Notes: generated by a model from the sequence alone, not told the origin. Shown: positions 1 through 64,000, counted from the stretch's first letter. The stretch is 64,000 nt of DNA from an uncultured Acidobacteriota bacterium (GCA_963700145.1 OY969474.1:832001-896000); one strand, 5' to 3'. Program-made: numbers and translations.

Positions 1-130
1 GGCGGCGGAATAAATCGCCCGGCCGAGCGATTGGATCGGTCAGAACCTGCTCGCATCCTCTGCACGGCCCCCAGAGGTTCTCCAACCGCGGGGAGAGGTA
101 GTTCGAGCTCCTCAGGAAGGAGGACAGCTC

Positions 131-1738
131 ATGTCCAAGCTACGCCTCTTGTCGGTCATCGTCGCCTCTCTGCTCCTGCCCCTGGACCCCGCCGCCGCCG
201 CCCGCCCGGCCGACCCCGGGCCGCCGCCGCGGCTCTACGACCTCGATGTCGTCGCGCAACCCGAGGTGCGGCGCGACCTCGTGCCCGACGGGGACGAGGA
301 GTTCCTCATCGAGGTAGACCCGGCGGCCGTCGCCGCCAACCCGCCGGCGTTCGTGATCGACCTCCCCGGCTCGTCCCCGCTGGTGGCCACCCGTACCCGC
401 TTCGTCGAGTACGGTCCGGACTGGAAGAGCTGGTTCGGCGCAATCCGGCATGCTGGTGCCCCGGGCAAAGGCACCGGGTTCATCCATCTCGGCTATCACG
501 GCGATCAGCTCACCGCCGTGATCGACTTCGCGGGCGAGCGCTACCGGATCGTGGGCGGTGGGGAGGAGAGCCACCGCTTGGTCCGGCTTTCCAACGAGCT
601 GAGCCCGCAGCCCTGCGGCGTCGACGAGGTGGCCGACGCCGCCGCGGAGCCGCTGTTCGACGCTTCCGCGGTCGGGACGAACCAAGACGATGCGTCGCCC
701 AGCACGGTGTTCGCCACGGTCACGATGACGACCCGCATCGACGTCCTCGCCGTCTATCCGAAGGCGTTCTTCACCATGACTTCCACGGTCGAGAGCTCGA
801 TCTTCACCTTCGTGCAAGACTCCATCTCCCTGGCCAACAACGCCTTCGCCAACAGCAACGTCCCCGCCTACTACAACCTGGTCGGCATCGTGCCGGTCCT
901 CGACGCCTCACAGCCCTTCAGCGGCGTCTCGAGCAGCCTCAGTTGGCTGAACGGCGAGCCCGCCGAGGTCACCGCCCTGCGCAACGCCTTCGGCGCCGAC
1001 GTCGTCACCGTCTACATCCCCTTCGGGTGGAGCAACCCGAACGTTTGCGGTATCGCCAACCTGCCCGGGGCCTTCACTCCCATCGGCCAGAAGGCGTACA
1101 CGGCCAACCGCAACGCCTGCGGCCTGAGCGACTTCACCCTGGGCCACGAGATCGGCCACAACTACGGGATGCGCCATGAGGACGACACCAGCTCCACCCC
1201 GCTGTTCTCGTTCGGCAAGGGTAAGCTGCTCACGGTCAGCGGCCAGCAGAAGGCGACGGTGATGGGCTGCACCTGTGGTCTTTCCCCCAAGCCCGCCTGC
1301 GGCTCCAACATCGCCGCCGGCGTCTGCAATCGCATCCCCCACTTCTCGGACCCGAACATCGCCTACCAGGGCGTCACGACCGGTGAGTCGGATCGCAACA
1401 ACGCGGAGGTCAGTCGCCTCCAGGTGGGCGGCTATGCCAACTTCCGCTCCGAGAGCCTGAACGGCCAGCCCACCGCGCAGTTCACCTACCAGCGCTGCGG
1501 TCGCGTCTTCTTCTTCAACGCCGGAAACTCCTTCGACGACGCACCGCTCCCTGCCGACGCCGCTAACTATCGCTGGGACTTCGGCGATGGGACGACTGGT
1601 ACCGGCAAGACCCCGGCGAAGCAGTACGCCTTCGACGGCGGATACCGGGTCCATCTGGTTGTCAAAGACAGCGGTGGCAAGACCGACGTCTATTGGTCAG
1701 GGGTGTTCGCTCAGGGTCCCTGTATAGGTCCGCTCTAG
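131..1738 (+). CDS. Secreted zinc metalloprotease (reprolysin/M12-like metzincin) with C-terminal PKD domain
   Basis: Signal peptide; HEIGHNYGMRH (HExxHxxGxxH) and a TVMG Met-turn; PKD motif YRWDFGDG; AGGAGG RBS upstream. Confidence 0.85.
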   Translation: MSKLRLLSVIVASLLLPLDPAAAARPADPGPPPRLYDLDVVAQPEVRRDLVPDGDEEFLIEVDPAAVAANPPAFVIDLPGSSPLVATRTRFVEYGPDWKSWFGAIRHAGAPGKGTGFIHLGYHGDQLTAVIDFAGERYRIVGGGEESHRLVRLSNELSPQPCGVDEVADAAAEPLFDASAVGTNQDDASPSTVFATVTMTTRIDVLAVYPKAFFTMTSTVESSIFTFVQDSISLANNAFANSNVPAYYNLVGIVPVLDASQPFSGVSSSLSWLNGEPAEVTALRNAFGADVVTVYIPFGWSNPNVCGIANLPGAFTPIGQKAYTANRNACGLSDFTLGHEIGHNYGMRHEDDTSSTPLFSFGKGKLLTVSGQQKATVMGCTCGLSPKPACGSNIAAGVCNRIPHFSDPNIAYQGVTTGESDRNNAEVSRLQVGGYANFRSESLNGQPTAQFTYQRCGRVFFFNAGNSFDDAPLPADAANYRWDFGDGTTGTGKTPAKQYAFDGGYRVHLVVKDSGGKTDVYWSGVFAQGPCIGPL

Positions 1739-1747
1739 CCCGTAGAG

Positions 1748-1780
1748 TCGGCCCCGCCGAGCGCGCGCTGGCGGGGCCGA
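1748..1780 (+). terminator. Probable intrinsic terminator hairpin
   Basis: TCGGCCCCGCC / GGCGGGGCCGA 11-bp stem just after the stop at 1738, followed by TTAGTATT. Confidence 0.55.
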
Positions 1781-1811
1781 TTAGTATTGCGGCACGAACC
1801 CAGGAGGACAC

Positions 1812-3620
1812 ATGGCGAAAGAGCGTTCGACCGATGTCCCTGGCGCGCCGCCGGCGCGCGACGGCGGCGCGCCGTCCACCGACCTGAGCCGCCGCAACTT
1901 CCTCCGCCTCGGCGCCCTGGCCGGCGCCGGCGCGCCACTCGCCGGGCTGCTCCACTCCACTCCTGCCGGCGCCGAGACGCCGACCTACGAGGCGAACGGC
2001 GACTTCGAGGAGACCACCATCGCCGAGATGCTGGCCGGCATGGAGAGCGGCGACATCTCGTCGGCCGAGCTGGTCGACTTCTATCTCGACCGTATCGCGC
2101 GGCTGGACCAGGGCGGCCCCAACGTCAACTCGATCATCGAGCTCAACCCGCAGGCGCGCGGGCTGGCGCGCAACCGCGACTCCGAGCGCCGCGCCGGCCA
2201 CCCGCGCGGCCCGCTCCATGGCCTCCCTGTCGTGATCAAGGACAACATCGACACCCGCGACCAGATGCAGACCACCGCCGGCTCGCTCGCCCTGGTCGGC
2301 GCCCCGGCGCTTCAGGACGCCACCGTGGCGCGCAAGCTCAAGCAGGCCGGGGCGATCATCCTCGGCAAGGCAAACCTCTCCGAGTGGGCCAACTTCCGCG
2401 GCTTCAACTCCTCGAGCGGTTGGAGCGGCCGCGGCCAGCAGACGAAGAATCCCTACGTCCTCGACCGCAACCCCTGCGGCTCCTCCTCTGGCTCCGCGGC
2501 GGCGGTCTCGGCCAACTTCGCCGCCGCCGCGCTCGGCACCGAGACGGACGGCTCGATCGTCTGCCCCTCGCACGCCAATGGCGTTGTCGGCATCAAGCCG
2601 ACGGTGGGGCTGACCAGCCGCGCCGGTGTCGTCCCGATCTCCCACACTCAGGACACCGTCGGCCCGCACGGACGCACGGTGGCCGACGCGGCGGCGCTCC
2701 TTGGCGTCCTTACCGGCGTCGATCCGCGCGACCCGGCGACCAACCGGAGCGCCGGACACTTCCACACCGACTACACCCAGTTCCTGGACCCGGACGGCCT
2801 CGCCGGAGCGCGGATCGGTGTCTTCCGCAGGAACGTGACCCTGTACAGCAATGAGACCGACGCGATCTTCGAGGAGGCGCTCGCGGCCATGGAGGACGCC
2901 GGCGCGGTGCTCGTCGACCCGGCCGACGTACCCACCATCGACCAGCTACTCGAAGATCCTGCCGAGATCATCGTCTTGATCTGGGAATTCAAGCGCGACC
3001 TCAATGCCTACCTAGCCACCCGCACGGGGGTGCCGGTCCACAACTTGGCCGACGTCATCGCGTTCAACATCGCGCATGCCGGCGTCGAGCTCAAATGGTT
3101 CGGCCAGGAGCTTTTGGAGGCCGCCGAGTTCGAGATCTTCACCGAGCAGGAGTACCTCGCCGCCCTCGAGCGCGGGCCCCGGCTCGCCGGCCCGGAGGGG
3201 ATCGACGCGGTGCTTGCGCAGTTCGACCTCGACGCCCTCGTCGCCCCGACCGGCTCCCCCGCCTGGCCGACCGACCTGATCAACGGCGACCACTTCCTCG
3301 GCGCCAGCTCGACGGCGGCGGCCATGGCCGGCTACCCGCTGATCAACGTCACGGCGGGCTTCACCTTCGGGCTGCCGGTGGGGATCAGCTTCATGGCCGG
3401 GGCGTTCAGCGAGCCGACGCTGATCAAGCTGGCCTCCGGCTTCGAGCACGTGGTCAACCCGCGGCGGGCGCCGAAGTTCCTGCCGCCGCTGAAGCTCCCG
3501 ACCCGCAACGATCCGACCGCCCCGGTGCGGGCGGCGTCCCGTGCGGCGGGCCCGCGGCGGCTGGAGCTGATGGCGGAGCGGCTGACGCCGCGGCAGCGGC
3601 GGCTCCTGCGGCTGCTCTAG
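1812..3620 (+). CDS. Tat-exported amidase (amidase signature family)
   Basis: SRRNFLR twin-arginine motif; IKDNI, GSSSGS and GTETDGSI motifs; AGGAGG RBS. Confidence 0.9.
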   Translation: MAKERSTDVPGAPPARDGGAPSTDLSRRNFLRLGALAGAGAPLAGLLHSTPAGAETPTYEANGDFEETTIAEMLAGMESGDISSAELVDFYLDRIARLDQGGPNVNSIIELNPQARGLARNRDSERRAGHPRGPLHGLPVVIKDNIDTRDQMQTTAGSLALVGAPALQDATVARKLKQAGAIILGKANLSEWANFRGFNSSSGWSGRGQQTKNPYVLDRNPCGSSSGSAAAVSANFAAAALGTETDGSIVCPSHANGVVGIKPTVGLTSRAGVVPISHTQDTVGPHGRTVADAAALLGVLTGVDPRDPATNRSAGHFHTDYTQFLDPDGLAGARIGVFRRNVTLYSNETDAIFEEALAAMEDAGAVLVDPADVPTIDQLLEDPAEIIVLIWEFKRDLNAYLATRTGVPVHNLADVIAFNIAHAGVELKWFGQELLEAAEFEIFTEQEYLAALERGPRLAGPEGIDAVLAQFDLDALVAPTGSPAWPTDLINGDHFLGASSTAAAMAGYPLINVTAGFTFGLPVGISFMAGAFSEPTLIKLASGFEHVVNPRRAPKFLPPLKLPTRNDPTAPVRAASRAAGPRRLELMAERLTPRQRRLLRLL

Positions 3621-4032
3621 CGAGGCAGCACAGGGCGCGCAGCAGGAGAACACGAGGAGGACCGCAGTGACCGCCGCGGCCCCGAATCCTCAGTCCGGCG
3701 CTCGGGGGCACACAGCGGCCCGAGCAATCCGCCGGCGAAGGGGGCGGCCCGGGTGCGGCGGGGGCCAGCGCTGCCGATGGCCCCCCGCCAGCGTCTTCCG
3801 TCGCCCGGACCGCCTCGTGCTCGCGGTCCAGCCCTGGAGCCCTTCCGGGCGATCACCTCGCGCATGGCCTCTCTACCCTAAGTGAACAAAAGTGCGGAGC
3901 GCAGCGACCAGTAACCTCCCAGCGAAGCCATTCCGGGTGACCTCTCGGAGAAGCTCGTCGGCTCACCTGTATTATGGAAGACTAACGCTAAAGGGCGCCG
4001 GCAGCGAAAGGCGCGGTCAGGAGGATCATCTC

Positions 4033-5358
4033 TTGTGGAAAGATCTTGGCTTTACCGACAGCCCTTATGATGCCCGGCCTCTCCGACCCGTACCAGACGA
4101 CGTCGATCTTCTCGTGGGGCGCAATGAAGAGGCCATCTCGCTTTATACAGCCCTTGATCTGTCACGCGAGGGCGTTCTGGTTCTTTCCGGCCCTCCGGGA
4201 GTTGGCAAGACAAGTTTCCTTAACATTCAGCAGCACCTTCTTTCTACTGACCGAGCCCCATTTGGACCGCGACTTCTGCCAGCAATGCAGCTTTGCCCAA
4301 TTTATCCAGGCGATGACGCTAAGGCAATCGCGCTGCGCGCCCTGGATGCTCTCATTGCCTCTGTCGAAACCCACTGCTCTCTAGCAAAAGCAAAAATCCC
4401 GCCCCAGACTAAGAAACTCGTCAAGTGGGCGAAGAGCACTGGCGGCGGCTTTGAAATTGGCCTTCAGCTCTTTGGATTCGGCGGCACTGTCGGCCGAACA
4501 ACCACCTTGCCCCCGGTAACCGAGAGCTCTTTTGAAAGTATAGCCGATGCAGTGGCCGTCGTGGTTTATGAAGTCCGAGAAATTCTCCATTTTGAAGGCG
4601 CCCTACTCATACTGGATAATATCGAGAACCTACCCGACCGCAAACTTCAGGATGTGCTCTTGACATTTCGCGACACCCTCTTTATGACTCCTCTTGCTTG
4701 GTGGATTATAATTGGCCAGAGCGGCTTGGCTAGTCTTATTCAGACTCTAGAGCCGCGACTATCTGATCGTCTCGCGGGCACCGGCCTGGAACTTCGTCCT
4801 CTCACATTTGAGGAGCTCGAAACCGCAATTGCACGACGTGTTGCGCGGTTTAACCTAGCAAAAGAGGCGAAAAGTCCGCTTCCTGAGAGCATTCATCGCG
4901 AGCTCTATGATGCGTCAAGAGGAGAAATACGATTCGTCTTCAAATATAGCGCCTCGATATGCGCCAAGTTTCTCGAGGAAGTTAGGAAGGTTCTGGTTGA
5001 CGTGAGTGGCCATAAACGCGCGGCTGCTCTTTCGAATACCATCGCGAAACAACTCATCAATAATCAGATACCGACGCAATACGCGCAAAGGTTGCTCAAA
5101 CAGATCGTGGCGCAGGAAATTGGAGGCCTCAGTCTAAAGCATAAAGACAAGGAAGTGTTGCGAACGCTTTACAAGCGAAAGGAGGCGCGTGCTAGCGACT
5201 TCAGAGAGTTTGGGTTCAAAACTATTCAGGCTTTCAGTAGCAATTATCTCAGCTCTCTTTATCAGCAGCACCTGCTCTCACGTCGACAGGAGGGCACCGC
5301 CGTGTTTTATAGTTTGCGCGGAATTGCCGCGATTGCCGCTAAAAATGATCTCCTGTAG
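4033..5358 (+). CDS. P-loop (AAA+/STAND-like) ATPase with C-terminal winged helix; lower-GC gene
   Basis: Walker A GPPGVGKT, Walker B LLILDNIE, C-terminal RRQEGTAVFYSL wing-like motif. The TTG start at 4033 follows AGGAGGA, so it is preferred over the ORF-track start at 3892. Visibly AT-richer than the flanks. Confidence 0.7.
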   Translation: MWKDLGFTDSPYDARPLRPVPDDVDLLVGRNEEAISLYTALDLSREGVLVLSGPPGVGKTSFLNIQQHLLSTDRAPFGPRLLPAMQLCPIYPGDDAKAIALRALDALIASVETHCSLAKAKIPPQTKKLVKWAKSTGGGFEIGLQLFGFGGTVGRTTTLPPVTESSFESIADAVAVVVYEVREILHFEGALLILDNIENLPDRKLQDVLLTFRDTLFMTPLAWWIIIGQSGLASLIQTLEPRLSDRLAGTGLELRPLTFEELETAIARRVARFNLAKEAKSPLPESIHRELYDASRGEIRFVFKYSASICAKFLEEVRKVLVDVSGHKRAAALSNTIAKQLINNQIPTQYAQRLLKQIVAQEIGGLSLKHKDKEVLRTLYKRKEARASDFREFGFKTIQAFSSNYLSSLYQQHLLSRRQEGTAVFYSLRGIAAIAAKNDLL

Positions 5359-5541
5359 CAGTTCGGAGGGGAATCTCGGCGAAGGGCATCTCCTCTCAGA
5401 GACAGCTCCGCAAGCGCTTACCGGCAGAGTGCCGGCTACCCGGTAGGACTGCGATCCTCCCGATCCAGTACTGGCGATCGAGGAGCGGTCGAACAGTGCC
5501 CACGGCACGCGAAGGTGTGCTCGCCCTCGATTCTCAAGCGC

Positions 5542-6513
5542 TCATTCTCGGTTTCCCTCGTCGTGCGTCACGAACCGGACCAGCGGCCGCGGCTCGCGCA
5601 GCACGGTGAGCTGGAAGACGTCCGGCCGCGCGTAGTGGCCGGCGACGTCGAGCTGCCAGCGCGGCCCGGCCACCCGGCGGGGGTCCACCTCGGCGTAGAG
5701 GATCGTCTCCCGCTCGCGCACCGGGCCCGCGACGAGCTTGCCGTCGGGGTCGGCCACCGCGCTGTCGCCCGGGTTGATCCACTCGCCGCCCCCTTGCAGG
5801 TAGCGCTCCTTGAAGGCGTAGCGGTCGGGAACGTCGTCGCGCCGCACGGCGCTGCAGCAGCCGACGGCGTAGACCCGCCCCTCCTTGGCGATGTGGCGGA
5901 GCGTCGAGAGCCAGGGCTCGCCGCGATCCCAGGTGGGCGCCAGCCAGAGCTCGACGCCGGCGGCGTAGAGCGCGTAGCGGGCGAGCGGCATGTAGTTCTC
6001 CCAGCAGACCAGGCCGCCCACCCGGCCGAAAGGGAGCTGGTGGACCGCCAGAGTGCTGCCGTCGCCCTGGCCGTAGACCAGCCGCTCGCCGCCGGTGGGG
6101 ACGAGCTTCCGGTGGCAGCCGAGGAGGCGCCCCTCGGCATCGAGGAGGAGCAGCGAGTTGTAGAGCGTCGAGCCGCTGGCTTCGGCGTTGCGCTCGTTGA
6201 TGCCGATCGCCACCGCCACCCCGGCGGCGCGCGCCGCCGCGCCGAGCCGCTCGGTCTCCGGACCGGGCACCGCGACCGACTGGTCGAGCAGCTCGGCGTA
6301 GAGCGCGCGCAGCGTCGCCGTGTCCCCCGCCGGCACCGACCAGACCCAAAACGGGTAGGTCGGCAAGAACGCCTCGGGGAAGACGGCGAGGCGCGCCCCC
6401 GCGGCGCCGGCCTCGGCGATCAGCGCGCACGCCTTCTCGAGCGTCGCCTCGCGGTCGAGGAAGACCGGCGCCGCCTGCACCGCGGCGATGGTGAACGGCG
6501 CGGCCTCGGGCAC
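5542..6513 (-). CDS. Nitrilase (carbon-nitrogen hydrolase family)
   Basis: Catalytic triad motifs FPEAF, HRKLVPT and CWEN; C-terminal DVAGHYARPDVF. Confidence 0.9.
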   Translation of the reverse strand: MPEAAPFTIAAVQAAPVFLDREATLEKACALIAEAGAAGARLAVFPEAFLPTYPFWVWSVPAGDTATLRALYAELLDQSVAVPGPETERLGAAARAAGVAVAIGINERNAEASGSTLYNSLLLLDAEGRLLGCHRKLVPTGGERLVYGQGDGSTLAVHQLPFGRVGGLVCWENYMPLARYALYAAGVELWLAPTWDRGEPWLSTLRHIAKEGRVYAVGCCSAVRRDDVPDRYAFKERYLQGGGEWINPGDSAVADPDGKLVAGPVRERETILYAEVDPRRVAGPRWQLDVAGHYARPDVFQLTVLREPRPLVRFVTHDEGNRE

Positions 6514-6536
6514 GCGCGCATTGTAGTGTCAGGCAC

Positions 6537-7932
<1,396 letters not shown>

Positions 7933-7955
<23 letters not shown>

Positions 7956-10900
7956 CGCGCGCCTCGAAGTCGAAGAGCACGTTGCTGGGGTCGGCGAAAC
8001 GCAGGGTGCGCGACCAGGAGGTCTCGCCCGGCGTCAGGTCCTCGCCCAGCACCGGGCCGGCGTAGCTGAAGGCCGCCGCGTCGGCCTCGCTGGTGCCGCC
8101 GCGGCCGTTGTCGGCGTTGATCACCCGGACGTCGCCGGTCGAGGCGTCGATGCCGACGATCTCGAGGCTGACCGGGTTGAGCAGCGTCTCCGCCGACTCG
8201 TTGACCAGCACCGCGTCGACCTCGAAGACGCCGTCGGCGAGGTCGGCGCGGACAACCCGGACGCTGACGCCGGAGGCGGTGAAGGCCGTCCGGTGGTCGA
8301 CCTGGACCGCCTGCGTGTTGCCCGGCTGCTCGATGTAGGTGCAGAGGGCGCCCGGGAACTCCGACCGCACGCGGAAGGCGTACTGGCCGTCGGACAAGCC
8401 GGAGACGGCGAGCGTCGTGGTGGCGCCGTCCACGCGGGCGATCTCCGTCCAGGCCCCGCCGCCGGCGCTGCGCTCGACGCGGTAGCCGGTCTCGCCGCCG
8501 ACGCCGGTCCAGGCGAGGGTGAAGCCGCCGTCGAAGTCGACGTGGTCGCCGTCCTGCTCGGTGTACTCGGTGGCGATGGCGGCGAGGGTCGCCGCCCCGA
8601 CGTCGGCGCCGATGTGCTTGTCCACCGTCAGCGTGAAGCTGCCGCCGGCGTTGACGTAGTTGATCACCCGGAAGACGTAGGTGCCGGGGATGGTGACCGC
8701 CACGTCCACGCTCTCGACGCCGCCAGGGACCCCGGAGCTGTCGATCAGGTTGCCGTTGGGGTCGTAGAGCTCGAGGTCGAGGTCGGGGTAGCCGACGTTG
8801 GTCACCTCGTCGGACTCCAGCAGGCCGGCCAGCCGGAAGGTGCCGCCCGCCACCTCGACCGGCAGGTCCACCGACTGCTCCCCCTGCCCCGCCGCGCTGG
8901 AGCCCAGGCCGAGGGTGCCCTCGCGGACCTCGGTCTCCACCCGCGTGCCGCCGGCGCCGGCCGGCGCCGAGGGAGCGGCGCGGTAGAAGAAGGGCATCGA
9001 CAGCCGCTCGCTGCCGTCGGTCCGGTCGGCGACGACGAACCACTGGATGTCGAGCTGCGGCTCGGCGGTGACCACGGTGCCGTCCACCGTCACGGTGGCG
9101 GTGAAGGTCGCCGAGCCGCCGGCCGGCACGCTGACGCTTGTCGGTGAAACGCTGGCCGAGACGCCGGCGTGCGACAGCTCACGGTTGTCCGCGACCGAGA
9201 GGGTGTAGGCCCCGCCGGTGCCGCGCAGGTCGCGGATGGTGACCTGCACGCTCCGGCTGTTCGTGCACTGGTTGTTGATGACCGGCGCGGCGCCGAAGGA
9301 GTGGCTGCCGAGGATGCCCGGCGCCGCGATGCCGTCGCCGGCGACGCCCATCAGCGCCTTGGCGCGCGCGGCGCGGACGACGTCGACGTAGCCGCCCCCC
9401 TGGGCGTGGACCTTGGGGTTCTGCGTGCCGAAGGTGTCCGGCACGCCGGCAGCGTCGCGCATCGGCGTCGAGGTGTTGATCAGCGCCGTCCGCACCATGT
9501 CCGGCGTCCAGGTGGGGTTGGCCTGCTTGATCTGGGCGGCGGCGCCGGCGACGTGCGGCGAGGCCATGCTGGTGCCGCTGATCGTGCCGTAGGTGAGGCC
9601 GTCGTCGGTGGTGATGGCGCCGATGACGCTGGTCGGCGGCACTCCGGCCAGGATGTTGGTGCCCGGCGCCGAGAGGTCGGGCTTGACCTGGCCGAGGCCG
9701 ATCACCGGGCCGCGCGAGCTGGAGCCGTTCATCGCGGTGCGGAACTGGCCGACCGCCCCCTTGAGCGTGATCGTCCCGGCCGAGACGTCGCCGTGCTGCG
9801 GGTTGGGGCCGATCAGGCTGAGCAGGTAGGCGGCGTCCGCCTCCTTGATGATCGTGGCGGGGATCGTCGACTTGACCGCCGTCGCGTTCTCGGTCTCGTC
9901 GTCGATGAACAGCACCGCCACCGCCCCCGCGAGGGCGGCGTTGTTGGCGATCTCGCCGAAGAGCCCCACGGCGTGGCCGAAGCGGACGAGCGCGATGCGG
10001 CCGGCCGCGCCGGCCGGGTAGTCGGCGGCGGTGAGCGAATCGGCGACGTAGCAGAATTGCGCGCTGAGGCCTGCTGCGGGCGGCGACGGCGTCCCGGCCA
10101 TCGGGAAGGTCACGATGTCGCTGCGGGCGCCGGCGTCGACGAACCAGTTGGCCGCCGAGCCGGGGTCGGTGGCGTTGCCGACCGAGATTACGTGCCGGCC
10201 GACCGAGGGGGATCCCACGATCCCCGGGACGTCGCCGGAGTTGCCGGCCGCCGCCACGACGATGGCGCCCATCAGGGCGGCGTTGGAGGCCGCCGCCGCG
10301 GTCGGATCGTCGGGCTGGCCGAAGGTCGAGCCCAAGCTCATGTTGATGACGTGCGCGACCGGCTTGGGGAAGCCGGTCAGGGTGCGCGGCGAGACCGAGT
10401 CCTCGAGCGCCAGGACGATGTCGCCCAGGCACTCGCCGATGAGGCCGACCCCGACCACGCTGCCGGCGACGTTGGCGGCGAAGAGAGTGTCGGAGCAGAC
10501 CTTGTAGCTCATCAGCTTCGCCTGCGGCGCCACCCCGTGAACGGGCACGTCGTCGGCGGTGGTCGGCACGCCGTCACCGCCGGGCTCGAAGCCGAGATAG
10601 CCGACGGCGGTGGTGGCGACGTGGGTGCCGTGGCCGATGCCGTCTTCGACCACCCAGTCCATCATCGGCAGGTTGTAGATCACCTTCTTGTTCGCCGGCA
10701 CCAGGGGCGAGGCGGGCGCCAGCCCGAGGCGCGGCGGCGTCGGGTCGCCGCCGAACATCTCGTGCTGCCACTCGATGCCGCTGTCGATGACCGACATCAC
10801 GATTCCCTGCCCCTCGTACCCCTCGCGCAGGTCGTCGAAGGGGTTCAGCTCGGGGACGCCGCCGTAGAGCTCCGGCGCGCGAATGAAGGGGACGCTGCGG

Positions 10901-11328
10901 TCGAGGGCGATGGTGGGGTGGCGCACCCGGTGGACGTTCTTGACCCCGGAGACGCCGCGCAGCCGGGCCACGTCGGCGGGCGAGACGGTCAGCGTGAAGC
11001 CGTTGTAGACCAAGGTGTAGCGCCGCTGCACCGCCGTCGGCAGGCCGGTCGCGCCCGGCACGGAGACCGTGGCGATCGCGGCCGGGATGCCGGCGGCGGC
11101 GATGCGGGTGAGCACGACGTTCTGGGCAGTGGTGAGCTGCGCGCGGTAGGCCGCGAGCGCGGCGTCGGAGACCGTCAGCCCTTGCTTGAGTTGGCGCGCC
11201 CGCCAGACCGCACCGGGCTCGCCCTGCAGCTCGACGATGACGCTGGTCGTGGTCGCCGCCCAGGCCGCGCCGCCCACGAACAGGAGCGCCAGCCCGGCAA
11301 CCAGGAAACGGAGTGTGCGAGAAGACAT
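7933..11328 (-). CDS. Secreted S8 subtilisin-like serine protease (I9 propeptide, PA domain, Fn3-like C-terminal domains)
   Basis: Triad VIDSG / HGTHVA / GTSMASPHVAG; oxyanion AAAGNSG; signal peptide from ATG 11328. Confidence 0.9.
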
Positions 11329-11464
11329 GTTGACGTCCCTCCCCAGGGTTTGGTGGTCGGGGAGGTGGTCCAACGCAGGCTGCCCCTCCCCTCGCCACTA
11401 CCCTAGGCAGGACGCCGCCGCCGGACCATGAGGAAGGCCCCCCAGGCCGGGCGGGGTGTTTCCC

Positions 11465-13819
11465 TCAGGCGAGGCTTTTCTGGCTTTCGACGAGCTCCCA
11501 GAGGCGGCTGGGCTTGAGCGGGATCTCCAGGATCTCCAAGCCCGGCACGTCGAGGGCGTCCTCGACCGCCTGGGCGAAGAGGGCGCCGGTGGGGATCGCG
11601 CCCGCCTCGCCCGCGCCCTTGGTGCCGAGGGCGTTGAGCGGCGAGACGGTCTCCTCGTGCCCGACGTCGACGCGCGGCACGTCGAGGGCGGTGGGCAGCA
11701 GGTAGTCCATGAACGAGGCGTTGGTGAGCTGGCCGTTGTCGTCGTAGGCCAGCTCCTCGTAGAAGGCGTTGCCGAGACCCTGCGCCACGCCGCCGTGCAC
11801 CTGGCCGTCGACGATGAGCGGGTTGAGCACGCGCCCGCAGTCGTGGACGACGACGTACTTCTCGATTTTCACCTGCATCGTCTCGGGGTCGATCTCGACG
11901 ATCATGGCGTGGGCGCCGCTGGCGGTGGCGCCGCGGTGCGGGCCGAAGTAGTTGGTGGCCTCGAGGCCCGGCTCGGTGCCGGGCTTGACGGCGCCGCGCA
12001 TCGGGTTGGCGCGCTTGGCCAGCTCGCCGAGGCCGATCGCCTTCCCCGGCTCGGCGCGCACCCGCGCCGCGCCATCCGCCAGCTCGACCTCCTCCTCCCC
12101 CACCCCCAGCTCCTCGGCGGCCAGGCGCAGCGCCTTGCGCCGCACGTCCTTCGCCGCCTCGTGGACGGCGTTGCCCGCCACCACCGCGCCGCGGCTGGCG
12201 AAGGTGCCGGTGCCCCAGTGGAACTGGTCGGTGTCGCCGGTCACCACCTCGACGTCCACGACGGCGACGCCGAGCTGCTCGGCGGCGATCTGCGCGAAGA
12301 CGGTGTAGTGCCCCTGCCCCTGGGTGCCGATGCCGGTGACGACCGTCACCTTGCCGTTCGTCTGCACCTGCACGCGCGCCCCCTCGAAGGGGCCGATCCC
12401 CGTCCCCTCGACGTAGGCCACGACGCCGATCCCCGCCTTGCGCCCGGCGGCGCGGCGGGCCGGCTGCTCCTCGCGGCGGAACCGCTCCCAGCCGATCATC
12501 GCCAGCGCCTTGTCGAGGATCGGCTCGTAGTTGCCGCTGTCGTAAACGAGGGGCGCGAAGTCCTGGTAGATGATCTCGTTGTCGACGGGGAAATCCTCGG
12601 GGCGCAGGAAGTTGCGGCGGCGGATCTCGGCCGGGTCGAGCCCCAGCTCGCGCGCCGCGAGGTCGAGCAGGCGCTCGACGACGAAGACCCCGTGCTGCCG
12701 CCCGGCGCCGCGGTAGGGGGTGACGATCGTCTTGTTGGTGAAGACGGCGCGGAACTCGCTGTCGTAAGCCGGCACCTGATAGGGCCCCAGGAGCGTGCAC
12801 TGGCTGTTGAGCGGCACCGTCAGGCCGTAAGGGTCGTAGGCGCCGGTGTCGTGGAGAAAGGAGTCCTGGAGCCCAAGGATGCGGCCGTCGCTCGCCAGCG
12901 CGATCTCGGCGTCGTGGAGCTGCCCGCGCTCGTGCGTCGTGGCGACGAAGTTCTCCGCCCGGTCCTCCAGCCACTTGACCGGCCGGTCCAAGCGCAGCGC
13001 CAGCCAGGGGACGACCACCTCCTCGGGGTAGAACATCATGATCTTCGGCCCGAAGCCGCCGCCGATGAAGGGCGCCACCAGGCGCACCTGGTGCTCGGAG
13101 AGCCCGAGCATGGCGGCGAGGCCGTTGCGCACCGGGATCGGCGCCTGCGTCGTGTCCCAGATCGAGAGCCGCTGGGCGCGCGCGTCCCACTGCGCGACGA
13201 CGCCGCGGTTCTCGATCGCCGCCGCGGTGCCGCGGTCGTACCAGAGGCGACGGCGCAGCACGAGGTCGGCCGCGGCCTTCGCCGCGCCGTAGTCGCCCTT
13301 CCGCTGCACGACGTGGGCGGCGAGGTTCGAGCCCAAGTCCTCGTGCACCAGCGCCGCGCCGGGCGCCAGTGCCGCCTCGAGGTCCACGACGGCGGGCAGC
13401 GCCTCGTACTCGACCTCGATCGTCTCCAGCGCGTCCTCGGCAAGGTAGCGGCTGGCGGCCACCACCACCGCCACGGGCTCGCCGACGTGCCGCACCTTCC
13501 TCTTCGCCAGCGGCACCTGCGTCCGCTCGTTGAAGACCATGTCGGAAACGGGGGGTGGAGGAACCAACAGGGGGCCCGGCTGCCAGTAGGCGCCGAGGTC
13601 GTCCGCGGTGTAGACCGCGACCACCCCCGGTATCTCCCGCGCCCGCGCGACGTCGATCCGCCCGAGCCGCGCGTGAGCGTACGGGCTGCGCAGGAAGGCG
13701 GCGTGGAGCATCCCCGGCAGCTCGACGTCGTCCACGAAGAGCGCCTGCCCGGTGAGCAGGCGCGGGTCCTCGTTGCGCTTGGTGCGCGCGCCGACGACGG
13801 AGCCCGCCGCCTCGGTCAT
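11465..13819 (-). CDS. Xanthine dehydrogenase-family molybdopterin-binding large subunit (CoxL form II-like)
   Basis: EDPRLLTG, GGGFGPK, PYRGAGR, QGQGH, GQVHGGVAQG and KGAGE motifs. ATG at 13819 overlaps the upstream cyclase stop (ATGA). Confidence 0.9.
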   Translation of the reverse strand: MTEAAGSVVGARTKRNEDPRLLTGQALFVDDVELPGMLHAAFLRSPYAHARLGRIDVARAREIPGVVAVYTADDLGAYWQPGPLLVPPPPVSDMVFNERTQVPLAKRKVRHVGEPVAVVVAASRYLAEDALETIEVEYEALPAVVDLEAALAPGAALVHEDLGSNLAAHVVQRKGDYGAAKAAADLVLRRRLWYDRGTAAAIENRGVVAQWDARAQRLSIWDTTQAPIPVRNGLAAMLGLSEHQVRLVAPFIGGGFGPKIMMFYPEEVVVPWLALRLDRPVKWLEDRAENFVATTHERGQLHDAEIALASDGRILGLQDSFLHDTGAYDPYGLTVPLNSQCTLLGPYQVPAYDSEFRAVFTNKTIVTPYRGAGRQHGVFVVERLLDLAARELGLDPAEIRRRNFLRPEDFPVDNEIIYQDFAPLVYDSGNYEPILDKALAMIGWERFRREEQPARRAAGRKAGIGVVAYVEGTGIGPFEGARVQVQTNGKVTVVTGIGTQGQGHYTVFAQIAAEQLGVAVVDVEVVTGDTDQFHWGTGTFASRGAVVAGNAVHEAAKDVRRKALRLAAEELGVGEEEVELADGAARVRAEPGKAIGLGELAKRANPMRGAVKPGTEPGLEATNYFGPHRGATASGAHAMIVEIDPETMQVKIEKYVVVHDCGRVLNPLIVDGQVHGGVAQGLGNAFYEELAYDDNGQLTNASFMDYLLPTALDVPRVDVGHEETVSPLNALGTKGAGEAGAIPTGALFAQAVEDALDVPGLEILEIPLKPSRLWELVESQKSLA

Positions 13820-14673
13820 GCCTTCTCCTCGACGAACGCCACGACCCGTGCGAAGGCCGCCTCGCCGCCCTTGAAGCGGAAGGGGAAGCAGCCGAGCCAG
13901 ACCTTCTGGTCGAGCACCTCGTCGATCTGGCCGCCGACGTTCTCGGCGTGGAAGACCCCGTGCGGGAAGAGCTTGACGTGCATGCACTGGTAGTCGGCCG
14001 GCCAGGGGAAGGCCTCGTCGAGCGACATGCCGATGGCCTTCTCCACCTCGGGCACGAGGTCGGGGCGGGCGCGGCGGACGTTGGTGTTGAACGGGTGGTC
14101 GGCGGCGATGCAGTCGACCGCCAGCCAGCGGACGCCGCGGTCGAGGATCCAGTCGACGAAACGGGACTGCGGCCCGGGGTGCTTCAAGAAGATGCGCGGC
14201 AGGTCGGGCTCGTGGGCGCTCTCCTCGACGACGTCGCGCACCGTGCAGCGCTTCGCCTTGTACCAGTCCTCGTTGTAGAAGCGGTGGTAGCCGGTGTGGA
14301 TGATGAGGATGTCGCCGCGCTCGATGCGGATGCCGGTCTTCGCCTCCCAGGCCTCGAAGTGCTCGGGGCCGTAAATCTGGTAGTCGCCGATGCCGAGCCC
14401 CGCCAGGTCGACGATGCAGGCCGGCCCGAACAGCGTCTCGATCGGGATGCCGGCGATGTCCGGTCCCGGGTCGTAGAAGTGGATCGGCGAGTCGAGGTGC
14501 GTGGCGATGTGGTTGGTCGTCGAGATGAGCTGCGCGTTGACCCCCTCGAAGGCCATGCGCTTGACCCACTTCACCGTCGGCCCCTCGTAAAACGCGAACG
14601 CCGGCGAGTCCATCGAGAAGTTCTGCGACAGGTCGAGCAGCTTGACCTTGCTCAGGTCGTAGGGGACGTACAT
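13816..14673 (-). CDS. Cyclase family metal-dependent amidohydrolase (kynurenine formamidase-like)
   Basis: HIATHLDSPIHF (HxGTHxDxPxH-like), GDILIIHTG, HAENV and terminal ARVVA. Confidence 0.85.
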   Translation of the reverse strand: MYVPYDLSKVKLLDLSQNFSMDSPAFAFYEGPTVKWVKRMAFEGVNAQLISTTNHIATHLDSPIHFYDPGPDIAGIPIETLFGPACIVDLAGLGIGDYQIYGPEHFEAWEAKTGIRIERGDILIIHTGYHRFYNEDWYKAKRCTVRDVVEESAHEPDLPRIFLKHPGPQSRFVDWILDRGVRWLAVDCIAADHPFNTNVRRARPDLVPEVEKAIGMSLDEAFPWPADYQCMHVKLFPHGVFHAENVGGQIDEVLDQKVWLGCFPFRFKGGEAAFARVVAFVEEKA

Positions 14674-14941
14674 TCTGCGGCTCTCCTCAGGGTTCCAGGC
14701 GTCGAGAGACAGAGGATAGCGTACCGCTGACCGGCGCCGGCCAAGCCCGCGTGCTCCTGATATCAGCGCGAGCGACTAGGCCGCCGGTTCAATCGGCCTT
14801 GATCTGCTCCCAAACGCCCTTCTCGCCACGGTCAGCCTGATCCACGCGTTCGGCGCGTGGGTGCTGCCCAAGAGGTCGCGAGGTGCGCGCGCAACGCGAT
14901 CATCACGCGCGTGAGCTTGCCGCATCGCGGCGGATGCCCTA

Positions 14942-17900
14942 TTAGCTCGAAGGCACGGCGCGAACCGGGAACGGGCCATAGCGTGGGCGACGAACGAAGC
15001 GGTCCGGCTGCGCTTCGACGACACCACGGATTCGCAGGACCGACTGAAGTTGTTTCTCGGCTTGCTCGCGAAAGTAGAAGGCGGCAGGCCCATCACTCTC
15101 TCGGATGAGAGCACGCGCAGACTGGGCGCACTGCTCGGCGAACGTCAGGTCTCCGATAAGAACGAACTTGTCACCGTCACGCTCGTGGTCGAGCAAGATC
15201 GCGCTCATTTGCACATAGGCGCTGGACAGCTTTACACGGTTGTCGAACGAGTCGTCTCCTCTCAACATGCGGACACCGCGGATCGACCCCGCGCGGAACA
15301 GCTTCCAAAAGCCGTAGTATCTGACGCGATCATCCTCGTCCTGCCATTGCGAGCTCCACATCGCACTGCTTTCGTAGCGCTCGGCAATCGGCAAGAGGTC
15401 AATCGGGTAGGCCTCGTCCCTCGCCGCGCGATCGGTAAGCCGCCGGCGGTCGCCATCAGGCAGAGCAGCGATTTGTGACATGCGTGTAATCAGGTCCCGC
15501 ACGACGGGAGAGGCGGTCAGCGATTCTCCATGAAATGAATCCATCCAGATGCAGCGGGGAAACATCTGAACCAAAGGGTCGCTGTCGATCACCGCTAGGA
15601 AGCTCTTAAGAGGTGGCAGCAACAACACAGTTCGATCCCACCTGTTCATCCGATAGGCGAGATCGAGTTCGAAACGAACACCCTCGCTAAGCATGTAACA
15701 TTCCGACACGATCAGGTCGGCGAACGGGATCAGAGACGCAGCGACCTCACGCCAGTGCTCGTCCCCAAGAAGAAGAGCCGGGGCAGAGCGGTCGAAGCGG
15801 CTGCCACTCCCTGAGTAGTCTGGAAGAACATTTTCGTGTTCCTGAATTGTCAGCACCTGAGCACCCGGCGGCATGGCTTCGTGTAGAACATTCTCGATCA
15901 ATTGCGGCCCGAACTCCATTGGGCCATGAGCCACCATGAAGTCATACTTGCGAAAGTAGAGTGCAAACGGCAATCCCTGCGTATTGTAGTTCCCAATAAC
16001 GGCGAGTGCTGCCTCGTGCAACTGGATGCGCCGCCCCGGTCCGGACTTTCTGGGCTCCTCCGTGATCCTCGCAGGTTGCCGCCGCTCCTTCCTTGGCCTG
16101 ACTACCGCGCTGGCGGCAACCTCTTCTATCTCCTCAACCGATGCCTTTGCCTCTTCGACACAGCCGAGTGCCAGCAGCGCCTTCGAATGGATCCTTAGCA
16201 GCTCGTTCCGAAGTAGTCTCAAGTCACAGCTCGACGCCAGATCCAGAAAATCGTCGGCGAGGGCCAACGACGCTTGGTAGTTCCCCTCGCCGAGTGCGAG
16301 CTCGGCGGCAATCGACGCCAGCTCGCAGCGTGCAGCAGCATCGTCGAGTTTGTCGGCTAGATGGCGCAGTTGCACGATCGACTCGCGCGCTCCTTGATTG
16401 CTTTCGCCCGCCAATTGCGCGCGCAGAAGCAAAGTGCGCATCGTGAGACCCTGCGGTGACTCCAACCGCTCCTGCGACCAACGCGCAAGCTGTGAACTGA
16501 GGATGCGCACCGCATCGTCCGACCTGCCGGCGCCCAGCGCGACCAAAGCGGCCGGCCTCCCGTCGAAGAGTTCTTCCGCATTGACCTCACTGCTCGGTCC
16601 GCCCACCGGAACGATCGCGAAGCGGTTGAACTCCGATAACGCCCTTCGGGCACGCGCATGCACTGCCACCAGGTCGTCCAGGACCACCGCCGCGCCGTCG
16701 GCATCTTGCCCGGCAGCCGCAATGCTCATGATCACGTGGAACGCATGGTCATACGCAGACATGACCTCTTCCGTCGGGAGTCCTTCGTTCTTCCGCATGC
16801 CGTCTCTTGCGTGCTGCTCGGCACTCTCCGCCCATTGCATCGCCTCCCGCAGTCGCCCGCCCAACAGGAGGGCCTCGGCTGCATGGCGTGCGAGCATCGA
16901 CTTATCCCACGGCCGGAGGTCTTCAGTGACCATACCGTAAGCAGCAACCGACGCCTCCGCTGCGAGCCCCGCATCGCCGCCGCAAATTGCGTGCACGCCC
17001 CAGTCGTTGATAACGGCCAGCGCTCCCGCGGACTCCCTTAACGCCGGAGAGATCTTGTGCGGTGAACATCCGTCGTTGAGGGTGAAGCATGCGCGAGCGC
17101 CGAGGTGAATGGCGTTCTCGCTCTGTAGCCGGGAGAAGTTGCCGAGCCGCTTCCAGTAGCACAGGACGGCATTCTGCATGTCTCCGACCTCGAGCCGATG
17201 CACCATCACCCGTTCCAGGAGGTCATGAAACAACTCCGGGTCATCCTCGATCGCGAGCTCGACGTAGCGCAGCAGCTCGTCGCTCTCGAGTTTATCAGCC
17301 ACCGATGCGTGGACAATCGCAGCGCGGGCTGGGGGCAGGAGACGACGTCGCACGTCCTCATGCATCTGGAACCGCTCGCCGCTTTTCCCGACCTCGAGAA
17401 GCTCGACAAGGCCGGCGCTCACCGCTTTGTCGAGGACCTTGCGTACCACCACGGGTGTGGCGAGCGACGGTTGGGTCTCGTGTTGTCCAGTAAGCAGCCC
17501 GATGAGCCAACCACTGCTCGCCTTCCGCGAAGACGCGAGTACTTCGAGGATCGTGACCGGGCCCGACTCGACGGATCGCTCCTGGTCCGCCGACGGTCGC
17601 GCCGCCGAAAGCTCGATAGTGGTGACGGCCTCTACTTGAAGATCGCGGGCGGGCCGCGACCGTGAGGTCACGAGGATGCTCAGCTCCGGCCATCTGCTAC
17701 GAGCCGCAGCTGAAAGAAGATGGCGCAGCCGCAGGTCGGATACCTGTCCGAGGCGCTTCTCATCTCTATATTGCACTGTGTCAAGAGCGTCGAGTACTAG
17801 CACCTGTTCTGGATCGGCACTTAATCGAGTGAATAGCCCCGCAGTGGTTCGATCATCGAAAACTTGCTGCAGGCAGCGATCGGGGCTGGCGGCGGAGAGC

Positions 17901-18106
17901 GACAGAACACGAGCGCGTTCCCGGTGCGCGAGGGCGGCCCGAACGACCGCGGTCTTGCCGGAGCCCGAAGGGCCCACGAGCCAGCAGATGGGAGTCTGCC
18001 GCTGCTGCAGCCAATCCGTGACCGCGTAAATTGCAGGATGAATTGCGTCGGGTTCATTCACGACGGTTTCAATTGCCAGTCCCAGGCTTACACAGGTGAC
18101 TTTCAA
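14942..18106 (-). CDS. STAND-like NTPase with helical repeats and a C-terminal TIR/NDT-like domain; lower-GC gene
   Basis: GPSGSGKT, VLVLDALD, ILVTSR and FQMHEDVR (MHD-like); Ala/Leu-rich helical middle; C-terminal ALYFRKYD...WREVAASL...SEGVRFELDLA. Start codon uncertain. Confidence 0.6.
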   Translation of the reverse strand: MKVTCVSLGLAIETVVNEPDAIHPAIYAVTDWLQQRQTPICWLVGPSGSGKTAVVRAALAHRERARVLSLSAASPDRCLQQVFDDRTTAGLFTRLSADPEQVLVLDALDTVQYRDEKRLGQVSDLRLRHLLSAAARSRWPELSILVTSRSRPARDLQVEAVTTIELSAARPSADQERSVESGPVTILEVLASSRKASSGWLIGLLTGQHETQPSLATPVVVRKVLDKAVSAGLVELLEVGKSGERFQMHEDVRRRLLPPARAAIVHASVADKLESDELLRYVELAIEDDPELFHDLLERVMVHRLEVGDMQNAVLCYWKRLGNFSRLQSENAIHLGARACFTLNDGCSPHKISPALRESAGALAVINDWGVHAICGGDAGLAAEASVAAYGMVTEDLRPWDKSMLARHAAEALLLGGRLREAMQWAESAEQHARDGMRKNEGLPTEEVMSAYDHAFHVIMSIAAAGQDADGAAVVLDDLVAVHARARRALSEFNRFAIVPVGGPSSEVNAEELFDGRPAALVALGAGRSDDAVRILSSQLARWSQERLESPQGLTMRTLLLRAQLAGESNQGARESIVQLRHLADKLDDAAARCELASIAAELALGEGNYQASLALADDFLDLASSCDLRLLRNELLRIHSKALLALGCVEEAKASVEEIEEVAASAVVRPRKERRQPARITEEPRKSGPGRRIQLHEAALAVIGNYNTQGLPFALYFRKYDFMVAHGPMEFGPQLIENVLHEAMPPGAQVLTIQEHENVLPDYSGSGSRFDRSAPALLLGDEHWREVAASLIPFADLIVSECYMLSEGVRFELDLAYRMNRWDRTVLLLPPLKSFLAVIDSDPLVQMFPRCIWMDSFHGESLTASPVVRDLITRMSQIAALPDGDRRRLTDRAARDEAYPIDLLPIAERYESSAMWSSQWQDEDDRVRYYGFWKLFRAGSIRGVRMLRGDDSFDNRVKLSSAYVQMSAILLDHERDGDKFVLIGDLTFAEQCAQSARALIRESDGPAAFYFREQAEKQLQSVLRIRGVVEAQPDRFVRRPRYGPFPVRAVPSS

Positions 18107-18256
18107 CGCGACAAGGGCTTCGAAGCTTTCCTTGATATCGCAATCGTATACGGCGGCACCTGAGGCCCCTCCGCGAGGCGGTCCGGCGGGAAAAAGATAG
18201 CGTAATGGTGGAGATTAGTTGCACGCTACCGCTGTCGGCGCAAGCAGCGGGGCCAA

Positions 18257-19839
<1,583 letters not shown>

Positions 19840-19843
<4 letters not shown>

Positions 19844-21354
19844 GAGGTCCTTCCTTCCGGCGGCGGACCGGTCGCCGCCTCGAAGACCGGCACCCCGGTG
19901 AGCACGCCGCGGAAGTCGCGCAGCGGCGGCCCGACGCTGATCCGGCCCTTCTCCATCCGGAACTCGCGGATCGTCCGCTCGTGCGCCCCCCCGCGCTTCT
20001 TCACCACCGAGATCGCCTGCCGGATCTCCCCCCTCGCCTCGTAGTAGCGCAGCAGGATCACGGCGTCGGCGAGATAGCTGGCGTCGACGGGCGCGATCAT
20101 CGGGCCGCCGACCAAGCCGTGATGGGCGCCGATCAAGACCGTGGCCACCCCCGCCTGTCCGAGGAACGTCAACAGCTCGTGGAGCTGGATGATCAGGAAC
20201 CGCTCCTCCGGCATGGCGTTGAGATAGCCGTTCAAGCTGTCGATGACGACCACCGACGCGCCATCGCGCTCCACGGCGCGGCGGATGGCGTGCGCGAACT
20301 CGCCCGGCGACAGCTCGGCCGGGTCCACCTGCCGGATCGCCACCCGGCCCCCGTCCAGATGCTTCCGCAGGTCGATCCCCAGCCCGGCGCAGCGGGTCAA
20401 CAGGGTGTTGAGGCTCTCGTCGAAGATGAACAGGGCGGCCTTCTGCCCCTTCTCGGCCGCCGACACCACGAACTGCGCGGCCACCGACGACTTCCCGGAC
20501 CCGGCCGCGCCGACGATCAGCGTGCTGGTGCCGTGCTCGAGGCCGCCGCCGAGCAGGGTGTCCAGCTCGGCGATGCCGCTGGCGAGCTTTTCCGCCACCG
20601 GAGCCTGGCGGTGCTCGCCCGCGACGATGCGCGGAAAGACGTCGATCCCGCCGCGCCGGATGATGTAGTCGTGGAAGCCGCCGCGGAAGCCCACGCCGCG
20701 GTACTTGACGACGAGGAGCCGCCGCCGCTCGGCGCCGTACTCCGGATTGAGCTGCTCCAGCCGCACCACGCCGTGCGCGATGCTCTGGACCTGCAAGTCG
20801 TGGGCGGTGCCGGTCAGGTCGTCGAGCAGCAGCACCGTGCAGCAGCGGCCGGCGAAGAACTGCTTGAGGGCGAGGATCTGCCGGCGGTAGCGCAGCGGGT
20901 TTCCGGCCAGAAGGCGCAGCTCCGAGAGCGAATCGAACGCCACCCGCGCCGGCTTGATCCGCTCGACGTCCGTGAGGATCGCCTTCGTCGTCTCGCTCAG
21001 CTCGACTTCCGACGGGTGGAACATCGTGTACTGGTCGTCCGGCCGCAGGCTCTCTTCCGAGGGCACCAGCTCGCGGATGGTGATGCCGTCCAGCGACCAG
21101 CCGTGCGAGGCTGCCACCTCGCGCAGCTCCTGCTCGGTCTCCGACAGAGTCACGTAGAGGACCGGCTCGCCGAGCCGGACGCCCTCCATCAGGAACTGCA
21201 GCGCCAGCGTCGTCTTGCCCGAGCCGGGCACGCCTTCGATCAGGTACAGCCGATTCGGGGTGAACCCTCCCCGCAGGACGTCGTCGAGACCTTCGATACC
21301 GGTGGCGGCGCGGGCCGCGGCAAGCGCTGCGGAGGGATGCGTGTCGGCGGCCAT
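19840..21354 (-). CDS. KaiC-like tandem RecA-superfamily ATPase
   Basis: Two P-loops (GVPGSGKT, GAAGSGKS), TGIEGLD/SGIAELD domain starts, VVKYRG/VVKKRG; SY at the position of the KaiC ST phosphosites. Confidence 0.9.
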
Positions 21355-21365
21355 GAAGGCCGATC

Positions 21366-22049
21366 CTACTGCCGCTGCGGGGGCCGCGCGGGCGGCGCCG
21401 CGGCCAGAAGGGCGTCGAGCTTCTCCTTGAGCATCGCGTACGGCGGCAACCCCTTGACGATGTCCAGGACCTCGACCTTGTCGCCGCCCGGGACCCGGCG
21501 CCCGAGCAGGAAGCTCGGTGTGCTGTAGACGCCGAGGCCGTTGACGATCCGCACGTCGTCGCGGATCCCGGCGAGGTGCCGATTGCTCGACAGGCAGGCC
21601 TTGAAGGCGGCGACGTCCAGGCCGAGCTCCTTGGCGTAGGTCGCCAGGTCGTCCGCGGCGAGCGCCCGCTGGTTCGCGAACAGCTGATGGTGCATGTCCC
21701 AGAACTTCTGCTGCTCGCCGGCGCAGGCGGCCGCCTTGGCGGCTTCGAGCGCGCGCGGATGCATCTGGAGGGGGAGGTCGAGGAAGATGAGCTCGACCTT
21801 GCCGTTCTTGACGTACTCCTCGTAGACCTGCGGCAGCACCTCACGGGCGCCTTGACCGCAGTAGGGTCACTGGAAGTCGGAGACCTCGATCAGGACGAGC
21901 TGGGGCGAGCCCTCCTTGAGCGACGGGTCGTCGCCGACCGGGATCTTGGGTCCCTTCTTGGCGAGCGCCCAGGCGTGCGGACCGGAGAGGACAAGGGCGA
22001 AGCCCGCTGCGACGGCCCATCGGGAGGTGCCACGAAGTCTGACGGTCAT
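21366..22049 (-). CDS. Exported DsbA/thioredoxin-fold oxidoreductase, probable selenoprotein (UxxC)
   Basis: The two ORF-track pieces are in the same frame, joined by TGA at 21869-21867: EVSDFQ-U-PYC. Signal peptide, cis-Pro STP motif, AGGAGG RBS. Confidence 0.85.
21828..21861 (-). promoter_or_regulatory. Candidate bacterial SECIS element
   Basis: CTGCGGT-CAA-GGCGCC-[CGTGA]-GGTGCT-GCCGCAG hairpin. The loop starts 21 nt after the UGA and has G at position 2. Confidence 0.65.
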
Positions 22050-22095
22050 GGATGGAGCCTCCTTCTCAGATCTTCGAGTCTAGCAAGACCCCTGT

Positions 22096-22330
22096 CAGAT
22101 GCCCTTGTGCAGCACGTAGTGCCGGGACTGCGGGTGACGACGTCGGCCCAGTCGGCGAGCTGCCGGAGCTTGCCGACCAGCTCGTCGCGGTCGAGCTCGA
22201 GGACCTCGTAGGCGCCCGCCTGCGGCTCGTCCACCGGGAACGAGTAGAGCCCGCGCAGGCGGAGGGCCGGCGGGCCGAGCGCGAGGAGGCCGGCCCAGGC
22301 CGCGCAGACGTCGCGCAGCGTGTCGGCGCC
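22096..22330 (-). pseudogene. 3' remnant of a small hypothetical gene, frameshifted near its end
   Basis: Reads DTLRDVCAAWAGLLALGPPALRLRGLYSF...GAYEVLELDRDELVGKLRQLADWA, then HYVLHKGI-stop in another frame. There is no start codon because it abuts the toxin gene. Confidence 0.4.
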
Positions 22331-22339
22331 GTCCCGTTG

Positions 22340-22666
22340 TCAGCCCTCCGGCTCGAGGAGCCGGAGGCGCAGCAGCTTCCTGGCCACCGAGTAGATATCG
22401 TCTTTGCTGCCTTCCTTGCGAATCCCGACGGCCACGACGAGCACGACGACGCGCTGTCGCTCGAGCCGGTAGAGGATGCGGTACCGCTGACCGACCGCGC
22501 GCAGACTCCGCACGCCGTGCAGCTCTCCCGTGAGAGGCTTTCCTTGCTTCTCCGGTTCGTTCGCCAGGCCGTCGATTCGCTCGCTCAGGCCCTGCCGGAC
22601 ACGCCGATCACGGATGCTCCCGAGCATCCGCTGCGCTACTGACGTCAGCTCGATCGACCATGTCAC
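22340..22666 (-). CDS. Type II toxin, RelE/ParE family
   Basis: GKPLTGEL...RSLRAVGQRYRILY...VLVVAVGIR; 4-bp overlap with the antitoxin. Confidence 0.85.
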   Translation of the reverse strand: MTWSIELTSVAQRMLGSIRDRRVRQGLSERIDGLANEPEKQGKPLTGELHGVRSLRAVGQRYRILYRLERQRVVVLVVAVGIRKEGSKDDIYSVARKLLRLRLLEPEG

Positions 22667-22932
22667 AGGTCCAGCTCGGACTTGACCTGCTTCCAGGGGA
22701 TTGTCTCGCCGCGCTCGGCCTGCTCGAGGCTTTCTCTCAACTCCGACATCAGCTCGTCGTCGGCCATGATCTCAAGCGTCTCCACAAGCCCCTCGTAGAG
22801 CTCCCAGGGCAGGATAGCGAGGACCGGCTCACCCCGCCTGGTCACTACGACAGCACCCGGTTCCTCGGCCAGCCGCTCCGGCAGCGAGGTCAGCTCGTCA
22901 CGAGCCTGGGTCATGGGGAGATGCCTCGTCAT
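22663..22932 (-). CDS. Type II antitoxin, Phd/YefM family
   Basis: TQARDELTSL...VVVTRRGEPVLAIL...YEGLVETLEI; acidic C-terminus. Confidence 0.85.
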   Translation of the reverse strand: MTRHLPMTQARDELTSLPERLAEEPGAVVVTRRGEPVLAILPWELYEGLVETLEIMADDELMSELRESLEQAERGETIPWKQVKSELDL

Positions 22933-22949
22933 GGAACTGTCCCTCAGGA

Positions 22950-22967
22950 TGTACAGCTAACTGTACG
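22950..22967. promoter_or_regulatory. Palindromic TA operator
   Basis: GTACAG-CTAA-CTGTAC inverted repeat containing TGTACA (the YefM-type operator core), about 20 bp upstream of the antitoxin ATG. Confidence 0.65.
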
Positions 22968-23132
22968 TCTCGTAAGCCGCGCGGTCAAGTCGCGCTTTGA
23001 CCAGGTCTGGCGGCGGGTTCATGGCCACGAGAGCGGTCCCAAGCGTCGGCGACGCCCCCTGGCGTACGGACCGGCCGTCCGATCGACGAGCAGGAAGTGG
23101 TGGTCGAGGCTCAGGGTCTCGCGCGGCGCCGG

Positions 23133-23423
23133 TCAGGACGCGGGCGTCGCCTCGCCGGTGCGAAAGCGCTCCGCCGACCGGGCGCGGGCCTTGGCCGCTT
23201 CGACCGCCCGATCGCGCGGCGGCGCGTTGGTCACCAGCGAGTCCAGCAGCTCCCGCGCCGCCCGCGCCACCTCGTCGACGGCGCGGTTGAAGGCGGCCTC
23301 GTTGGCCTTGGAAGGCTTGGTGAAGCCGCTCAGCTTGCGGACGAACTGGAGGGACGACGCCCGGACCTCGTCGTCCGAGGCGGGGGGAGCGAAGTTGTGC
23401 AGGGTCTTGATGTTGCGGCACAT
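23133..23423 (-). CDS. DUF2277 family small protein
   Basis: MCRNIKTLHNFAPPASDDEVRASSLQFVRKLSG N-terminus, typical of this family. Confidence 0.8.
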   Translation of the reverse strand: MCRNIKTLHNFAPPASDDEVRASSLQFVRKLSGFTKPSKANEAAFNRAVDEVARAARELLDSLVTNAPPRDRAVEAAKARARSAERFRTGEATPAS

Positions 23424-23452
23424 GGGGAGATCCTCCGTCTGCCGCCATTTTA

Positions 23453-24700
23453 TCAGGCCGCGCCGAGGTAGGTCTCCGCCCACGCCAGGAGCGCCTGCTC
23501 GAAGACCTCGAGCGGCGGGCGCACCAGGCCGGCGCCGATCTGGCCGACGCCGGGGAGCTTGTGGGCGATGCCTGTGTTGACGCGCGGGGTGACGCCGAGC
23601 TCGACGACCTTGCGCAGGTCGATGCCGGTGGGGGCGCCGCGGAAGCCCAGGGCCGGGATCGTGAGCTGCGGGTTCTCGGCGGCGGTGATCTCGTACATCT
23701 CGAGGGTGGCGTGGAGGGCGTCTTGCGGAGTGCCGCCGATGAAGGTGACGATGGCCGGCGCGGCGGCCATGGCGAAGGCGCCGAGCCCCACCGTCTCGGT
23801 GATCGTGCTGTCGCCGATGTCGGGGTTGGCGTCGGCGCCGGAGAAGCCGGGGAAGTAGAGGCCTTGCGGCACGGTCGCCGGGGCGGTGAACCAGCGCTCG
23901 CCGAGGCCGCTGACGCGGATCCCGAAGTCGGTGCCGTTGCGCGCCATGGCGGTGACGATCGTGCTCTCGGCGACGCCGTGCGCGGCGTCGGCCATCGCCT
24001 TGCACGCCGCCATCAAGGGGTTCAAGACCGAGAGCGCGTTGCCGCCCAGGAAATCGAGGACCGCCGCGGCGGTCTCGGCGTCGCGGGCCGCGCGGGCGAG
24101 GTGCGGCGCCAGCGCTTTGAGCATCAGCAGCGACCCGGCGCGGTTGCGGTTGTGCCCCTCGTCGCCCATGGTCAGCGCCTCGGCGGCGAGGGCCTTCATG
24201 TCGATCCCGCCGGCGCGCTCGACCGCCTCCCCCACCAGCGGCGCCAGCGTGTCGTTGATCCAGCGCAGCCGCGCCAGCACCTCCTCGGAGTAGGCGCCGT
24301 AGCGCAGCACCTTGCCGTACCCCTCGTTGAAGTTGGAGAAGGCGCGGCCGCCGTGCTCGGCGTCCTCGACGACGTAGAGCTGCATCGACGGCGAGATCAC
24401 CCCCGCCATCGGCCCCACGGCGGCGTGGTGGTGGCAGGGCTCGAGCGCCACCTCGCCGCGCTCGACCAGCGCCTCCGCCGCCGCCTCGTCCGCAGCCAGC
24501 CCCTCGAAGAGGAGGGCGCCGACGACCGCGCCGCGCAGCGGTCCCGAGGCGCGCGCCCACTCGATCGGCGGCCCGGCGTGGAGGAGGAGCCCGGGGCGGA
24601 AGCCCGGGATGACCTCGTCCGCGCGCCCGACCGCGACGAGGCGCGGCCGCGCGGCGAGCAGCCGGCCGACGGCGGTTTCGTTGGCTTTGTTGACGCTCAT
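23453..24700 (-). CDS. DUF1116 / YlbE-YahG-like protein (oxamate carbamoyltransferase subunit-like)
   Basis: LLHAGPP, PCHHHAAVGPMAG, MGDEGHNRN, MARNGTDFGI, DIGDSTITET, NTGIAH; ATG at 24700. Confidence 0.85.
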   Translation of the reverse strand: MSVNKANETAVGRLLAARPRLVAVGRADEVIPGFRPGLLLHAGPPIEWARASGPLRGAVVGALLFEGLAADEAAAEALVERGEVALEPCHHHAAVGPMAGVISPSMQLYVVEDAEHGGRAFSNFNEGYGKVLRYGAYSEEVLARLRWINDTLAPLVGEAVERAGGIDMKALAAEALTMGDEGHNRNRAGSLLMLKALAPHLARAARDAETAAAVLDFLGGNALSVLNPLMAACKAMADAAHGVAESTIVTAMARNGTDFGIRVSGLGERWFTAPATVPQGLYFPGFSGADANPDIGDSTITETVGLGAFAMAAAPAIVTFIGGTPQDALHATLEMYEITAAENPQLTIPALGFRGAPTGIDLRKVVELGVTPRVNTGIAHKLPGVGQIGAGLVRPPLEVFEQALLAWAETYLGAA

Positions 24701-25437
24701 GCGGCCTCCGCCCGCTCGCGGACGGCGCGCAGCCACATCCGGCGGATCAGGGCGCTTCCCGGGTAGATCACGCGCCAGTAGGCGGCGAAGCTGCGGCGGG
24801 CGTCGGGGCTGGTGGCGAAGACGCGGGTCTCGGTCGTCAGCAGGCACCAGCCCGCGTCCTCGTCGGCGACGTGGAAGTTGATCGTCGCCTTGGCGTAGCC
24901 GGGGCGCGTCAGCCGCAGGAAGTCCTGCGGTCCGTGCTTGCCTGGGGCAACGCGGCCGACGACCACGGTCCCGAGGACGATCTCGCGCTCCGGCTCCTCG
25001 GCAAGGAGGAGGAAGCCGGAGCGCTGGGCGACTTCGAGGATCGGTGTCTCGGGCGCCGGCGCCAGGATGCTCTCCGCGCGCCGCACCAGGCTCGGTGACC
25101 GCAGCCAGGTGAGCAGGCGGAAGAGACTGATCTCGTCGGCGGTGACCGACTTGACGGCGGCGTAGACACGCTCGCGCGGCGCCTGCACGCGCAGGGCGTG
25201 GAACTCGCGGAACTGCCACTCGGGCATGAAGTCGTCGAGGAGCGTGGCGCGGGCCAGGGCCCGGCGGGTGGGCGCCGGCAGCGCCAGGCCGGCGACGACG
25301 AGGACCAGCCCGAGAAAGAGCACGCCCAGGCCGGCGCGGCGGCTTCGCACCCCGAGGAAGCGCAACGGCTTGAGCAGCGAGATCGCGCCGGCGAGCAGGA
25401 CCGCGAACCCCAGCCAGACGAGGACGATGCCCAGCAC
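24697..25437 (-). CDS. Membrane-anchored hypothetical protein (DUF2867-like)
   Basis: Two N-terminal TM helices; LLDDFMPEWQFREFH and TETRV...FAAYWRVI motifs; ATGA overlap with the next gene. Confidence 0.6.
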   Translation of the reverse strand: MLGIVLVWLGFAVLLAGAISLLKPLRFLGVRSRRAGLGVLFLGLVLVVAGLALPAPTRRALARATLLDDFMPEWQFREFHALRVQAPRERVYAAVKSVTADEISLFRLLTWLRSPSLVRRAESILAPAPETPILEVAQRSGFLLLAEEPEREIVLGTVVVGRVAPGKHGPQDFLRLTRPGYAKATINFHVADEDAGWCLLTTETRVFATSPDARRSFAAYWRVIYPGSALIRRMWLRAVRERAEAA

Positions 25438-25441
25438 GGTC

Positions 25442-27160
25442 TCAGCCTTTCATCCTGGCGAGGATGCCGGCCAGGCGCTCGTCGCCGCCGGCGGGCGGGC
25501 GCCAGTCGACCTGGACGGCGGCGGCGCCCTGGGCGACGAGGCTGGCGTGGAAGGACTCGAGGCCGACGTTGATCGCCGCCGGCGGGCCGGCGAGGTCGGC
25601 GAGCGGGACGGGGGGGCCGGCGGACGGATCGGCGGCCTCCGCGCGGCGCCGCCCGATCTCCAGGATCCACCAGCGCTCGACCATCTCCCCCACCGTGTGG
25701 ACCACCCGCGCGCCGGCCTCGCCGAGCGCCGCGGCCTGCCGCTCCAGCCCCTGCGGGTCCTCGTCGGTGCCGACGAGCAGCACGATCACCGCGAGCTCCC
25801 GGCCGTCCCGCGCCGCGGCGGCGCGCGCCTCGGCGATGGCGGGCGCCAGCTCGGCCGCCGGGTCGGGGTGGGCGCCCTCGCCGAGCACGACGTCGAGGAG
25901 GATCGCCGCGACCTCGGGGTCCGCCGCTTCCTGCCGCAGGCGGCGCAGGCGGAGGGCGTTGTCGAGCATCGGGTGCGGGCGGCCGACGGTCAGCTCGTCG
26001 TCGCCGAGGTCGAGGATGGTATGGGCGAGGCTCTTTCCCAGATCCTCGAGTTGGCGAACGCCGGGTGAAGAAAGATTCGAGTAGAGGGGTGTGGCGAGCG
26101 ACCGGACGGCGAGCAGTAGCTCGTTCGCAAGCGTGCCGCCGGCGAAGAGAGCGCGCAAGAAGCCCCCCCGCCCAGATCCCTCGCTACGCTCGGGATGACA
26201 AGGTAGGTGGTCCGCTGCGACGAGCTGCACCGCCTTCTCGGCCGCTTCGTCGAGCCCGCCGGTGAAGTGGAGGGTGCCCAACCGGCGCACCGGCAGTGGC
26301 ATCCCGAGGAAGCAGCAGATCACCGGCTTCCCCACCCTGCCCGCTTCACCCAGCAACCGCGCCACGACGCCGGAATCCGGAGGCTTCGAGATCAACACGA
26401 TCGCCCGCGTCCCCTCGTCACGCGCCAGCAGCTCCAGCGCCTGCGACGCCGTGGCGCCGCCGACTTCCGCTGAGAGGTCGTGCCCGCCGGTGCCGAGCGC
26501 CTGCGAGACGCCCGCGCCCAGCTCGTGGATCCGGCTCGCCACCGCCTGGAGGCCGGTGCCCGAGGCGCCGATCAGGCCGATGGCGCCGCGGCGCACGCGG
26601 TTGGCGAAGCCGAAGCCGACGCCGCCGACGATCGCGGTGCCGCAGTCCGGCCCCATGACCAGGAGCCCCTGCTCGCGCGCCGTCCGCTTGAGCTCGATCT
26701 CGTCGGCCGACGCCACGTTATCGCTGTAGAGGAAGACGTGGCGGCCGAGCCCGAGCGCCTCGCGCGCCACCGCCGCCGCGTAGCGCCCCGGCACCGAGAC
26801 GAGCACCCACCGCGCCTCGGGCAGCAGCTTGACCGCCGAGGCGAGCGTCCGCGGCCGGAAGACGCCGTCCGCCGCCGCCGCGGCGCGCGTTGCGAGCAGC
26901 GCATCCACCCGCCCCAGCGCCGCCTCCGCCGCTGCCGCGTCCGCCGCCTTGACCACCACCAGCAGGTCGTCCGCCCGCGCCCGCGCCGCCTCCTCCACCA
27001 GCAGCCCCGACGCCGCCAGCAGCTCGCGGTTCGCCTCCGTCCCCATCACCACTGCCGCGTCCGCCACCCCGGGCAGGTCGGCCAGCCCCGCCTGCAAGCG
27101 CATCAGCACCACCGAGTCGTGGTAGGCGCCCGAGCGCACGAGACACCTGGTGACCGTCAC
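25442..27160 (-). CDS. fdrA: FdrA acyl-CoA synthetase-like protein
   Basis: YHDSVVLM, VMGTEAN, SVPGRYA, SDNV, MGPDCGT, ASGTG, GTGGHDL, DLGDD..TVGRPHPM; C-terminal VDWRPPAGG. Confidence 0.85.
   Translation of the reverse strand: MTVTRCLVRSGAYHDSVVLMRLQAGLADLPGVADAAVVMGTEANRELLAASGLLVEEAARARADDLLVVVKAADAAAAEAALGRVDALLATRAAAAADGVFRPRTLASAVKLLPEARWVLVSVPGRYAAAVAREALGLGRHVFLYSDNVASADEIELKRTAREQGLLVMGPDCGTAIVGGVGFGFANRVRRGAIGLIGASGTGLQAVASRIHELGAGVSQALGTGGHDLSAEVGGATASQALELLARDEGTRAIVLISKPPDSGVVARLLGEAGRVGKPVICCFLGMPLPVRRLGTLHFTGGLDEAAEKAVQLVAADHLPCHPERSEGSGRGGFLRALFAGGTLANELLLAVRSLATPLYSNLSSPGVRQLEDLGKSLAHTILDLGDDELTVGRPHPMLDNALRLRRLRQEAADPEVAAILLDVVLGEGAHPDPAAELAPAIAEARAAAARDGRELAVIVLLVGTDEDPQGLERQAAALGEAGARVVHTVGEMVERWWILEIGRRRAEAADPSAGPPVPLADLAGPPAAINVGLESFHASLVAQGAAAVQVDWRPPAGGDERLAGILARMKG
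26174..26200 (-). repeat. REP-like palindromic element inserted in frame in fdrA
   Basis: TGTCATCCCGAGCGTAGCGAGGGATCT, encoding CHPERSEGS, with an ATCCC/GGGAT stem. It resembles a widespread intergenic repeat unit. Confidence 0.6.
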
Positions 27161-28470
27161 GCCGACTCCGCGCCGGACGCCAGCGGCCCCTCCAGCTCAC
27201 CCGCCCAGGCCAGCAGCGCCTCGTCCCCCCACCAGCGGCCGATGAGCTGCACGCCGAGCGGCAACCCGTCGATCTCCCCGGCCGGCACCGCGATCGCCGG
27301 CAGGCCGGCGTGGGTCCAGGGGAGACTCATCGCCGGGTCGCCGGTGCGCTCGAGGCCGCGCGGCGCCGGGCCGGTGGCCGCCGGCGCGACCCAGAGGTCG
27401 AGCCCGTGCCGCTCCATGAGCTTGGCGAGCTCGCGGCGGAGCTGCCCGCGGCCGGCGAGGGCCCGCACCAGCGCTTCCTCTGACACCCGCTGCCCGCGCT
27501 CGATCAGCTCCGCGGTCTCCGGCCGGTACAGCTCCTTGTACTCGGCGTACCAGCGCTCGTGGACGCGCGCCGTCTCGGCGGCCATCGCCAGCCGGTGCCG
27601 CGCCTCGATCTCGTCCAGGTCGGCCATCGCCGCCACCCGCCGGACCTCCCACTCCCCCTCGCTCAGCCGATCGCACGTCGCACGGAAGCGCGCCAGCGCC
27701 GCCGGCTCGACGCGCTCCAGGTGCGGTCCCTCCGGCACCCCCAGCACCGGCCGCACCGGCCGCCGCGGGTTGCGGGCGTGGAGGCCGGTTCCCGGCGCCT
27801 GCCAGTGGCGGCAGAGGACCCGCGCCGCCGCCTCCACCCCCGCGGCGTCGGGGGCGAAGATCCCGACGTGGTCGAAGGACGGCGCCAGCGGCACGATGCC
27901 GTCACGCGGCACCCGGTCGTAGCTCGGCTTGTAGCCGGCGATGCCGCAGTAGGCCGCCGGGCGCAGCGTCGAGCCGATCGTCTGGCTGCCGAGCGCCAGC
28001 GGCGCCAGCCCCGCCGCCACCGCCGCCGCCGAGCCGCTGCTCGAGCCGCCCGGGGTGTGCTCCAGGTTGCGCGGATTGCGGGTCGGGCCGGGCGCGAAGT
28101 ACGCGAACTCGGTGGAGACCGTCTTGCCGACGATCAGCGCCCCCGCCGCCTTGAGCGCCGCGACCGCCGGCCCTTCCTCCCCCGCCAGCACCTCGGGGGG
28201 CAGGCGGCTGCCGGCACGCGTCGGGAAGCCCTCGACGTGGAAGATGTCCTTGATTCCAACCGGCACGCCGAAGAGCGGGGGCCGCGCCGCCGGCTCGGGG
28301 TAGCGCTCGAGGAGGGCCGCGGCCTCGCGGCGCAGGCGGGCGAACCGCCCCTCCTCGGGGAGGAAGGCCTGGACGGCGGGCTCGACCTCCTCGAAGCGGC
28401 GTTCGAGGAGGTCGAGCTGCTCGCTCAGGCTAGAAGAACGCCCGGGACGTGGCCCGGGCGCTACGGTCAA
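27157..28470 (-). CDS. Amidase (amidase signature family)
   Basis: GIKDIF, PGGSSSGS and GSQTIGST.RPAAYCG. The start is uncertain (TTG at 28470 overlapping the receptor stop). Confidence 0.85.
   Translation of the reverse strand: MTVAPGPRPGRSSSLSEQLDLLERRFEEVEPAVQAFLPEEGRFARLRREAAALLERYPEPAARPPLFGVPVGIKDIFHVEGFPTRAGSRLPPEVLAGEEGPAVAALKAAGALIVGKTVSTEFAYFAPGPTRNPRNLEHTPGGSSSGSAAAVAAGLAPLALGSQTIGSTLRPAAYCGIAGYKPSYDRVPRDGIVPLAPSFDHVGIFAPDAAGVEAAARVLCRHWQAPGTGLHARNPRRPVRPVLGVPEGPHLERVEPAALARFRATCDRLSEGEWEVRRVAAMADLDEIEARHRLAMAAETARVHERWYAEYKELYRPETAELIERGQRVSEEALVRALAGRGQLRRELAKLMERHGLDLWVAPAATGPAPRGLERTGDPAMSLPWTHAGLPAIAVPAGEIDGLPLGVQLIGRWWGDEALLAWAGELEGPLASGAESA
28439..28460 (-). terminator. Hairpin after the TonB-dependent receptor gene
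   Basis: CGCCCGGG-CCACGT-CCCGGGCG followed by TTCTTCT on the minus strand. Confidence 0.45.
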
Positions 28471-31400
28471 TGCCGGACCCTGAGCCCGAACTGGATCTGC
28501 CGCGGGTCGCCGGCGCCGCTCTGGACGGTCCCGTCGAAGTTGAAGACAAGGTTGGTCACCTCGGGGCGGCGGAAGTTGGGCTCGTCGAAGACGTTGAAGA
28601 CCTCGAAGATCGGCTGCAGCGTGAAGTTGCCGACCGCGAAGTCGCGCGAGATCCGCAGGTCGAGGCCGTTGTACTCGTTCTCCTTCCGCCCCAGGTTGCG
28701 GCGCGTGACGACGGCGTCGGCGGTGCAGCCGCCGGCCGGGGTGCGCTCCGAGCAGCGGTCCTGCGGCGTCGCCGCGTCGGTGCCATCGGCCTTGATCGAC
28801 TTGGGCTGCGCCGAGCGGTAGGAGTAGCGCAGGTTGACGTCGAGCGCCCACGGCGCCTGCCAGAGCAGCCAGGCGTTGACCCGGTGGCGCTGGTCGCGGT
28901 CGGAGTAGCTGTACTCCTTCTCGAGGTCGGTGATCTTGGCGTAACGGAAGCTGAAGGGGTCGCGCTCGTTGTCGTCGTCCGACTTGTCCTTGGAGTACGT
29001 GTAATAGGCCTGGAAGGCGAGACTCTCCGACAACCGTCGGGTGAGGCCGCCGGTGACCCCCCAGTAGCGGCTCTTGGCGTTGGAGGCGACCGTGGTCAGG
29101 GTGGCGATGCCGTTGATGCCCGCCGGCGCCAAACCGGTGCTCCAAGGCGAGCCGTAGAGCGGGTCGTTGCGGTTGAGGAAGCGCGTGACGTGATCGGTCT
29201 TGGCGTAGTTGCCCTTCAGCAGCCAGGTGTAGTTCTCGCCGAACTGCTGCTCGTAAGAGAGGCTGACGGCGGTGGTGCGCGGGTTCTTGAAGTCCTCGTC
29301 GAAGACGAAGACGTCGGGCAGGAAAGGCGAGCCGATCTGTGACTGCGGGATCAAGTTCGGGTACGCCGGCACCGGCCCGAGGATCCCGGTCAGGGCGCTG
29401 TTGCGGAAGAGCGTCTGGCCGATCGAGCCGTTGGTCGAGCGGGTCGAGGCGAGCGAGAGCCCCGGGATGCGCGCCGCGAACATGCCGGCGGTGAAGCGCA
29501 CGACCGAGCTACCGTCTCCCTCGGGGTCCCAACTGATCCCCAGGCGCGGCTGGATCATGTCCTCGTCGTCGGGGATGGTGCCATCCGAGGGGAAGCTGAA
29601 GCTGCCCTGAGCGGTGGTCACGGTCCTGCCGATGAACGGGGCGTAGAAGAGCTCCGACTTCGGGATGCGGTTGTCGGGCTGGAGCTGGGCCTCCCAGCGC
29701 AGGCCGTAGGAGATGGTCAGGTTCGAGCGCGGCTGCCACTGGTCCTGGAGGAACACCGCGGGCTCGTGCTGGCGGATCTTCTGCGTCCCCGCCTCCTCGA
29801 CCGTGTAGTCGCCGACGCCGGCCTGCTGCAGGTAAAGGAGGACCGGGCCGCCGACCGAAGTACCGGGCGGACAGGTGCCGTTCTCCGAGGTGGTCACGAA
29901 CGCGCCGGCGGCGTTGAAGCACTCGACGTAGTTGGGGTTGCGGGCGTAGTTGAGGAAGCCGTCGGTCGAGCCGAAGATGAAGCGCCCGTTGGCGAAGCCG
30001 ATGAAGGTCTGCGAGGAGACCACGTCGTTGTACTCGAGGCCGCCCTTGAAGGTGTGGTTGCCGCGCAGCCAGGTCAGGTTCTCGACCACCTGGAAGCGCT
30101 CGTCGTAGTACTCGACCGGGATGAAGAAGGGCATGCCGAAGCGGTAGGTGTTGCCGAAGTCGAAGGCGGTGTCGGGGAGCGGCCGGCCTGTCGAAGCGAT
30201 GATCGGGCCGTTGTAGGGGCGCGGCCGGTTCTCGTGCGCGAACTGCCCGCGCGCCTCGTTGAAAAGGCTGCCGGAAAGCGCCGAGTTGAGGCTGCCGGAG
30301 AACGAGTAGGAGTCATCCTTCTCGACGGCGTTGGCGCTCCGCCCCCAGGAGTCGACGTCGAAGGTGCCGTTGACCTGCTCGGAGTCGGTGTAGGAGTAGC
30401 GCAGGGTGGCGATGTTGTTCTCCGTGGCCAGCCAGTCGAGCTTGGCGAGGGCCACCGCGGCGTCGTTGGTGCGGCCGATCGCACCGTTTTCGGCCGCGCT
30501 GCCGATCGAGGCGAAGTAGTTGACGACGCGCGGCTCGATGCGGCTGGGGTCGAGCTGCTTGGTCTTTTCGGCGTCCTGGATGTCGGCCGAGAGGAAGTAG
30601 AAGAGCTTGTCGCGCTTGAGCGGCCCGCCGAGCGTGAAGCCGTACTGCTTCTGCTCGGACTCCCCGAGGTCGGCCTTGCCGCCGCCGGGCGCCGCCGGGT
30701 CGGAGGAGAGGCTGTCGTCCTGGTAGAAGAGGTGGGCGGTCCAGTGCAGGTCGTTGGTCCCCGACTTGGTGATGACGTTGACGAAGCCGCCCGAGGAGCG
30801 CCCGAACTCCGCCGGCGCGCCGTCGGCCACCACCACCACCTCCTTGACCGCGTCGAGGTTGAAGGTGAAGGGCGGGCGCTGGCCGCCGCGCTGCTCGCCG
30901 AAGAAGGGGTTGTTGAAGTCGGCGCCGTCCACCGAGACGTTGTTGTGGATCCCCTTCTGGCCGTTGATCGACAGCTCGTCGCCGTCCGGCCCCTGGACGG
31001 TGGTCACGCCCGGCGTCAGCTCGGTGTAGTCGAGGAAGTTGCGGCCGTTGTTGGGCAGGCCTTCGACCGACTTCTCGTCGATGCGCGTGACGCCCTCGAC
31101 GCGCGTGGTCTCGACGACCGGCGCCGCGGCGGTGACGGTGATCTCCTGCTCGACGCCGACCTGCATGGTGAGCGTCAAGGTGACCGTCTGGCCGACGGCC
31201 AGCTCGATCCCCTCGCGCACCAGGGTCGCGAACCCGTCGAGGCTGACAGTGATGCGGTACGGGCCGAGCGGCAGCAGCACGGCCCGGAAGCGCCCCTCCG
31301 GCCCGGTGACGACGACCTGCTCGAAGTTGGTCGCCGTGTTGCGGAGGGTGACGGTCGCGCCCGGCAGGACGCCGCCGTCGGCGTCCACCACCGTCCCTTC

Positions 31401-31499
31401 GATGACGCCGGTGGTGGCCTGCGACTGCGCCCCCGCCGTCGCCGCGCAAGCGACGAGCAGGGCAAAGCCCAGCAAACCTGTACGCCAGGATCTCGACAT
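28467..31499 (-). CDS. TonB-dependent receptor with N-terminal carboxypeptidase-regulatory-like domain (Oar-like)
   Basis: Signal peptide; GTVVDADGGVLPGATV, LPNNGRNF, AEFGRSSGG..NVITKSGTN; terminal PRQIQFGLRV; GAGGAGG RBS before ATG 31499. Confidence 0.9.
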   Translation of the reverse strand: MSRSWRTGLLGFALLVACAATAGAQSQATTGVIEGTVVDADGGVLPGATVTLRNTATNFEQVVVTGPEGRFRAVLLPLGPYRITVSLDGFATLVREGIELAVGQTVTLTLTMQVGVEQEITVTAAAPVVETTRVEGVTRIDEKSVEGLPNNGRNFLDYTELTPGVTTVQGPDGDELSINGQKGIHNNVSVDGADFNNPFFGEQRGGQRPPFTFNLDAVKEVVVVADGAPAEFGRSSGGFVNVITKSGTNDLHWTAHLFYQDDSLSSDPAAPGGGKADLGESEQKQYGFTLGGPLKRDKLFYFLSADIQDAEKTKQLDPSRIEPRVVNYFASIGSAAENGAIGRTNDAAVALAKLDWLATENNIATLRYSYTDSEQVNGTFDVDSWGRSANAVEKDDSYSFSGSLNSALSGSLFNEARGQFAHENRPRPYNGPIIASTGRPLPDTAFDFGNTYRFGMPFFIPVEYYDERFQVVENLTWLRGNHTFKGGLEYNDVVSSQTFIGFANGRFIFGSTDGFLNYARNPNYVECFNAAGAFVTTSENGTCPPGTSVGGPVLLYLQQAGVGDYTVEEAGTQKIRQHEPAVFLQDQWQPRSNLTISYGLRWEAQLQPDNRIPKSELFYAPFIGRTVTTAQGSFSFPSDGTIPDDEDMIQPRLGISWDPEGDGSSVVRFTAGMFAARIPGLSLASTRSTNGSIGQTLFRNSALTGILGPVPAYPNLIPQSQIGSPFLPDVFVFDEDFKNPRTTAVSLSYEQQFGENYTWLLKGNYAKTDHVTRFLNRNDPLYGSPWSTGLAPAGINGIATLTTVASNAKSRYWGVTGGLTRRLSESLAFQAYYTYSKDKSDDDNERDPFSFRYAKITDLEKEYSYSDRDQRHRVNAWLLWQAPWALDVNLRYSYRSAQPKSIKADGTDAATPQDRCSERTPAGGCTADAVVTRRNLGRKENEYNGLDLRISRDFAVGNFTLQPIFEVFNVFDEPNFRRPEVTNLVFNFDGTVQSGAGDPRQIQFGLRVRH

Positions 31500-31589
31500 G
31501 TCCGGCCTCCTCGCCCGCGCGGGGCTCCGATCGGACTGCATTGAGATGGGAACGCTACGCGCCGACGATACGCCAGCGTCTATGGAGGG

Positions 31590-32087
31590 TCAAGGAAGCG
31601 GGGCCGGCGTGGCCCGCGCTTTCTCCGCCGCGCGCAGCACGGCGTCGACGATGTGCTGGTAACCGGTGCAGCGGCAGAGGTTGCCGGAAAGGGCGTGGCG
31701 GATCTCGTCCTCGGAAGGATTCGGGTTTTCTTCGAGGAAGGGGACGAGCGTCATCAAGAACCCCGGTGTGCAGAAGCCGCACTGCAGGGCGTGGCATTCC
31801 CAGAACGCCTCCTGGAGCGGGTGCAGCCGATCGGGGCCGGGGGCCAGGCCCTCGACGGTGGCGAGCTCATGGCCGTCGGCCTGGACGGCGAGGAGGAGGC
31901 ACGAGCGCACCGGCTCGCCGTCGAAGAGCACGGTGCAGGCGCCGCACACCCCGTGCTCGCAGCCGACGTGAGTGCCGGTGAGCCCCAGGTCGCGGCGGAG
32001 GAAGTCGGAGAGCAGGAGGCGCGGCTCGACCGCGCGCTCGTAGCGGCGGCCGTTGACGGTGACGGCGACCGGGCGAGGCTCGCTCAC
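31590..32087 (-). CDS. Molybdenum hydroxylase 2Fe-2S small subunit (CoxS-like)
   Basis: GCEHGVCGAC, QCGFCTPG, NLCRCTGY; GTG start overlapping the medium-subunit stop. Confidence 0.92.
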   Translation of the reverse strand: MSEPRPVAVTVNGRRYERAVEPRLLLSDFLRRDLGLTGTHVGCEHGVCGACTVLFDGEPVRSCLLLAVQADGHELATVEGLAPGPDRLHPLQEAFWECHALQCGFCTPGFLMTLVPFLEENPNPSEDEIRHALSGNLCRCTGYQHIVDAVLRAAEKARATPAPLP

Positions 32088-32968
32088 GCTCGCGCCTCCC
32101 CGGCCCGCTCGACCGCGCGCTTCAGCGCGCGCACCGTCAGCACCTGCGTCAGGTGCCGCTTGAAGGCGGCGGAGGCGTGGAGGTCGCCGGTCGGGTCGAT
32201 CTCCTCGCGCGCCACCGTTTCCGCCGCGGCGGCGATGGCCTCTTCCGTCGGCACCTCGCCGGCGAGCTGCGCCGCGGCGCGCGCCGCCACGACCGGCTTG
32301 TCGCCGACGCTCAGGAACGCCAGCCGCGCTTCGCGGCAGCGGCCGCCCTCCTCCAGTGTCACCAGCGCCGCCACCCCGACCTGCGCGTAGTCGCCGTGGC
32401 GGCGGGCCACCTCCATGAACGCCCAGCCGGTGCGCGGCGGCAGCGGCGGCAGCTCGACCTCGACCAGCAGCTCTTCGGGCGCCATGTCGGTGGCGAAGAG
32501 GCCGCCGAAGAAGCGCTCGGCCTCGACCCAGCGCTCGCCGCCGGCGCGCTGGAGCCGGAAGCGGGCGCGCAGGGCGACAGCGACCGCCGGCAGCTCGGCG
32601 GCGGGGTCGGCGTGCGCCAGGCTGCCGCCGACGGTGCCGCGGTTCCGGATCTGCGGGTGGGCGATGTGCGGCACCGCCTCGGCGAGGAGGGGCGCCAGCT
32701 CCGCCACCAGCGGCTCGCGCTCCAGCCGCCGCTGCCGGGTCATCGCCCCGATCGCCAGCCCGCCGGCCGCGGTGCGCCGCACGTAATCGAGCCCCGGCAG
32801 GCGGTTCAGGTCGATCAGGGTCGCCGGCTGCGCCAGCCGGAAGTTCATCACCGGGATCAGGCTCTGGCCGCCGGCCAGGACCTTGGCGTCGCCGCCGTGG
32901 CGCGCCAGCAGGTCGAGCGCGGCGCCCAGGGAGTCCGGGGCCTCGTAGGCGAAGGGGGCCGGCTTCAT
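32084..32968 (-). CDS. Molybdenum hydroxylase FAD-binding medium subunit (CoxM-like)
   Basis: MKPAPFAY, LAGGQSL, IRNRGTVGGSLAHADP, ARRHGDYA. Confidence 0.92.
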   Translation of the reverse strand: MKPAPFAYEAPDSLGAALDLLARHGGDAKVLAGGQSLIPVMNFRLAQPATLIDLNRLPGLDYVRRTAAGGLAIGAMTRQRRLEREPLVAELAPLLAEAVPHIAHPQIRNRGTVGGSLAHADPAAELPAVAVALRARFRLQRAGGERWVEAERFFGGLFATDMAPEELLVEVELPPLPPRTGWAFMEVARRHGDYAQVGVAALVTLEEGGRCREARLAFLSVGDKPVVAARAAAQLAGEVPTEEAIAAAAETVAREEIDPTGDLHASAAFKRHLTQVLTVRALKRAVERAGEARA

Positions 32969-33027
32969 CGGGAGCGCGGATTCTACACGTGCAACTTCCC
33001 GCCGCCGCCGCCCGTAGTCCGAAAGAC

Positions 33028-35289
33028 ATGCACACCCTTCGCGTCGCCGCGCGCACCCTCCTCCAGCGCCCCGGCCTCACCATGCTCGTCGTCGTGACGC
33101 TGGCTTTGGGGCTCGGCGCCAACGCGGCGATCTTCGGCATCATCGACGCGCTCGTGCTGCGGCCGTTCCCCGCCGCCGAGACCGAAGGCATCGTGATGCT
33201 CACCGAGACCGCGCCGGGCGAGAACTACCGGCAGGAGTCGGTCGCGCCCGCCGACTTCCTCGACTGGAAGCGCCAGACGGACGTCTTCGCGCACCTCTCC
33301 GCCTTCGAGTGGTGGGATGTCAACCTGGTCGGCCGCGACGCGCCGGAGCGCGTCCAGGGGCACTACGTCTCCGCCGACTTCTTCTCGACGCTCGGCGTGC
33401 AGCCGGCGCTCGGGCGCGCCTTCACCGCCGACGAGGAGACCTTCGGCCGCCACCGCCGCGTCGTGCTCAGCCACGAACTCTGGCGCCGCCGCTTCGGCGG
33501 CGACCCGGCGGTCGTCGGCCGCCCGGTCCTCGTCGACGGCACCCCGCACGAGGTGGTCGGGGTGGCGCCGGAGGGCTTCACCTTCCCCATCGGCTCGCAG
33601 ATCTGGGCGCCCTTGGCCTTCGACCCGGCCGAGCCGCCGTCGCGCACCGCCCGCTACCTCACGGTCGTCGCCCGGCTGGCGCCGGGGCGGACCCTCGAGG
33701 AGGCGCAGGCGCAGATGACGGTCGTCGCCGACCGGCTCGCCCGCGAGTACCCGAAGGAGAACCGCGACCGCGGCGCCCGCGTCTACACCCTGGCGCAGGG
33801 GATGATGGACCAGGGGCTGGGTCCGATCCTCGCGCTCTGGCAGGCCGCGGCCGGCTTCGTCCTCCTCATCGCCTGCGCCAACATCGCCAACCTTCTGCTC
33901 GCCCGCGGCGCCGAGCGGCAGCGCGAGATCGCGCTGCGCCTGGCGCTCGGCGCCGGGCGCTGGCGACTGGTGCGGGGGCTCCTCGCCGAGAGCGCGCTCC
34001 TCGGGCTGGCGGCGGTGCCGCTGGCCCTCGTCGTCGCCGCGATCAGCCTCGACCCGCGCCTGGCCGCGACCCTCAAGGAGGGGGGCCGCGCGGCCACCGT
34101 CGGCCGCGGCCGCCTCCGCCTGCGGCAGGCGCTGGTGGTCGCCGAGATGGGGCTGGCGCTGCCGCTCCTCGTCGCCGCCGGGCTCGGCGTCCTCGGCATC
34201 CACCGCTTCCTCAACGGCCCGCAGGGCTACGACCCCGACAACCTCCTGGTGATGCGCATGGTCCTCTCCGATCCGCGCTACGAGGAGAACGACCCGGCGC
34301 GGCGGCAGCTCGTCGAGCGGGTAATGGCGGGACTCGCGGCGCTGCCGGGAGTCGAGCGCGCCGCCGCCGTCAACGTGCTGCCGGCGGCGGGCGGCAACTC
34401 CTCGCCGGCGTTCGAGATCGAAGGCCAGCCGCCGGCCGACCCGGCGAACCCGCCGACGGTGGACTCGCGCCTGGTCACGCCCGACTACTTCGCGACGCTG
34501 CGCCTGCCGATCGTCGAGGGGCGCGGGCTCACCGCCGCGGACCGCGAGGACGCCGCGCCGGTGGCCCTGGTCAGCCGCGCGCTGGCCGAGCGCTACTTCC
34601 CCGACGGCGGCGCCATCGGGCGGCGTCTGCGCGTCGGCGAGGACCAGCCCTGGGCGACGGTCGTCGGCGTCACCGGCGACCACATCCACGACTGGTTCGG
34701 GCGGCGCAACTACCCCACCGTGTTCCGGCCGTACGCGCAGGCGCCGAGCCGCTCCCTGGCGCTGGCGGTGCGCACGGGGCGCGACCCGGCGGCGCTGGCC
34801 AACGACGTGCGCACGGCGCTGCGCGAGGTCGATCCCGCGCAGCCGGTCTTCGACCTCATGCCGATGCGCGTCCTGCTCAAGGAGCGGACGGTCGGCCTCC
34901 AGTACATCGCGGCGATCATGGGGGTGTTCGCCGGGCTGGCGTTGCTCCTCGCGACGGTCGGCGTCTACGCGGTGATGGCCTACCTCGTCTCCCAGCGCAC
35001 GCACGAGATCGGCGTCCGCATGGCGCTCGGCGCCACCCGCGGCGACGTCGAGCGCCTCGCGGTCTGGCAGGCCGCGCGGCTGACCGCGGTGGGCGCCCTG
35101 GTGGGGCTCGTCCTCTCGGTCGCTCTCGGCCGCCTGATGGAAGCCGGGATGCTCGGCGTCGTCTCCACCGACCTCCGTCTCCTCGCCGGCCTGGCCGCCG
35201 TCCTCGTCGCCGCCTCCCTCGCCGCCGCCTACGTCCCCGCCCGCCGCGCCGCGGCCCTCGACCCGCTCGACGCGCTGCGGGTGGAGTGA
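33028..35289 (+). CDS. ABC transporter permease, duplicated MacB/FtsX (ADOP) type
   Basis: TLALGLGANAAIF, LLIACANIANLLLAR, EIALRLALGA, RTHEIGVRMALGA, PARRAAALDP; no ATPase gene adjacent. Confidence 0.88.
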   Translation: MHTLRVAARTLLQRPGLTMLVVVTLALGLGANAAIFGIIDALVLRPFPAAETEGIVMLTETAPGENYRQESVAPADFLDWKRQTDVFAHLSAFEWWDVNLVGRDAPERVQGHYVSADFFSTLGVQPALGRAFTADEETFGRHRRVVLSHELWRRRFGGDPAVVGRPVLVDGTPHEVVGVAPEGFTFPIGSQIWAPLAFDPAEPPSRTARYLTVVARLAPGRTLEEAQAQMTVVADRLAREYPKENRDRGARVYTLAQGMMDQGLGPILALWQAAAGFVLLIACANIANLLLARGAERQREIALRLALGAGRWRLVRGLLAESALLGLAAVPLALVVAAISLDPRLAATLKEGGRAATVGRGRLRLRQALVVAEMGLALPLLVAAGLGVLGIHRFLNGPQGYDPDNLLVMRMVLSDPRYEENDPARRQLVERVMAGLAALPGVERAAAVNVLPAAGGNSSPAFEIEGQPPADPANPPTVDSRLVTPDYFATLRLPIVEGRGLTAADREDAAPVALVSRALAERYFPDGGAIGRRLRVGEDQPWATVVGVTGDHIHDWFGRRNYPTVFRPYAQAPSRSLALAVRTGRDPAALANDVRTALREVDPAQPVFDLMPMRVLLKERTVGLQYIAAIMGVFAGLALLLATVGVYAVMAYLVSQRTHEIGVRMALGATRGDVERLAVWQAARLTAVGALVGLVLSVALGRLMEAGMLGVVSTDLRLLAGLAAVLVAASLAAAYVPARRAAALDPLDALRVE

Positions 35290-35306
35290 GGAGTCGGCGG
35301 CGCTTT

Positions 35307-35795
35307 TCAGCCCGGCTCGCCGGCCAGCGTCAGAACCGCGGCACGCGTTCGCGGCGAAAGCCGGAAGCGCAAGCCCTGCAGCCGATCGAGCAGCGGCGCG
35401 ACCGAGGGGACGAGACCTGCTCGCTTCGCATCCAGGAGAACGCCGATTGTTCCCCTCATCCGCAGGCCGAGCATCTGGGCAACGCGCCGCGCCAGCGCAT
35501 CGTCGAGGAGCACGATCGAGTCAGGCGACTCGATCGCCAACATCAGCACTTCCGATTCGCCGGGCCCCAGGTCTGTGGCCCACGGCGGCACCGTCTCGCT
35601 CGCGGGGCGACGGATCGTGATCCACTCCAGAGCCTTCGGATCGGGTAGGTCAATGCCTGCCCTCCTTCCCACCCCCAGCTCTTCATCCACGGCACGAGGA
35701 ACCACGACGCGCTCGACGAGCGCGGGGAGAAGGTGCAGCAGCTTGATCTGGTAGAGGTACTGAAGCGGCGAAGTGTTGCAGAAGACTTCAGGCAA
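35307..35795 (-). CDS. DUF3368 PIN-like protein (putative toxin)
   Basis: CNTSPL, LGPGESE, LLDDALAR, GTIGVL motifs; overlaps its partner gene. Confidence 0.85.
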   Translation of the reverse strand: MPEVFCNTSPLQYLYQIKLLHLLPALVERVVVPRAVDEELGVGRRAGIDLPDPKALEWITIRRPASETVPPWATDLGPGESEVLMLAIESPDSIVLLDDALARRVAQMLGLRMRGTIGVLLDAKRAGLVPSVAPLLDRLQGLRFRLSPRTRAAVLTLAGEPG

Positions 35796-36039
35796 GCCGG
35801 GCTTCGCTCTCGAGCTCCTCCGCGGTGAGCCGGAAAGTGTCGACTCCGTAGTCCGCGAGGCGCGAGAGAAAGACTGTCCGCGGCACTCCCGCGAGCCCCG
35901 CCGCGGCGCCCGAGGAGAGCCGGCCGAGTTCGAAGAGCTTCACCGCGGCAGCCATCCGCAGCTCTTGCCCCGCCTCGTCCGGCGCGACCTTGAGCGCCAG
36001 CAGGCTCTCGTCGGGGATCTCCAAGGTGACACGGCTCAT
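35788..36039 (-). CDS. UPF0175 family protein (putative antitoxin)
   Basis: AVKLFELGRLSSGAAAGLAGVPRTVFL HTH-like motif; directly upstream of the DUF3368 gene. Confidence 0.85.
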   Translation of the reverse strand: MSRVTLEIPDESLLALKVAPDEAGQELRMAAAVKLFELGRLSSGAAAGLAGVPRTVFLSRLADYGVDTFRLTAEELESEARLA

Positions 36040-36054
36040 CGTTGGCCTCGAATT

Positions 36055-37584
36055 CTAGCTCTCTCCGCCCAGCAGGTGCTTGAGGACCTTGCCGAGCGGG
36101 TTGCGCGGTAGGGCTTCGACGGGGCGGAAGGAGCGGGGGACTTTGAAGCCGGCGAGCTCGCGCTTGCAGTGGGCGAGGAGAGCGGGCTCGTCGAGGTCGC
36201 CGTCGGCGACCACGTAGGCCACCGGCACCTCGCCCCACTCCGGGTCGGGGCGGCCGACGACCGCGGCCTCGCGCACCCCCGGGCAGCCCTGGAGCACCTC
36301 CTCCACCTCGCGCGGGTAGACGTTGTAGCCGCCGCAGAGGATCAGCTCCTGGCGGCGGCCGAGGAGGGTGACGTAGCCGGTCTCGGGGTCGCGCCGGGCG
36401 AGGTCGCCGGTGGCGAACCAGCGGCGCCCTTCACCGTCGGTGCGGAAGCTCGCCGCCGTTTTCTCTGGGTCGCGCCAGTAGCCGGCGAAGACGTTGGCGC
36501 CGCGTACCAGCAGCTCCCCTTCCCCGCCGGCCGGCGCGTCGGCCCCCTCGCGGTCCACGATCCGCATCGACACCCCCGGCAGCGGCGTCCCCACCGTCCC
36601 CGGCCGCCGCGGCCCGGCCAGCGGGTTCGAGAGGTTCATGCCGGTCTCGGTCATGCCGTAGCGCTCGAGGATGGCGTGGCCGGTGAGCGCCTCGAACGCC
36701 GCGAAGGTCTCGGCCGCGAGCGGCGCGCTGCCGCTGCAGAAGAGCCGCATGCCGCCGAGCCGCCGGCGCACGTCCGTCTCGCCGCCCAGCGCCTCGACCA
36801 GCCGCACGTACATCGTCGGCACGCCGAAGAAGAGGCTCGGCTCGCCGCCGAGGAGGTCCGCTGCCACGGCCGCCGCCGTGAAGCGGCGCCGCAGCAGCAC
36901 CGTGGCGCCGGCGGCGAGGGCGCAGTGGAGCCCCACGACCAGCCCGTGCGTGTGGAAGAGCGGCAGCGCCAGGAGCAGGCGATCGTCCGCGCGCCACCCC
37001 CAGGCGGCGAGCAGCCCGCTGACCGTGGCGAGGAGGTTGTCGTGGCTGAGCATCGCGCCCTTGCTCCGCCCCGTCGTCCCCGAGGTGTAGAGGAGGAGCG
37101 CCAGGTCGTCGCCGTCGACGGGCGGCTCCCCTTCCGTGCCGCCGCTCGACTCCCCCATCCACCGCTCCAGCTCCTCGGCCAGCAGCACCTCCTCGACGGT
37201 CGCCCGCTCCTCCGGCGCCAGCTCCTCCAGCTTTTCCCGTTCGCTCGCCTCGGTGATCAGGAGCCGCGGCTCGGCGTCGCCCAGGACGTGCGCGATCTCG
37301 CGCCGCCGGTAGGCGAGATTGAGCGGCACGGTGACGGCGCCGAGGCGGAGGGCGGCGAGGTGGGCGACGACCCACTCCGGGCGGTTGCCCATGAGCAGCG
37401 CGATCCGGTCGCCGCGCCCGAGGCCGCGCGCCGCGAGGCCGGCGGCGAGCCGCCCGGCCGCCGCGTGCAGCGCCGCGTAGCTCGTCTCGCACGCGCCGCC
37501 GGCGCCCTCGCCGCCGTCGAAGCTCAGCGCCCCCTTCTCCGGCGCCCGCGCCGCGCCGGCCGCGAACAGGTCGGAGAGGTTCAA
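36055..37584 (-). CDS. AMP-forming acyl-CoA synthetase (MatB/malonyl-CoA synthetase-like)
   Basis: YTSGTTGRSKG, LPLFHTHGL, ERYGMTET, TGDL, PRNPLGKV. Confidence 0.88.
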   Translation of the reverse strand: MNLSDLFAAGAARAPEKGALSFDGGEGAGGACETSYAALHAAAGRLAAGLAARGLGRGDRIALLMGNRPEWVVAHLAALRLGAVTVPLNLAYRRREIAHVLGDAEPRLLITEASEREKLEELAPEERATVEEVLLAEELERWMGESSGGTEGEPPVDGDDLALLLYTSGTTGRSKGAMLSHDNLLATVSGLLAAWGWRADDRLLLALPLFHTHGLVVGLHCALAAGATVLLRRRFTAAAVAADLLGGEPSLFFGVPTMYVRLVEALGGETDVRRRLGGMRLFCSGSAPLAAETFAAFEALTGHAILERYGMTETGMNLSNPLAGPRRPGTVGTPLPGVSMRIVDREGADAPAGGEGELLVRGANVFAGYWRDPEKTAASFRTDGEGRRWFATGDLARRDPETGYVTLLGRRQELILCGGYNVYPREVEEVLQGCPGVREAAVVGRPDPEWGEVPVAYVVADGDLDEPALLAHCKRELAGFKVPRSFRPVEALPRNPLGKVLKHLLGGES

Positions 37585-37599
37585 GCGGCTGGCCCGCGC

Positions 37600-39069
37600 C
37601 TAGCGCTTCGCTTGCGGGACGTAGTAGACGGTGAAGACGGCGCGCCGCGGCTGCGGCGAGCGGTTCTCGACGGCCGCGGTGAGGACCGTCTCGCCGCCGG
37701 CCGAGCGGCGGAGCACGGGGTCGTACGGCCAGAGCGCCGCGCCGACCGGGCACTCGCGCCCCGCCAGGCAGTCGGCGCTCGACTGTCCGTCCCCCATCTC
37801 GTAGCGGTAGCCGGTGTAGCGGACGCCGGGCGCGAGGCGCACCTCCAGCAGCGGGCAGCTCGGCGGCAGGCCGGAGGCGGTGTCGTCGTCAGTTGCCGCG
37901 GCGCGCACGCGGCCGACCGCTTGGCGGAGGGCGTCGGAGCAGGCGACGCCGGGCTGTGCCGGCTGGACGACGGCCGAGACCGAGAGGGCGGCTTCGCCGG
38001 GACGGCAGTCGGCGCAAGTGCCTTCCTCGTACGAGCGGCCGCGGACGGCGGGCGGAGGCGCAGGTGCGGCGGTGGGCGGCGCGGGCGCGGGTGCCGGCGC
38101 GGCTGCCGGCGGTGGAGCCTCGAGCGGCGGCGCGGGGACGGCTGGGGCGGGGGCCGCTGGCGGTGGCGACGGCACCGGTGCCGGCGGGGCTTGCGGCGGC
38201 GGCTGGGTGGGAGGGACGGTCGGCTCGGGCCGCGGCGTCGGTGCGGTCTGCGGCGGCCGCTCGGCGGGCGGGGCCGCGGGCGGCGCGGGCTCTGGACGTG
38301 GGGTCGGCGCGATCGGCGGTGGCGACTCCACGGGAGGGGCCGCCGGCTCCGGTTGTGGCGGCGGCTCCGGCTCCGGAGCGGCAGCGGGTGGCGCTTGCGC
38401 GGGTGGCGCGGCTGATCCCGGCGGTTCGACTGGCGGCGGCTCGGGGACCGGTGCCGGAGGAGCGGGCGTCGGCTGCGGAGCTGGAGCGGCCGGCGGAGGT
38501 GCCGCGGGCTCGGGCGTCGGTGGCGGCGCGGGTGTCGGCTGCGGAGCCGGCGTGGCGGCCGGCGGCGCCTCTACCGGCCGCGGTGCCACGGGCTCGGGTG
38601 CCGGCGGCGGCTGCACGGGAGCGCGCGGCGTTTCCCTACGCGGCGGTTCTACGCGCGCGATCTCCGGCGGCCGCGGCGCCCCGCCCTTGCCGCGCGCCAC
38701 CCGCACGCTCAGCGTGTGCACCGCCCCCGGCACGTTGTGCTGGCCGGCGGCGACGATGCGCGGCTTCCCCTCCCGCACTTCCACCTCGGCGCGGTAGGTC
38801 ATGAAGCCGCCGCGCGCCACCTCCAGCCGCCAGAGCCCTTCGGCGAGGCCGCCGACCACCGCACGGCCGCGCGCGTCGGCCGCTACCGTCTGCGGCCCGT
38901 CCGGCGGCTCGACGCCAAGATAGACGAGCCGCACCTCGGCGCCGGCCGCCGGCTTCCCCTGATGGTCCTCGACGCGCACCTCCAGCGCCGCCGGGCCGCT
39001 CCAGAGTTGTGCCGCTGCCGCCGCGGCCAGCAGGCCGCCGGTCAACGCCGCGATCGCGAAGGGCTTCAC
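37600..39069 (-). CDS. Exported protein: carboxypeptidase-regulatory-like domain, long Pro/Ala-rich linker, Cys-rich C-terminal domain
   Basis: Signal peptide; VEDHQGKPAAGAEV...GLAEGLWRLEV; about 190 aa of PAP/PEP/PTP repeats; 6 Cys in the C-terminal domain. Confidence 0.65.
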   Translation of the reverse strand: MKPFAIAALTGGLLAAAAAAQLWSGPAALEVRVEDHQGKPAAGAEVRLVYLGVEPPDGPQTVAADARGRAVVGGLAEGLWRLEVARGGFMTYRAEVEVREGKPRIVAAGQHNVPGAVHTLSVRVARGKGGAPRPPEIARVEPPRRETPRAPVQPPPAPEPVAPRPVEAPPAATPAPQPTPAPPPTPEPAAPPPAAPAPQPTPAPPAPVPEPPPVEPPGSAAPPAQAPPAAAPEPEPPPQPEPAAPPVESPPPIAPTPRPEPAPPAAPPAERPPQTAPTPRPEPTVPPTQPPPQAPPAPVPSPPPAAPAPAVPAPPLEAPPPAAAPAPAPAPPTAAPAPPPAVRGRSYEEGTCADCRPGEAALSVSAVVQPAQPGVACSDALRQAVGRVRAAATDDDTASGLPPSCPLLEVRLAPGVRYTGYRYEMGDGQSSADCLAGRECPVGAALWPYDPVLRRSAGGETVLTAAVENRSPQPRRAVFTVYYVPQAKR

Positions 39070-39228
39070 GACAGAGAGTTTGCCACAGCCCGGCCCCCGT
39101 AGCGGCTACGGCTGCCTCATAGGGGCGATGAGGCCCGGAACGGCGGGCGGGCCGCCATCGGGCAATCCTTTTGGCGTAAGCCACTGACTGCTAAGACACT
39201 TCGATGGCGCCGCCCGAGCCGATCTCCA

Positions 39229-39243
39229 CGGCACACCCCTTGC
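39229..39243 (+). promoter_or_regulatory. Candidate sigma54 (-24/-12) promoter
   Basis: CGGCAC-ACCCC-TTGC (GG-N10-GC) about 30 bp upstream of ATG 39276. Confidence 0.55.
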
Positions 39244-39275
39244 GATGGCACGTCGGCAACAGGAGGAATCCATCC

Positions 39276-40355
39276 ATGAAGCGTAGGCTCGCGTTGGCCG
39301 GGTTCGTGGTGCTCGGCGCCCTTTTCGCAGCTCCCAGGCACGCCTGGGCCCAAGGCTGAGTCGCCGCGCGTCTCGACGCGCCCGTGCTCGGCGCGTACGA
39401 GGGGTCCTACACCGGCCCCAACAAGTGGCAGTTCTCCACCACCTGGCGTCACCAGAAATCCGACCGTCACTTCGTCGGCCCCGAGGAGCAGGAGGAGCGG
39501 CAGGAGATCGGCAACGAGGTCGTCAACACACTCAACCTCGTCGAGCTCGGCATCCGCTACAACCTCTCGGACCGGACCAGCCTCTCGGTCGGCATCCCCT
39601 ACCTGATGGCGGAGCGCTCCAACGCGCTCACCGTCCAGGGCACTGTGATCGGCCGCACGATCACCCACGCCAGCGCGCTCGGCGACATCACGCTGATGGG
39701 ACGGCGCCTGTTCTGGAAACCCTCCGAGCACCCCAACGGCAACATGTCGTTCGGGCTCGGGCTCAAGTTCCCCACCGGCCGCGACAACGTCGTCGACGCC
39801 CGGCAGCGCATCGTCAACGGGCAGGAGGTGACGTCGATCGAGACGGTCGACCAGTCCATCCAGCCCGGCGACGGCGGCTTCGGCGCGCTCCTCGACTTCC
39901 AGGCCGTGCAGCGCGTGCTCGACAACAACGGCACGCTCTACCTCGCCACCAGCTATCTGGTGAACCCGGACGAGACCAACGGCGTTCGCACTTTCCGCAA
40001 CAACCGCGGCGAAGAGATCATGTCGGTCGCCGACCAGTACCTGGCGCGCGCCGGCATGGCGTACGCGGCGCCGAGCTGGAAGGGATGGGGCGCGAGCCTG
40101 GGCGGGCGTCTCGAGGGCGTGCCGGTGCACGACCTCGTCGGCGGCAGCCAGGGGTTCCGGCGTCCCGGCTACGCGGTCTCCGTCGAGCCCGCGGTGAGCT
40201 ACACGCGCGGCCCGCACACCTTCTCGCTGGCGGCCCCCTACGCGCTCTACCGCAACCGCACCCGCAGCGTCCCCGACCGCGCGGTGCCCGGCCGCCACGG
40301 CGACGCAGCCTTCGCCGACTACATCTTCATGCTGGGGTACTGGCGCCGCTACTAG
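39276..40355 (+). CDS. Outer-membrane beta-barrel (transporter-like), probable selenoprotein
   Basis: AGGAGG RBS, ATG 39276, signal peptide ending AWA, then QG-TGA(39357-39359)-VAAR in frame with the 323-aa ORF. Amphipathic beta strands; terminal aromatic residue (GYWRRY). Confidence 0.75.
39372..39401 (+). promoter_or_regulatory. Candidate bacterial SECIS element
   Basis: CTCG-ACGCGCC-[CGTGCTC]-GGCGCGT-A-CGAG hairpin. The loop starts 23 nt after the UGA and has G at position 2. Confidence 0.6.
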
Positions 40356-40378
40356 ACCGACCTCCGTTCCCTTTCCCC

Positions 40379-40414
40379 GGGGCCCCTCCTTCGAGGGGCC
40401 CCCACCCCTTTTTT
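40379..40414 (+). terminator. Intrinsic terminator
   Basis: GGGGCCCCTC-CTTC-GAGGGGCCCC stem followed by a T-run, between convergent genes. Confidence 0.65.
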
Positions 40415-40924
40415 CTAGACCATGTCGATCTCGCCCACGCCGTAGCGGGCGATCTGCCCCTCGACGAGCGTGCGCAGCGTGCCCTGGAGGTCGTGCGGGC
40501 GGGGGACGGCGTGCAGCGTCACCGTCGGGTTGGTGCGGTCGGTGCTGACGACGACCACGTTGCCGAGGCCGAGGAGACGCAGGAAGAAGGGGCAGCGGAC
40601 CGAGAGGTCGCGCACTCGCCGCAGCTCGATGTCGTCGGTCTCGGTCGAAAAGAGGCCGGTCGTCAGGCGCAGCCGCTCGGTGGTGACGGTGTACTTCGTC
40701 GCCCGCAGCTTGACGTAGGCGACGAGGGCGACCAGGAGGCAGATCGCCCAGGCGGCGACGATCAGCCAGGTCACAACGGGACCCCCGCCGCGCCCTCGCA
40801 GCCAGATCAGGCCGGCGGTGGCGAGGACGGCGCCGAGGACGAGCAGCAGGTAGAGCGGCAGGTTCACCAGCGGCGAGGGTGTCCCCTGCCACACCACCCG
40901 CTCCTCGGGCTTGTTCGGAATCAT
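40415..40924 (-). CDS. Membrane protein with bacterial PH domain (bPH_2)
   Basis: Two TM helices, then YTVTTERL...GLFS...IELRRVRD...RLLGLGNV; ATG at 40924. Confidence 0.8.
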   Translation of the reverse strand: MIPNKPEERVVWQGTPSPLVNLPLYLLLVLGAVLATAGLIWLRGRGGGPVVTWLIVAAWAICLLVALVAYVKLRATKYTVTTERLRLTTGLFSTETDDIELRRVRDLSVRCPFFLRLLGLGNVVVVSTDRTNPTVTLHAVPRPHDLQGTLRTLVEGQIARYGVGEIDMV

Positions 40925-40940
40925 GGTCGAGGAAGGAAAT

Positions 40941-41017
40941 TGGTCGGGACGCCGGGATTTGAACCCGGGACCCCCTGAACCCCATTCAGGTACGCTACCA
41001 GGCTGCGCCACGTCCCG
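40941..41017 (-). tRNA. tRNA-Pro (GGG)
   Basis: CGGGACGTGGCGCAGCCTGGTAGCG...CCTGA-ATGGGGT-TCAGG...GGTTCAAATCC...CGTCCCGACCA; 77 nt with encoded CCA. Confidence 0.95.
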
Positions 41018-41028
41018 ACCGGACGGCC

Positions 41029-41610
41029 CTACTTGGCTGGGGGTTTCGAGTCGAGGAGCGCGAGAATCTCGCGAGCCGCTCGAAGGGCCTGTTCGATCCC
41101 CGCGCGCAGGGTTTCTACTCGCTCGGCGCCCCGAGTGTCAAGCCGCGGTGCCGGCTTCACGACCCGCGCGACGGGCGCCGGCGGCGCCTCGAGCGCGAGT
41201 TGCTCGGCGACCTCGGCGGAGTCGGCGCCGGCGTCGTCTTCGTCGGGCGCCGCCGCCGGCCCTTCCTCCGGCGCCTCGTCCTCACCCTCCTCCCCCACTT
41301 CCGCGCGCTCGACCTCGTCGGCGTCGTCCGGCTCCACCCGCCCCAGCGTCCCCGCCGCCAGCTCGCCTTCGAGCTTCTTCTTGGCGCCGGCGATCGTGTA
41401 GCCCTCGTCGTAGAGCAGCTCCTTGATCCGCCGGATGACCGCCAGCTCCTTCTCGTTGTAGACCCGCTGGCCGGAGCGGCTCTTGGCCGGCGACAGCGCC
41501 GGGAACTCGGTCTCCCAGTAGCGCAGGACGTAGGGCTGGATGTCGAGCATCCGGCAGGCCTCGCCGATCTTGTAGTAGAGGCGCTTCTGCACCCGCAGCC
41601 GCGACGGCAT
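41029..41610 (-). CDS. MerR family transcriptional regulator
   Basis: YYKIGEA...VLRYWETEFP...IKELLYDEGYTIAGAK; conserved ihfA-merR-tRNA-Pro arrangement. Confidence 0.9.
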   Translation of the reverse strand: MPSRLRVQKRLYYKIGEACRMLDIQPYVLRYWETEFPALSPAKSRSGQRVYNEKELAVIRRIKELLYDEGYTIAGAKKKLEGELAAGTLGRVEPDDADEVERAEVGEEGEDEAPEEGPAAAPDEDDAGADSAEVAEQLALEAPPAPVARVVKPAPRLDTRGAERVETLRAGIEQALRAAREILALLDSKPPAK

Positions 41611-41613
41611 CGG

Positions 41614-41958
41614 CTACGAGCCCCGCGGCGGGCGCGGGAGGCGCGCCGGCGTCATCACGTCGCGCAGCCGGCGGGCCGGGCGGAAAGCGAGGCCGCGGTG
41701 GGCGGGGATGAAGATCTTCTCGCCGCTCACCGGGCTGACACCGGTGCGCCCGGGACGCGAGGTGATCTCGAAGGTCCCGAAGTTCTTGATCCGCACCCGC
41801 CGGCCGCTGCCCAAGTTGGACTTGACGGTCGAGAAGATCGCCTCGACGATCTCCGCCGCCTCGTCCTTGGTGATCCCGCCGTGGCGGTCGTAGACCACCT
41901 CGACGAGGTCCGCCTTGGTCATGCCCGGCCGCGCGCCCGTGCTCTTCCTCGTGGCCAT
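41614..41958 (-). CDS. Integration host factor / HU family DNA-binding protein
   Basis: MTKADLVE...VRIKNFGTFE...P.SGEKIFIP...FRP. Confidence 0.9.
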   Translation of the reverse strand: MATRKSTGARPGMTKADLVEVVYDRHGGITKDEAAEIVEAIFSTVKSNLGSGRRVRIKNFGTFEITSRPGRTGVSPVSGEKIFIPAHRGLAFRPARRLRDVMTPARLPRPPRGS

Positions 41959-42037
41959 CCCCGGTCTCTCGGAACTGAAAGCGTTGCCTCAAGTATAGGC
42001 GCCCAACCCGGCACTGGGCAAGGCGCGGAACGCCAGC

Positions 42038-45000
42038 CTACGCCCCGGAGGTCTTGGCGATCAACGCTTGGCTCAGAACGACGACTTCGGGGTACTTCGG
42101 CGACAGCTCGACGAGCAAGCCAAGCCAGTCCGTGACCTGGCCGGAGTCGAGCCGGCGGGCCTCGCGCAGGGCCTCAAGAGCGAGCTCGGCCTGCGAGCGG
42201 AGGGCAAGCGTGACCGCGCGATGGAACCACACCACAGCCTGCACCGCGGGCGGTACGTCGACGAACAAGCCGAGGCTGGCCAGCGCCTCGAGCGCGGCGA
42301 TCTCGTCGCGGCGGGCGAGGTTAGCCAGAAGCTCGGGAATGTGAGTCGGGTCGCCTAGGGCCGCGAATGCCGAGTCCTCTTGCCCGGAGCGAGCGAGCGC
42401 CAGCAGCGCCGCGTGCACGCCGAGGTTGGGATCGTCCGGGTGTTGCTCTTGGAGCGTGGCGAGAACGGCGGCGCCATCGCCCAGCAGCTCTTCGCGGCGC
42501 TCCGCCAGCAGGCTCCGCTTGGCCGCGAGGTCCGCGGCCATCCACTGGATCACGAGGTCTCTAGCGAGGAGCGGCCGGTAAGCCTCGTCAACGCCGTCGG
42601 CGCGGGCCTGTGCGAGAAGCTGCCGGAAGCCTTCGATCTCCGAGGGATGCCTGAAGCCGAGCGCGATCTCTTCGAGCGCCAGATCGGTCGACTCCGCCAG
42701 CAGCTCTCCGGCGTGCTCGGCGAAGAACTGCCGTGAGGCCGTGGCCGGGGAGGCCGCGAGCCACTGCTCGACCCGTTTGACATGCTCGCTTTCCAGTGCC
42801 AGCCATGCCGGCAGCGCCTCGCCGGTCGCCTCGCGCCAAGCGGCGTCGAACCAGCTCGCGCCGCGTCCGCGGAGCTGCCGAGCGGTCGCGTGCACGTCCG
42901 CAAGCAGATCGCGGCGGGCCGCCGGAGCGAGCGCGAGGGCGGCCAGCAGGTCGTCGACGGTGCGGCGGTCGTCGGGATCGCGCGTTTGGGCTTGCCGCAG
43001 CCGGAGAAATGCTTGCTGCGCGGAATTGCCCACCACCTCGATCGTGAGCCTCCATGCTTCTTCCGCGGACACCGCATCGCCAACCTCCCGGTATCGGCGA
43101 TCGAGGTTGTGGAGTGCTTTGGCCAGGCCGAGGGGAAACTCCGGGTTGGCGGCGGCGAGGTCGCGGTAGATCGCGACAGCCTCCTCAATCAGAGCAAGGG
43201 CCTCCTGGCGACGATCGCACTCGCTGTAGGTGTTGCCGAGATTGTTCAGCGCGAGGGCGAGGCGCGGCAGCAGTCCGGGGTTGACGGCGGCGAGATCGCG
43301 GTAGATCGCGACGGCCTCCTCGCTGGGAGCGAGTGCTTCCTCGTGGCGACCGAGTACGGCGTGGCCGGTGCCCAGGTTGTTCAGCGCGCGGGCGAGGTCT
43401 GGAAGGAATGCGGGGTTGGTGGCAGCGAGGTCGCGCCAGATCGCGACGGCCTCTTGGGTAGAAGCGAGAGCCTCCTGGCCGAGTTCGTCGTGGTGCCCGG
43501 CCAGATTATTCAGAGCGCTCGCGAGGTCCGGGAGGAACGCGGGATTGGCGGCGGCGAGATTGCGGTAGAGCACGACGGCCTCTTGGGTACAAGCGAAGGC
43601 CTCCTGGCGGCAGCCGAGTTGGTTGTAGCGGCCGCCCAGATTATTCAGAGCGCTCGCTAGGTCTGGAAGGAACGCGGGGTTCGTGGCAGCGAGGTCGCGG
43701 ACGAGCGCGACGGCCTGCTGAGTAGAAGCGAAGGCCTCCTGGCGGCGGCTGAGCTCGCCATAGCGGTTACCCAGGCTGTTGAGCGCGGCGGCTAGATCCG
43801 GGAGGAATGCGGGGTTACTGGCGGAGAGGTCGTGGTAGATCTGGACCGCCTCCGCGCTGGGAGCGAGTGCCTCCTGGCGGCGCCCGAGTTGGCCGTAACT
43901 GGCGCCCAGGTTGGTGAGCGCCATGGCGAAGTGGGGAAGGAACGCGGGCTCGTCGGCGTCGAGATTGGAGTAGATCGCGACAGCCTCTTGGGTAGAAGCG
44001 AGCGCCTCCTGGCGGTGGCCGAGCTCACTGTGGCGGATGCCCAGGTTGTTCAGCGCGCGGGCGAGGTCTAGGAGGAACCCGGGGTTGGTGGCGGCGAGGT
44101 CGCGGTAGATCGCGACGGCCTCCTCGGTGGGAGCGAAGGCCTCCTGGCGGCGGCCGAGTTCGCTGTGGCGGTTGCCCAGGTTGGTGAGCGTGCTGGCGAG
44201 GTCAGGAAGGAACCTGCGGTTCGTCGCGGCGAGCTCGCGGCCGATCACGAGGGCCTCCTCGGTGGGGGCGAAGGCCTCCTCGCGGCGACCAACCTCGCTG
44301 TAGCGGCCGCCCAGATTGTTCAGAGCGCTTGCTAGGTCCGGAAGGAACGCGGGGTTGGTGGTAGCGAGGTCGCGGTAGATCGCGACGGCCTCCTGAGTAG
44401 AAGCGAAGGCCTCCTGGCGGCGGCCGAGCTCGCCGTAGCGGGTGCCCAGGTTGTTGAGCGTGCCGGCGAGGTTTGGAAGGAACGCGGGGTTCGTGGCGGC
44501 GAGGTCGCGGTAGATCGCAGCGGCCTCCTCGGTCAATGGGAAGGCCTCCCATCGGCGGCCGAGCTCGCTGTAACGGCCGCCTAGGTTGTTGAGCGTGCCG
44601 GCGAGGTTTGGGAGGAACGCGGGGTTCGTGGCGGCGAGGCCGCGGTAGATCGCGACAGCCTCTTGGGTCGATGCGAAGGCCTCCTGACGCTTGCCGACCT
44701 CGCCGTAGCGGTTGCCCAGGTTGTTAAGCGCGCCCGCGAGGTTCGGGAGAAAAGCGGGGTTGGCGGCGGAGAGGGCGCGGTAGATCTCGACCGCCTCTTG
44801 GGAGGGAACGAGGGCCTCCTGCCGGTGCCCGACCTCGCTGTAGCTGGCGCCCAAGTAGTCAAGCGCGCGGCCGAGGCCGGGCAGGAAGGCGGGGGCGTCG
44901 CGGTCAGCCAGCCGGCGCACCAACTCAATGCCTGGCGCGCCGCTCTCGGCACCATGGAGCCAGGCATAACGCCAGAGGTAGGTGGTGGCGGTGGGAGGCT

Positions 45001-46981
45001 CACCCGCTTCGAGCAGGACGAGATAGTGATCGATCAGCGCCTTCGCCAGCGTTGTCGCCTTGGTTTCCTTCACAGCGTCTTCGGGTTCGGCGAATCGCGA
45101 CTGCAGATGCTCAGCCAGCCGCTGGTGGGACAGGCGATAGACGCTCCGGCCGCCTTCGCCCGCTTCGACCACGTACCGGCCGGCCAAACCGAGAAGCCAG
45201 TAAATGTCGTCACGCGTGTAGATAGTTGATGCTGGCGAGAGAGCGGTCGCCGCGATCGCCCAGAGATCGTCGGGCAAGCCGGCGCCCTTGCCCCAAGTCA
45301 GCGTCGCGAGAACTTCGAGCGCCGCCTGCGGGAGCTCGACGTCGTGCCGGCGGAGCGGCGGGATACGCGCCAGGTCGCGGTCAAACGCGTCGGCAAGGGT
45401 CCGACTGAGTTGTGTTTCCCACCCGGCGGTCTCCGTGTCGATGGGTTCGGCTCGGAGCTGAGCGGTGATGACCCTGGCGAGCAGGAAGATCCCTTCGTCC
45501 TCTTCGCTCGCCAGGCGAAGGATGGCTCTCGCGATCTCAGCCGGGTCCATGGCGGGCGGTCCGGCGGCAGCGAGGCGTTTCGCCACGTAGCCGTGCAGGT
45601 CTTCGCGAGTAGCCTCGCGGAGAGCCTCCTCGCCGAGGTCTACCACCTCGGTGGGAGCCAGGCGCTGAATCAGCGAGGCCCCTCCGTCCGGGGCCGCCAC
45701 CTCGCGCGTACCGATGAGCACTCTGGAGACGGGCGCGAGCAGACGAAGGATGTCGTCGGCGATCTGCCATGCACCGTGGCCCGCCTCGTCGAGGCCGTCG
45801 ACCACGATGAGCGGGCGGCTTCTGCTCCGCTCGATGTCGCCTAGAAGGTCTCCGCGATTGCGCGGGCCGGATGGGTTCGACGGCAGCAGGCCGATGCGCA
45901 CGAGCTGCTCGTCGATCGCTTGCACAACCTGTTCGCCGGTAAGGCCGCGCGCGTGCACGTGGGCCTGCACCGAGCCTTCGCCGGGGTCCGCGTGTTCGAG
46001 CGGGCCGTGGCTGAGGAGCAGCGCACGCTCGGCGGGGTTCGAGAGGCTTACGATCCTGCCGACCACGGCTGACTTGCCGGAGCCGGCCGGTCCCGTCACC
46101 ACCAGGATGCCGGGTTGACGCGCTTGGAGCCACGCCACGATGCATGCCAGTGGCGTCACGCGCCCCGTGAAGTAGAAACCTTCCTCCTCCGGGTCGATCC
46201 CACGCGCCGCGAGGAGCAGGTGCTCGATAACCTGCGCCAGGGCCTGGGGATCGAAGTGCGGGTTCGGGAGCATCGTCCAGGCGTTGCCCTGCTGCACAAA
46301 GACGGGTTCCTGCTCCGCATCCCACTCCTTGATCAGTGCGTCGACGAGGTCGTCGCCCCGGACGCCGGCGTTGTGGGCGCTCCAACGGAGCATGAGCTCT
46401 GGCGTGCTCGGGCCCTTCTGGAGGAGCTTGCTCAAGCGCTCGGCGAAGATGCCGTCACGGGCTCGCTCGAGCGCCTGAGCGGACGTCACTACGCCGAACC
46501 ACACCCGCTCCGCGTGGGCCGGCCACGCCGCCAGGACCGCCTCGGCGACCTCAAGCGCCGGCAGTGCGCCGCCGCCTGAGTAGCAGGTGTCGAGGATGAG
46601 CAAGATCTGGCTGGCTCCGGTGCGCGCGGCCATCCCCGCCAGCAACTCGGGCGTGAGATCCGGAGCCCCGCTGCGCGGGCTGTTCCTGGCGATCAGGCGG
46701 AGTCTTCCCTCCGGTGTCCGATCGCCGTGACCCGCCCACATGAGGATCAGAGATCCTCCCTGCAGCAGCGAGTCGTTGGGAAGGGCCTCCTCGAGCAGTG
46801 GGATCACGTCCTCTCGGCGCGGATCCGGAATGACCCGCCCTTCGTACGACAGGCTCGTAAGCACCCCGCAGACTGCCTCAACGTCGGGAACTGCACGCGG
46901 CAGCGCCTCGTAGCTGTCGTAGGTGCCGACCGCCACGCCTACGAAGAGCCGAATCGGCCGTGGCTCCGGGGCCGGCGTCAC
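42038..46981 (-). CDS. NLR-like protein: caspase (peptidase C14) - STAND NTPase - TPR array
   Basis: WAGHG and ILDTCYSG His-Cys dyad; GPAGSGKS and VVDGLDEA; YRLSHQ; 13 or more TPR units; GTGA overlap with the upstream lipase. Confidence 0.85.
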   Translation of the reverse strand: MTPAPEPRPIRLFVGVAVGTYDSYEALPRAVPDVEAVCGVLTSLSYEGRVIPDPRREDVIPLLEEALPNDSLLQGGSLILMWAGHGDRTPEGRLRLIARNSPRSGAPDLTPELLAGMAARTGASQILLILDTCYSGGGALPALEVAEAVLAAWPAHAERVWFGVVTSAQALERARDGIFAERLSKLLQKGPSTPELMLRWSAHNAGVRGDDLVDALIKEWDAEQEPVFVQQGNAWTMLPNPHFDPQALAQVIEHLLLAARGIDPEEEGFYFTGRVTPLACIVAWLQARQPGILVVTGPAGSGKSAVVGRIVSLSNPAERALLLSHGPLEHADPGEGSVQAHVHARGLTGEQVVQAIDEQLVRIGLLPSNPSGPRNRGDLLGDIERSRSRPLIVVDGLDEAGHGAWQIADDILRLLAPVSRVLIGTREVAAPDGGASLIQRLAPTEVVDLGEEALREATREDLHGYVAKRLAAAGPPAMDPAEIARAILRLASEEDEGIFLLARVITAQLRAEPIDTETAGWETQLSRTLADAFDRDLARIPPLRRHDVELPQAALEVLATLTWGKGAGLPDDLWAIAATALSPASTIYTRDDIYWLLGLAGRYVVEAGEGGRSVYRLSHQRLAEHLQSRFAEPEDAVKETKATTLAKALIDHYLVLLEAGEPPTATTYLWRYAWLHGAESGAPGIELVRRLADRDAPAFLPGLGRALDYLGASYSEVGHRQEALVPSQEAVEIYRALSAANPAFLPNLAGALNNLGNRYGEVGKRQEAFASTQEAVAIYRGLAATNPAFLPNLAGTLNNLGGRYSELGRRWEAFPLTEEAAAIYRDLAATNPAFLPNLAGTLNNLGTRYGELGRRQEAFASTQEAVAIYRDLATTNPAFLPDLASALNNLGGRYSEVGRREEAFAPTEEALVIGRELAATNRRFLPDLASTLTNLGNRHSELGRRQEAFAPTEEAVAIYRDLAATNPGFLLDLARALNNLGIRHSELGHRQEALASTQEAVAIYSNLDADEPAFLPHFAMALTNLGASYGQLGRRQEALAPSAEAVQIYHDLSASNPAFLPDLAAALNSLGNRYGELSRRQEAFASTQQAVALVRDLAATNPAFLPDLASALNNLGGRYNQLGCRQEAFACTQEAVVLYRNLAAANPAFLPDLASALNNLAGHHDELGQEALASTQEAVAIWRDLAATNPAFLPDLARALNNLGTGHAVLGRHEEALAPSEEAVAIYRDLAAVNPGLLPRLALALNNLGNTYSECDRRQEALALIEEAVAIYRDLAAANPEFPLGLAKALHNLDRRYREVGDAVSAEEAWRLTIEVVGNSAQQAFLRLRQAQTRDPDDRRTVDDLLAALALAPAARRDLLADVHATARQLRGRGASWFDAAWREATGEALPAWLALESEHVKRVEQWLAASPATASRQFFAEHAGELLAESTDLALEEIALGFRHPSEIEGFRQLLAQARADGVDEAYRPLLARDLVIQWMAADLAAKRSLLAERREELLGDGAAVLATLQEQHPDDPNLGVHAALLALARSGQEDSAFAALGDPTHIPELLANLARRDEIAALEALASLGLFVDVPPAVQAVVWFHRAVTLALRSQAELALEALREARRLDSGQVTDWLGLLVELSPKYPEVVVLSQALIAKTSGA
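43145..44893 (-). repeat. Tandem 135-bp (45-aa) TPR repeat array, 13 full units plus a partial one
   Basis: Consensus PAFLPDLAxALNNLGxRYxELGRRQEAFAxTxEAVAIYRDLAATN; unit 11 lacks two codons. Confidence 0.9.
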
Positions 46982-48390
46982 ACCGCCTCCGGATCCCAGA
47001 CCAGCACGCAGGTGGTGACCGCCTCCACCCAGCCGGCGGCCGCCTCGCCGGCGTCGACGACGATGCGGTAGGCGCCCGGCGCGAGAGGGCCGAGCGTGCC
47101 GCGCCGGACCTCGCGCTCGCGGCGCAGGCTCGCGACCTCGACCGCCCTGCCGCGCTCGTCGATCGCTCTCGCCTGGAGGCTCAGCCGCTCCTCGCGCGCC
47201 GGCAGCGCCGCGACACGCACCACCTCGCCGGCGCCGACCATCTCGTCCACCTCGACGCCCAGCTCGACGCCCGGCTCCGCCCTGCGGACCACGGGGCTCG
47301 CAGTGAGGATGCCTTCGATCTGGTCGAGGACGGCCTGGTTGCTCTGCAAGGCACCGTGCTGGTCGGCGACCCAGTGGATGCCCGGCGCGTCGGGCCGCAA
47401 CCCGCTCGGGGTCGCCGATAGGCAGGGAACGGTGGCGTCGCCGCCTTCGTCGTCGCCGGAGATCGTGCCGACGGGCTCGATCAGCTCGCCGGCGACGCGC
47501 GCGGTCGTCGCCGTCGGCTGCCGGAAACCGACGATCGGGTGCAGGTCGTAGGCGCCCGGCGGTCGCGCGACCGCCGCCTGGTCGAGCTCATCGTGGAAGC
47601 GCATGGCGTCGGCGACCATGGCAGAGTCGAGCTCGGGGAGCTCGACCTCCGTCGTCTTGCGCAGCTCCCCCGCTGACTCGACGCAGGCGTACTCGGGTAA
47701 GAGCTGGTGCAGCGCCGGCAGGCTGCGGCCGAAGGCCGTGAGGTCGAGCCGCAGCGGCCCGATCCCCTTGCGGACGCCATTCACCAACTGGCCGAGCGCG
47801 TTGAGCGCGCCGCGATAGGGCGTGCCGAGGGTGATCACTTTGCGGGTGACCTCGGCCCCGCCCTCCATCTCGATGTACCAGCGGGCGACGAGACCGCCCA
47901 TTGAATGGCAGATGAAGATCAGCTTGGCGTCGGCGAAGCGCCCGCCCTGCGACCGCCAGCGCTCGAGCACCGGTTCGATGATCTTCGTGAGGCGCCGGGC
48001 GTTGTAGCGGTTCGACAGGCGCCAGTCGTAGGGCACGGGTAGGAGGTTAGGGATGCGGTCTGGGTCACTCGGTGACGCCTCGACGAGGTGAAACCGCGAG
48101 CGAAGCCCGTCGAGGAGCTTGCTGTAGCCGAGGTTCCAGCTCCACACGCCGGGTAAGACATGTAGGTCCGGCATGAGCGCCACTGGCTCGACCCCATCGT
48201 CCGGGTGCTCGTCACCGATCCCTGCCGGCAATGCGAGTTGACGGATTGAGCTGCCGAAGGTTGCGATGGCTCGAAGCGCGGCGCCCGCGGACGGCGCCCA
48301 GACAAGCCGGCCGTCCTGAGCCAGGGTGCTGCCCAAGATGCCCGGCAGGACGACGATCACGTCGCGGAGGACGTGAGGCCCGGCAGCCAT
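46978..48390 (-). CDS. Alpha/beta-hydrolase lipase/acyltransferase (LCAT/PGAP1-like) with C-terminal beta-rich extension
   Basis: PGILGS, YDWRLS, CHSMGG nucleophile elbow, LGTPYRG, GDATVP, QHGAL; no signal peptide; GGAGGAG RBS. Confidence 0.85.
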   Translation of the reverse strand: MAAGPHVLRDVIVVLPGILGSTLAQDGRLVWAPSAGAALRAIATFGSSIRQLALPAGIGDEHPDDGVEPVALMPDLHVLPGVWSWNLGYSKLLDGLRSRFHLVEASPSDPDRIPNLLPVPYDWRLSNRYNARRLTKIIEPVLERWRSQGGRFADAKLIFICHSMGGLVARWYIEMEGGAEVTRKVITLGTPYRGALNALGQLVNGVRKGIGPLRLDLTAFGRSLPALHQLLPEYACVESAGELRKTTEVELPELDSAMVADAMRFHDELDQAAVARPPGAYDLHPIVGFRQPTATTARVAGELIEPVGTISGDDEGGDATVPCLSATPSGLRPDAPGIHWVADQHGALQSNQAVLDQIEGILTASPVVRRAEPGVELGVEVDEMVGAGEVVRVAALPAREERLSLQARAIDERGRAVEVASLRREREVRRGTLGPLAPGAYRIVVDAGEAAAGWVEAVTTCVLVWDPEAV

Positions 48391-48482
48391 CCTCTCCTCC
48401 GATGCGGCGTCGAGGCGATCCCGCTGCGCGCAGGTGTCAGTGCGATTTTACCGCTCGGCGCAGGCTTGCCCGCCCGCCCGCC

Positions 48483-51400
48483 TTAGAGCGGCAGGTGGTC
48501 CGCGTAGCAGATCCGGCTTTCGACCTGGAACCCGCCGGTCGGGGACGGGTCGGCGGGGAGCCGCTCCCACTCCTCGACGACCACCCGCCAGTCCGCGTTT
48601 TCGCCCGGGCGACGCGGCGCCAGGGCCTGGGGCAGCTCGATCTGGCCGGCCCAGGAGACGACGGTGCCGTCGATGCCGAGGATCGGCAGGTCGACCTGCG
48701 CCACCGCCTGCCAGCCGAGGTCCGTGCCCACCGCCGCAACGCGCCGCTCGAGGCGGGCGCGGACGGTGCGCGAGGCTTGCACGTGGGCGACGAACGGCGG
48801 CGAGAAGATGAGCGAGGGCAGGAAGGTCTTCGGCACCCCGACCGGCCCGGTGACGACGACCCGGACGTGGCGGTCGTCGGGCCGCGTCAGCGTCGCCGTG
48901 CGCTCCGGCGTCAGCTGCGCGAAGTCGCACACCGTGACCGCCGAGAGGTGCATCCCGGGGTTGGAGTCGGGCTGGTAGCGGGCGACCGCGAGCCGGACGA
49001 AGGGCCAGAAGGCGGTGCGCGGGTCGAAGGCGACGTCGACGAACCAGAGCCCGCGCGCCGGCGAGAACTCCGGCTCGTAGCCGAGGACCCACACCGGGGG
49101 TGAGCCGGGGATGTCGACCAGGGAGCGCGCCGCCGGCGGGCCGACGGGACGGCCCGGGACGCGGCGGTCGTCGAGCCCGGTCAAGTGCAGGACGTCGGAC
49201 AGCGGCAGCGCCGCGCGGGCGGCCGGACCCTGCTGGGCCCACACCGGATCGGACGCCCACTGGCTGGTCGACTTCACCACCTCGGCGTCGTCGCTGGAGG
49301 CCAGGAGCACGCCGAGCAGCTCGCCGTCGCCGGTCGCGTACCACGGCCGGTCGAGGTAGATCCGCACGCCGCTGCGGCGGGTGCGGCGCAGCCCGAACGG
49401 CTGCGCGGGCTCGGTCCGCTCGTCCCACAGGAACAGCGGCAGCACGTCGCGCACCGCGGCCTTGGGCGGCCGCGCGCTGCTCAGGACGTTGAGCCGGCGC
49501 ACCGGGCCGACGAGCGACAGGTCGTCCACCGACGGCGTGACCAGCGGCGAGAAGTACTCCCGGTAGCGGGTCGTCGCCCGCACCCGGTAGTCCACCGTGC
49601 GGTGCTTGGTGTCGCCCATCTGGTGCACCGCCTTGTGGAGGCGCAGCGCGCCGCCGTCGGGGAGCGGCACACTGGAGTCCGTGCCGGCGAGCACGACGAG
49701 GTCCTCGTCGTAGCCGATCTCGGTGCCGCAGGCCGCGGCCACCACGTCCACCCGCTCCGGCGCCGGCTTGGCGACGTCGTCCACCCACTCGCTCCAGGCC
49801 CCTTCGACGTCGATCCGCTCGGTGCTCGGGCCGTGGACGTCGACGCCGCCGAACAGCGTCACCGCGGTGTCGAGGTTGGCGCGGATGGGCACCAGGATGG
49901 TCGGCCGCGGCACCTCGACCGGCTTGGGCACCGCGTGCACCAGGGTCATCTCGACCGACGGCGTCAGCCACCAGAACCAGCCGTCCGCGGCCGCCTCGGC
50001 GAGGATGTTGAGCGCGCGCAGCACCGGCGGCAGCGAGCGCCACAGCCCGAGGAGATCGAGCGAGGCGCGGTCCAGGCAGGACGACAGGCGCATCCGGAGC
50101 TGCTCGCCGGGCGGCACGGTGATGCGCAGCTCGGTGCCGTCCACCACCGCCCCCAGCTCGTCGCCGGCGGCGAGGACGAGCCGGTACGGCCGCGGCTCCG
50201 GCCAGGCGCCGGGGTAGCGCAGCGTGGTGCCTTCGACGGCCAGCAGGCCGGTCAGCCGGTGGTCCTTGCCGGCGTCCGGGAAGGTCAGCGAAATGCCGGC
50301 GGCCAGCGGGTCGGGCAGGTAGGGCACCACCAGCTCGTCGACGTCGTGGGCGACGTACTGCCCCGGGGTCGGCGGCTCGCCGCGCGGCAGCTCCTCGGGC
50401 GTCGCGTGCACCGGCTCCTCCGCCGTCGGCGAGAGGTGGAGCGTGACGCCGGGCTGCGGCAGGCGCTGCCCGGGGTTCGCCAGGTCGGCCACCGTGGTGT
50501 CGAAGAACGTGCCGGCCTCGCGCAGCGCCACCGCCAGCGCGGCGCGCACCGCGGCGGCCGAGCCGGAGCCGATGGCGGCGTCGAACATGCCGTGCAGCTC
50601 CGCCTCGAGCTGGCTGGTCTTGGGCGGTGCCAGGTGCCGCTGGCTGTCCTCGCCCCAGGCGAGGTCGACGGTCGGGTGCGCGGCGATCGTCGCCGGGACG
50701 TAGACCTCCGGCGGCACGATCGTGACCTCCAGGCCGCCCTCCTCCGCCGGCCCTGCCACGCCGGAGCGGATGACCAGCCGCTGCAGCGACTCGCCCTCGC
50801 TGAAGGCGTGCCGGGGCACGATGGCCGGCTCGATCACCGGGTCCCAGCGCAGGAACGGCCGCGGCGTCGTCACCGTCTGGCCGCTCTGGGCCACGGCCTC
50901 GGCGAGCGCCAGGCCGACGAAGCCGCGCTGCGTGCGCAGGTCGGTCGCCAGCGCGCGGCCGAAGACGGGCGCGGGTGTCTGGGCGTCGGTGCGGACCAGC
51001 AGGTGCGGCGCCTCGGCCGCCGCCACGTCGAAGGCGTTCTCGATCCGCTCCCGCCGCGCCGGGCCGGCGGCGCGCACGCGGGCGGCGCGGGCCGCCACCC
51101 GCGACACCACGAGCCGGTCGACGTCGGCGACGCCGGTGGGCTCGACCTCCGCCAGGCTCAGGCCCGGCACGCCGCGCCCCTCGATGGGGCCGGCGGCGCG
51201 CGGCGGGCGCAGCGCGCGCACCTCCTGCCGCACGACGTCCAGGCCGACCCGCGCCGACTCCAAGGCGGCCGGCACCGTCGCCTCGAGCGGCTTCGCCGCC
51301 AGCGTCGTGGCGGCGAAGGCGGTGACCGATTCCTCGATCGCGGGCCCGCCGCCGCTGTCGCCGTCCGGCGCGCCGGCGACGACGTGCGGCCGACTGTTGC

Positions 51401-53060
51401 CGGCCAGGTCGACGGCGTAGGCGCGGAAGGCGTAGCTCCGGCCGTAGCGGAGCCGCGGCAGCGTCCCGGGCTCGATCGCGGTGCGGCTGACCACCGGATT
51501 GACGGGGTCGGGGTCGGGCGGCGCCTCGTCGACCACTCGCTCCTCGCCGTCGACGTGGACGACGGTGCGTCCCGGCCGCGGCGCCGACAGCGACCAGCCG
51601 TCCCAGCCGGCCAGCACCTCGTGGGCGTTCTTGGGCGCCGCCGGCTGCTCGTCCGCCTGGGTCAGCGAGGCGCCCTGCAGGAACCCTTCGTCCGGGGCGT
51701 CGTCGAGGACCGCCGCGCCCTCCACCTCGACGTGCAGCCGCCGCAGGTGCAGCGAGTGCCAGTCGTCGCTGACGTCGTCCCAGACCTCGAGGCGCAGGCC
51801 GCGGCTGATCTGCTCCTGCAGCAGCTGGGCCGCGGTGCCGGAGAGGAGCGCGGCGTCCTTCGCCGCGGCGCCCTGGAGCCGGTCGTGGAGGACCTGCGCC
51901 CGGTCCTGGCGGGCAATGGCGAGGCCGGTGGCGCGCAGGCTGGGCGGCGCCGAGTTGACCCGGTCGCCGTTGTTCTCGATCGCCAAGAGGCGCGGCAGGT
52001 TGCGGACGTGCATCTCGAGCTTGAGGCCGGCGGCGTCGGGATCGAGGTCGAGCACCGTGAAGGTCTTCTCGTCGCCCAGGCGGAGCATGCCGTGCGTCCA
52101 CTCCGCCGAGGCGGCCTTGGCGGTGAAGGTCTGGCCGGAGACCTCGCAGGCGGTGCGCGGCTGCACGTTGATCGAGTTGGCGAGGTCGGGCACCACCAGG
52201 CCGGCCTGGATCCACACCAGGTCGGCGAGCTGCGCCACGTCGTCGACCCGCAGGTCGATCACCAGCCCGAGCCGCCGCAGCAGCGGCGAGAGGTCGCCGA
52301 GCATGCCGGCGCGCTCGTGGAAGTCGGGCTCCGGCTTGCGCACGGGAGGCGGGACCGTGCCGGGCGTCGGCCGCTCCTGGTAGGGGCGCTGCTCCTCGTC
52401 GCGCTGGTAGTAGCGGCGGGCGCGGTGCAGGTCGGCGACGAGCTGGAGCAGCGGCTGCCCCGTCGTCGACGTCGCGTCGGGGCCCAGGAAGCCGCCGTTG
52501 GTCAGGGCGTCGAGCCGCTTGGTGAGGTGCGCTTCGAAGGAATGCTTGTCGACGGGATGCTCGACGAGCTGGGCGACCGACAGCCGGTGCCCGATGTCGA
52601 CGCCCAGGGTGTTCAGCAGCGGCCGGGTGAGGGCGTTGCCGGCGACGGTGGGCGCGGCCACGGGGGAGGAGTACATCGACACCCCGTGGACGAAGAGGGC
52701 GTGCTGCTGCATCCGGTGGGCCGGGAAGGTGCGCCAGGGCACCGCCGTGTGGTCGGGCGTCTGCCAGGGCCGCACCGCCAGCTCCGGCGGGAAGACCCGC
52801 GGCCAGAGCTCGGGCTCCAGCTCGTCGAGGAGCGGCGTCACCGCGATCGTGACGTTCGTGTTGTTGCTCTTCCGGCCGCGCAGGGTGAGCTGCGCGCCCG
52901 CCAGCCGCGCCGTCCAGTCGACGATGCGGAGGAAGTCCGCCACCACCCCCTCGGCGCCGTCCGGGGTGAGCCGGTGGGTGACGAAGAGCGAGACGTGGAA
53001 CGGCTCGCCGGGGTCCGCCGAGTACGGCAGCGCGGTGACGAGGAAGGACTCGGTCGCCAT
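48483..53060 (-). CDS. Giant hypothetical protein (1525 aa) with Ig/Fn3-like motifs
   Basis: Long ORF with a globular-protein composition; YAFRAYAVDLAGN and YRVRATTRY resemble Fn3 strands; no signal peptide; starts 3 bp after the upstream gene. Confidence 0.75.
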   Translation of the reverse strand: MATESFLVTALPYSADPGEPFHVSLFVTHRLTPDGAEGVVADFLRIVDWTARLAGAQLTLRGRKSNNTNVTIAVTPLLDELEPELWPRVFPPELAVRPWQTPDHTAVPWRTFPAHRMQQHALFVHGVSMYSSPVAAPTVAGNALTRPLLNTLGVDIGHRLSVAQLVEHPVDKHSFEAHLTKRLDALTNGGFLGPDATSTTGQPLLQLVADLHRARRYYQRDEEQRPYQERPTPGTVPPPVRKPEPDFHERAGMLGDLSPLLRRLGLVIDLRVDDVAQLADLVWIQAGLVVPDLANSINVQPRTACEVSGQTFTAKAASAEWTHGMLRLGDEKTFTVLDLDPDAAGLKLEMHVRNLPRLLAIENNGDRVNSAPPSLRATGLAIARQDRAQVLHDRLQGAAAKDAALLSGTAAQLLQEQISRGLRLEVWDDVSDDWHSLHLRRLHVEVEGAAVLDDAPDEGFLQGASLTQADEQPAAPKNAHEVLAGWDGWSLSAPRPGRTVVHVDGEERVVDEAPPDPDPVNPVVSRTAIEPGTLPRLRYGRSYAFRAYAVDLAGNSRPHVVAGAPDGDSGGGPAIEESVTAFAATTLAAKPLEATVPAALESARVGLDVVRQEVRALRPPRAAGPIEGRGVPGLSLAEVEPTGVADVDRLVVSRVAARAARVRAAGPARRERIENAFDVAAAEAPHLLVRTDAQTPAPVFGRALATDLRTQRGFVGLALAEAVAQSGQTVTTPRPFLRWDPVIEPAIVPRHAFSEGESLQRLVIRSGVAGPAEEGGLEVTIVPPEVYVPATIAAHPTVDLAWGEDSQRHLAPPKTSQLEAELHGMFDAAIGSGSAAAVRAALAVALREAGTFFDTTVADLANPGQRLPQPGVTLHLSPTAEEPVHATPEELPRGEPPTPGQYVAHDVDELVVPYLPDPLAAGISLTFPDAGKDHRLTGLLAVEGTTLRYPGAWPEPRPYRLVLAAGDELGAVVDGTELRITVPPGEQLRMRLSSCLDRASLDLLGLWRSLPPVLRALNILAEAAADGWFWWLTPSVEMTLVHAVPKPVEVPRPTILVPIRANLDTAVTLFGGVDVHGPSTERIDVEGAWSEWVDDVAKPAPERVDVVAAACGTEIGYDEDLVVLAGTDSSVPLPDGGALRLHKAVHQMGDTKHRTVDYRVRATTRYREYFSPLVTPSVDDLSLVGPVRRLNVLSSARPPKAAVRDVLPLFLWDERTEPAQPFGLRRTRRSGVRIYLDRPWYATGDGELLGVLLASSDDAEVVKSTSQWASDPVWAQQGPAARAALPLSDVLHLTGLDDRRVPGRPVGPPAARSLVDIPGSPPVWVLGYEPEFSPARGLWFVDVAFDPRTAFWPFVRLAVARYQPDSNPGMHLSAVTVCDFAQLTPERTATLTRPDDRHVRVVVTGPVGVPKTFLPSLIFSPPFVAHVQASRTVRARLERRVAAVGTDLGWQAVAQVDLPILGIDGTVVSWAGQIELPQALAPRRPGENADWRVVVEEWERLPADPSPTGGFQVESRICYADHLPL

Positions 53061-53063
53061 GGC

Positions 53064-56000
53064 TCAGGCCGCCGCGAAGGCGGCGCAGTAGGCGTCCCAC
53101 GCCGGTGCGCTGCCGTCAGGTTGGACGTCGAGGATCTCGGCAAACGTCGGGTCGCCGTTGGAGCCGGCGAGCCGGCGCTCGCAGGAGACGCTGACCGAGA
53201 AGGAGAAGAAGAAGATCTCGACCTCGATCTCGATCGAGGCGCGGCCGACCAGCTTGCCGGTGTCGAACTCGTAGGTCAGCGACAGCTCGAGCGTGATGGA
53301 GGCGGAGATCAGCCCCAAGACGTCGACCTCGCCGCGGATGCGGAAGTAGCCGGTGAGCGACCCCTTGTCGACCTCCAGGCGCAGGTAGATGCCGACCATG
53401 ATCGAGACGGAGCCGGAAGCGACGCCCAGGTTGATGGAGAGCGAGGCGCCGGCTTCGAGGGCCATCTCGAGGAGCACCAGCCCCTTGGGGGAGAGCCGGA
53501 TGCCGACGAAGCCGCCGCCGCCGATCATCATCACGGTCAGGCGGAACGGCTTCTCGCGGGTGCAGAAGAAGAAGCCGACGGTCACCGCCTCGCCCAGGAA
53601 CGGCACCCGCGCGTCGGCCCCCAGGCTGATGTTCTCCAGGCTGAAGACCCCGACCGAGACGTTGGGCAGCGCGATGTCGAAGCCGGCCGTCACGCCCTCC
53701 GGGCCGACGTCGACGTACGGCGGGTCGGCGAAGCCGTCGAAGGGGATCAGGTCCTTGAGGGTCTCGATGAAGGAGAGGACGCCGACGAACTCGATGCCGC
53801 GGAAGACGACGTCCACCTCGGGCTTGCGGCCGCTGGCGGCGCGGAAGGCCAGCCGGTCGAAGGCCAGCCGCAGCAGCGGCGCGCCGGGGAAGAGGTTGAG
53901 GGAGAACTCGCGCAGCTCGGCGAGGACGTCGGCGCCGACGCCGCCCGAGCCCGAGGCGCGCGCCTCGACCGACAGCAGCAGGCCGTCCGGGCGCACGACG
54001 AACAGCGCGTTGGCGTCCGGGCCCTTGGGGAAGTTGGTGAGCGCCGGCCGCCAGTCGAAGCGGGCGCGCACGCTCAGGCCCTCGGGGTCGAGGCCGTTGA
54101 CGAACGCCGTGATCGTCTCGATGGTCTCGGCGATGGCGGCCGCGTCGCGGATCGGCCCGAGGCCGTTGACCAGCCGCTCCAGCTCCGCCTTGACCGGCGG
54201 CGGCAGCGGCTGCTCGCGGACCACGGCGCCCAGCTCGTTCACCAGGTCGGCCAGGTCGTCCAGCACGCCGGAGACGGCGGCGGTGACGTCGGCCGGCGTG
54301 CTCGGCGTGTCGAGGGCGAGCAGGTCCCCCACCGCATCCACCAGCGCGGCGACGCGGGTCTGCAGCTGGCCGCGCACCGCCTCCAGCCGCGCCCGCGCCG
54401 CCTCTGCCTGGTCGCGCAAGGCGGTGGTGGCCGCCGCGGCGGCGTCCTCCGCCAGCCGCGCAGCGCTGCGCTGGACGGCGGCCTGCAGCGCCTCGAGGTC
54501 GGCGAGCAGGCCGGCGACGACGTCGAGCTGCTCGGTCAGGAACGCCGGCGCGCGGTCCAGCCCGAGCACGGCGAGGATGTCGGTGAGGTCGAAGAGCCCG
54601 AAGAGCTTCGGCAGCACCCCGGCGAGGAACTTCGTCGGATTGAACCGCTCCGCCGGCGGCTTGTTGACCAGGTCGTCGAGGTCGCCGACGGCGCCGAGCG
54701 CCCGGGAGAGGCCGCGCACCGGCAGGTCCGGCTGGATGAAGCCGCCGGAGCGGTCGGTGCCGCCGCCGAACGAGATCGTCGCCGCAGTCTTGAGGGCGAG
54801 GAAGACCTGCGGCTCGGCGTTCTTGCCGGTGAAGCCCAAGTCGAGGTAGGGCTGGGCGTAGCGAACGGTCGTCGTCGGCGACGCCGGGGCCAGGTGGCGC
54901 ATCGCGGGCACCACGACGTCGGCCTCGTCGAGCTCCGGCGTCGAGGTCAGCTCGCCCGGCTTGCCCGCCGTGCCGGTGAAGCGCAAGGCCACCGTCTCCA
55001 GGGCGGCGTCGCCCGGCTTGGCGCTCAGGGCGTAGGCGACGGACTGGCCGTTGCCGGAGATGGGGCGGTCGGGATCGTTGACGTACGCCAGGCGGACCTT
55101 GTTCCGCTCCGCGGCGTTCTTGCCGAGATGGGCGGCCACGAAGAGGAGCGGGGCCTGCAGGCGCACCCGCCGGCCGTCGTGATCGATGCAGTCGAGGGTG
55201 AAGCGGAATTTGGCCGACCCCTCGACGACGGGCCAGAAGATCTCGTCCCCCTGCACCACCTGCGGCGTCCCCGGCGCCAGGGGGTCGCGGATGTCCGGCG
55301 TCACCAGCGGCCGGATGCGGATCTCGCGGAACGGCATGCGGCGGTCCTCGAACGTCTTGACCGGCTCGCTGACGACCAGGAACTTGCGCTGGTAGAGGTA
55401 GGCCTTCGGGCCTGCCGGCTCCTTGATCTTGCGCTCGGTCACCTTGACCAGCGCGCAGCGGTGGCCGAAGCAGAAGAAGTAGCCCGGGTAGACCACGCGG
55501 ACGAACTGGTCGCGCCCCATCGGGGCTTCGTGGTCCCAGGAGATGATGCTCGGCAGCGCTTCGGTCGCGTAGGGCTCGATGTCCCAACTGCCGTGCAGGT
55601 CGAGCCAGGCGCCGAGGGCCGAGAGGTACAGCCGCTCCGCCTCGACCGGCAGCGGCACCGCGATCTCCGGGTCGGCGCTCTGGCGCACCAGGATGACGCG
55701 GTCGAGGCCGTCGAGGGACATGCGGAACGGCAGCAGGTTGTGCGCGGCCGGCTCGACGCCTTCCTTGTCCCGCGCCCAGATCGCGCGCACCGCCCGCTGC
55801 GGGTCGGCGCGCTCGTCGACGGTGACCTCGTCGTCCTTGACCCGCCGGACGCCCAGCCGGCTGTGCCACAGCTCGACCCGCTCGACGTCCGCCGGCGCGG
55901 CCTGCGGCGTCGTGGCGTGCGCGAACCCGCCCCGCGCGCTCGGCGAGAGGATCAGCCGGTACGGCGCCTCGATGGCGGTCTCGTCGGCGCGCGGCACGCG

Positions 56001-56924
56001 GGGGCGTAGGAGCCGCGGCCGGAGGCGGTCGGCCGGCCCCACCAGCAGGTCGCCCAGGCCGCCGGCGATGTCGCTGCGGCTGAGGTTGACGGCGCTCTCG
56101 CGGGCGAGGAGCTGCCGCGCGGCGCGCAGGGCGGACGCGGCGGCCAGCACGGTCCCGACCGACGCTTCCCCCTGGCGCGCGCGTCGGCCCCGCACGTCGC
56201 GCAGCACCAGGCCCGCGGCCGACCGCGCCAGCTCCAGGCCGCCGGGCAGCGTGACGATGACCAGGTCGCCTCCCCCGCCGAACGGGCCGCGGGACGCCGG
56301 GCGCGGCGTGGCGAGCGGGGCGACGAGCAGCGGCAGCCGCGACATGGCGGCGAGCACGCCCGCGCTGCTGAAGCCGATCCGCTCCCTCGCCGGCACCGCG
56401 TACACCAGCCGGGAGCCGCGGGCGGCCAGGACGTCGATCGGCGGCGGCTCCGGGGGCTCGTTGCCGGCATCGTCCGGGACCGCGCTCGGCGGCGGCGACG
56501 CCCCCGGCGCCGGCGCACTCGGCGGCAAGGTGGTCGGAGGAACCTTCTGGTTGTTCTCGAGGGCGTAGAAGGCTTCCTCGCCCAGGTGCTGGAACGGCAG
56601 CCGCACCTCCAGCCGGGCGTTGCTGCCCTGCGGCACCAGCTCGGGGCCGTCCGCGCCGTCGGCCATCTCCAGGCCCCACCCGAGGACGTCGAGGACGACG
56701 AGGTCGAGCGGGCGCAACACCCGGAACGCGTGCGAGGGACGGGGACCGCTCGGGGCGGCGAGGTCGCCGAACCCCGGCGCGAGGCCGGCGACGCCGGCAA
56801 GGCTCAGGTGGGGCGCGACCGCGAGGCGGAGGGGGTCGCCGTCGAACCGGACGAGCGCGACGTTCGCCTGCCGGCGGCTGCGGCGGCGGGGACTGCCACG
56901 GCGGGGAGGGTGTCTTGCGCTCAC
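53064..56924 (-). CDS. Giant hypothetical protein (1286 aa) with helical insert and amphipathic beta-rich C-terminus
   Basis: Long ORF; Ala/Leu heptad-like segment; the last ~300 aa alternate hydrophobic and polar residues (GSVSIMVGIYL, ASITLELSLTY, IEIEVEIFFFSFSVSV). Confidence 0.75.
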   Translation of the reverse strand: MSARHPPRRGSPRRRSRRQANVALVRFDGDPLRLAVAPHLSLAGVAGLAPGFGDLAAPSGPRPSHAFRVLRPLDLVVLDVLGWGLEMADGADGPELVPQGSNARLEVRLPFQHLGEEAFYALENNQKVPPTTLPPSAPAPGASPPPSAVPDDAGNEPPEPPPIDVLAARGSRLVYAVPARERIGFSSAGVLAAMSRLPLLVAPLATPRPASRGPFGGGGDLVIVTLPGGLELARSAAGLVLRDVRGRRARQGEASVGTVLAAASALRAARQLLARESAVNLSRSDIAGGLGDLLVGPADRLRPRLLRPRVPRADETAIEAPYRLILSPSARGGFAHATTPQAAPADVERVELWHSRLGVRRVKDDEVTVDERADPQRAVRAIWARDKEGVEPAAHNLLPFRMSLDGLDRVILVRQSADPEIAVPLPVEAERLYLSALGAWLDLHGSWDIEPYATEALPSIISWDHEAPMGRDQFVRVVYPGYFFCFGHRCALVKVTERKIKEPAGPKAYLYQRKFLVVSEPVKTFEDRRMPFREIRIRPLVTPDIRDPLAPGTPQVVQGDEIFWPVVEGSAKFRFTLDCIDHDGRRVRLQAPLLFVAAHLGKNAAERNKVRLAYVNDPDRPISGNGQSVAYALSAKPGDAALETVALRFTGTAGKPGELTSTPELDEADVVVPAMRHLAPASPTTTVRYAQPYLDLGFTGKNAEPQVFLALKTAATISFGGGTDRSGGFIQPDLPVRGLSRALGAVGDLDDLVNKPPAERFNPTKFLAGVLPKLFGLFDLTDILAVLGLDRAPAFLTEQLDVVAGLLADLEALQAAVQRSAARLAEDAAAAATTALRDQAEAARARLEAVRGQLQTRVAALVDAVGDLLALDTPSTPADVTAAVSGVLDDLADLVNELGAVVREQPLPPPVKAELERLVNGLGPIRDAAAIAETIETITAFVNGLDPEGLSVRARFDWRPALTNFPKGPDANALFVVRPDGLLLSVEARASGSGGVGADVLAELREFSLNLFPGAPLLRLAFDRLAFRAASGRKPEVDVVFRGIEFVGVLSFIETLKDLIPFDGFADPPYVDVGPEGVTAGFDIALPNVSVGVFSLENISLGADARVPFLGEAVTVGFFFCTREKPFRLTVMMIGGGGFVGIRLSPKGLVLLEMALEAGASLSINLGVASGSVSIMVGIYLRLEVDKGSLTGYFRIRGEVDVLGLISASITLELSLTYEFDTGKLVGRASIEIEVEIFFFSFSVSVSCERRLAGSNGDPTFAEILDVQPDGSAPAWDAYCAAFAAA

Positions 56925-57008
56925 GGCCTCGGACCGTGCGGCGGCTACGAGCCGACGCTACTGCCGTACTGGCGCCAGGGTCAAGACTTCGTTACGAGGG
57001 TGCTGCAG

Positions 57009-57042
57009 GAGTGGGCCGCCCGCTCGCGCCGGCGGCCCACTC
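57009..57042 (-). terminator. GC-rich hairpin after the 57060 gene
   Basis: GAGTGGGCCGCC / GGCGGCCCACTC 12-bp stem; no clear U-tract. Confidence 0.4.
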
Positions 57043-57059
57043 GACAGCGTGCACGTTGC

Positions 57060-60000
57060 CTACCGGAGGACGAACCTCGCGCTCACCTCCCGGCCGTCCG
57101 GAAGCTCGAGCGTGACGACCCAGTCACCGGCCGACAGGGCGCTCGTGTCCAGGTTGTAGATCCACTGCCCCGCGGATGCGCGGAAGGCGAGGCCGCCGCC
57201 GTTCGAGCTCCCGGCGTCGAGGTCGAGCCCCTCGAGACCGATCGGCGCGCCGTTGACCGCCAGACCGGCGATGACCGGCGCCGCGACGTCCTCGCCGCCG
57301 AGCGGCGTGCCGCCGCACGAGAGCTGGAGCTTGAGCGGGATGGTGCTGCCCTGCCGGAAGTCGTGCCCCGGCAGCGGCGGCACCTGCCCCGCCGGCACCA
57401 GCGCGGCCAACGGCGGCAGCAGACCCGCGAGCCCCACCGCGACGGTGACCTCCACGGTGTCCGGATCGGACTCGAGCTCCCCGTCGCTCACCACCAGCGC
57501 GATGCTGGAGCTGCCCAGGGGGAGGGACACGGCCGGAGCCACGCCCGTCGCCGTGCCGCCGCCCTCGGGGAACGGCCCGGTCCAGGCGTAGGTGAGGGGC
57601 TGGCCTTCGGGATCGAACGAGCCGGAGCCGTCGAGGGTGACCGGCGTGAGCCCGGCGCCGGCGCAGGCGACGGTCTGGTCGGCGCCGGCATCGGCCACCG
57701 GCGGCAAATTGCTGATCGCGCAGGGGCTGTCGATGAAGAACCGGTCGTCGTGCACGTCCGCCTGGCCGGCGGCGTCGAAGATCCGGGCGACGAGGTGGAA
57801 GAACCCGGAGCCCGGGACCATGAACTTGAACGGCAGCCGGTCGAGGGCGACCGGGGTCCAGGTGGCGGCGCCGTCCAGGCTGTACTCGACGCGCTCGAGC
57901 CCGGCCAGGTCGGAACCCGCCTGGGCGTCGATCGTCACCTGGACGCAGGTGGTGGGCAGCTCGTCGAGCTTGCGCACGGTGAGCTGGAGGGACGGCGGCG
58001 CCTCGGCGACGACGATCGCGACCGAGCTGGCGCCGGCGTTGCCCTGGCCGTCGGCGGCCTCGACCGTCAAGGTGTGCCGGCCCGTCGAGAGCGAGGTGAG
58101 CGGCAGGCTCGCTCCGCTGCCCAACGCGCCGTCGAGGCTGGAGGTCCAGCGGACCGCGTCGCCGTCGAGGATGCCGTCGTCGACGTCGTAGGCGTGGACG
58201 CGCATCCAGACGAGGTCGCCGCGGCGGAAGATCTCGCCGGCGGACGGGCCGATGATCTGCACCGTGGGGAGCTTGCGCGAGACGCCGAAGGCCGGGGACA
58301 CGGCGCTGCCGCTGTTGGCGCCGTCGGAGGCGGTCACTCGCACGAGCGCGCCCGCGCCGCCGGGGACCTGGTCGAAGTCGACGACCAGGAACGGCTCACC
58401 CTCGGTCTCGCCCAGGCGCGACCAGGTCTCGCCGCCGTCCGTGGAGTAGTCGACCGCGCTCCAGTGGCGGCTGCTGTCCGGGTCGGCGATCGTCCAGGTC
58501 AGCTCCTGAATCCCGGCGAGGCTGGCGCCGGCGGTCGGGAAGGTGATCGCCACCTGCGGCGACGCGCCCGCGAGGGCGACCGAGCCGAGCTCGGCGCCGC
58601 TCGGGCCCAGGACGACGAGCGCGGCGGCGCCGGCCTGCACCGGCACCAGCTCGAAGAACACCGGGTCGCCCTCCGCCTCGCCGGCGACGCTCTCGGATGA
58701 CGGCACGGTCGGGACGAAGCGGCGGGTGAAGAGCACCTGGCCGCCGAGCCCGCGCACCTCGATCCGGTGCTCGCCCTCCCCCTCGTCCGTCGAGCCCAGG
58801 GCCTCGACGCGGTAGACCGGGCCGAGGAGGAGCCCGAGCTGCGCGTCGAGCGCGCCGCCGACGGTCCAGAAGTCGCCCTCGACCGCCGACACTGCGGCCG
58901 CGAACCCGAAGTCGGCGTCGAGGTTGGGCATGGCGCGGGTGTAGGTATGGCCGGAGACCCACCGCGGCGTGCAGTAGCTCATCCAGTCATAGCGGTCGTC
59001 GCCGAGGACGATGCTGCGGTTCGCGACGTCGAAGCCCACCTCGATGCCGTTGGCGGAGCGCAGACGGTTGTCGGCGAACGGCCAGTCGGTGCCGCCGTCG
59101 ACGGCGATGTTGTAGCAGCCGGGCGCCGCCGCGGTCCGTGGGACGTCGGTGTTGGTGTGCTGCCGGCCGAGCATGTGCCCGGTCTCGTGGGCGACGGTCT
59201 CGAAGTTGACCTCGTTGCCGTGGCGGACGGTGCTGGTGCGGCTCATCGCGCCGCGGCTCGGAATGCCGTCGGCGATGCCGCCGATGCCGCCGGGCGCCTG
59301 GTCGCGGACCATCCCGTAGTAGTGCCGCTTGGTCCCGAAGAGGTCGCGGAAGCGGTCGAAGAGACCGAAGAGGTCGCCGATGCGGGCCACCGTGTCCACC
59401 CACCAGTCCGTGGCTTCGTTGGCGTCGAAGGCGCCGTTGCCGTCGCGGTCGTAGGGCGCCTGGTCGCGGCGCACGAAGCTGTTGGAGACCGACACCGACA
59501 CGTCGTCGGTCGGCGCGGTGCGGCGCAGGAAGTCGATCATGCCGCCCAGTGCCGCCGCCGGCGCGCACTGCCACACCCGGCGGTTCGGCGCCACCTGGAG
59601 GCGCTCGTTGCAGACCGAGACCGCGCGCAAGGAGAGCGCGTCGGCGTCGCGGCTGCGCAGCGGCAGCTCGTGCTTCTGCAGCTCCTGGTCCTGGTCGGTG
59701 AGCAGGCGGATCGTGGCGTCCCAGTTGCCGCCGCCGGGCCGGAAGTAGAAGTCGAGCGACTGGCAGCCGTTCTCGAGCCGGCGCTGCTGCACCGGCGTGC
59801 AGTTCGGCTGCAGCCGGATCTGGCGGGTCTGCTGGTTGCCGTCCAGGGTGGCTTCGACTTTCACCGTGATCGCGCTCTGGACCTCGTCGAAGTAGACGCG
59901 CAGCACCGCGGGCTTGTCCTCGATGAGCGGGACCGGCGGCTCGCGGTCGCCCTGCAGGTCGGCCTTGAGGTCGTCGATCTTCTGGAAGTCCTGGATGGCC

Positions 60001-60677
60001 TGGCTGAGCTCGACGGCGTGGATCGTGATCTTGCGGCAGACCTTGAGGTCGTCGATCCCGGTCTGGTTGACGTTGCCGCTGACCCGGACCCGCCGGATCA
60101 CGTTCTGGTCCGTGCGGACGAACAGCGGGTCCCACTTGTTGAAGGTGCCGTTCGGATCGCCGCCCGGCCCCTGGTTGAAGTTCGGCGCGCCGGTGGCCGA
60201 GGCGACCTGGTTGTTGCCGGTGTCGAACGCCTGCATCGTGACGGTGACGAACGAGGAGTAGCGGAACTCGACGCGCGAAGTCGCGTCGGCGATCACGATG
60301 TCGCGCGCGCCGGGGGCGCCGCCCAGCCAGAAGGCGATGGTCTGAGGAGACGGCTCGAAGGCGAAGTTCCCCGTGCCGCCGGCGTCGGCGTCGATGATGC
60401 CGAGCCAGCCGGGCGAGGTGATGCCGTCGAACGCCGGGATGGCGGCGAGGTCGCCCACGCCCTCGAAGTCGATCGTCGTGCAGACCTGACCGTCCTCGAC
60501 GGTCTGCTGCTGGCTGTGGACCGAGCGCAGGCCGGGGGCGCGACTGGACGGCGCCGTCTGGCTCTGCACCGTCGCGGTGCCCGAGTAGAGCAAGGTCGCG
60601 GGATCGGTCTGGGCGAAAGCGGCGTCCATCGGGAGGGAAACGACGAAGAGACAGAGCAACGACCTCTTCAGGTGCAT
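57060..60677 (-). CDS. Secreted multidomain zinc metalloprotease (M66-like) with Ig/PKD-like and PxKF-like C-terminal domains
   Basis: Signal peptide; HETGHMLGRQH and a DWMSY Met-turn; PPVADAGADQ...LDGSGSFDPEG..LTYAW; TIPLKLQL...YNLDT; AGGAG RBS before ATG 60677. Confidence 0.75.
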   Translation of the reverse strand: MHLKRSLLCLFVVSLPMDAAFAQTDPATLLYSGTATVQSQTAPSSRAPGLRSVHSQQQTVEDGQVCTTIDFEGVGDLAAIPAFDGITSPGWLGIIDADAGGTGNFAFEPSPQTIAFWLGGAPGARDIVIADATSRVEFRYSSFVTVTMQAFDTGNNQVASATGAPNFNQGPGGDPNGTFNKWDPLFVRTDQNVIRRVRVSGNVNQTGIDDLKVCRKITIHAVELSQAIQDFQKIDDLKADLQGDREPPVPLIEDKPAVLRVYFDEVQSAITVKVEATLDGNQQTRQIRLQPNCTPVQQRRLENGCQSLDFYFRPGGGNWDATIRLLTDQDQELQKHELPLRSRDADALSLRAVSVCNERLQVAPNRRVWQCAPAAALGGMIDFLRRTAPTDDVSVSVSNSFVRRDQAPYDRDGNGAFDANEATDWWVDTVARIGDLFGLFDRFRDLFGTKRHYYGMVRDQAPGGIGGIADGIPSRGAMSRTSTVRHGNEVNFETVAHETGHMLGRQHTNTDVPRTAAAPGCYNIAVDGGTDWPFADNRLRSANGIEVGFDVANRSIVLGDDRYDWMSYCTPRWVSGHTYTRAMPNLDADFGFAAAVSAVEGDFWTVGGALDAQLGLLLGPVYRVEALGSTDEGEGEHRIEVRGLGGQVLFTRRFVPTVPSSESVAGEAEGDPVFFELVPVQAGAAALVVLGPSGAELGSVALAGASPQVAITFPTAGASLAGIQELTWTIADPDSSRHWSAVDYSTDGGETWSRLGETEGEPFLVVDFDQVPGGAGALVRVTASDGANSGSAVSPAFGVSRKLPTVQIIGPSAGEIFRRGDLVWMRVHAYDVDDGILDGDAVRWTSSLDGALGSGASLPLTSLSTGRHTLTVEAADGQGNAGASSVAIVVAEAPPSLQLTVRKLDELPTTCVQVTIDAQAGSDLAGLERVEYSLDGAATWTPVALDRLPFKFMVPGSGFFHLVARIFDAAGQADVHDDRFFIDSPCAISNLPPVADAGADQTVACAGAGLTPVTLDGSGSFDPEGQPLTYAWTGPFPEGGGTATGVAPAVSLPLGSSSIALVVSDGELESDPDTVEVTVAVGLAGLLPPLAALVPAGQVPPLPGHDFRQGSTIPLKLQLSCGGTPLGGEDVAAPVIAGLAVNGAPIGLEGLDLDAGSSNGGGLAFRASAGQWIYNLDTSALSAGDWVVTLELPDGREVSARFVLR

Positions 60678-60788
60678 ACGCACTCCTGCCTTGGAGAGAA
60701 ACGGCGATTTGTTTGACTGCAGTTTAAGCGTACTGCCAAACGGCCGGATGGGTCAACGGCTGCTGAACTACGGTAAGGTTACAGGACC

Positions 60789-61178
60789 GTGAAAACGCCG
60801 AGATGGTTGGCCGGCTGGATGGCGCTGGCGCTCGCCGGGATGGCGTGCGGCCCGGGCGCCGCCGCGCGAGGCGAGGCCGGCGTCCTGGAGATCAACGCGG
60901 ACGGAACGGCGCGGGCCGTGGGCGTCGTGATCGAGAACGATCGCGGCTGTGAGGTGGATGCGGTCTGCCGTCTGGTCGTCGACGCCGGCGGGCGCCGGAT
61001 CGCGGTCGTCTATCACGAAGGCGAGGCGGTCCCTTGCGTCAACCGCGAGGCCGTGCGCCGGGGCTTGGCTCTGAGCTCGGGAGACCGCGTGGAAGCCTAC
61101 GGCGCGTACGCGGGAGGCGGACCGACGATCTCGACCTGCCCTTCCGAGAGCTATTACCTCCGCCTGGTCGCCGAGTAA
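60789..61178 (+). CDS. Putative lipoprotein, possible OB-like fold
   Basis: Hydrophobic N-terminus with lipobox-like LAGMAC; 4 further Cys; GDRVEAYG. Confidence 0.55.
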   Translation: MKTPRWLAGWMALALAGMACGPGAAARGEAGVLEINADGTARAVGVVIENDRGCEVDAVCRLVVDAGGRRIAVVYHEGEAVPCVNREAVRRGLALSSGDRVEAYGAYAGGGPTISTCPSESYYLRLVAE

Positions 61179-61191
61179 CCGCTTCCGGCTG

Positions 61192-62283
61192 TCAGTCCTT
61201 GTTCCCCCAGACGCCGTCGCCCTCGCAGGCGGCGGCGGTGCGCAGGAAGCGGAACGTGCCGCTGCCGCGCAGGGGCTTGCCGCGTGCGACCTTTTCGAGC
61301 CGGCCTTCCCAGGTCACGCTCTCCGCGCCGTCGCCCGCCGTGCCGCGGACCTCGCCCGAGGCGTCGAGCTTCCCGGTCAGGGGCAGCGCGCCGAAGAAGC
61401 CGGACAGGCTGCCGTCGGCGTGCCGGAAGAGCTGCACGCGTCCCGAGACGGTCATCGGCTCGAAGGCCTCCGGCGAGCTCGACTGGCAGTGCATCTGCCA
61501 GATGCCCAGCAGGCGGTCGGGGGGCGCCTCGAGACGCGTCCAGCGCACCAGCTCGCCGCCGCCGGCGAGGGCCACCCGCACGAGCAGGTGCTGATCGACC
61601 TGCCATTGACCGATGTCGTGCGCGAAGAGGTCGAGGACCACCGGCCCGGCGAAGCGGCCGAGCAGCGGCGCGGCCGCCGCGTTGAGCCGGCGCCCGTCCT
61701 GCTTCGCGGCGAGGAACGGGTCGGCGCCGAAGCGCGTGCTCCAGACCAGGTCGTCGGCCGGGATCCCCTGCTCGTCGCTCATCTGCAGGGTGACCGCGAC
61801 GACGTCCTGCGCGGTCTTCGGGTGCAGGGACAGCCGCAAGCGATGATCGGGCGCGCCGTCCGGACCTCCACCCTGCCGCCCCACCTCGTCCGCGTCCCAG
61901 CCCAGCCACTGCAAGGAGAACGACGGCACCGCCGGTTGCTTCGGCTTGCCGCCCTTGACGGCGGAGATGCAGCACGTCCTCTCCACCGGCGCCGGCACCG
62001 CGCTCTTGAGCCGGCACTGAGCCTTCGCGCCCTCGACCCCCGGCTTCACGTAGGTATAAGCCCGGCAGCGCGGCTGGCTCTCGCAAGCGTCGCGGCAGAG
62101 CTCGTGCGACTGGAAGTCGCCAGTCTGCTCGAACGTCTCGTAGTCCGCACCCGGCCGGTCGAAACCGTCCTCCTGGGTGTAGCGGTTGGGAGAGGCGGCC
62201 GCAGGCGAGGCCAGCCACGAGAAGGCCAGCGCCACGGCGATGCGAGCGATGGCAGACGGGCGTTGCTGCCCTCTCTTCGGCAT
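61192..62283 (-). CDS. Exported PAN/Apple domain protein
   Basis: Signal peptide; DRPGADY...CRDACESQPRCRAYTYV...CRLK...CCISAVK; GAGGAGG RBS. Confidence 0.8.
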   Translation of the reverse strand: MPKRGQQRPSAIARIAVALAFSWLASPAAASPNRYTQEDGFDRPGADYETFEQTGDFQSHELCRDACESQPRCRAYTYVKPGVEGAKAQCRLKSAVPAPVERTCCISAVKGGKPKQPAVPSFSLQWLGWDADEVGRQGGGPDGAPDHRLRLSLHPKTAQDVVAVTLQMSDEQGIPADDLVWSTRFGADPFLAAKQDGRRLNAAAAPLLGRFAGPVVLDLFAHDIGQWQVDQHLLVRVALAGGGELVRWTRLEAPPDRLLGIWQMHCQSSSPEAFEPMTVSGRVQLFRHADGSLSGFFGALPLTGKLDASGEVRGTAGDGAESVTWEGRLEKVARGKPLRGSGTFRFLRTAAACEGDGVWGNKD

Positions 62284-62800
62284 GCACAGCCTCCTCGCGC
62301 TGCCCGCGCCGTTCGTACTTGGATAGCGGCGGCACGTTGGGCGGGCTTACCGGCCTCCGGGACAGGCCGCCTCGACGTCACGGCGGTTTCCCCCGGTGCG
62401 GATTTCGCATTACGCGAAGTCAAGCAGTTAGATCGTACACCCAGGCAGGACATGCACCATATTTCACGCCGGGCCCTCGGCCAGGCGAGCCCGCTAGTCT
62501 CGAGGTCTTCCCTTCCCGCCAAGGCCGCCGGTGTGTTCGTGCGCATCGCCACCGAAACCGCCATGTTACGCTCGGCGCCGTGGACCGGGCCCGGCTTTGC
62601 GCTCGCGGCAGCGGGCCGAGCGGCCTGGCTGGCATGTTCGCCCAGCATCAACCGGTTGAACGCGCACGGACCCGCTCTGGTGGCGGAAGCGCGACCGGGT
62701 GGGGTGGGCAGCCGTCTCCTGGCTGCATCGTTGACAAGCTTCCCGACTTAGACGACGCTTTCAGCAACGACGTCCAAGGCGGAAGAAGGAGGAACGGATC

Positions 62801-63358
62801 ATGCCCGAGGCCAGACGGACAGTGCGGACGCGGACAGTATCGAGCCGCTACTACGGTGCGCCTTACGGAAACTACGGATACGAATCCGCGGTCGGCGGGT
62901 TCTTCCGCGCGGCCGCGTACGCGGTGGCAGAGATCCTTGTCGGCAAGTCACGTGTGGCTGGCAAACTGCTCGTCGACGCCTCCGATTCGCTCTTCGGAAG
63001 GCGGTATATCGGGGTCGATTACGAGTATGACGAGGAGTTCGCTGAGCCCGACGTCGAGGGCGCGCCTAGAGAGTCTGCCGAATCGATCGACGATGAGGAA
63101 GAAGACGTGCGGGTCGTGGATGGCAGCCTCTGCGACAGCTTCGACCGAGCGTTCGTTGAGGGCTCCCGCGTGTTCAGCCGATCTGCGCAGCGGTTTGCCG
63201 ATGAGCTGGACGCGGAGCGGGCCGACCGCCGACGACGTCGCCGAGTCCGCGTCGTTCGTGAGGGCGTGCAGCGCACGCGCGTGCAGCGCGAAGAAACGGT
63301 GAAGACGGAGTCGAAGACAACGCCTAGGCAGAGCGGAACGCCCGAGCAGCCGAAGTAG
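62801..63358 (+). CDS. Hypothetical protein (185 aa, acidic and Arg-rich blocks)
   Basis: Strong AGGAGG RBS with ATG; no recognised motif. Confidence 0.55.
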   Translation: MPEARRTVRTRTVSSRYYGAPYGNYGYESAVGGFFRAAAYAVAEILVGKSRVAGKLLVDASDSLFGRRYIGVDYEYDEEFAEPDVEGAPRESAESIDDEEEDVRVVDGSLCDSFDRAFVEGSRVFSRSAQRFADELDAERADRRRRRRVRVVREGVQRTRVQREETVKTESKTTPRQSGTPEQPK

Positions 63359-63457
63359 CGCCCTCTGCGCGCGAGCGACAGCTCGTCGATCCCACCGTCG
63401 AGCCTGCCCGCTTCTTCGTGCGGATCGGCTTTGTGCGGGTTGGTCAAGGGGTAATCG

Positions 63458-64000
63458 GTGAAACTGTTGGTTCTTGGAGCAACCGGTTTGATGGGCCAGC
63501 ACGTCATACGAATGGCCCGGAGTGAACACGCAGTTTCGGCCTTCCTCCGAGATCCAGCGAGGGCGAACTTCTCGTCCGACGTCCAAATCATCCAAGGTGA
63601 TGCGTTTCGACCCGACACCATCCTGGCTGCGGTGCCCGGCCACGACGCGGTGATCTCCTGCCTGGGCGGCAAGCCCTTCAGGAGTTTTGGCCCGAAGGGA
63701 AAGCCAGGGGCGGCCGCTGCGCCGCCGCTAGTGGAGACGATGATGGTGGCGGGCATATGCCGTCTGATCGTTGTATCCGCGATGGGCGCCGTCGATCGCA
63801 GCGCGGTGACGCCCGTATTCCGGCTGGCCATCACCACAATCCTCCGCGGTATCTACGCTGACAAGGACGCAATGGAGCCGATCATCACGGCTTCGGCCCT
63901 GGACTGGACCATCGTTCGCGCGGCGAACTTAAATAACAAACCCGAGGGGCCGGTGGACGACGCTCCACGGCTCCCTCTTGGCATGAGATCTTTCGTGCCT
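63458..64000 (+). CDS. NAD(P)H-binding SDR / flavin reductase-like protein, truncated by the window end
   Basis: GTG start: MKLLVLGATGLMG...GDA...GHDAVISCLG...RLIVVSAMG...YADK..ME...LDWTIVR. Absent from the ORF track because its stop lies outside the window. Confidence 0.85.
   Translation, partial: MKLLVLGATGLMGQHVIRMARSEHAVSAFLRDPARANFSSDVQIIQGDAFRPDTILAAVPGHDAVISCLGGKPFRSFGPKGKPGAAAAPPLVETMMVAGICRLIVVSAMGAVDRSAVTPVFRLAITTILRGIYADKDAMEPIITASALDWTIVRAANLNNKPEGPVDDAPRLPLGMRSFVP

Follow-up and report, generated by a model that had tools for sequence, protein, structure and literature searches.

A lipase gene coupled to a caspase-STAND-TPR gene in an Acidobacteriota bacterium: a candidate protease-gated cell-death module

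The window analysed here (the whole stretch of 64,000 nucleotides from an uncultured Acidobacteriota bacterium, GCA_963700145.1 OY969474.1:832001-896000) carries two minus-strand genes that overlap by 4 nt, a lipase gene followed by a sensor-protease gene. The genes and the signals around their start codons are as follows.

46978..48390, minus strand: lipase gene, ORF of P0001 (470 aa), an LCAT/LPLA2-type alpha/beta-hydrolase with a C-terminal beta-sandwich
42038..46981, minus strand: sensor-protease gene, ORF of P0002 (1647 aa), with caspase, STAND NTPase, TPR array and helical tail
46978..46981, minus strand: GTGA, the lipase stop codon shared with the GTG start of the sensor gene
48391..48400, minus strand: strong Shine-Dalgarno-like sequence, GGAGGAGAGG, abutting the lipase ATG
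48445..48450, minus strand: TAAAAT, weak -10-like hexamer read from the sequence, 54 nt 5′ of the lipase ATG

Both ORFs described in the initial annotation, a 470-aa lipase and a 1647-aa protein, were found in place with coding-type GC3 (0.90 and 0.82), and the translational coupling that it had read from the GTGA was recovered as the stop/start overlap. The TAAAAT box that it had placed upstream is also present, but a sigma-70 scan made no promoter call at this position, and the hexamer is therefore weak evidence of a promoter.

By sequence and fold, P0001 is a phospholipase-like hydrolase of the LCAT/LPLA2 type, with predicted phospholipase or acyltransferase activity. Its parts are listed below.

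47296..48390, minus strand: hydrolase core and cap, aa 1-365 (LPLA2-like fold alignment, conserved triad)
47902..47904, minus strand: Ser163, nucleophile in HSMGG (codon checked)
47437..47439, minus strand: Asp318 of the triad (codon checked)
47356..47358, minus strand: His345 of the triad (codon checked)
47269..47295, minus strand: linker PVVRRAEPG, aa 366-374, with Arg370 (47281..47283), a candidate protease site; residues 364-376 have no secondary structure in the AF2 model
46981..47268, minus strand: C-terminal macroglobulin (MG)/CARDB-like beta-sandwich, aa 375-470, ~95 aa (AF2 model, fold alignment)

The Pfam LCAT family (PF02450) matched P0001 at 41.8 bits (gathering score 21), and group XV phospholipase A2 was its sequence match in the PDB (E 1e-3). 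In the AF2 model (pLDDT 85.8, pTM 0.90), residues 7-365 aligned with lysosomal phospholipase A2 (4x92; Z 23.8, rmsd 3.9, 311 aligned) over both core and cap, and the catalytic part also aligned with the LCAT structure (Z about 22) and with the T6SS phospholipase toxin Tle4 (Z 20.5). S163, D318 and H345 were identical in 43/43 sequences of the lipase homologue alignment. P0001 thus shares with LPLA2, LCAT and Tle4 the fold over the entire catalytic part and the Ser-Asp-His order, with a triad spacing that we take to be similar to that of LPLA2. Unlike these proteins, to which it is 15-20% identical, it has no secretion signal; its MG-like extra domain is missing from LPLA2 and LCAT, and its genomic partner is a protease-sensor instead of an immunity protein. 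The "extra ~100-aa C-terminal domain" of the initial annotation corresponds to the all-beta residues 375-465 of the model, and residues 372-467 aligned with the MG domain of Salmonella alpha-2-macroglobulin (4u48; Z 10.7, rmsd 2.5, 91 aligned), with further Foldseek matches to 2p9r and 3idu. With the LPLA2 alignment running from residue 7 and the first strand of the fold from residue 11, a signal peptide has no space in P0001, and it is reasonable to place the modelled enzyme in the cytoplasm.

P0002 shows a tripartite layout of effector (caspase, 1-260), NTPase (261-700) and C-terminal repeats (14 TPR units), which bears out the intact His-Cys dyad, NTPase and TPR array first noted for the 1647-aa protein.

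46202..46981, minus strand: caspase-fold domain, aa 1-260 (conserved dyad, AF2 model, Foldseek)
46727..46729, minus strand: His85, catalytic by conservation, in an xGH motif
46583..46585, minus strand: Cys133, catalytic by conservation, in a DxC motif
44882..46201, minus strand: STAND-type P-loop NTPase and helical arm, aa 261-700 (motifs, Pfam matches across homologues)
46070..46093, minus strand: Walker A motif GPAGSGKS, aa 297-304
45785..45811, minus strand: Walker B motif LIVVDGLDE of the hhhhDGxDE pattern, aa 391-399
43143..44894, minus strand: TPR_10/TPR_12-type repeat array, about aa 690-1310, 14 units with a 45-aa period and one spacing of 43 aa (protein spacing, Tandem Repeats Finder)
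42041..43051, minus strand: conserved C-terminal region, aa 1311-1647, a helical tail with a "TPR end-of-group" match (NCBIfam TPR_END_plus)

The N-terminus is a caspase-fold domain with an intact His-Cys dyad, for which protease activity is predicted. His85 and Cys133 were identical in 35/35 homologues, the domain was modelled with a pLDDT of 91.4, and its best Foldseek matches were the MALT1 paracaspase and caspases 1/3/7/9 (prob 1.00, TM 0.53-0.60, E 6e-10 to 1e-7). Pfam Peptidase_C14 stayed below its gathering score on P0002 (19.8 bits vs 21.4, E 7e-4), and the closest NCBIfam match, "caspase, EACC1-associated type" (NF047832, E 7e-10), did not reach the curated cut-off (38.7 bits vs 140). 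As for the NTPase, the Walker G, K, D and E residues were identical in 32/32 homologues, among which Pfam matched AAA_16 in 32/32 (best E 7e-15), NPHP3_N in 32/32, nSTAND1 in 28/32 and NACHT in 22/32. P0002 itself scores under the cut-offs of the STAND models (AAA_16 31.3/32.6, NACHT 23.6/26.7, nSTAND1 22.6/27.1), and a PDB profile search with its NTPase returned generic P-loop matches only. The repeat array was resolved by Tandem Repeats Finder into 13.0 copies of 135 nt with 76% matches and scored 171 bits with Pfam TPR_10, while the tail matched TPR_END_plus at 43 bits (cut-off 32) and is 26-45% identical across homologous loci.

To determine whether the two genes belong together, which the initial annotation had named as a check, gene neighbourhoods were compared at 82 lipase loci (12 from one set and 80 from another, 10 shared); lipase carriers amount to at least 319 species-level genomes. 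The results showed that a P0002-like gene adjoins the lipase on the same strand in 45 of the 82 loci, lipase-first as in the window in 15, sensor-first in 29 and as one fused ORF in the last; for 8 of these 45, the contig ends so early that no more of the sensor than its TPR/tail part can be seen. A different caspase or CHAT gene lies within the flank in another 12 loci. In one clade of 20 loci (Intrasporangiaceae/Dermatophilaceae), the lipase stands alone amid housekeeping-type genes. A search for the protease partner elsewhere in five solo-lipase genomes (four of this clade and Streptomyces fuscus, L028) gave only distant partial caspase matches in four (best E 1e-13) and none in one. Such solo members are what would be expected if an ordinary esterase merely happened to lie beside an unrelated TPR protein. 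This explanation is contradicted by the 45 adjacent loci, found in two orders plus a fusion and in several phyla, and the 4-nt gene overlap and the 12 loci with other caspase-type genes also speak against it, so that we consider it extremely unlikely. The lipase and the sensor-protease are inherited and transferred together, and the pair very probably works as a functional unit.

The initial annotation had proposed that the caspase cleaves the lipase, perhaps at the ...SPVVRRAEP linker. In the AF2 model, Arg370 sits within the sole long inter-domain linker of P0001, and position 370 is basic in 75/75 lipases (44/44 STAND-linked, 11/11 other-caspase-linked and 20/20 solo). The guess was apt in pointing to a conserved basic residue between the domains; as the residue is equally kept in the 20 partnerless lipases, its conservation is not proof of a cut site. 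The residue following Arg370 is variable, being A/G in most STAND-linked lipases and D/E/P in other-caspase-linked ones. Only four alignment columns tell linked from solo lipases, and none of them is a cut-site-like position. No RG dipeptide occurs in residues 1-162 of P0001, before Ser163; the sole invariant RG, 193-194, belongs to a GTPxRGA motif that follows the nucleophile strand. The solo-clade lipases keep the K208-G209 loop as well as Arg370, the triad and the C-terminal domain, which implies that the conserved arginine does not mark protease-linked lipases in particular and that the enzyme can exist without a partner. The Arg370 linker is the best single candidate for a cut, and a cut at that residue is in itself unlikely.

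The features of the fused ORF (L012) bear on an alternative in which there are two effectors and no zymogen. Here, the STAND oligomer would recruit or allosterically activate the lipase, for example by docking of the MG-like domain on the sensor, and the caspase would cut other host or phage proteins and leave the lipase uncut. In L012 the lipase triad is kept, while the caspase His and Cys, the Walker A lysine and the lipase C-terminal domain are gone, which fits a docking role made redundant by fusion; because of the losses in the caspase and Walker A motif, L012 supports physical coupling and not cleavage. The presence of Arg370 beyond the protease-linked lipases agrees with this alternative too, and protection by a caspase-like protease without a dedicated effector is reported in the available text of a recent preprint (Evans et al., bioRxiv 2025.11.14.688446). 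However, L012 is a single divergent case (36-37% identity), solo lipases retain the C-terminal domain despite having no docking partner, and it is the neighbouring effector that serves as substrate in the experimentally studied protease-effector pairs of the same preprint (Evans et al., bioRxiv 2025.11.14.688446). We therefore rate the two-effector arrangement as a minority prospect. Activation of P0001 by caspase cleavage is the reading that we carry forward, with a likelihood that falls a little short of an even chance on the present analysis.

Several known systems resemble parts of the pair. Bacterial gasdermins reportedly lie beside a caspase-like protease, often with NACHT, TPR or WD40 domains, and a C-terminal piece is said to keep the effector inactive. 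The window likewise encodes a caspase-like protease with sensor domains beside a presumed membrane-damaging effector. However, no gasdermin gene adjoins P0002; its neighbour is the LCAT-type hydrolase, a lipase-fold enzyme and not a pore former, and the C-terminal piece of P0001 is a folded beta-sandwich of ~95 aa in place of the short inhibitory peptide of gasdermins. Fungal NLRs combine an N-terminal lipase-type (SesB-like/patatin) domain with a STAND NTPase and highly regular TPR, ANK or WD repeats. In the window pair, too, a STAND NTPase and regular repeats are coupled to the presumed executioner, a lipid hydrolase, but this lipase has a gene of its own and the sensor N-terminus is taken up by a caspase; in fungal NLRs the lipase is fused, with no protease between.

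For a caspase that cuts an alpha/beta-hydrolase there is a precedent in LcCaspase of Lysobacter capsici, which, according to the available text, cleaves LcHydrolase at two sites, and E. coli is killed by the fragments (Evans et al., bioRxiv 2025.11.14.688446); in another study, a gene for an alpha/beta-hydrolase is noted as "always" lying next to the caspase domains of such systems (Kaur et al. 2020). As far as these texts describe it, the Lysobacter pair is like ours in that a caspase-like protease gene adjoins that of a cytoplasmic Ser-nucleophile alpha/beta-hydrolase, a proposed latent death effector, in that proteases of the LcCaspase family are often fused to STAND/repeat sensors, as in P0002, and in that both systems occur in Actinobacteria and Pseudomonadota. 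Unlike LcHydrolase, P0001 is a 470-aa LCAT/LPLA2-like protein with an MG-like C-terminal domain and without the two R|G sites before the nucleophile. When the LcHydrolase orthologue P0122 (Lysobacter sp. Root690, 296 aa) was compared with P0001, 36-37 residues round the nucleophile aligned (BLASTP E 0.037), and hhalign matched 36 columns of the lipase profile A1 (83%). A Pfam search with P0122 returned no family, whereas P0001 is LCAT. Beyond the nucleophile elbow, P0001 is not homologous to LcHydrolase, and the R|G sites are absent; the window caspase is likewise distant from LcCaspase (hhalign 30%). The idea of a protease-activated lipase is supported in part, in that the pair is co-conserved and the caspase-to-hydrolase logic was shown for another pair, but the lipase belongs to a different family and lacks the R|G sites. 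The known element is a caspase that cuts an adjacent alpha/beta-hydrolase zymogen; what differs here is the LCAT/LPLA2-type hydrolase with its MG-like domain, and its cleavage is what we infer. With the related EACC1-type caspase KrAvs12, for which a putative Asp is the reported cleavage residue (Evans et al., bioRxiv 2025.11.14.688446), P0002 shares an N-terminal caspase fused to a STAND sensor and a partner gene directly upstream; the described KrAvs12 partner is a 114-aa pore-forming peptide, in contrast to the 470-aa enzyme of the window.

In the lipase tree, the clade that holds the window is lipase-first, includes Thermodesulfobacteriota, Pseudomonadota, Acidobacteriota and Actinomycetota, and spans at least five phyla. 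No orthologue was found in 30 relatives of the window genome, which is diderm (TonB-dependent receptor gene); the top match there was only 40% identical, compared with 63-79% in other phyla. The cross-phylum clade, these identities and a GC3 of 0.82-0.90 against 0.97-0.98 in the neighbouring genes point to an accessory, horizontally transferred module. A match to known defence models, the PADLOC part of the suggested checks, did not materialise: none of the 5027 models of PADLOC-DB v2.0.0 (including Avs) matched P0001 or P0002 at E <= 0.01, and three homologous sensors matched 0 families at E <= 1e-5. No defence genes were found in the window flanks, which hold HU, MerR, a bPH_2 protein and large unknown proteins. 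Of 10 homologous loci that were sampled, 5 did have PADLOC matches in their flanks, namely PifA-like (L003 and L005), PDC-S60/endonuclease and PD-T4-6 kinase (L003), GajB/UvrD-like (L082) and mad2/MTase-like (L015 and L007).

These data also bear on a purpose other than antiviral defence, in which the STAND protein would sense an endogenous cue and the module would serve developmental or stress cell death or controlled lipid remodelling. The silence of PADLOC on both proteins, the window flanks without defence genes and the 20 lipases in housekeeping-type neighbourhoods are compatible with such a role. Filamentous or multicellular actinomycetes and cyanobacteria are numerous among the carriers, a setting stressed in the available text of Kaur et al. 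2020, and stress roles are suggested for some protease-effector modules in that of the preprint (Evans et al., bioRxiv 2025.11.14.688446). On the other side, a patchy cross-phylum distribution with close relatives lacking an orthologue is what conflict genes typically show, and the TPR array, very regular and internally similar, resembles those of NLR-type sensors; half of the sampled loci have defence genes in their flanks. We judge a non-antiviral purpose to be quite unlikely and a conflict or cell-death system to be probable.

The locus is a real module, most likely one in which a phospholipase-like enzyme and a caspase-ATPase-repeat sensor serve a cell-death or immune role, and we infer that the protease switches on the lipase. 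The best explanation as a whole, to which we give a rough probability of 0.55, is a mobile two-gene NLR-like cell-death/immunity module whose lipase is licensed by the protease. Binding of a trigger by the TPR array would lead to NTP-dependent oligomerisation of P0002, by which the caspase domains would meet and become active. The caspase would then cut the latent lipase at a specific site, and a cut at Arg370 would free the beta-sandwich domain. The licensed lipase might break down membrane phospholipids, leading to cell death or arrest ahead of completion of the phage cycle. These putative steps of sensing, oligomerisation, cleavage and membrane attack draw on STAND/NLR biology and on the precedent of Evans et al. 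2025.

A bolder extension, which we hold only tentatively, is that the loci form a widespread undescribed family in which the caspase removes an MG-like pro-domain at the linker arginine and frees an LCAT/LPLA2-type phospholipase zymogen on the cell's own membrane. The NLR-like sensor would carry a rapidly reshuffling 45-aa TPR array, the system would have arisen independently of the Lysobacter-type hydrolase zymogen, and the Intrasporangiaceae clade, which lacks the protease, would derive from it by domestication. If true, the module would parallel gasdermin pyroptosis with an enzyme as executioner and mark a second, independent origin of the caspase-to-hydrolase link, at a time when protease gating of death effectors has only recently become an established general design of bacterial immunity. 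The sole hydrolase studied so far, LcHydrolase, has no known substrate; the LPLA2/LCAT/Tle4-like fold of P0001 points to phospholipids and makes the membrane a testable target. Protease-linked and protease-free lipases offer a natural contrast for following how a housekeeping-type enzyme turns into a gated executioner, and the highly regular TPR array is a candidate for studies of sensor diversification. Separately, the Atlas look-alikes of the P0002 C-terminal region were TPR proteins with scores under 0.9, which we record as a lead only.

The two genes of the module are arranged on the minus strand of the window as follows.

46978..48390, minus strand: lipase gene P0001, an ORF of 470 aa
42038..46981, minus strand: sensor-protease gene P0002, an ORF of 1647 aa

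The third-position GC content of 0.90 for P0001 and 0.82 for P0002 indicated that both are coding; that of the surrounding genes is higher (0.97-0.98). The proposed translational coupling was located at 46978..46981, where GTGA combines the lipase stop codon with the GTG start codon of P0002, and the catalytic codons of both proteins were confirmed on the DNA. The Shine-Dalgarno sequence GGAGGAGAGG abuts the lipase ATG on its 5′ side. The TAAAAT hexamer, taken by the initial annotation as a −10-like box, was found at 48445..48450, but a consensus promoter scan made no call there. The sole sigma-70-like site called within 41500..48800 lies at 42021..41992 (minus strand), just past the sensor stop codon and 5′ of the HU gene, which implied that HU probably has its own promoter.

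P0001 matched the Pfam LCAT family (41.8 bits against a gathering score of 21), whereas the NCBIfam search gave no match, and its only solved relative by sequence was group XV (lysosomal) phospholipase A2 (LPLA2; E 1e-3). The catalytic triad of Ser163 (HSMGG), Asp318 (GDxTVP) and His345 was invariant in an alignment of 43 homologues. In the AlphaFold2 model (pLDDT 85.8, pTM 0.90), residues 7-365 aligned with LPLA2 over 311 residues (Z 23.8, rmsd 3.9), and the fold similarity extended to LCAT, with a Z of about 22, and to Tle4, a phospholipase toxin of type VI secretion (Z 20.5). The extra C-terminal domain noticed earlier turned out to be a separate beta-sandwich (residues 372-467) that aligns with macroglobulin MG domains, including 4u48 (Z 10.7, rmsd 2.5, 91 residues). 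Because the modelled fold begins at residue 7-11, P0001 would have no signal peptide, and we infer a cytoplasmic location. The family is large, with 1708 proteins at E <= 1e-3 among 8000 scored candidates, and uniform in length, mostly 450-490 aa among the 120 matches listed.

Residues 1-260 of P0002 scored below the cut-offs of both Pfam Peptidase_C14 (19.8 bits; cut-off 21.4) and the NCBIfam model 'caspase, EACC1-associated type' (38.7 bits; cut-off 140). The caspase dyad was indeed intact, with His85 and Cys133 invariant in all 35 aligned sequences (34 loci and the window), and the model of this domain (pLDDT 91.4) matched MALT1 paracaspase and caspases 1, 3, 7 and 9 with probability 1.00. 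The predicted NTPase occupies residues 261-700, with Walker A at 297-304 and Walker B at 391-399. Among 32 homologues, this region matched Pfam AAA_16 and NPHP3_N in every case, nSTAND1 in 28 and NACHT in 22, while a profile search of the PDB based on the alignment of NTPase regions returned generic P-loop ATPases only. The TPR array likewise proved real, consisting of 14 units of TPR_10/12 type with a 45-aa period and one spacing of 43 aa; on the DNA, the array was detected as 13 copies of a 135-nt unit (76% matches). It is followed by a conserved C-terminal region of ~340 aa with a 'TPR end-of-group' match. At two related loci the sensor gene is seemingly split into two ORFs (L005, 487 and 1113 aa; L049, 1026 and 654 aa), which could be due to frameshift, sequencing error or decay.

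The initial annotation had made its reading depend on co-conservation of the two genes. Species-representative genomes supplied 82 loci with lipase relatives (12 plus the best 80 of 319, with 10 common to both), and P0002-like partners were detected by tblastn with pieces of P0002. The results showed that a P0002-like gene adjoins the lipase gene on the same strand at 45 of the 82 loci, in lipase-first order as in the window at 15, in sensor-first order at 29 and as a single ORF at one (L012); at eight of these 45 loci the contig breaks off and leaves just the TPR/tail part of the sensor gene in view. The pair thus passed this check, and the genes for P0001 and P0002 very probably form a functional unit (probability roughly 0.9).

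A different caspase-type gene was present within the flank at another 12 loci. Pfam confirmed this partner at L006 (a 638-aa Peptidase_C14 protein encoded by a divergent neighbour), L008 (351 aa) and L066 (CHAT), and for the remaining nine the assignment came from tblastn matches to the proteins of L006 and L008. The Ilumatobacteraceae loci L006, L021, L027, L031, L034 and L059, together with L008 and L011, belong to a sister lipase clade with stand-alone caspases and no STAND partner, the caspases being ~640 aa and divergently transcribed and/or ~350 aa and a few genes off. At L008 and L011, genes for a GMC oxidoreductase and gluconate 2-dehydrogenase subunit 3 lie between lipase and caspase.

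No protease was seen at the other 25 of the 82 loci. Twenty of these form one Intrasporangiaceae/Dermatophilaceae clade (L053, L057, L058, L060, L063, L065, L067-L075 and L077-L081), nested among the linked clades in a quick IQ-TREE phylogeny of 80 rows, from which L011, L012 and L076 were left out as too short. Several of the protease-free loci outside the 20-member clade reach a contig edge (L024, L036, L062, L063). Pfam analysis of the flanks of five loci lacking a tblastn caspase match revealed metabolic and regulatory genes at four, with no protease among them; the fifth, L066, holds the CHAT gene and was therefore counted among the 12 loci with other caspases. Five genomes with solo lipases (four from the 20-member clade, and Streptomyces fuscus, L028) contained at most distant, partial caspase matches. 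The lipases of the solo clade have metabolic genes on both sides yet retain the triad, the Arg of the linker and the C-terminal domain. They may represent a domesticated or differently regulated form, and protease-free lipases provide a natural comparison group for the linked ones.

The most likely mechanism, suggested by the architecture, by the linkage conserved across loci and by a closely related experimental precedent, is that the NLR-like sensor P0002 would oligomerise, whereby its caspase domains would become activated and would license the LPLA2-type phospholipase P0001, which would then damage the membrane. For this module, the cleavage step and its position are inferred, as are trigger and target lipid. 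A cut at the SPVVRRAEP linker had been suggested for the lipase. In the AlphaFold2 model, residues 364-376 make up the sole long inter-domain linker, and the basic character of residue 370 (Arg370 in P0001) is indeed conserved, in 44/44 STAND-linked and 11/11 other-caspase-linked lipases, with Ala or Gly usually following in the STAND-linked set. However, the residue is also basic in 20/20 solo lipases, which counts against Arg370 as a specific cut site. A search for positions conserved in linked but changed in solo lipases yielded columns 41, 52, 243 and 359 only, none of them plausible. A second basic-Gly motif, [RK]208-G209, which lies in the loop that follows helix 192-204, was found in 28/44 STAND-linked and 10/11 other-caspase-linked lipases, but also in 20/20 solo lipases, and thus does not discriminate between the two groups. 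According to Evans et al. (2025, bioRxiv 2025.11.14.688446), LcCaspase of Lysobacter capsici cuts after Arg, and the EACC1-type caspase KrAvs12 reportedly at a putative Asp. Complex prediction with two caspase-domain copies and the lipase gave an ipSAE of 0.00 in both control-free runs, which speaks neither for nor against contact between them.

Another arrangement was observed in Lentzea alba, where a single ORF of 1319 aa (L012:4962-8921, plus strand) fuses caspase-like, NTPase-like and lipase parts behind an N-terminus of ~326 aa of unknown type. The lipase part keeps the triad and lacks the C-terminal beta-sandwich. Since the caspase-like domain is without His and Cys and the NTPase-like region without the Walker A lysine, this fusion supports physical coupling of lipase and sensor and not cleavage.

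Caspase domains in NTPase-centred conflict systems are described by Kaur et al. (2020) as 'always' having a neighbouring alpha/beta-hydrolase gene, and such hydrolases appear among the presumed membrane-lipid effectors in a list of Kaur et al. (2021). Evans et al. (2025) showed for the Lysobacter pair that LcCaspase cleaves the 296-aa LcHydrolase after Arg73 and Arg117; the R|G cut sites are conserved in 161 homologues, and the proteases of that study carry fused WD40 or STAND sensors. The idea that a caspase activates the hydrolase is thus a published mechanism, but of a sister system. A pair of LCAT-type lipase and caspase-STAND-TPR protein was not found described in the literature, although the neighbourhoods in Fig. 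4A of Evans et al. (2025) may include related forms. The LcHydrolase orthologue P0122 was found in Lysobacter sp. Root690 (L098:2940-3830, minus strand; 296 aa), preceded by a 606-aa Peptidase_C14 gene; its first reported cleavage motif is K-G instead of R-G, and the second is still R-G. P0122 has no Pfam family and aligned with P0001 over just 37 residues covering the nucleophile and the next TLGxP strand (BLASTP E 0.037), and with the 43-sequence P0001-family profile over 36 columns (83% probability). The window caspase matched the caspase beside P0122 only in the His-Cys core (hhalign 30%). These limited matches, together with the absence of an RG dipeptide ahead of Ser163 in P0001, suggested that the window module resembles the Evans module in outline, with P0001 outside the LcHydrolase family as judged by sequence. 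While the general protease-to-hydrolase logic was already published in late 2025, the present variant suggests a specific class of substrate.

In the tree, the window lipase groups with lipase-first modules of Thermodesulfobacteriota, Pseudomonadota, Acidobacteriota and Actinomycetota. Of 30 relatives of the window genome, 11 had some match, the best just 40% identical, whereas homologues in other phyla reach 63-79% identity, which points to an accessory, horizontally acquired module. A TonB-dependent receptor with CarboxypepD_reg, Plug and outer-membrane barrel domains (28467..31541, minus strand) indicated that the high-GC host is a diderm and not an actinomycete; the module relatives, unlike this host, are mostly actinomycete.

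The PADLOC check proposed by the initial annotation failed to support a known defence system, as neither P0001 nor P0002 matched any model; three homologous sensors scanned likewise gave no match. The window flanks are unlike a defence island, with HU, MerR and a bPH_2 protein downstream of the module. Ten homologous loci, with 64 flank proteins in all, were chosen to cover a wide phyletic spread, and five of them had PADLOC matches in their flanks:

L003 (E 5e-29) and L005 (E 2e-72): PifA-like
L003: PDC-S60/endonuclease and PD-T4-6 kinase
L082: GajB/UvrD-like
L015 and L007: mad2/methyltransferase-like

The helicase, kinase and methyltransferase matches may be generic. Two very large genes lie directly upstream of the module on the same strand (48483..53060, minus, 1525 aa; 53064..56924, minus, 1286 aa; GC3 0.97-0.98), and neither protein matched Pfam or PADLOC. 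They were rejected as module parts, being absent from the collected related loci, where the sole match was the window's own DNA (L083). A second STAND-like NTPase with NPHP3_N/AAA_16 matches (14942..18106, minus strand, 1054 aa) and an AAA_22 protein (3892..5358, plus strand, 488 aa), both without PADLOC matches, lie in stretches with a GC content of 0.58-0.64 versus about 0.72, which may be other acquired islands. The window also encodes two reprolysin-like metallopeptidases with PKD/Big domains (57060..60683, minus strand; 131..1738, plus strand) as well as a large subtilase of the S8 family that has a PA domain (7933..11373, minus strand); these abundant proteases are presumably secreted.
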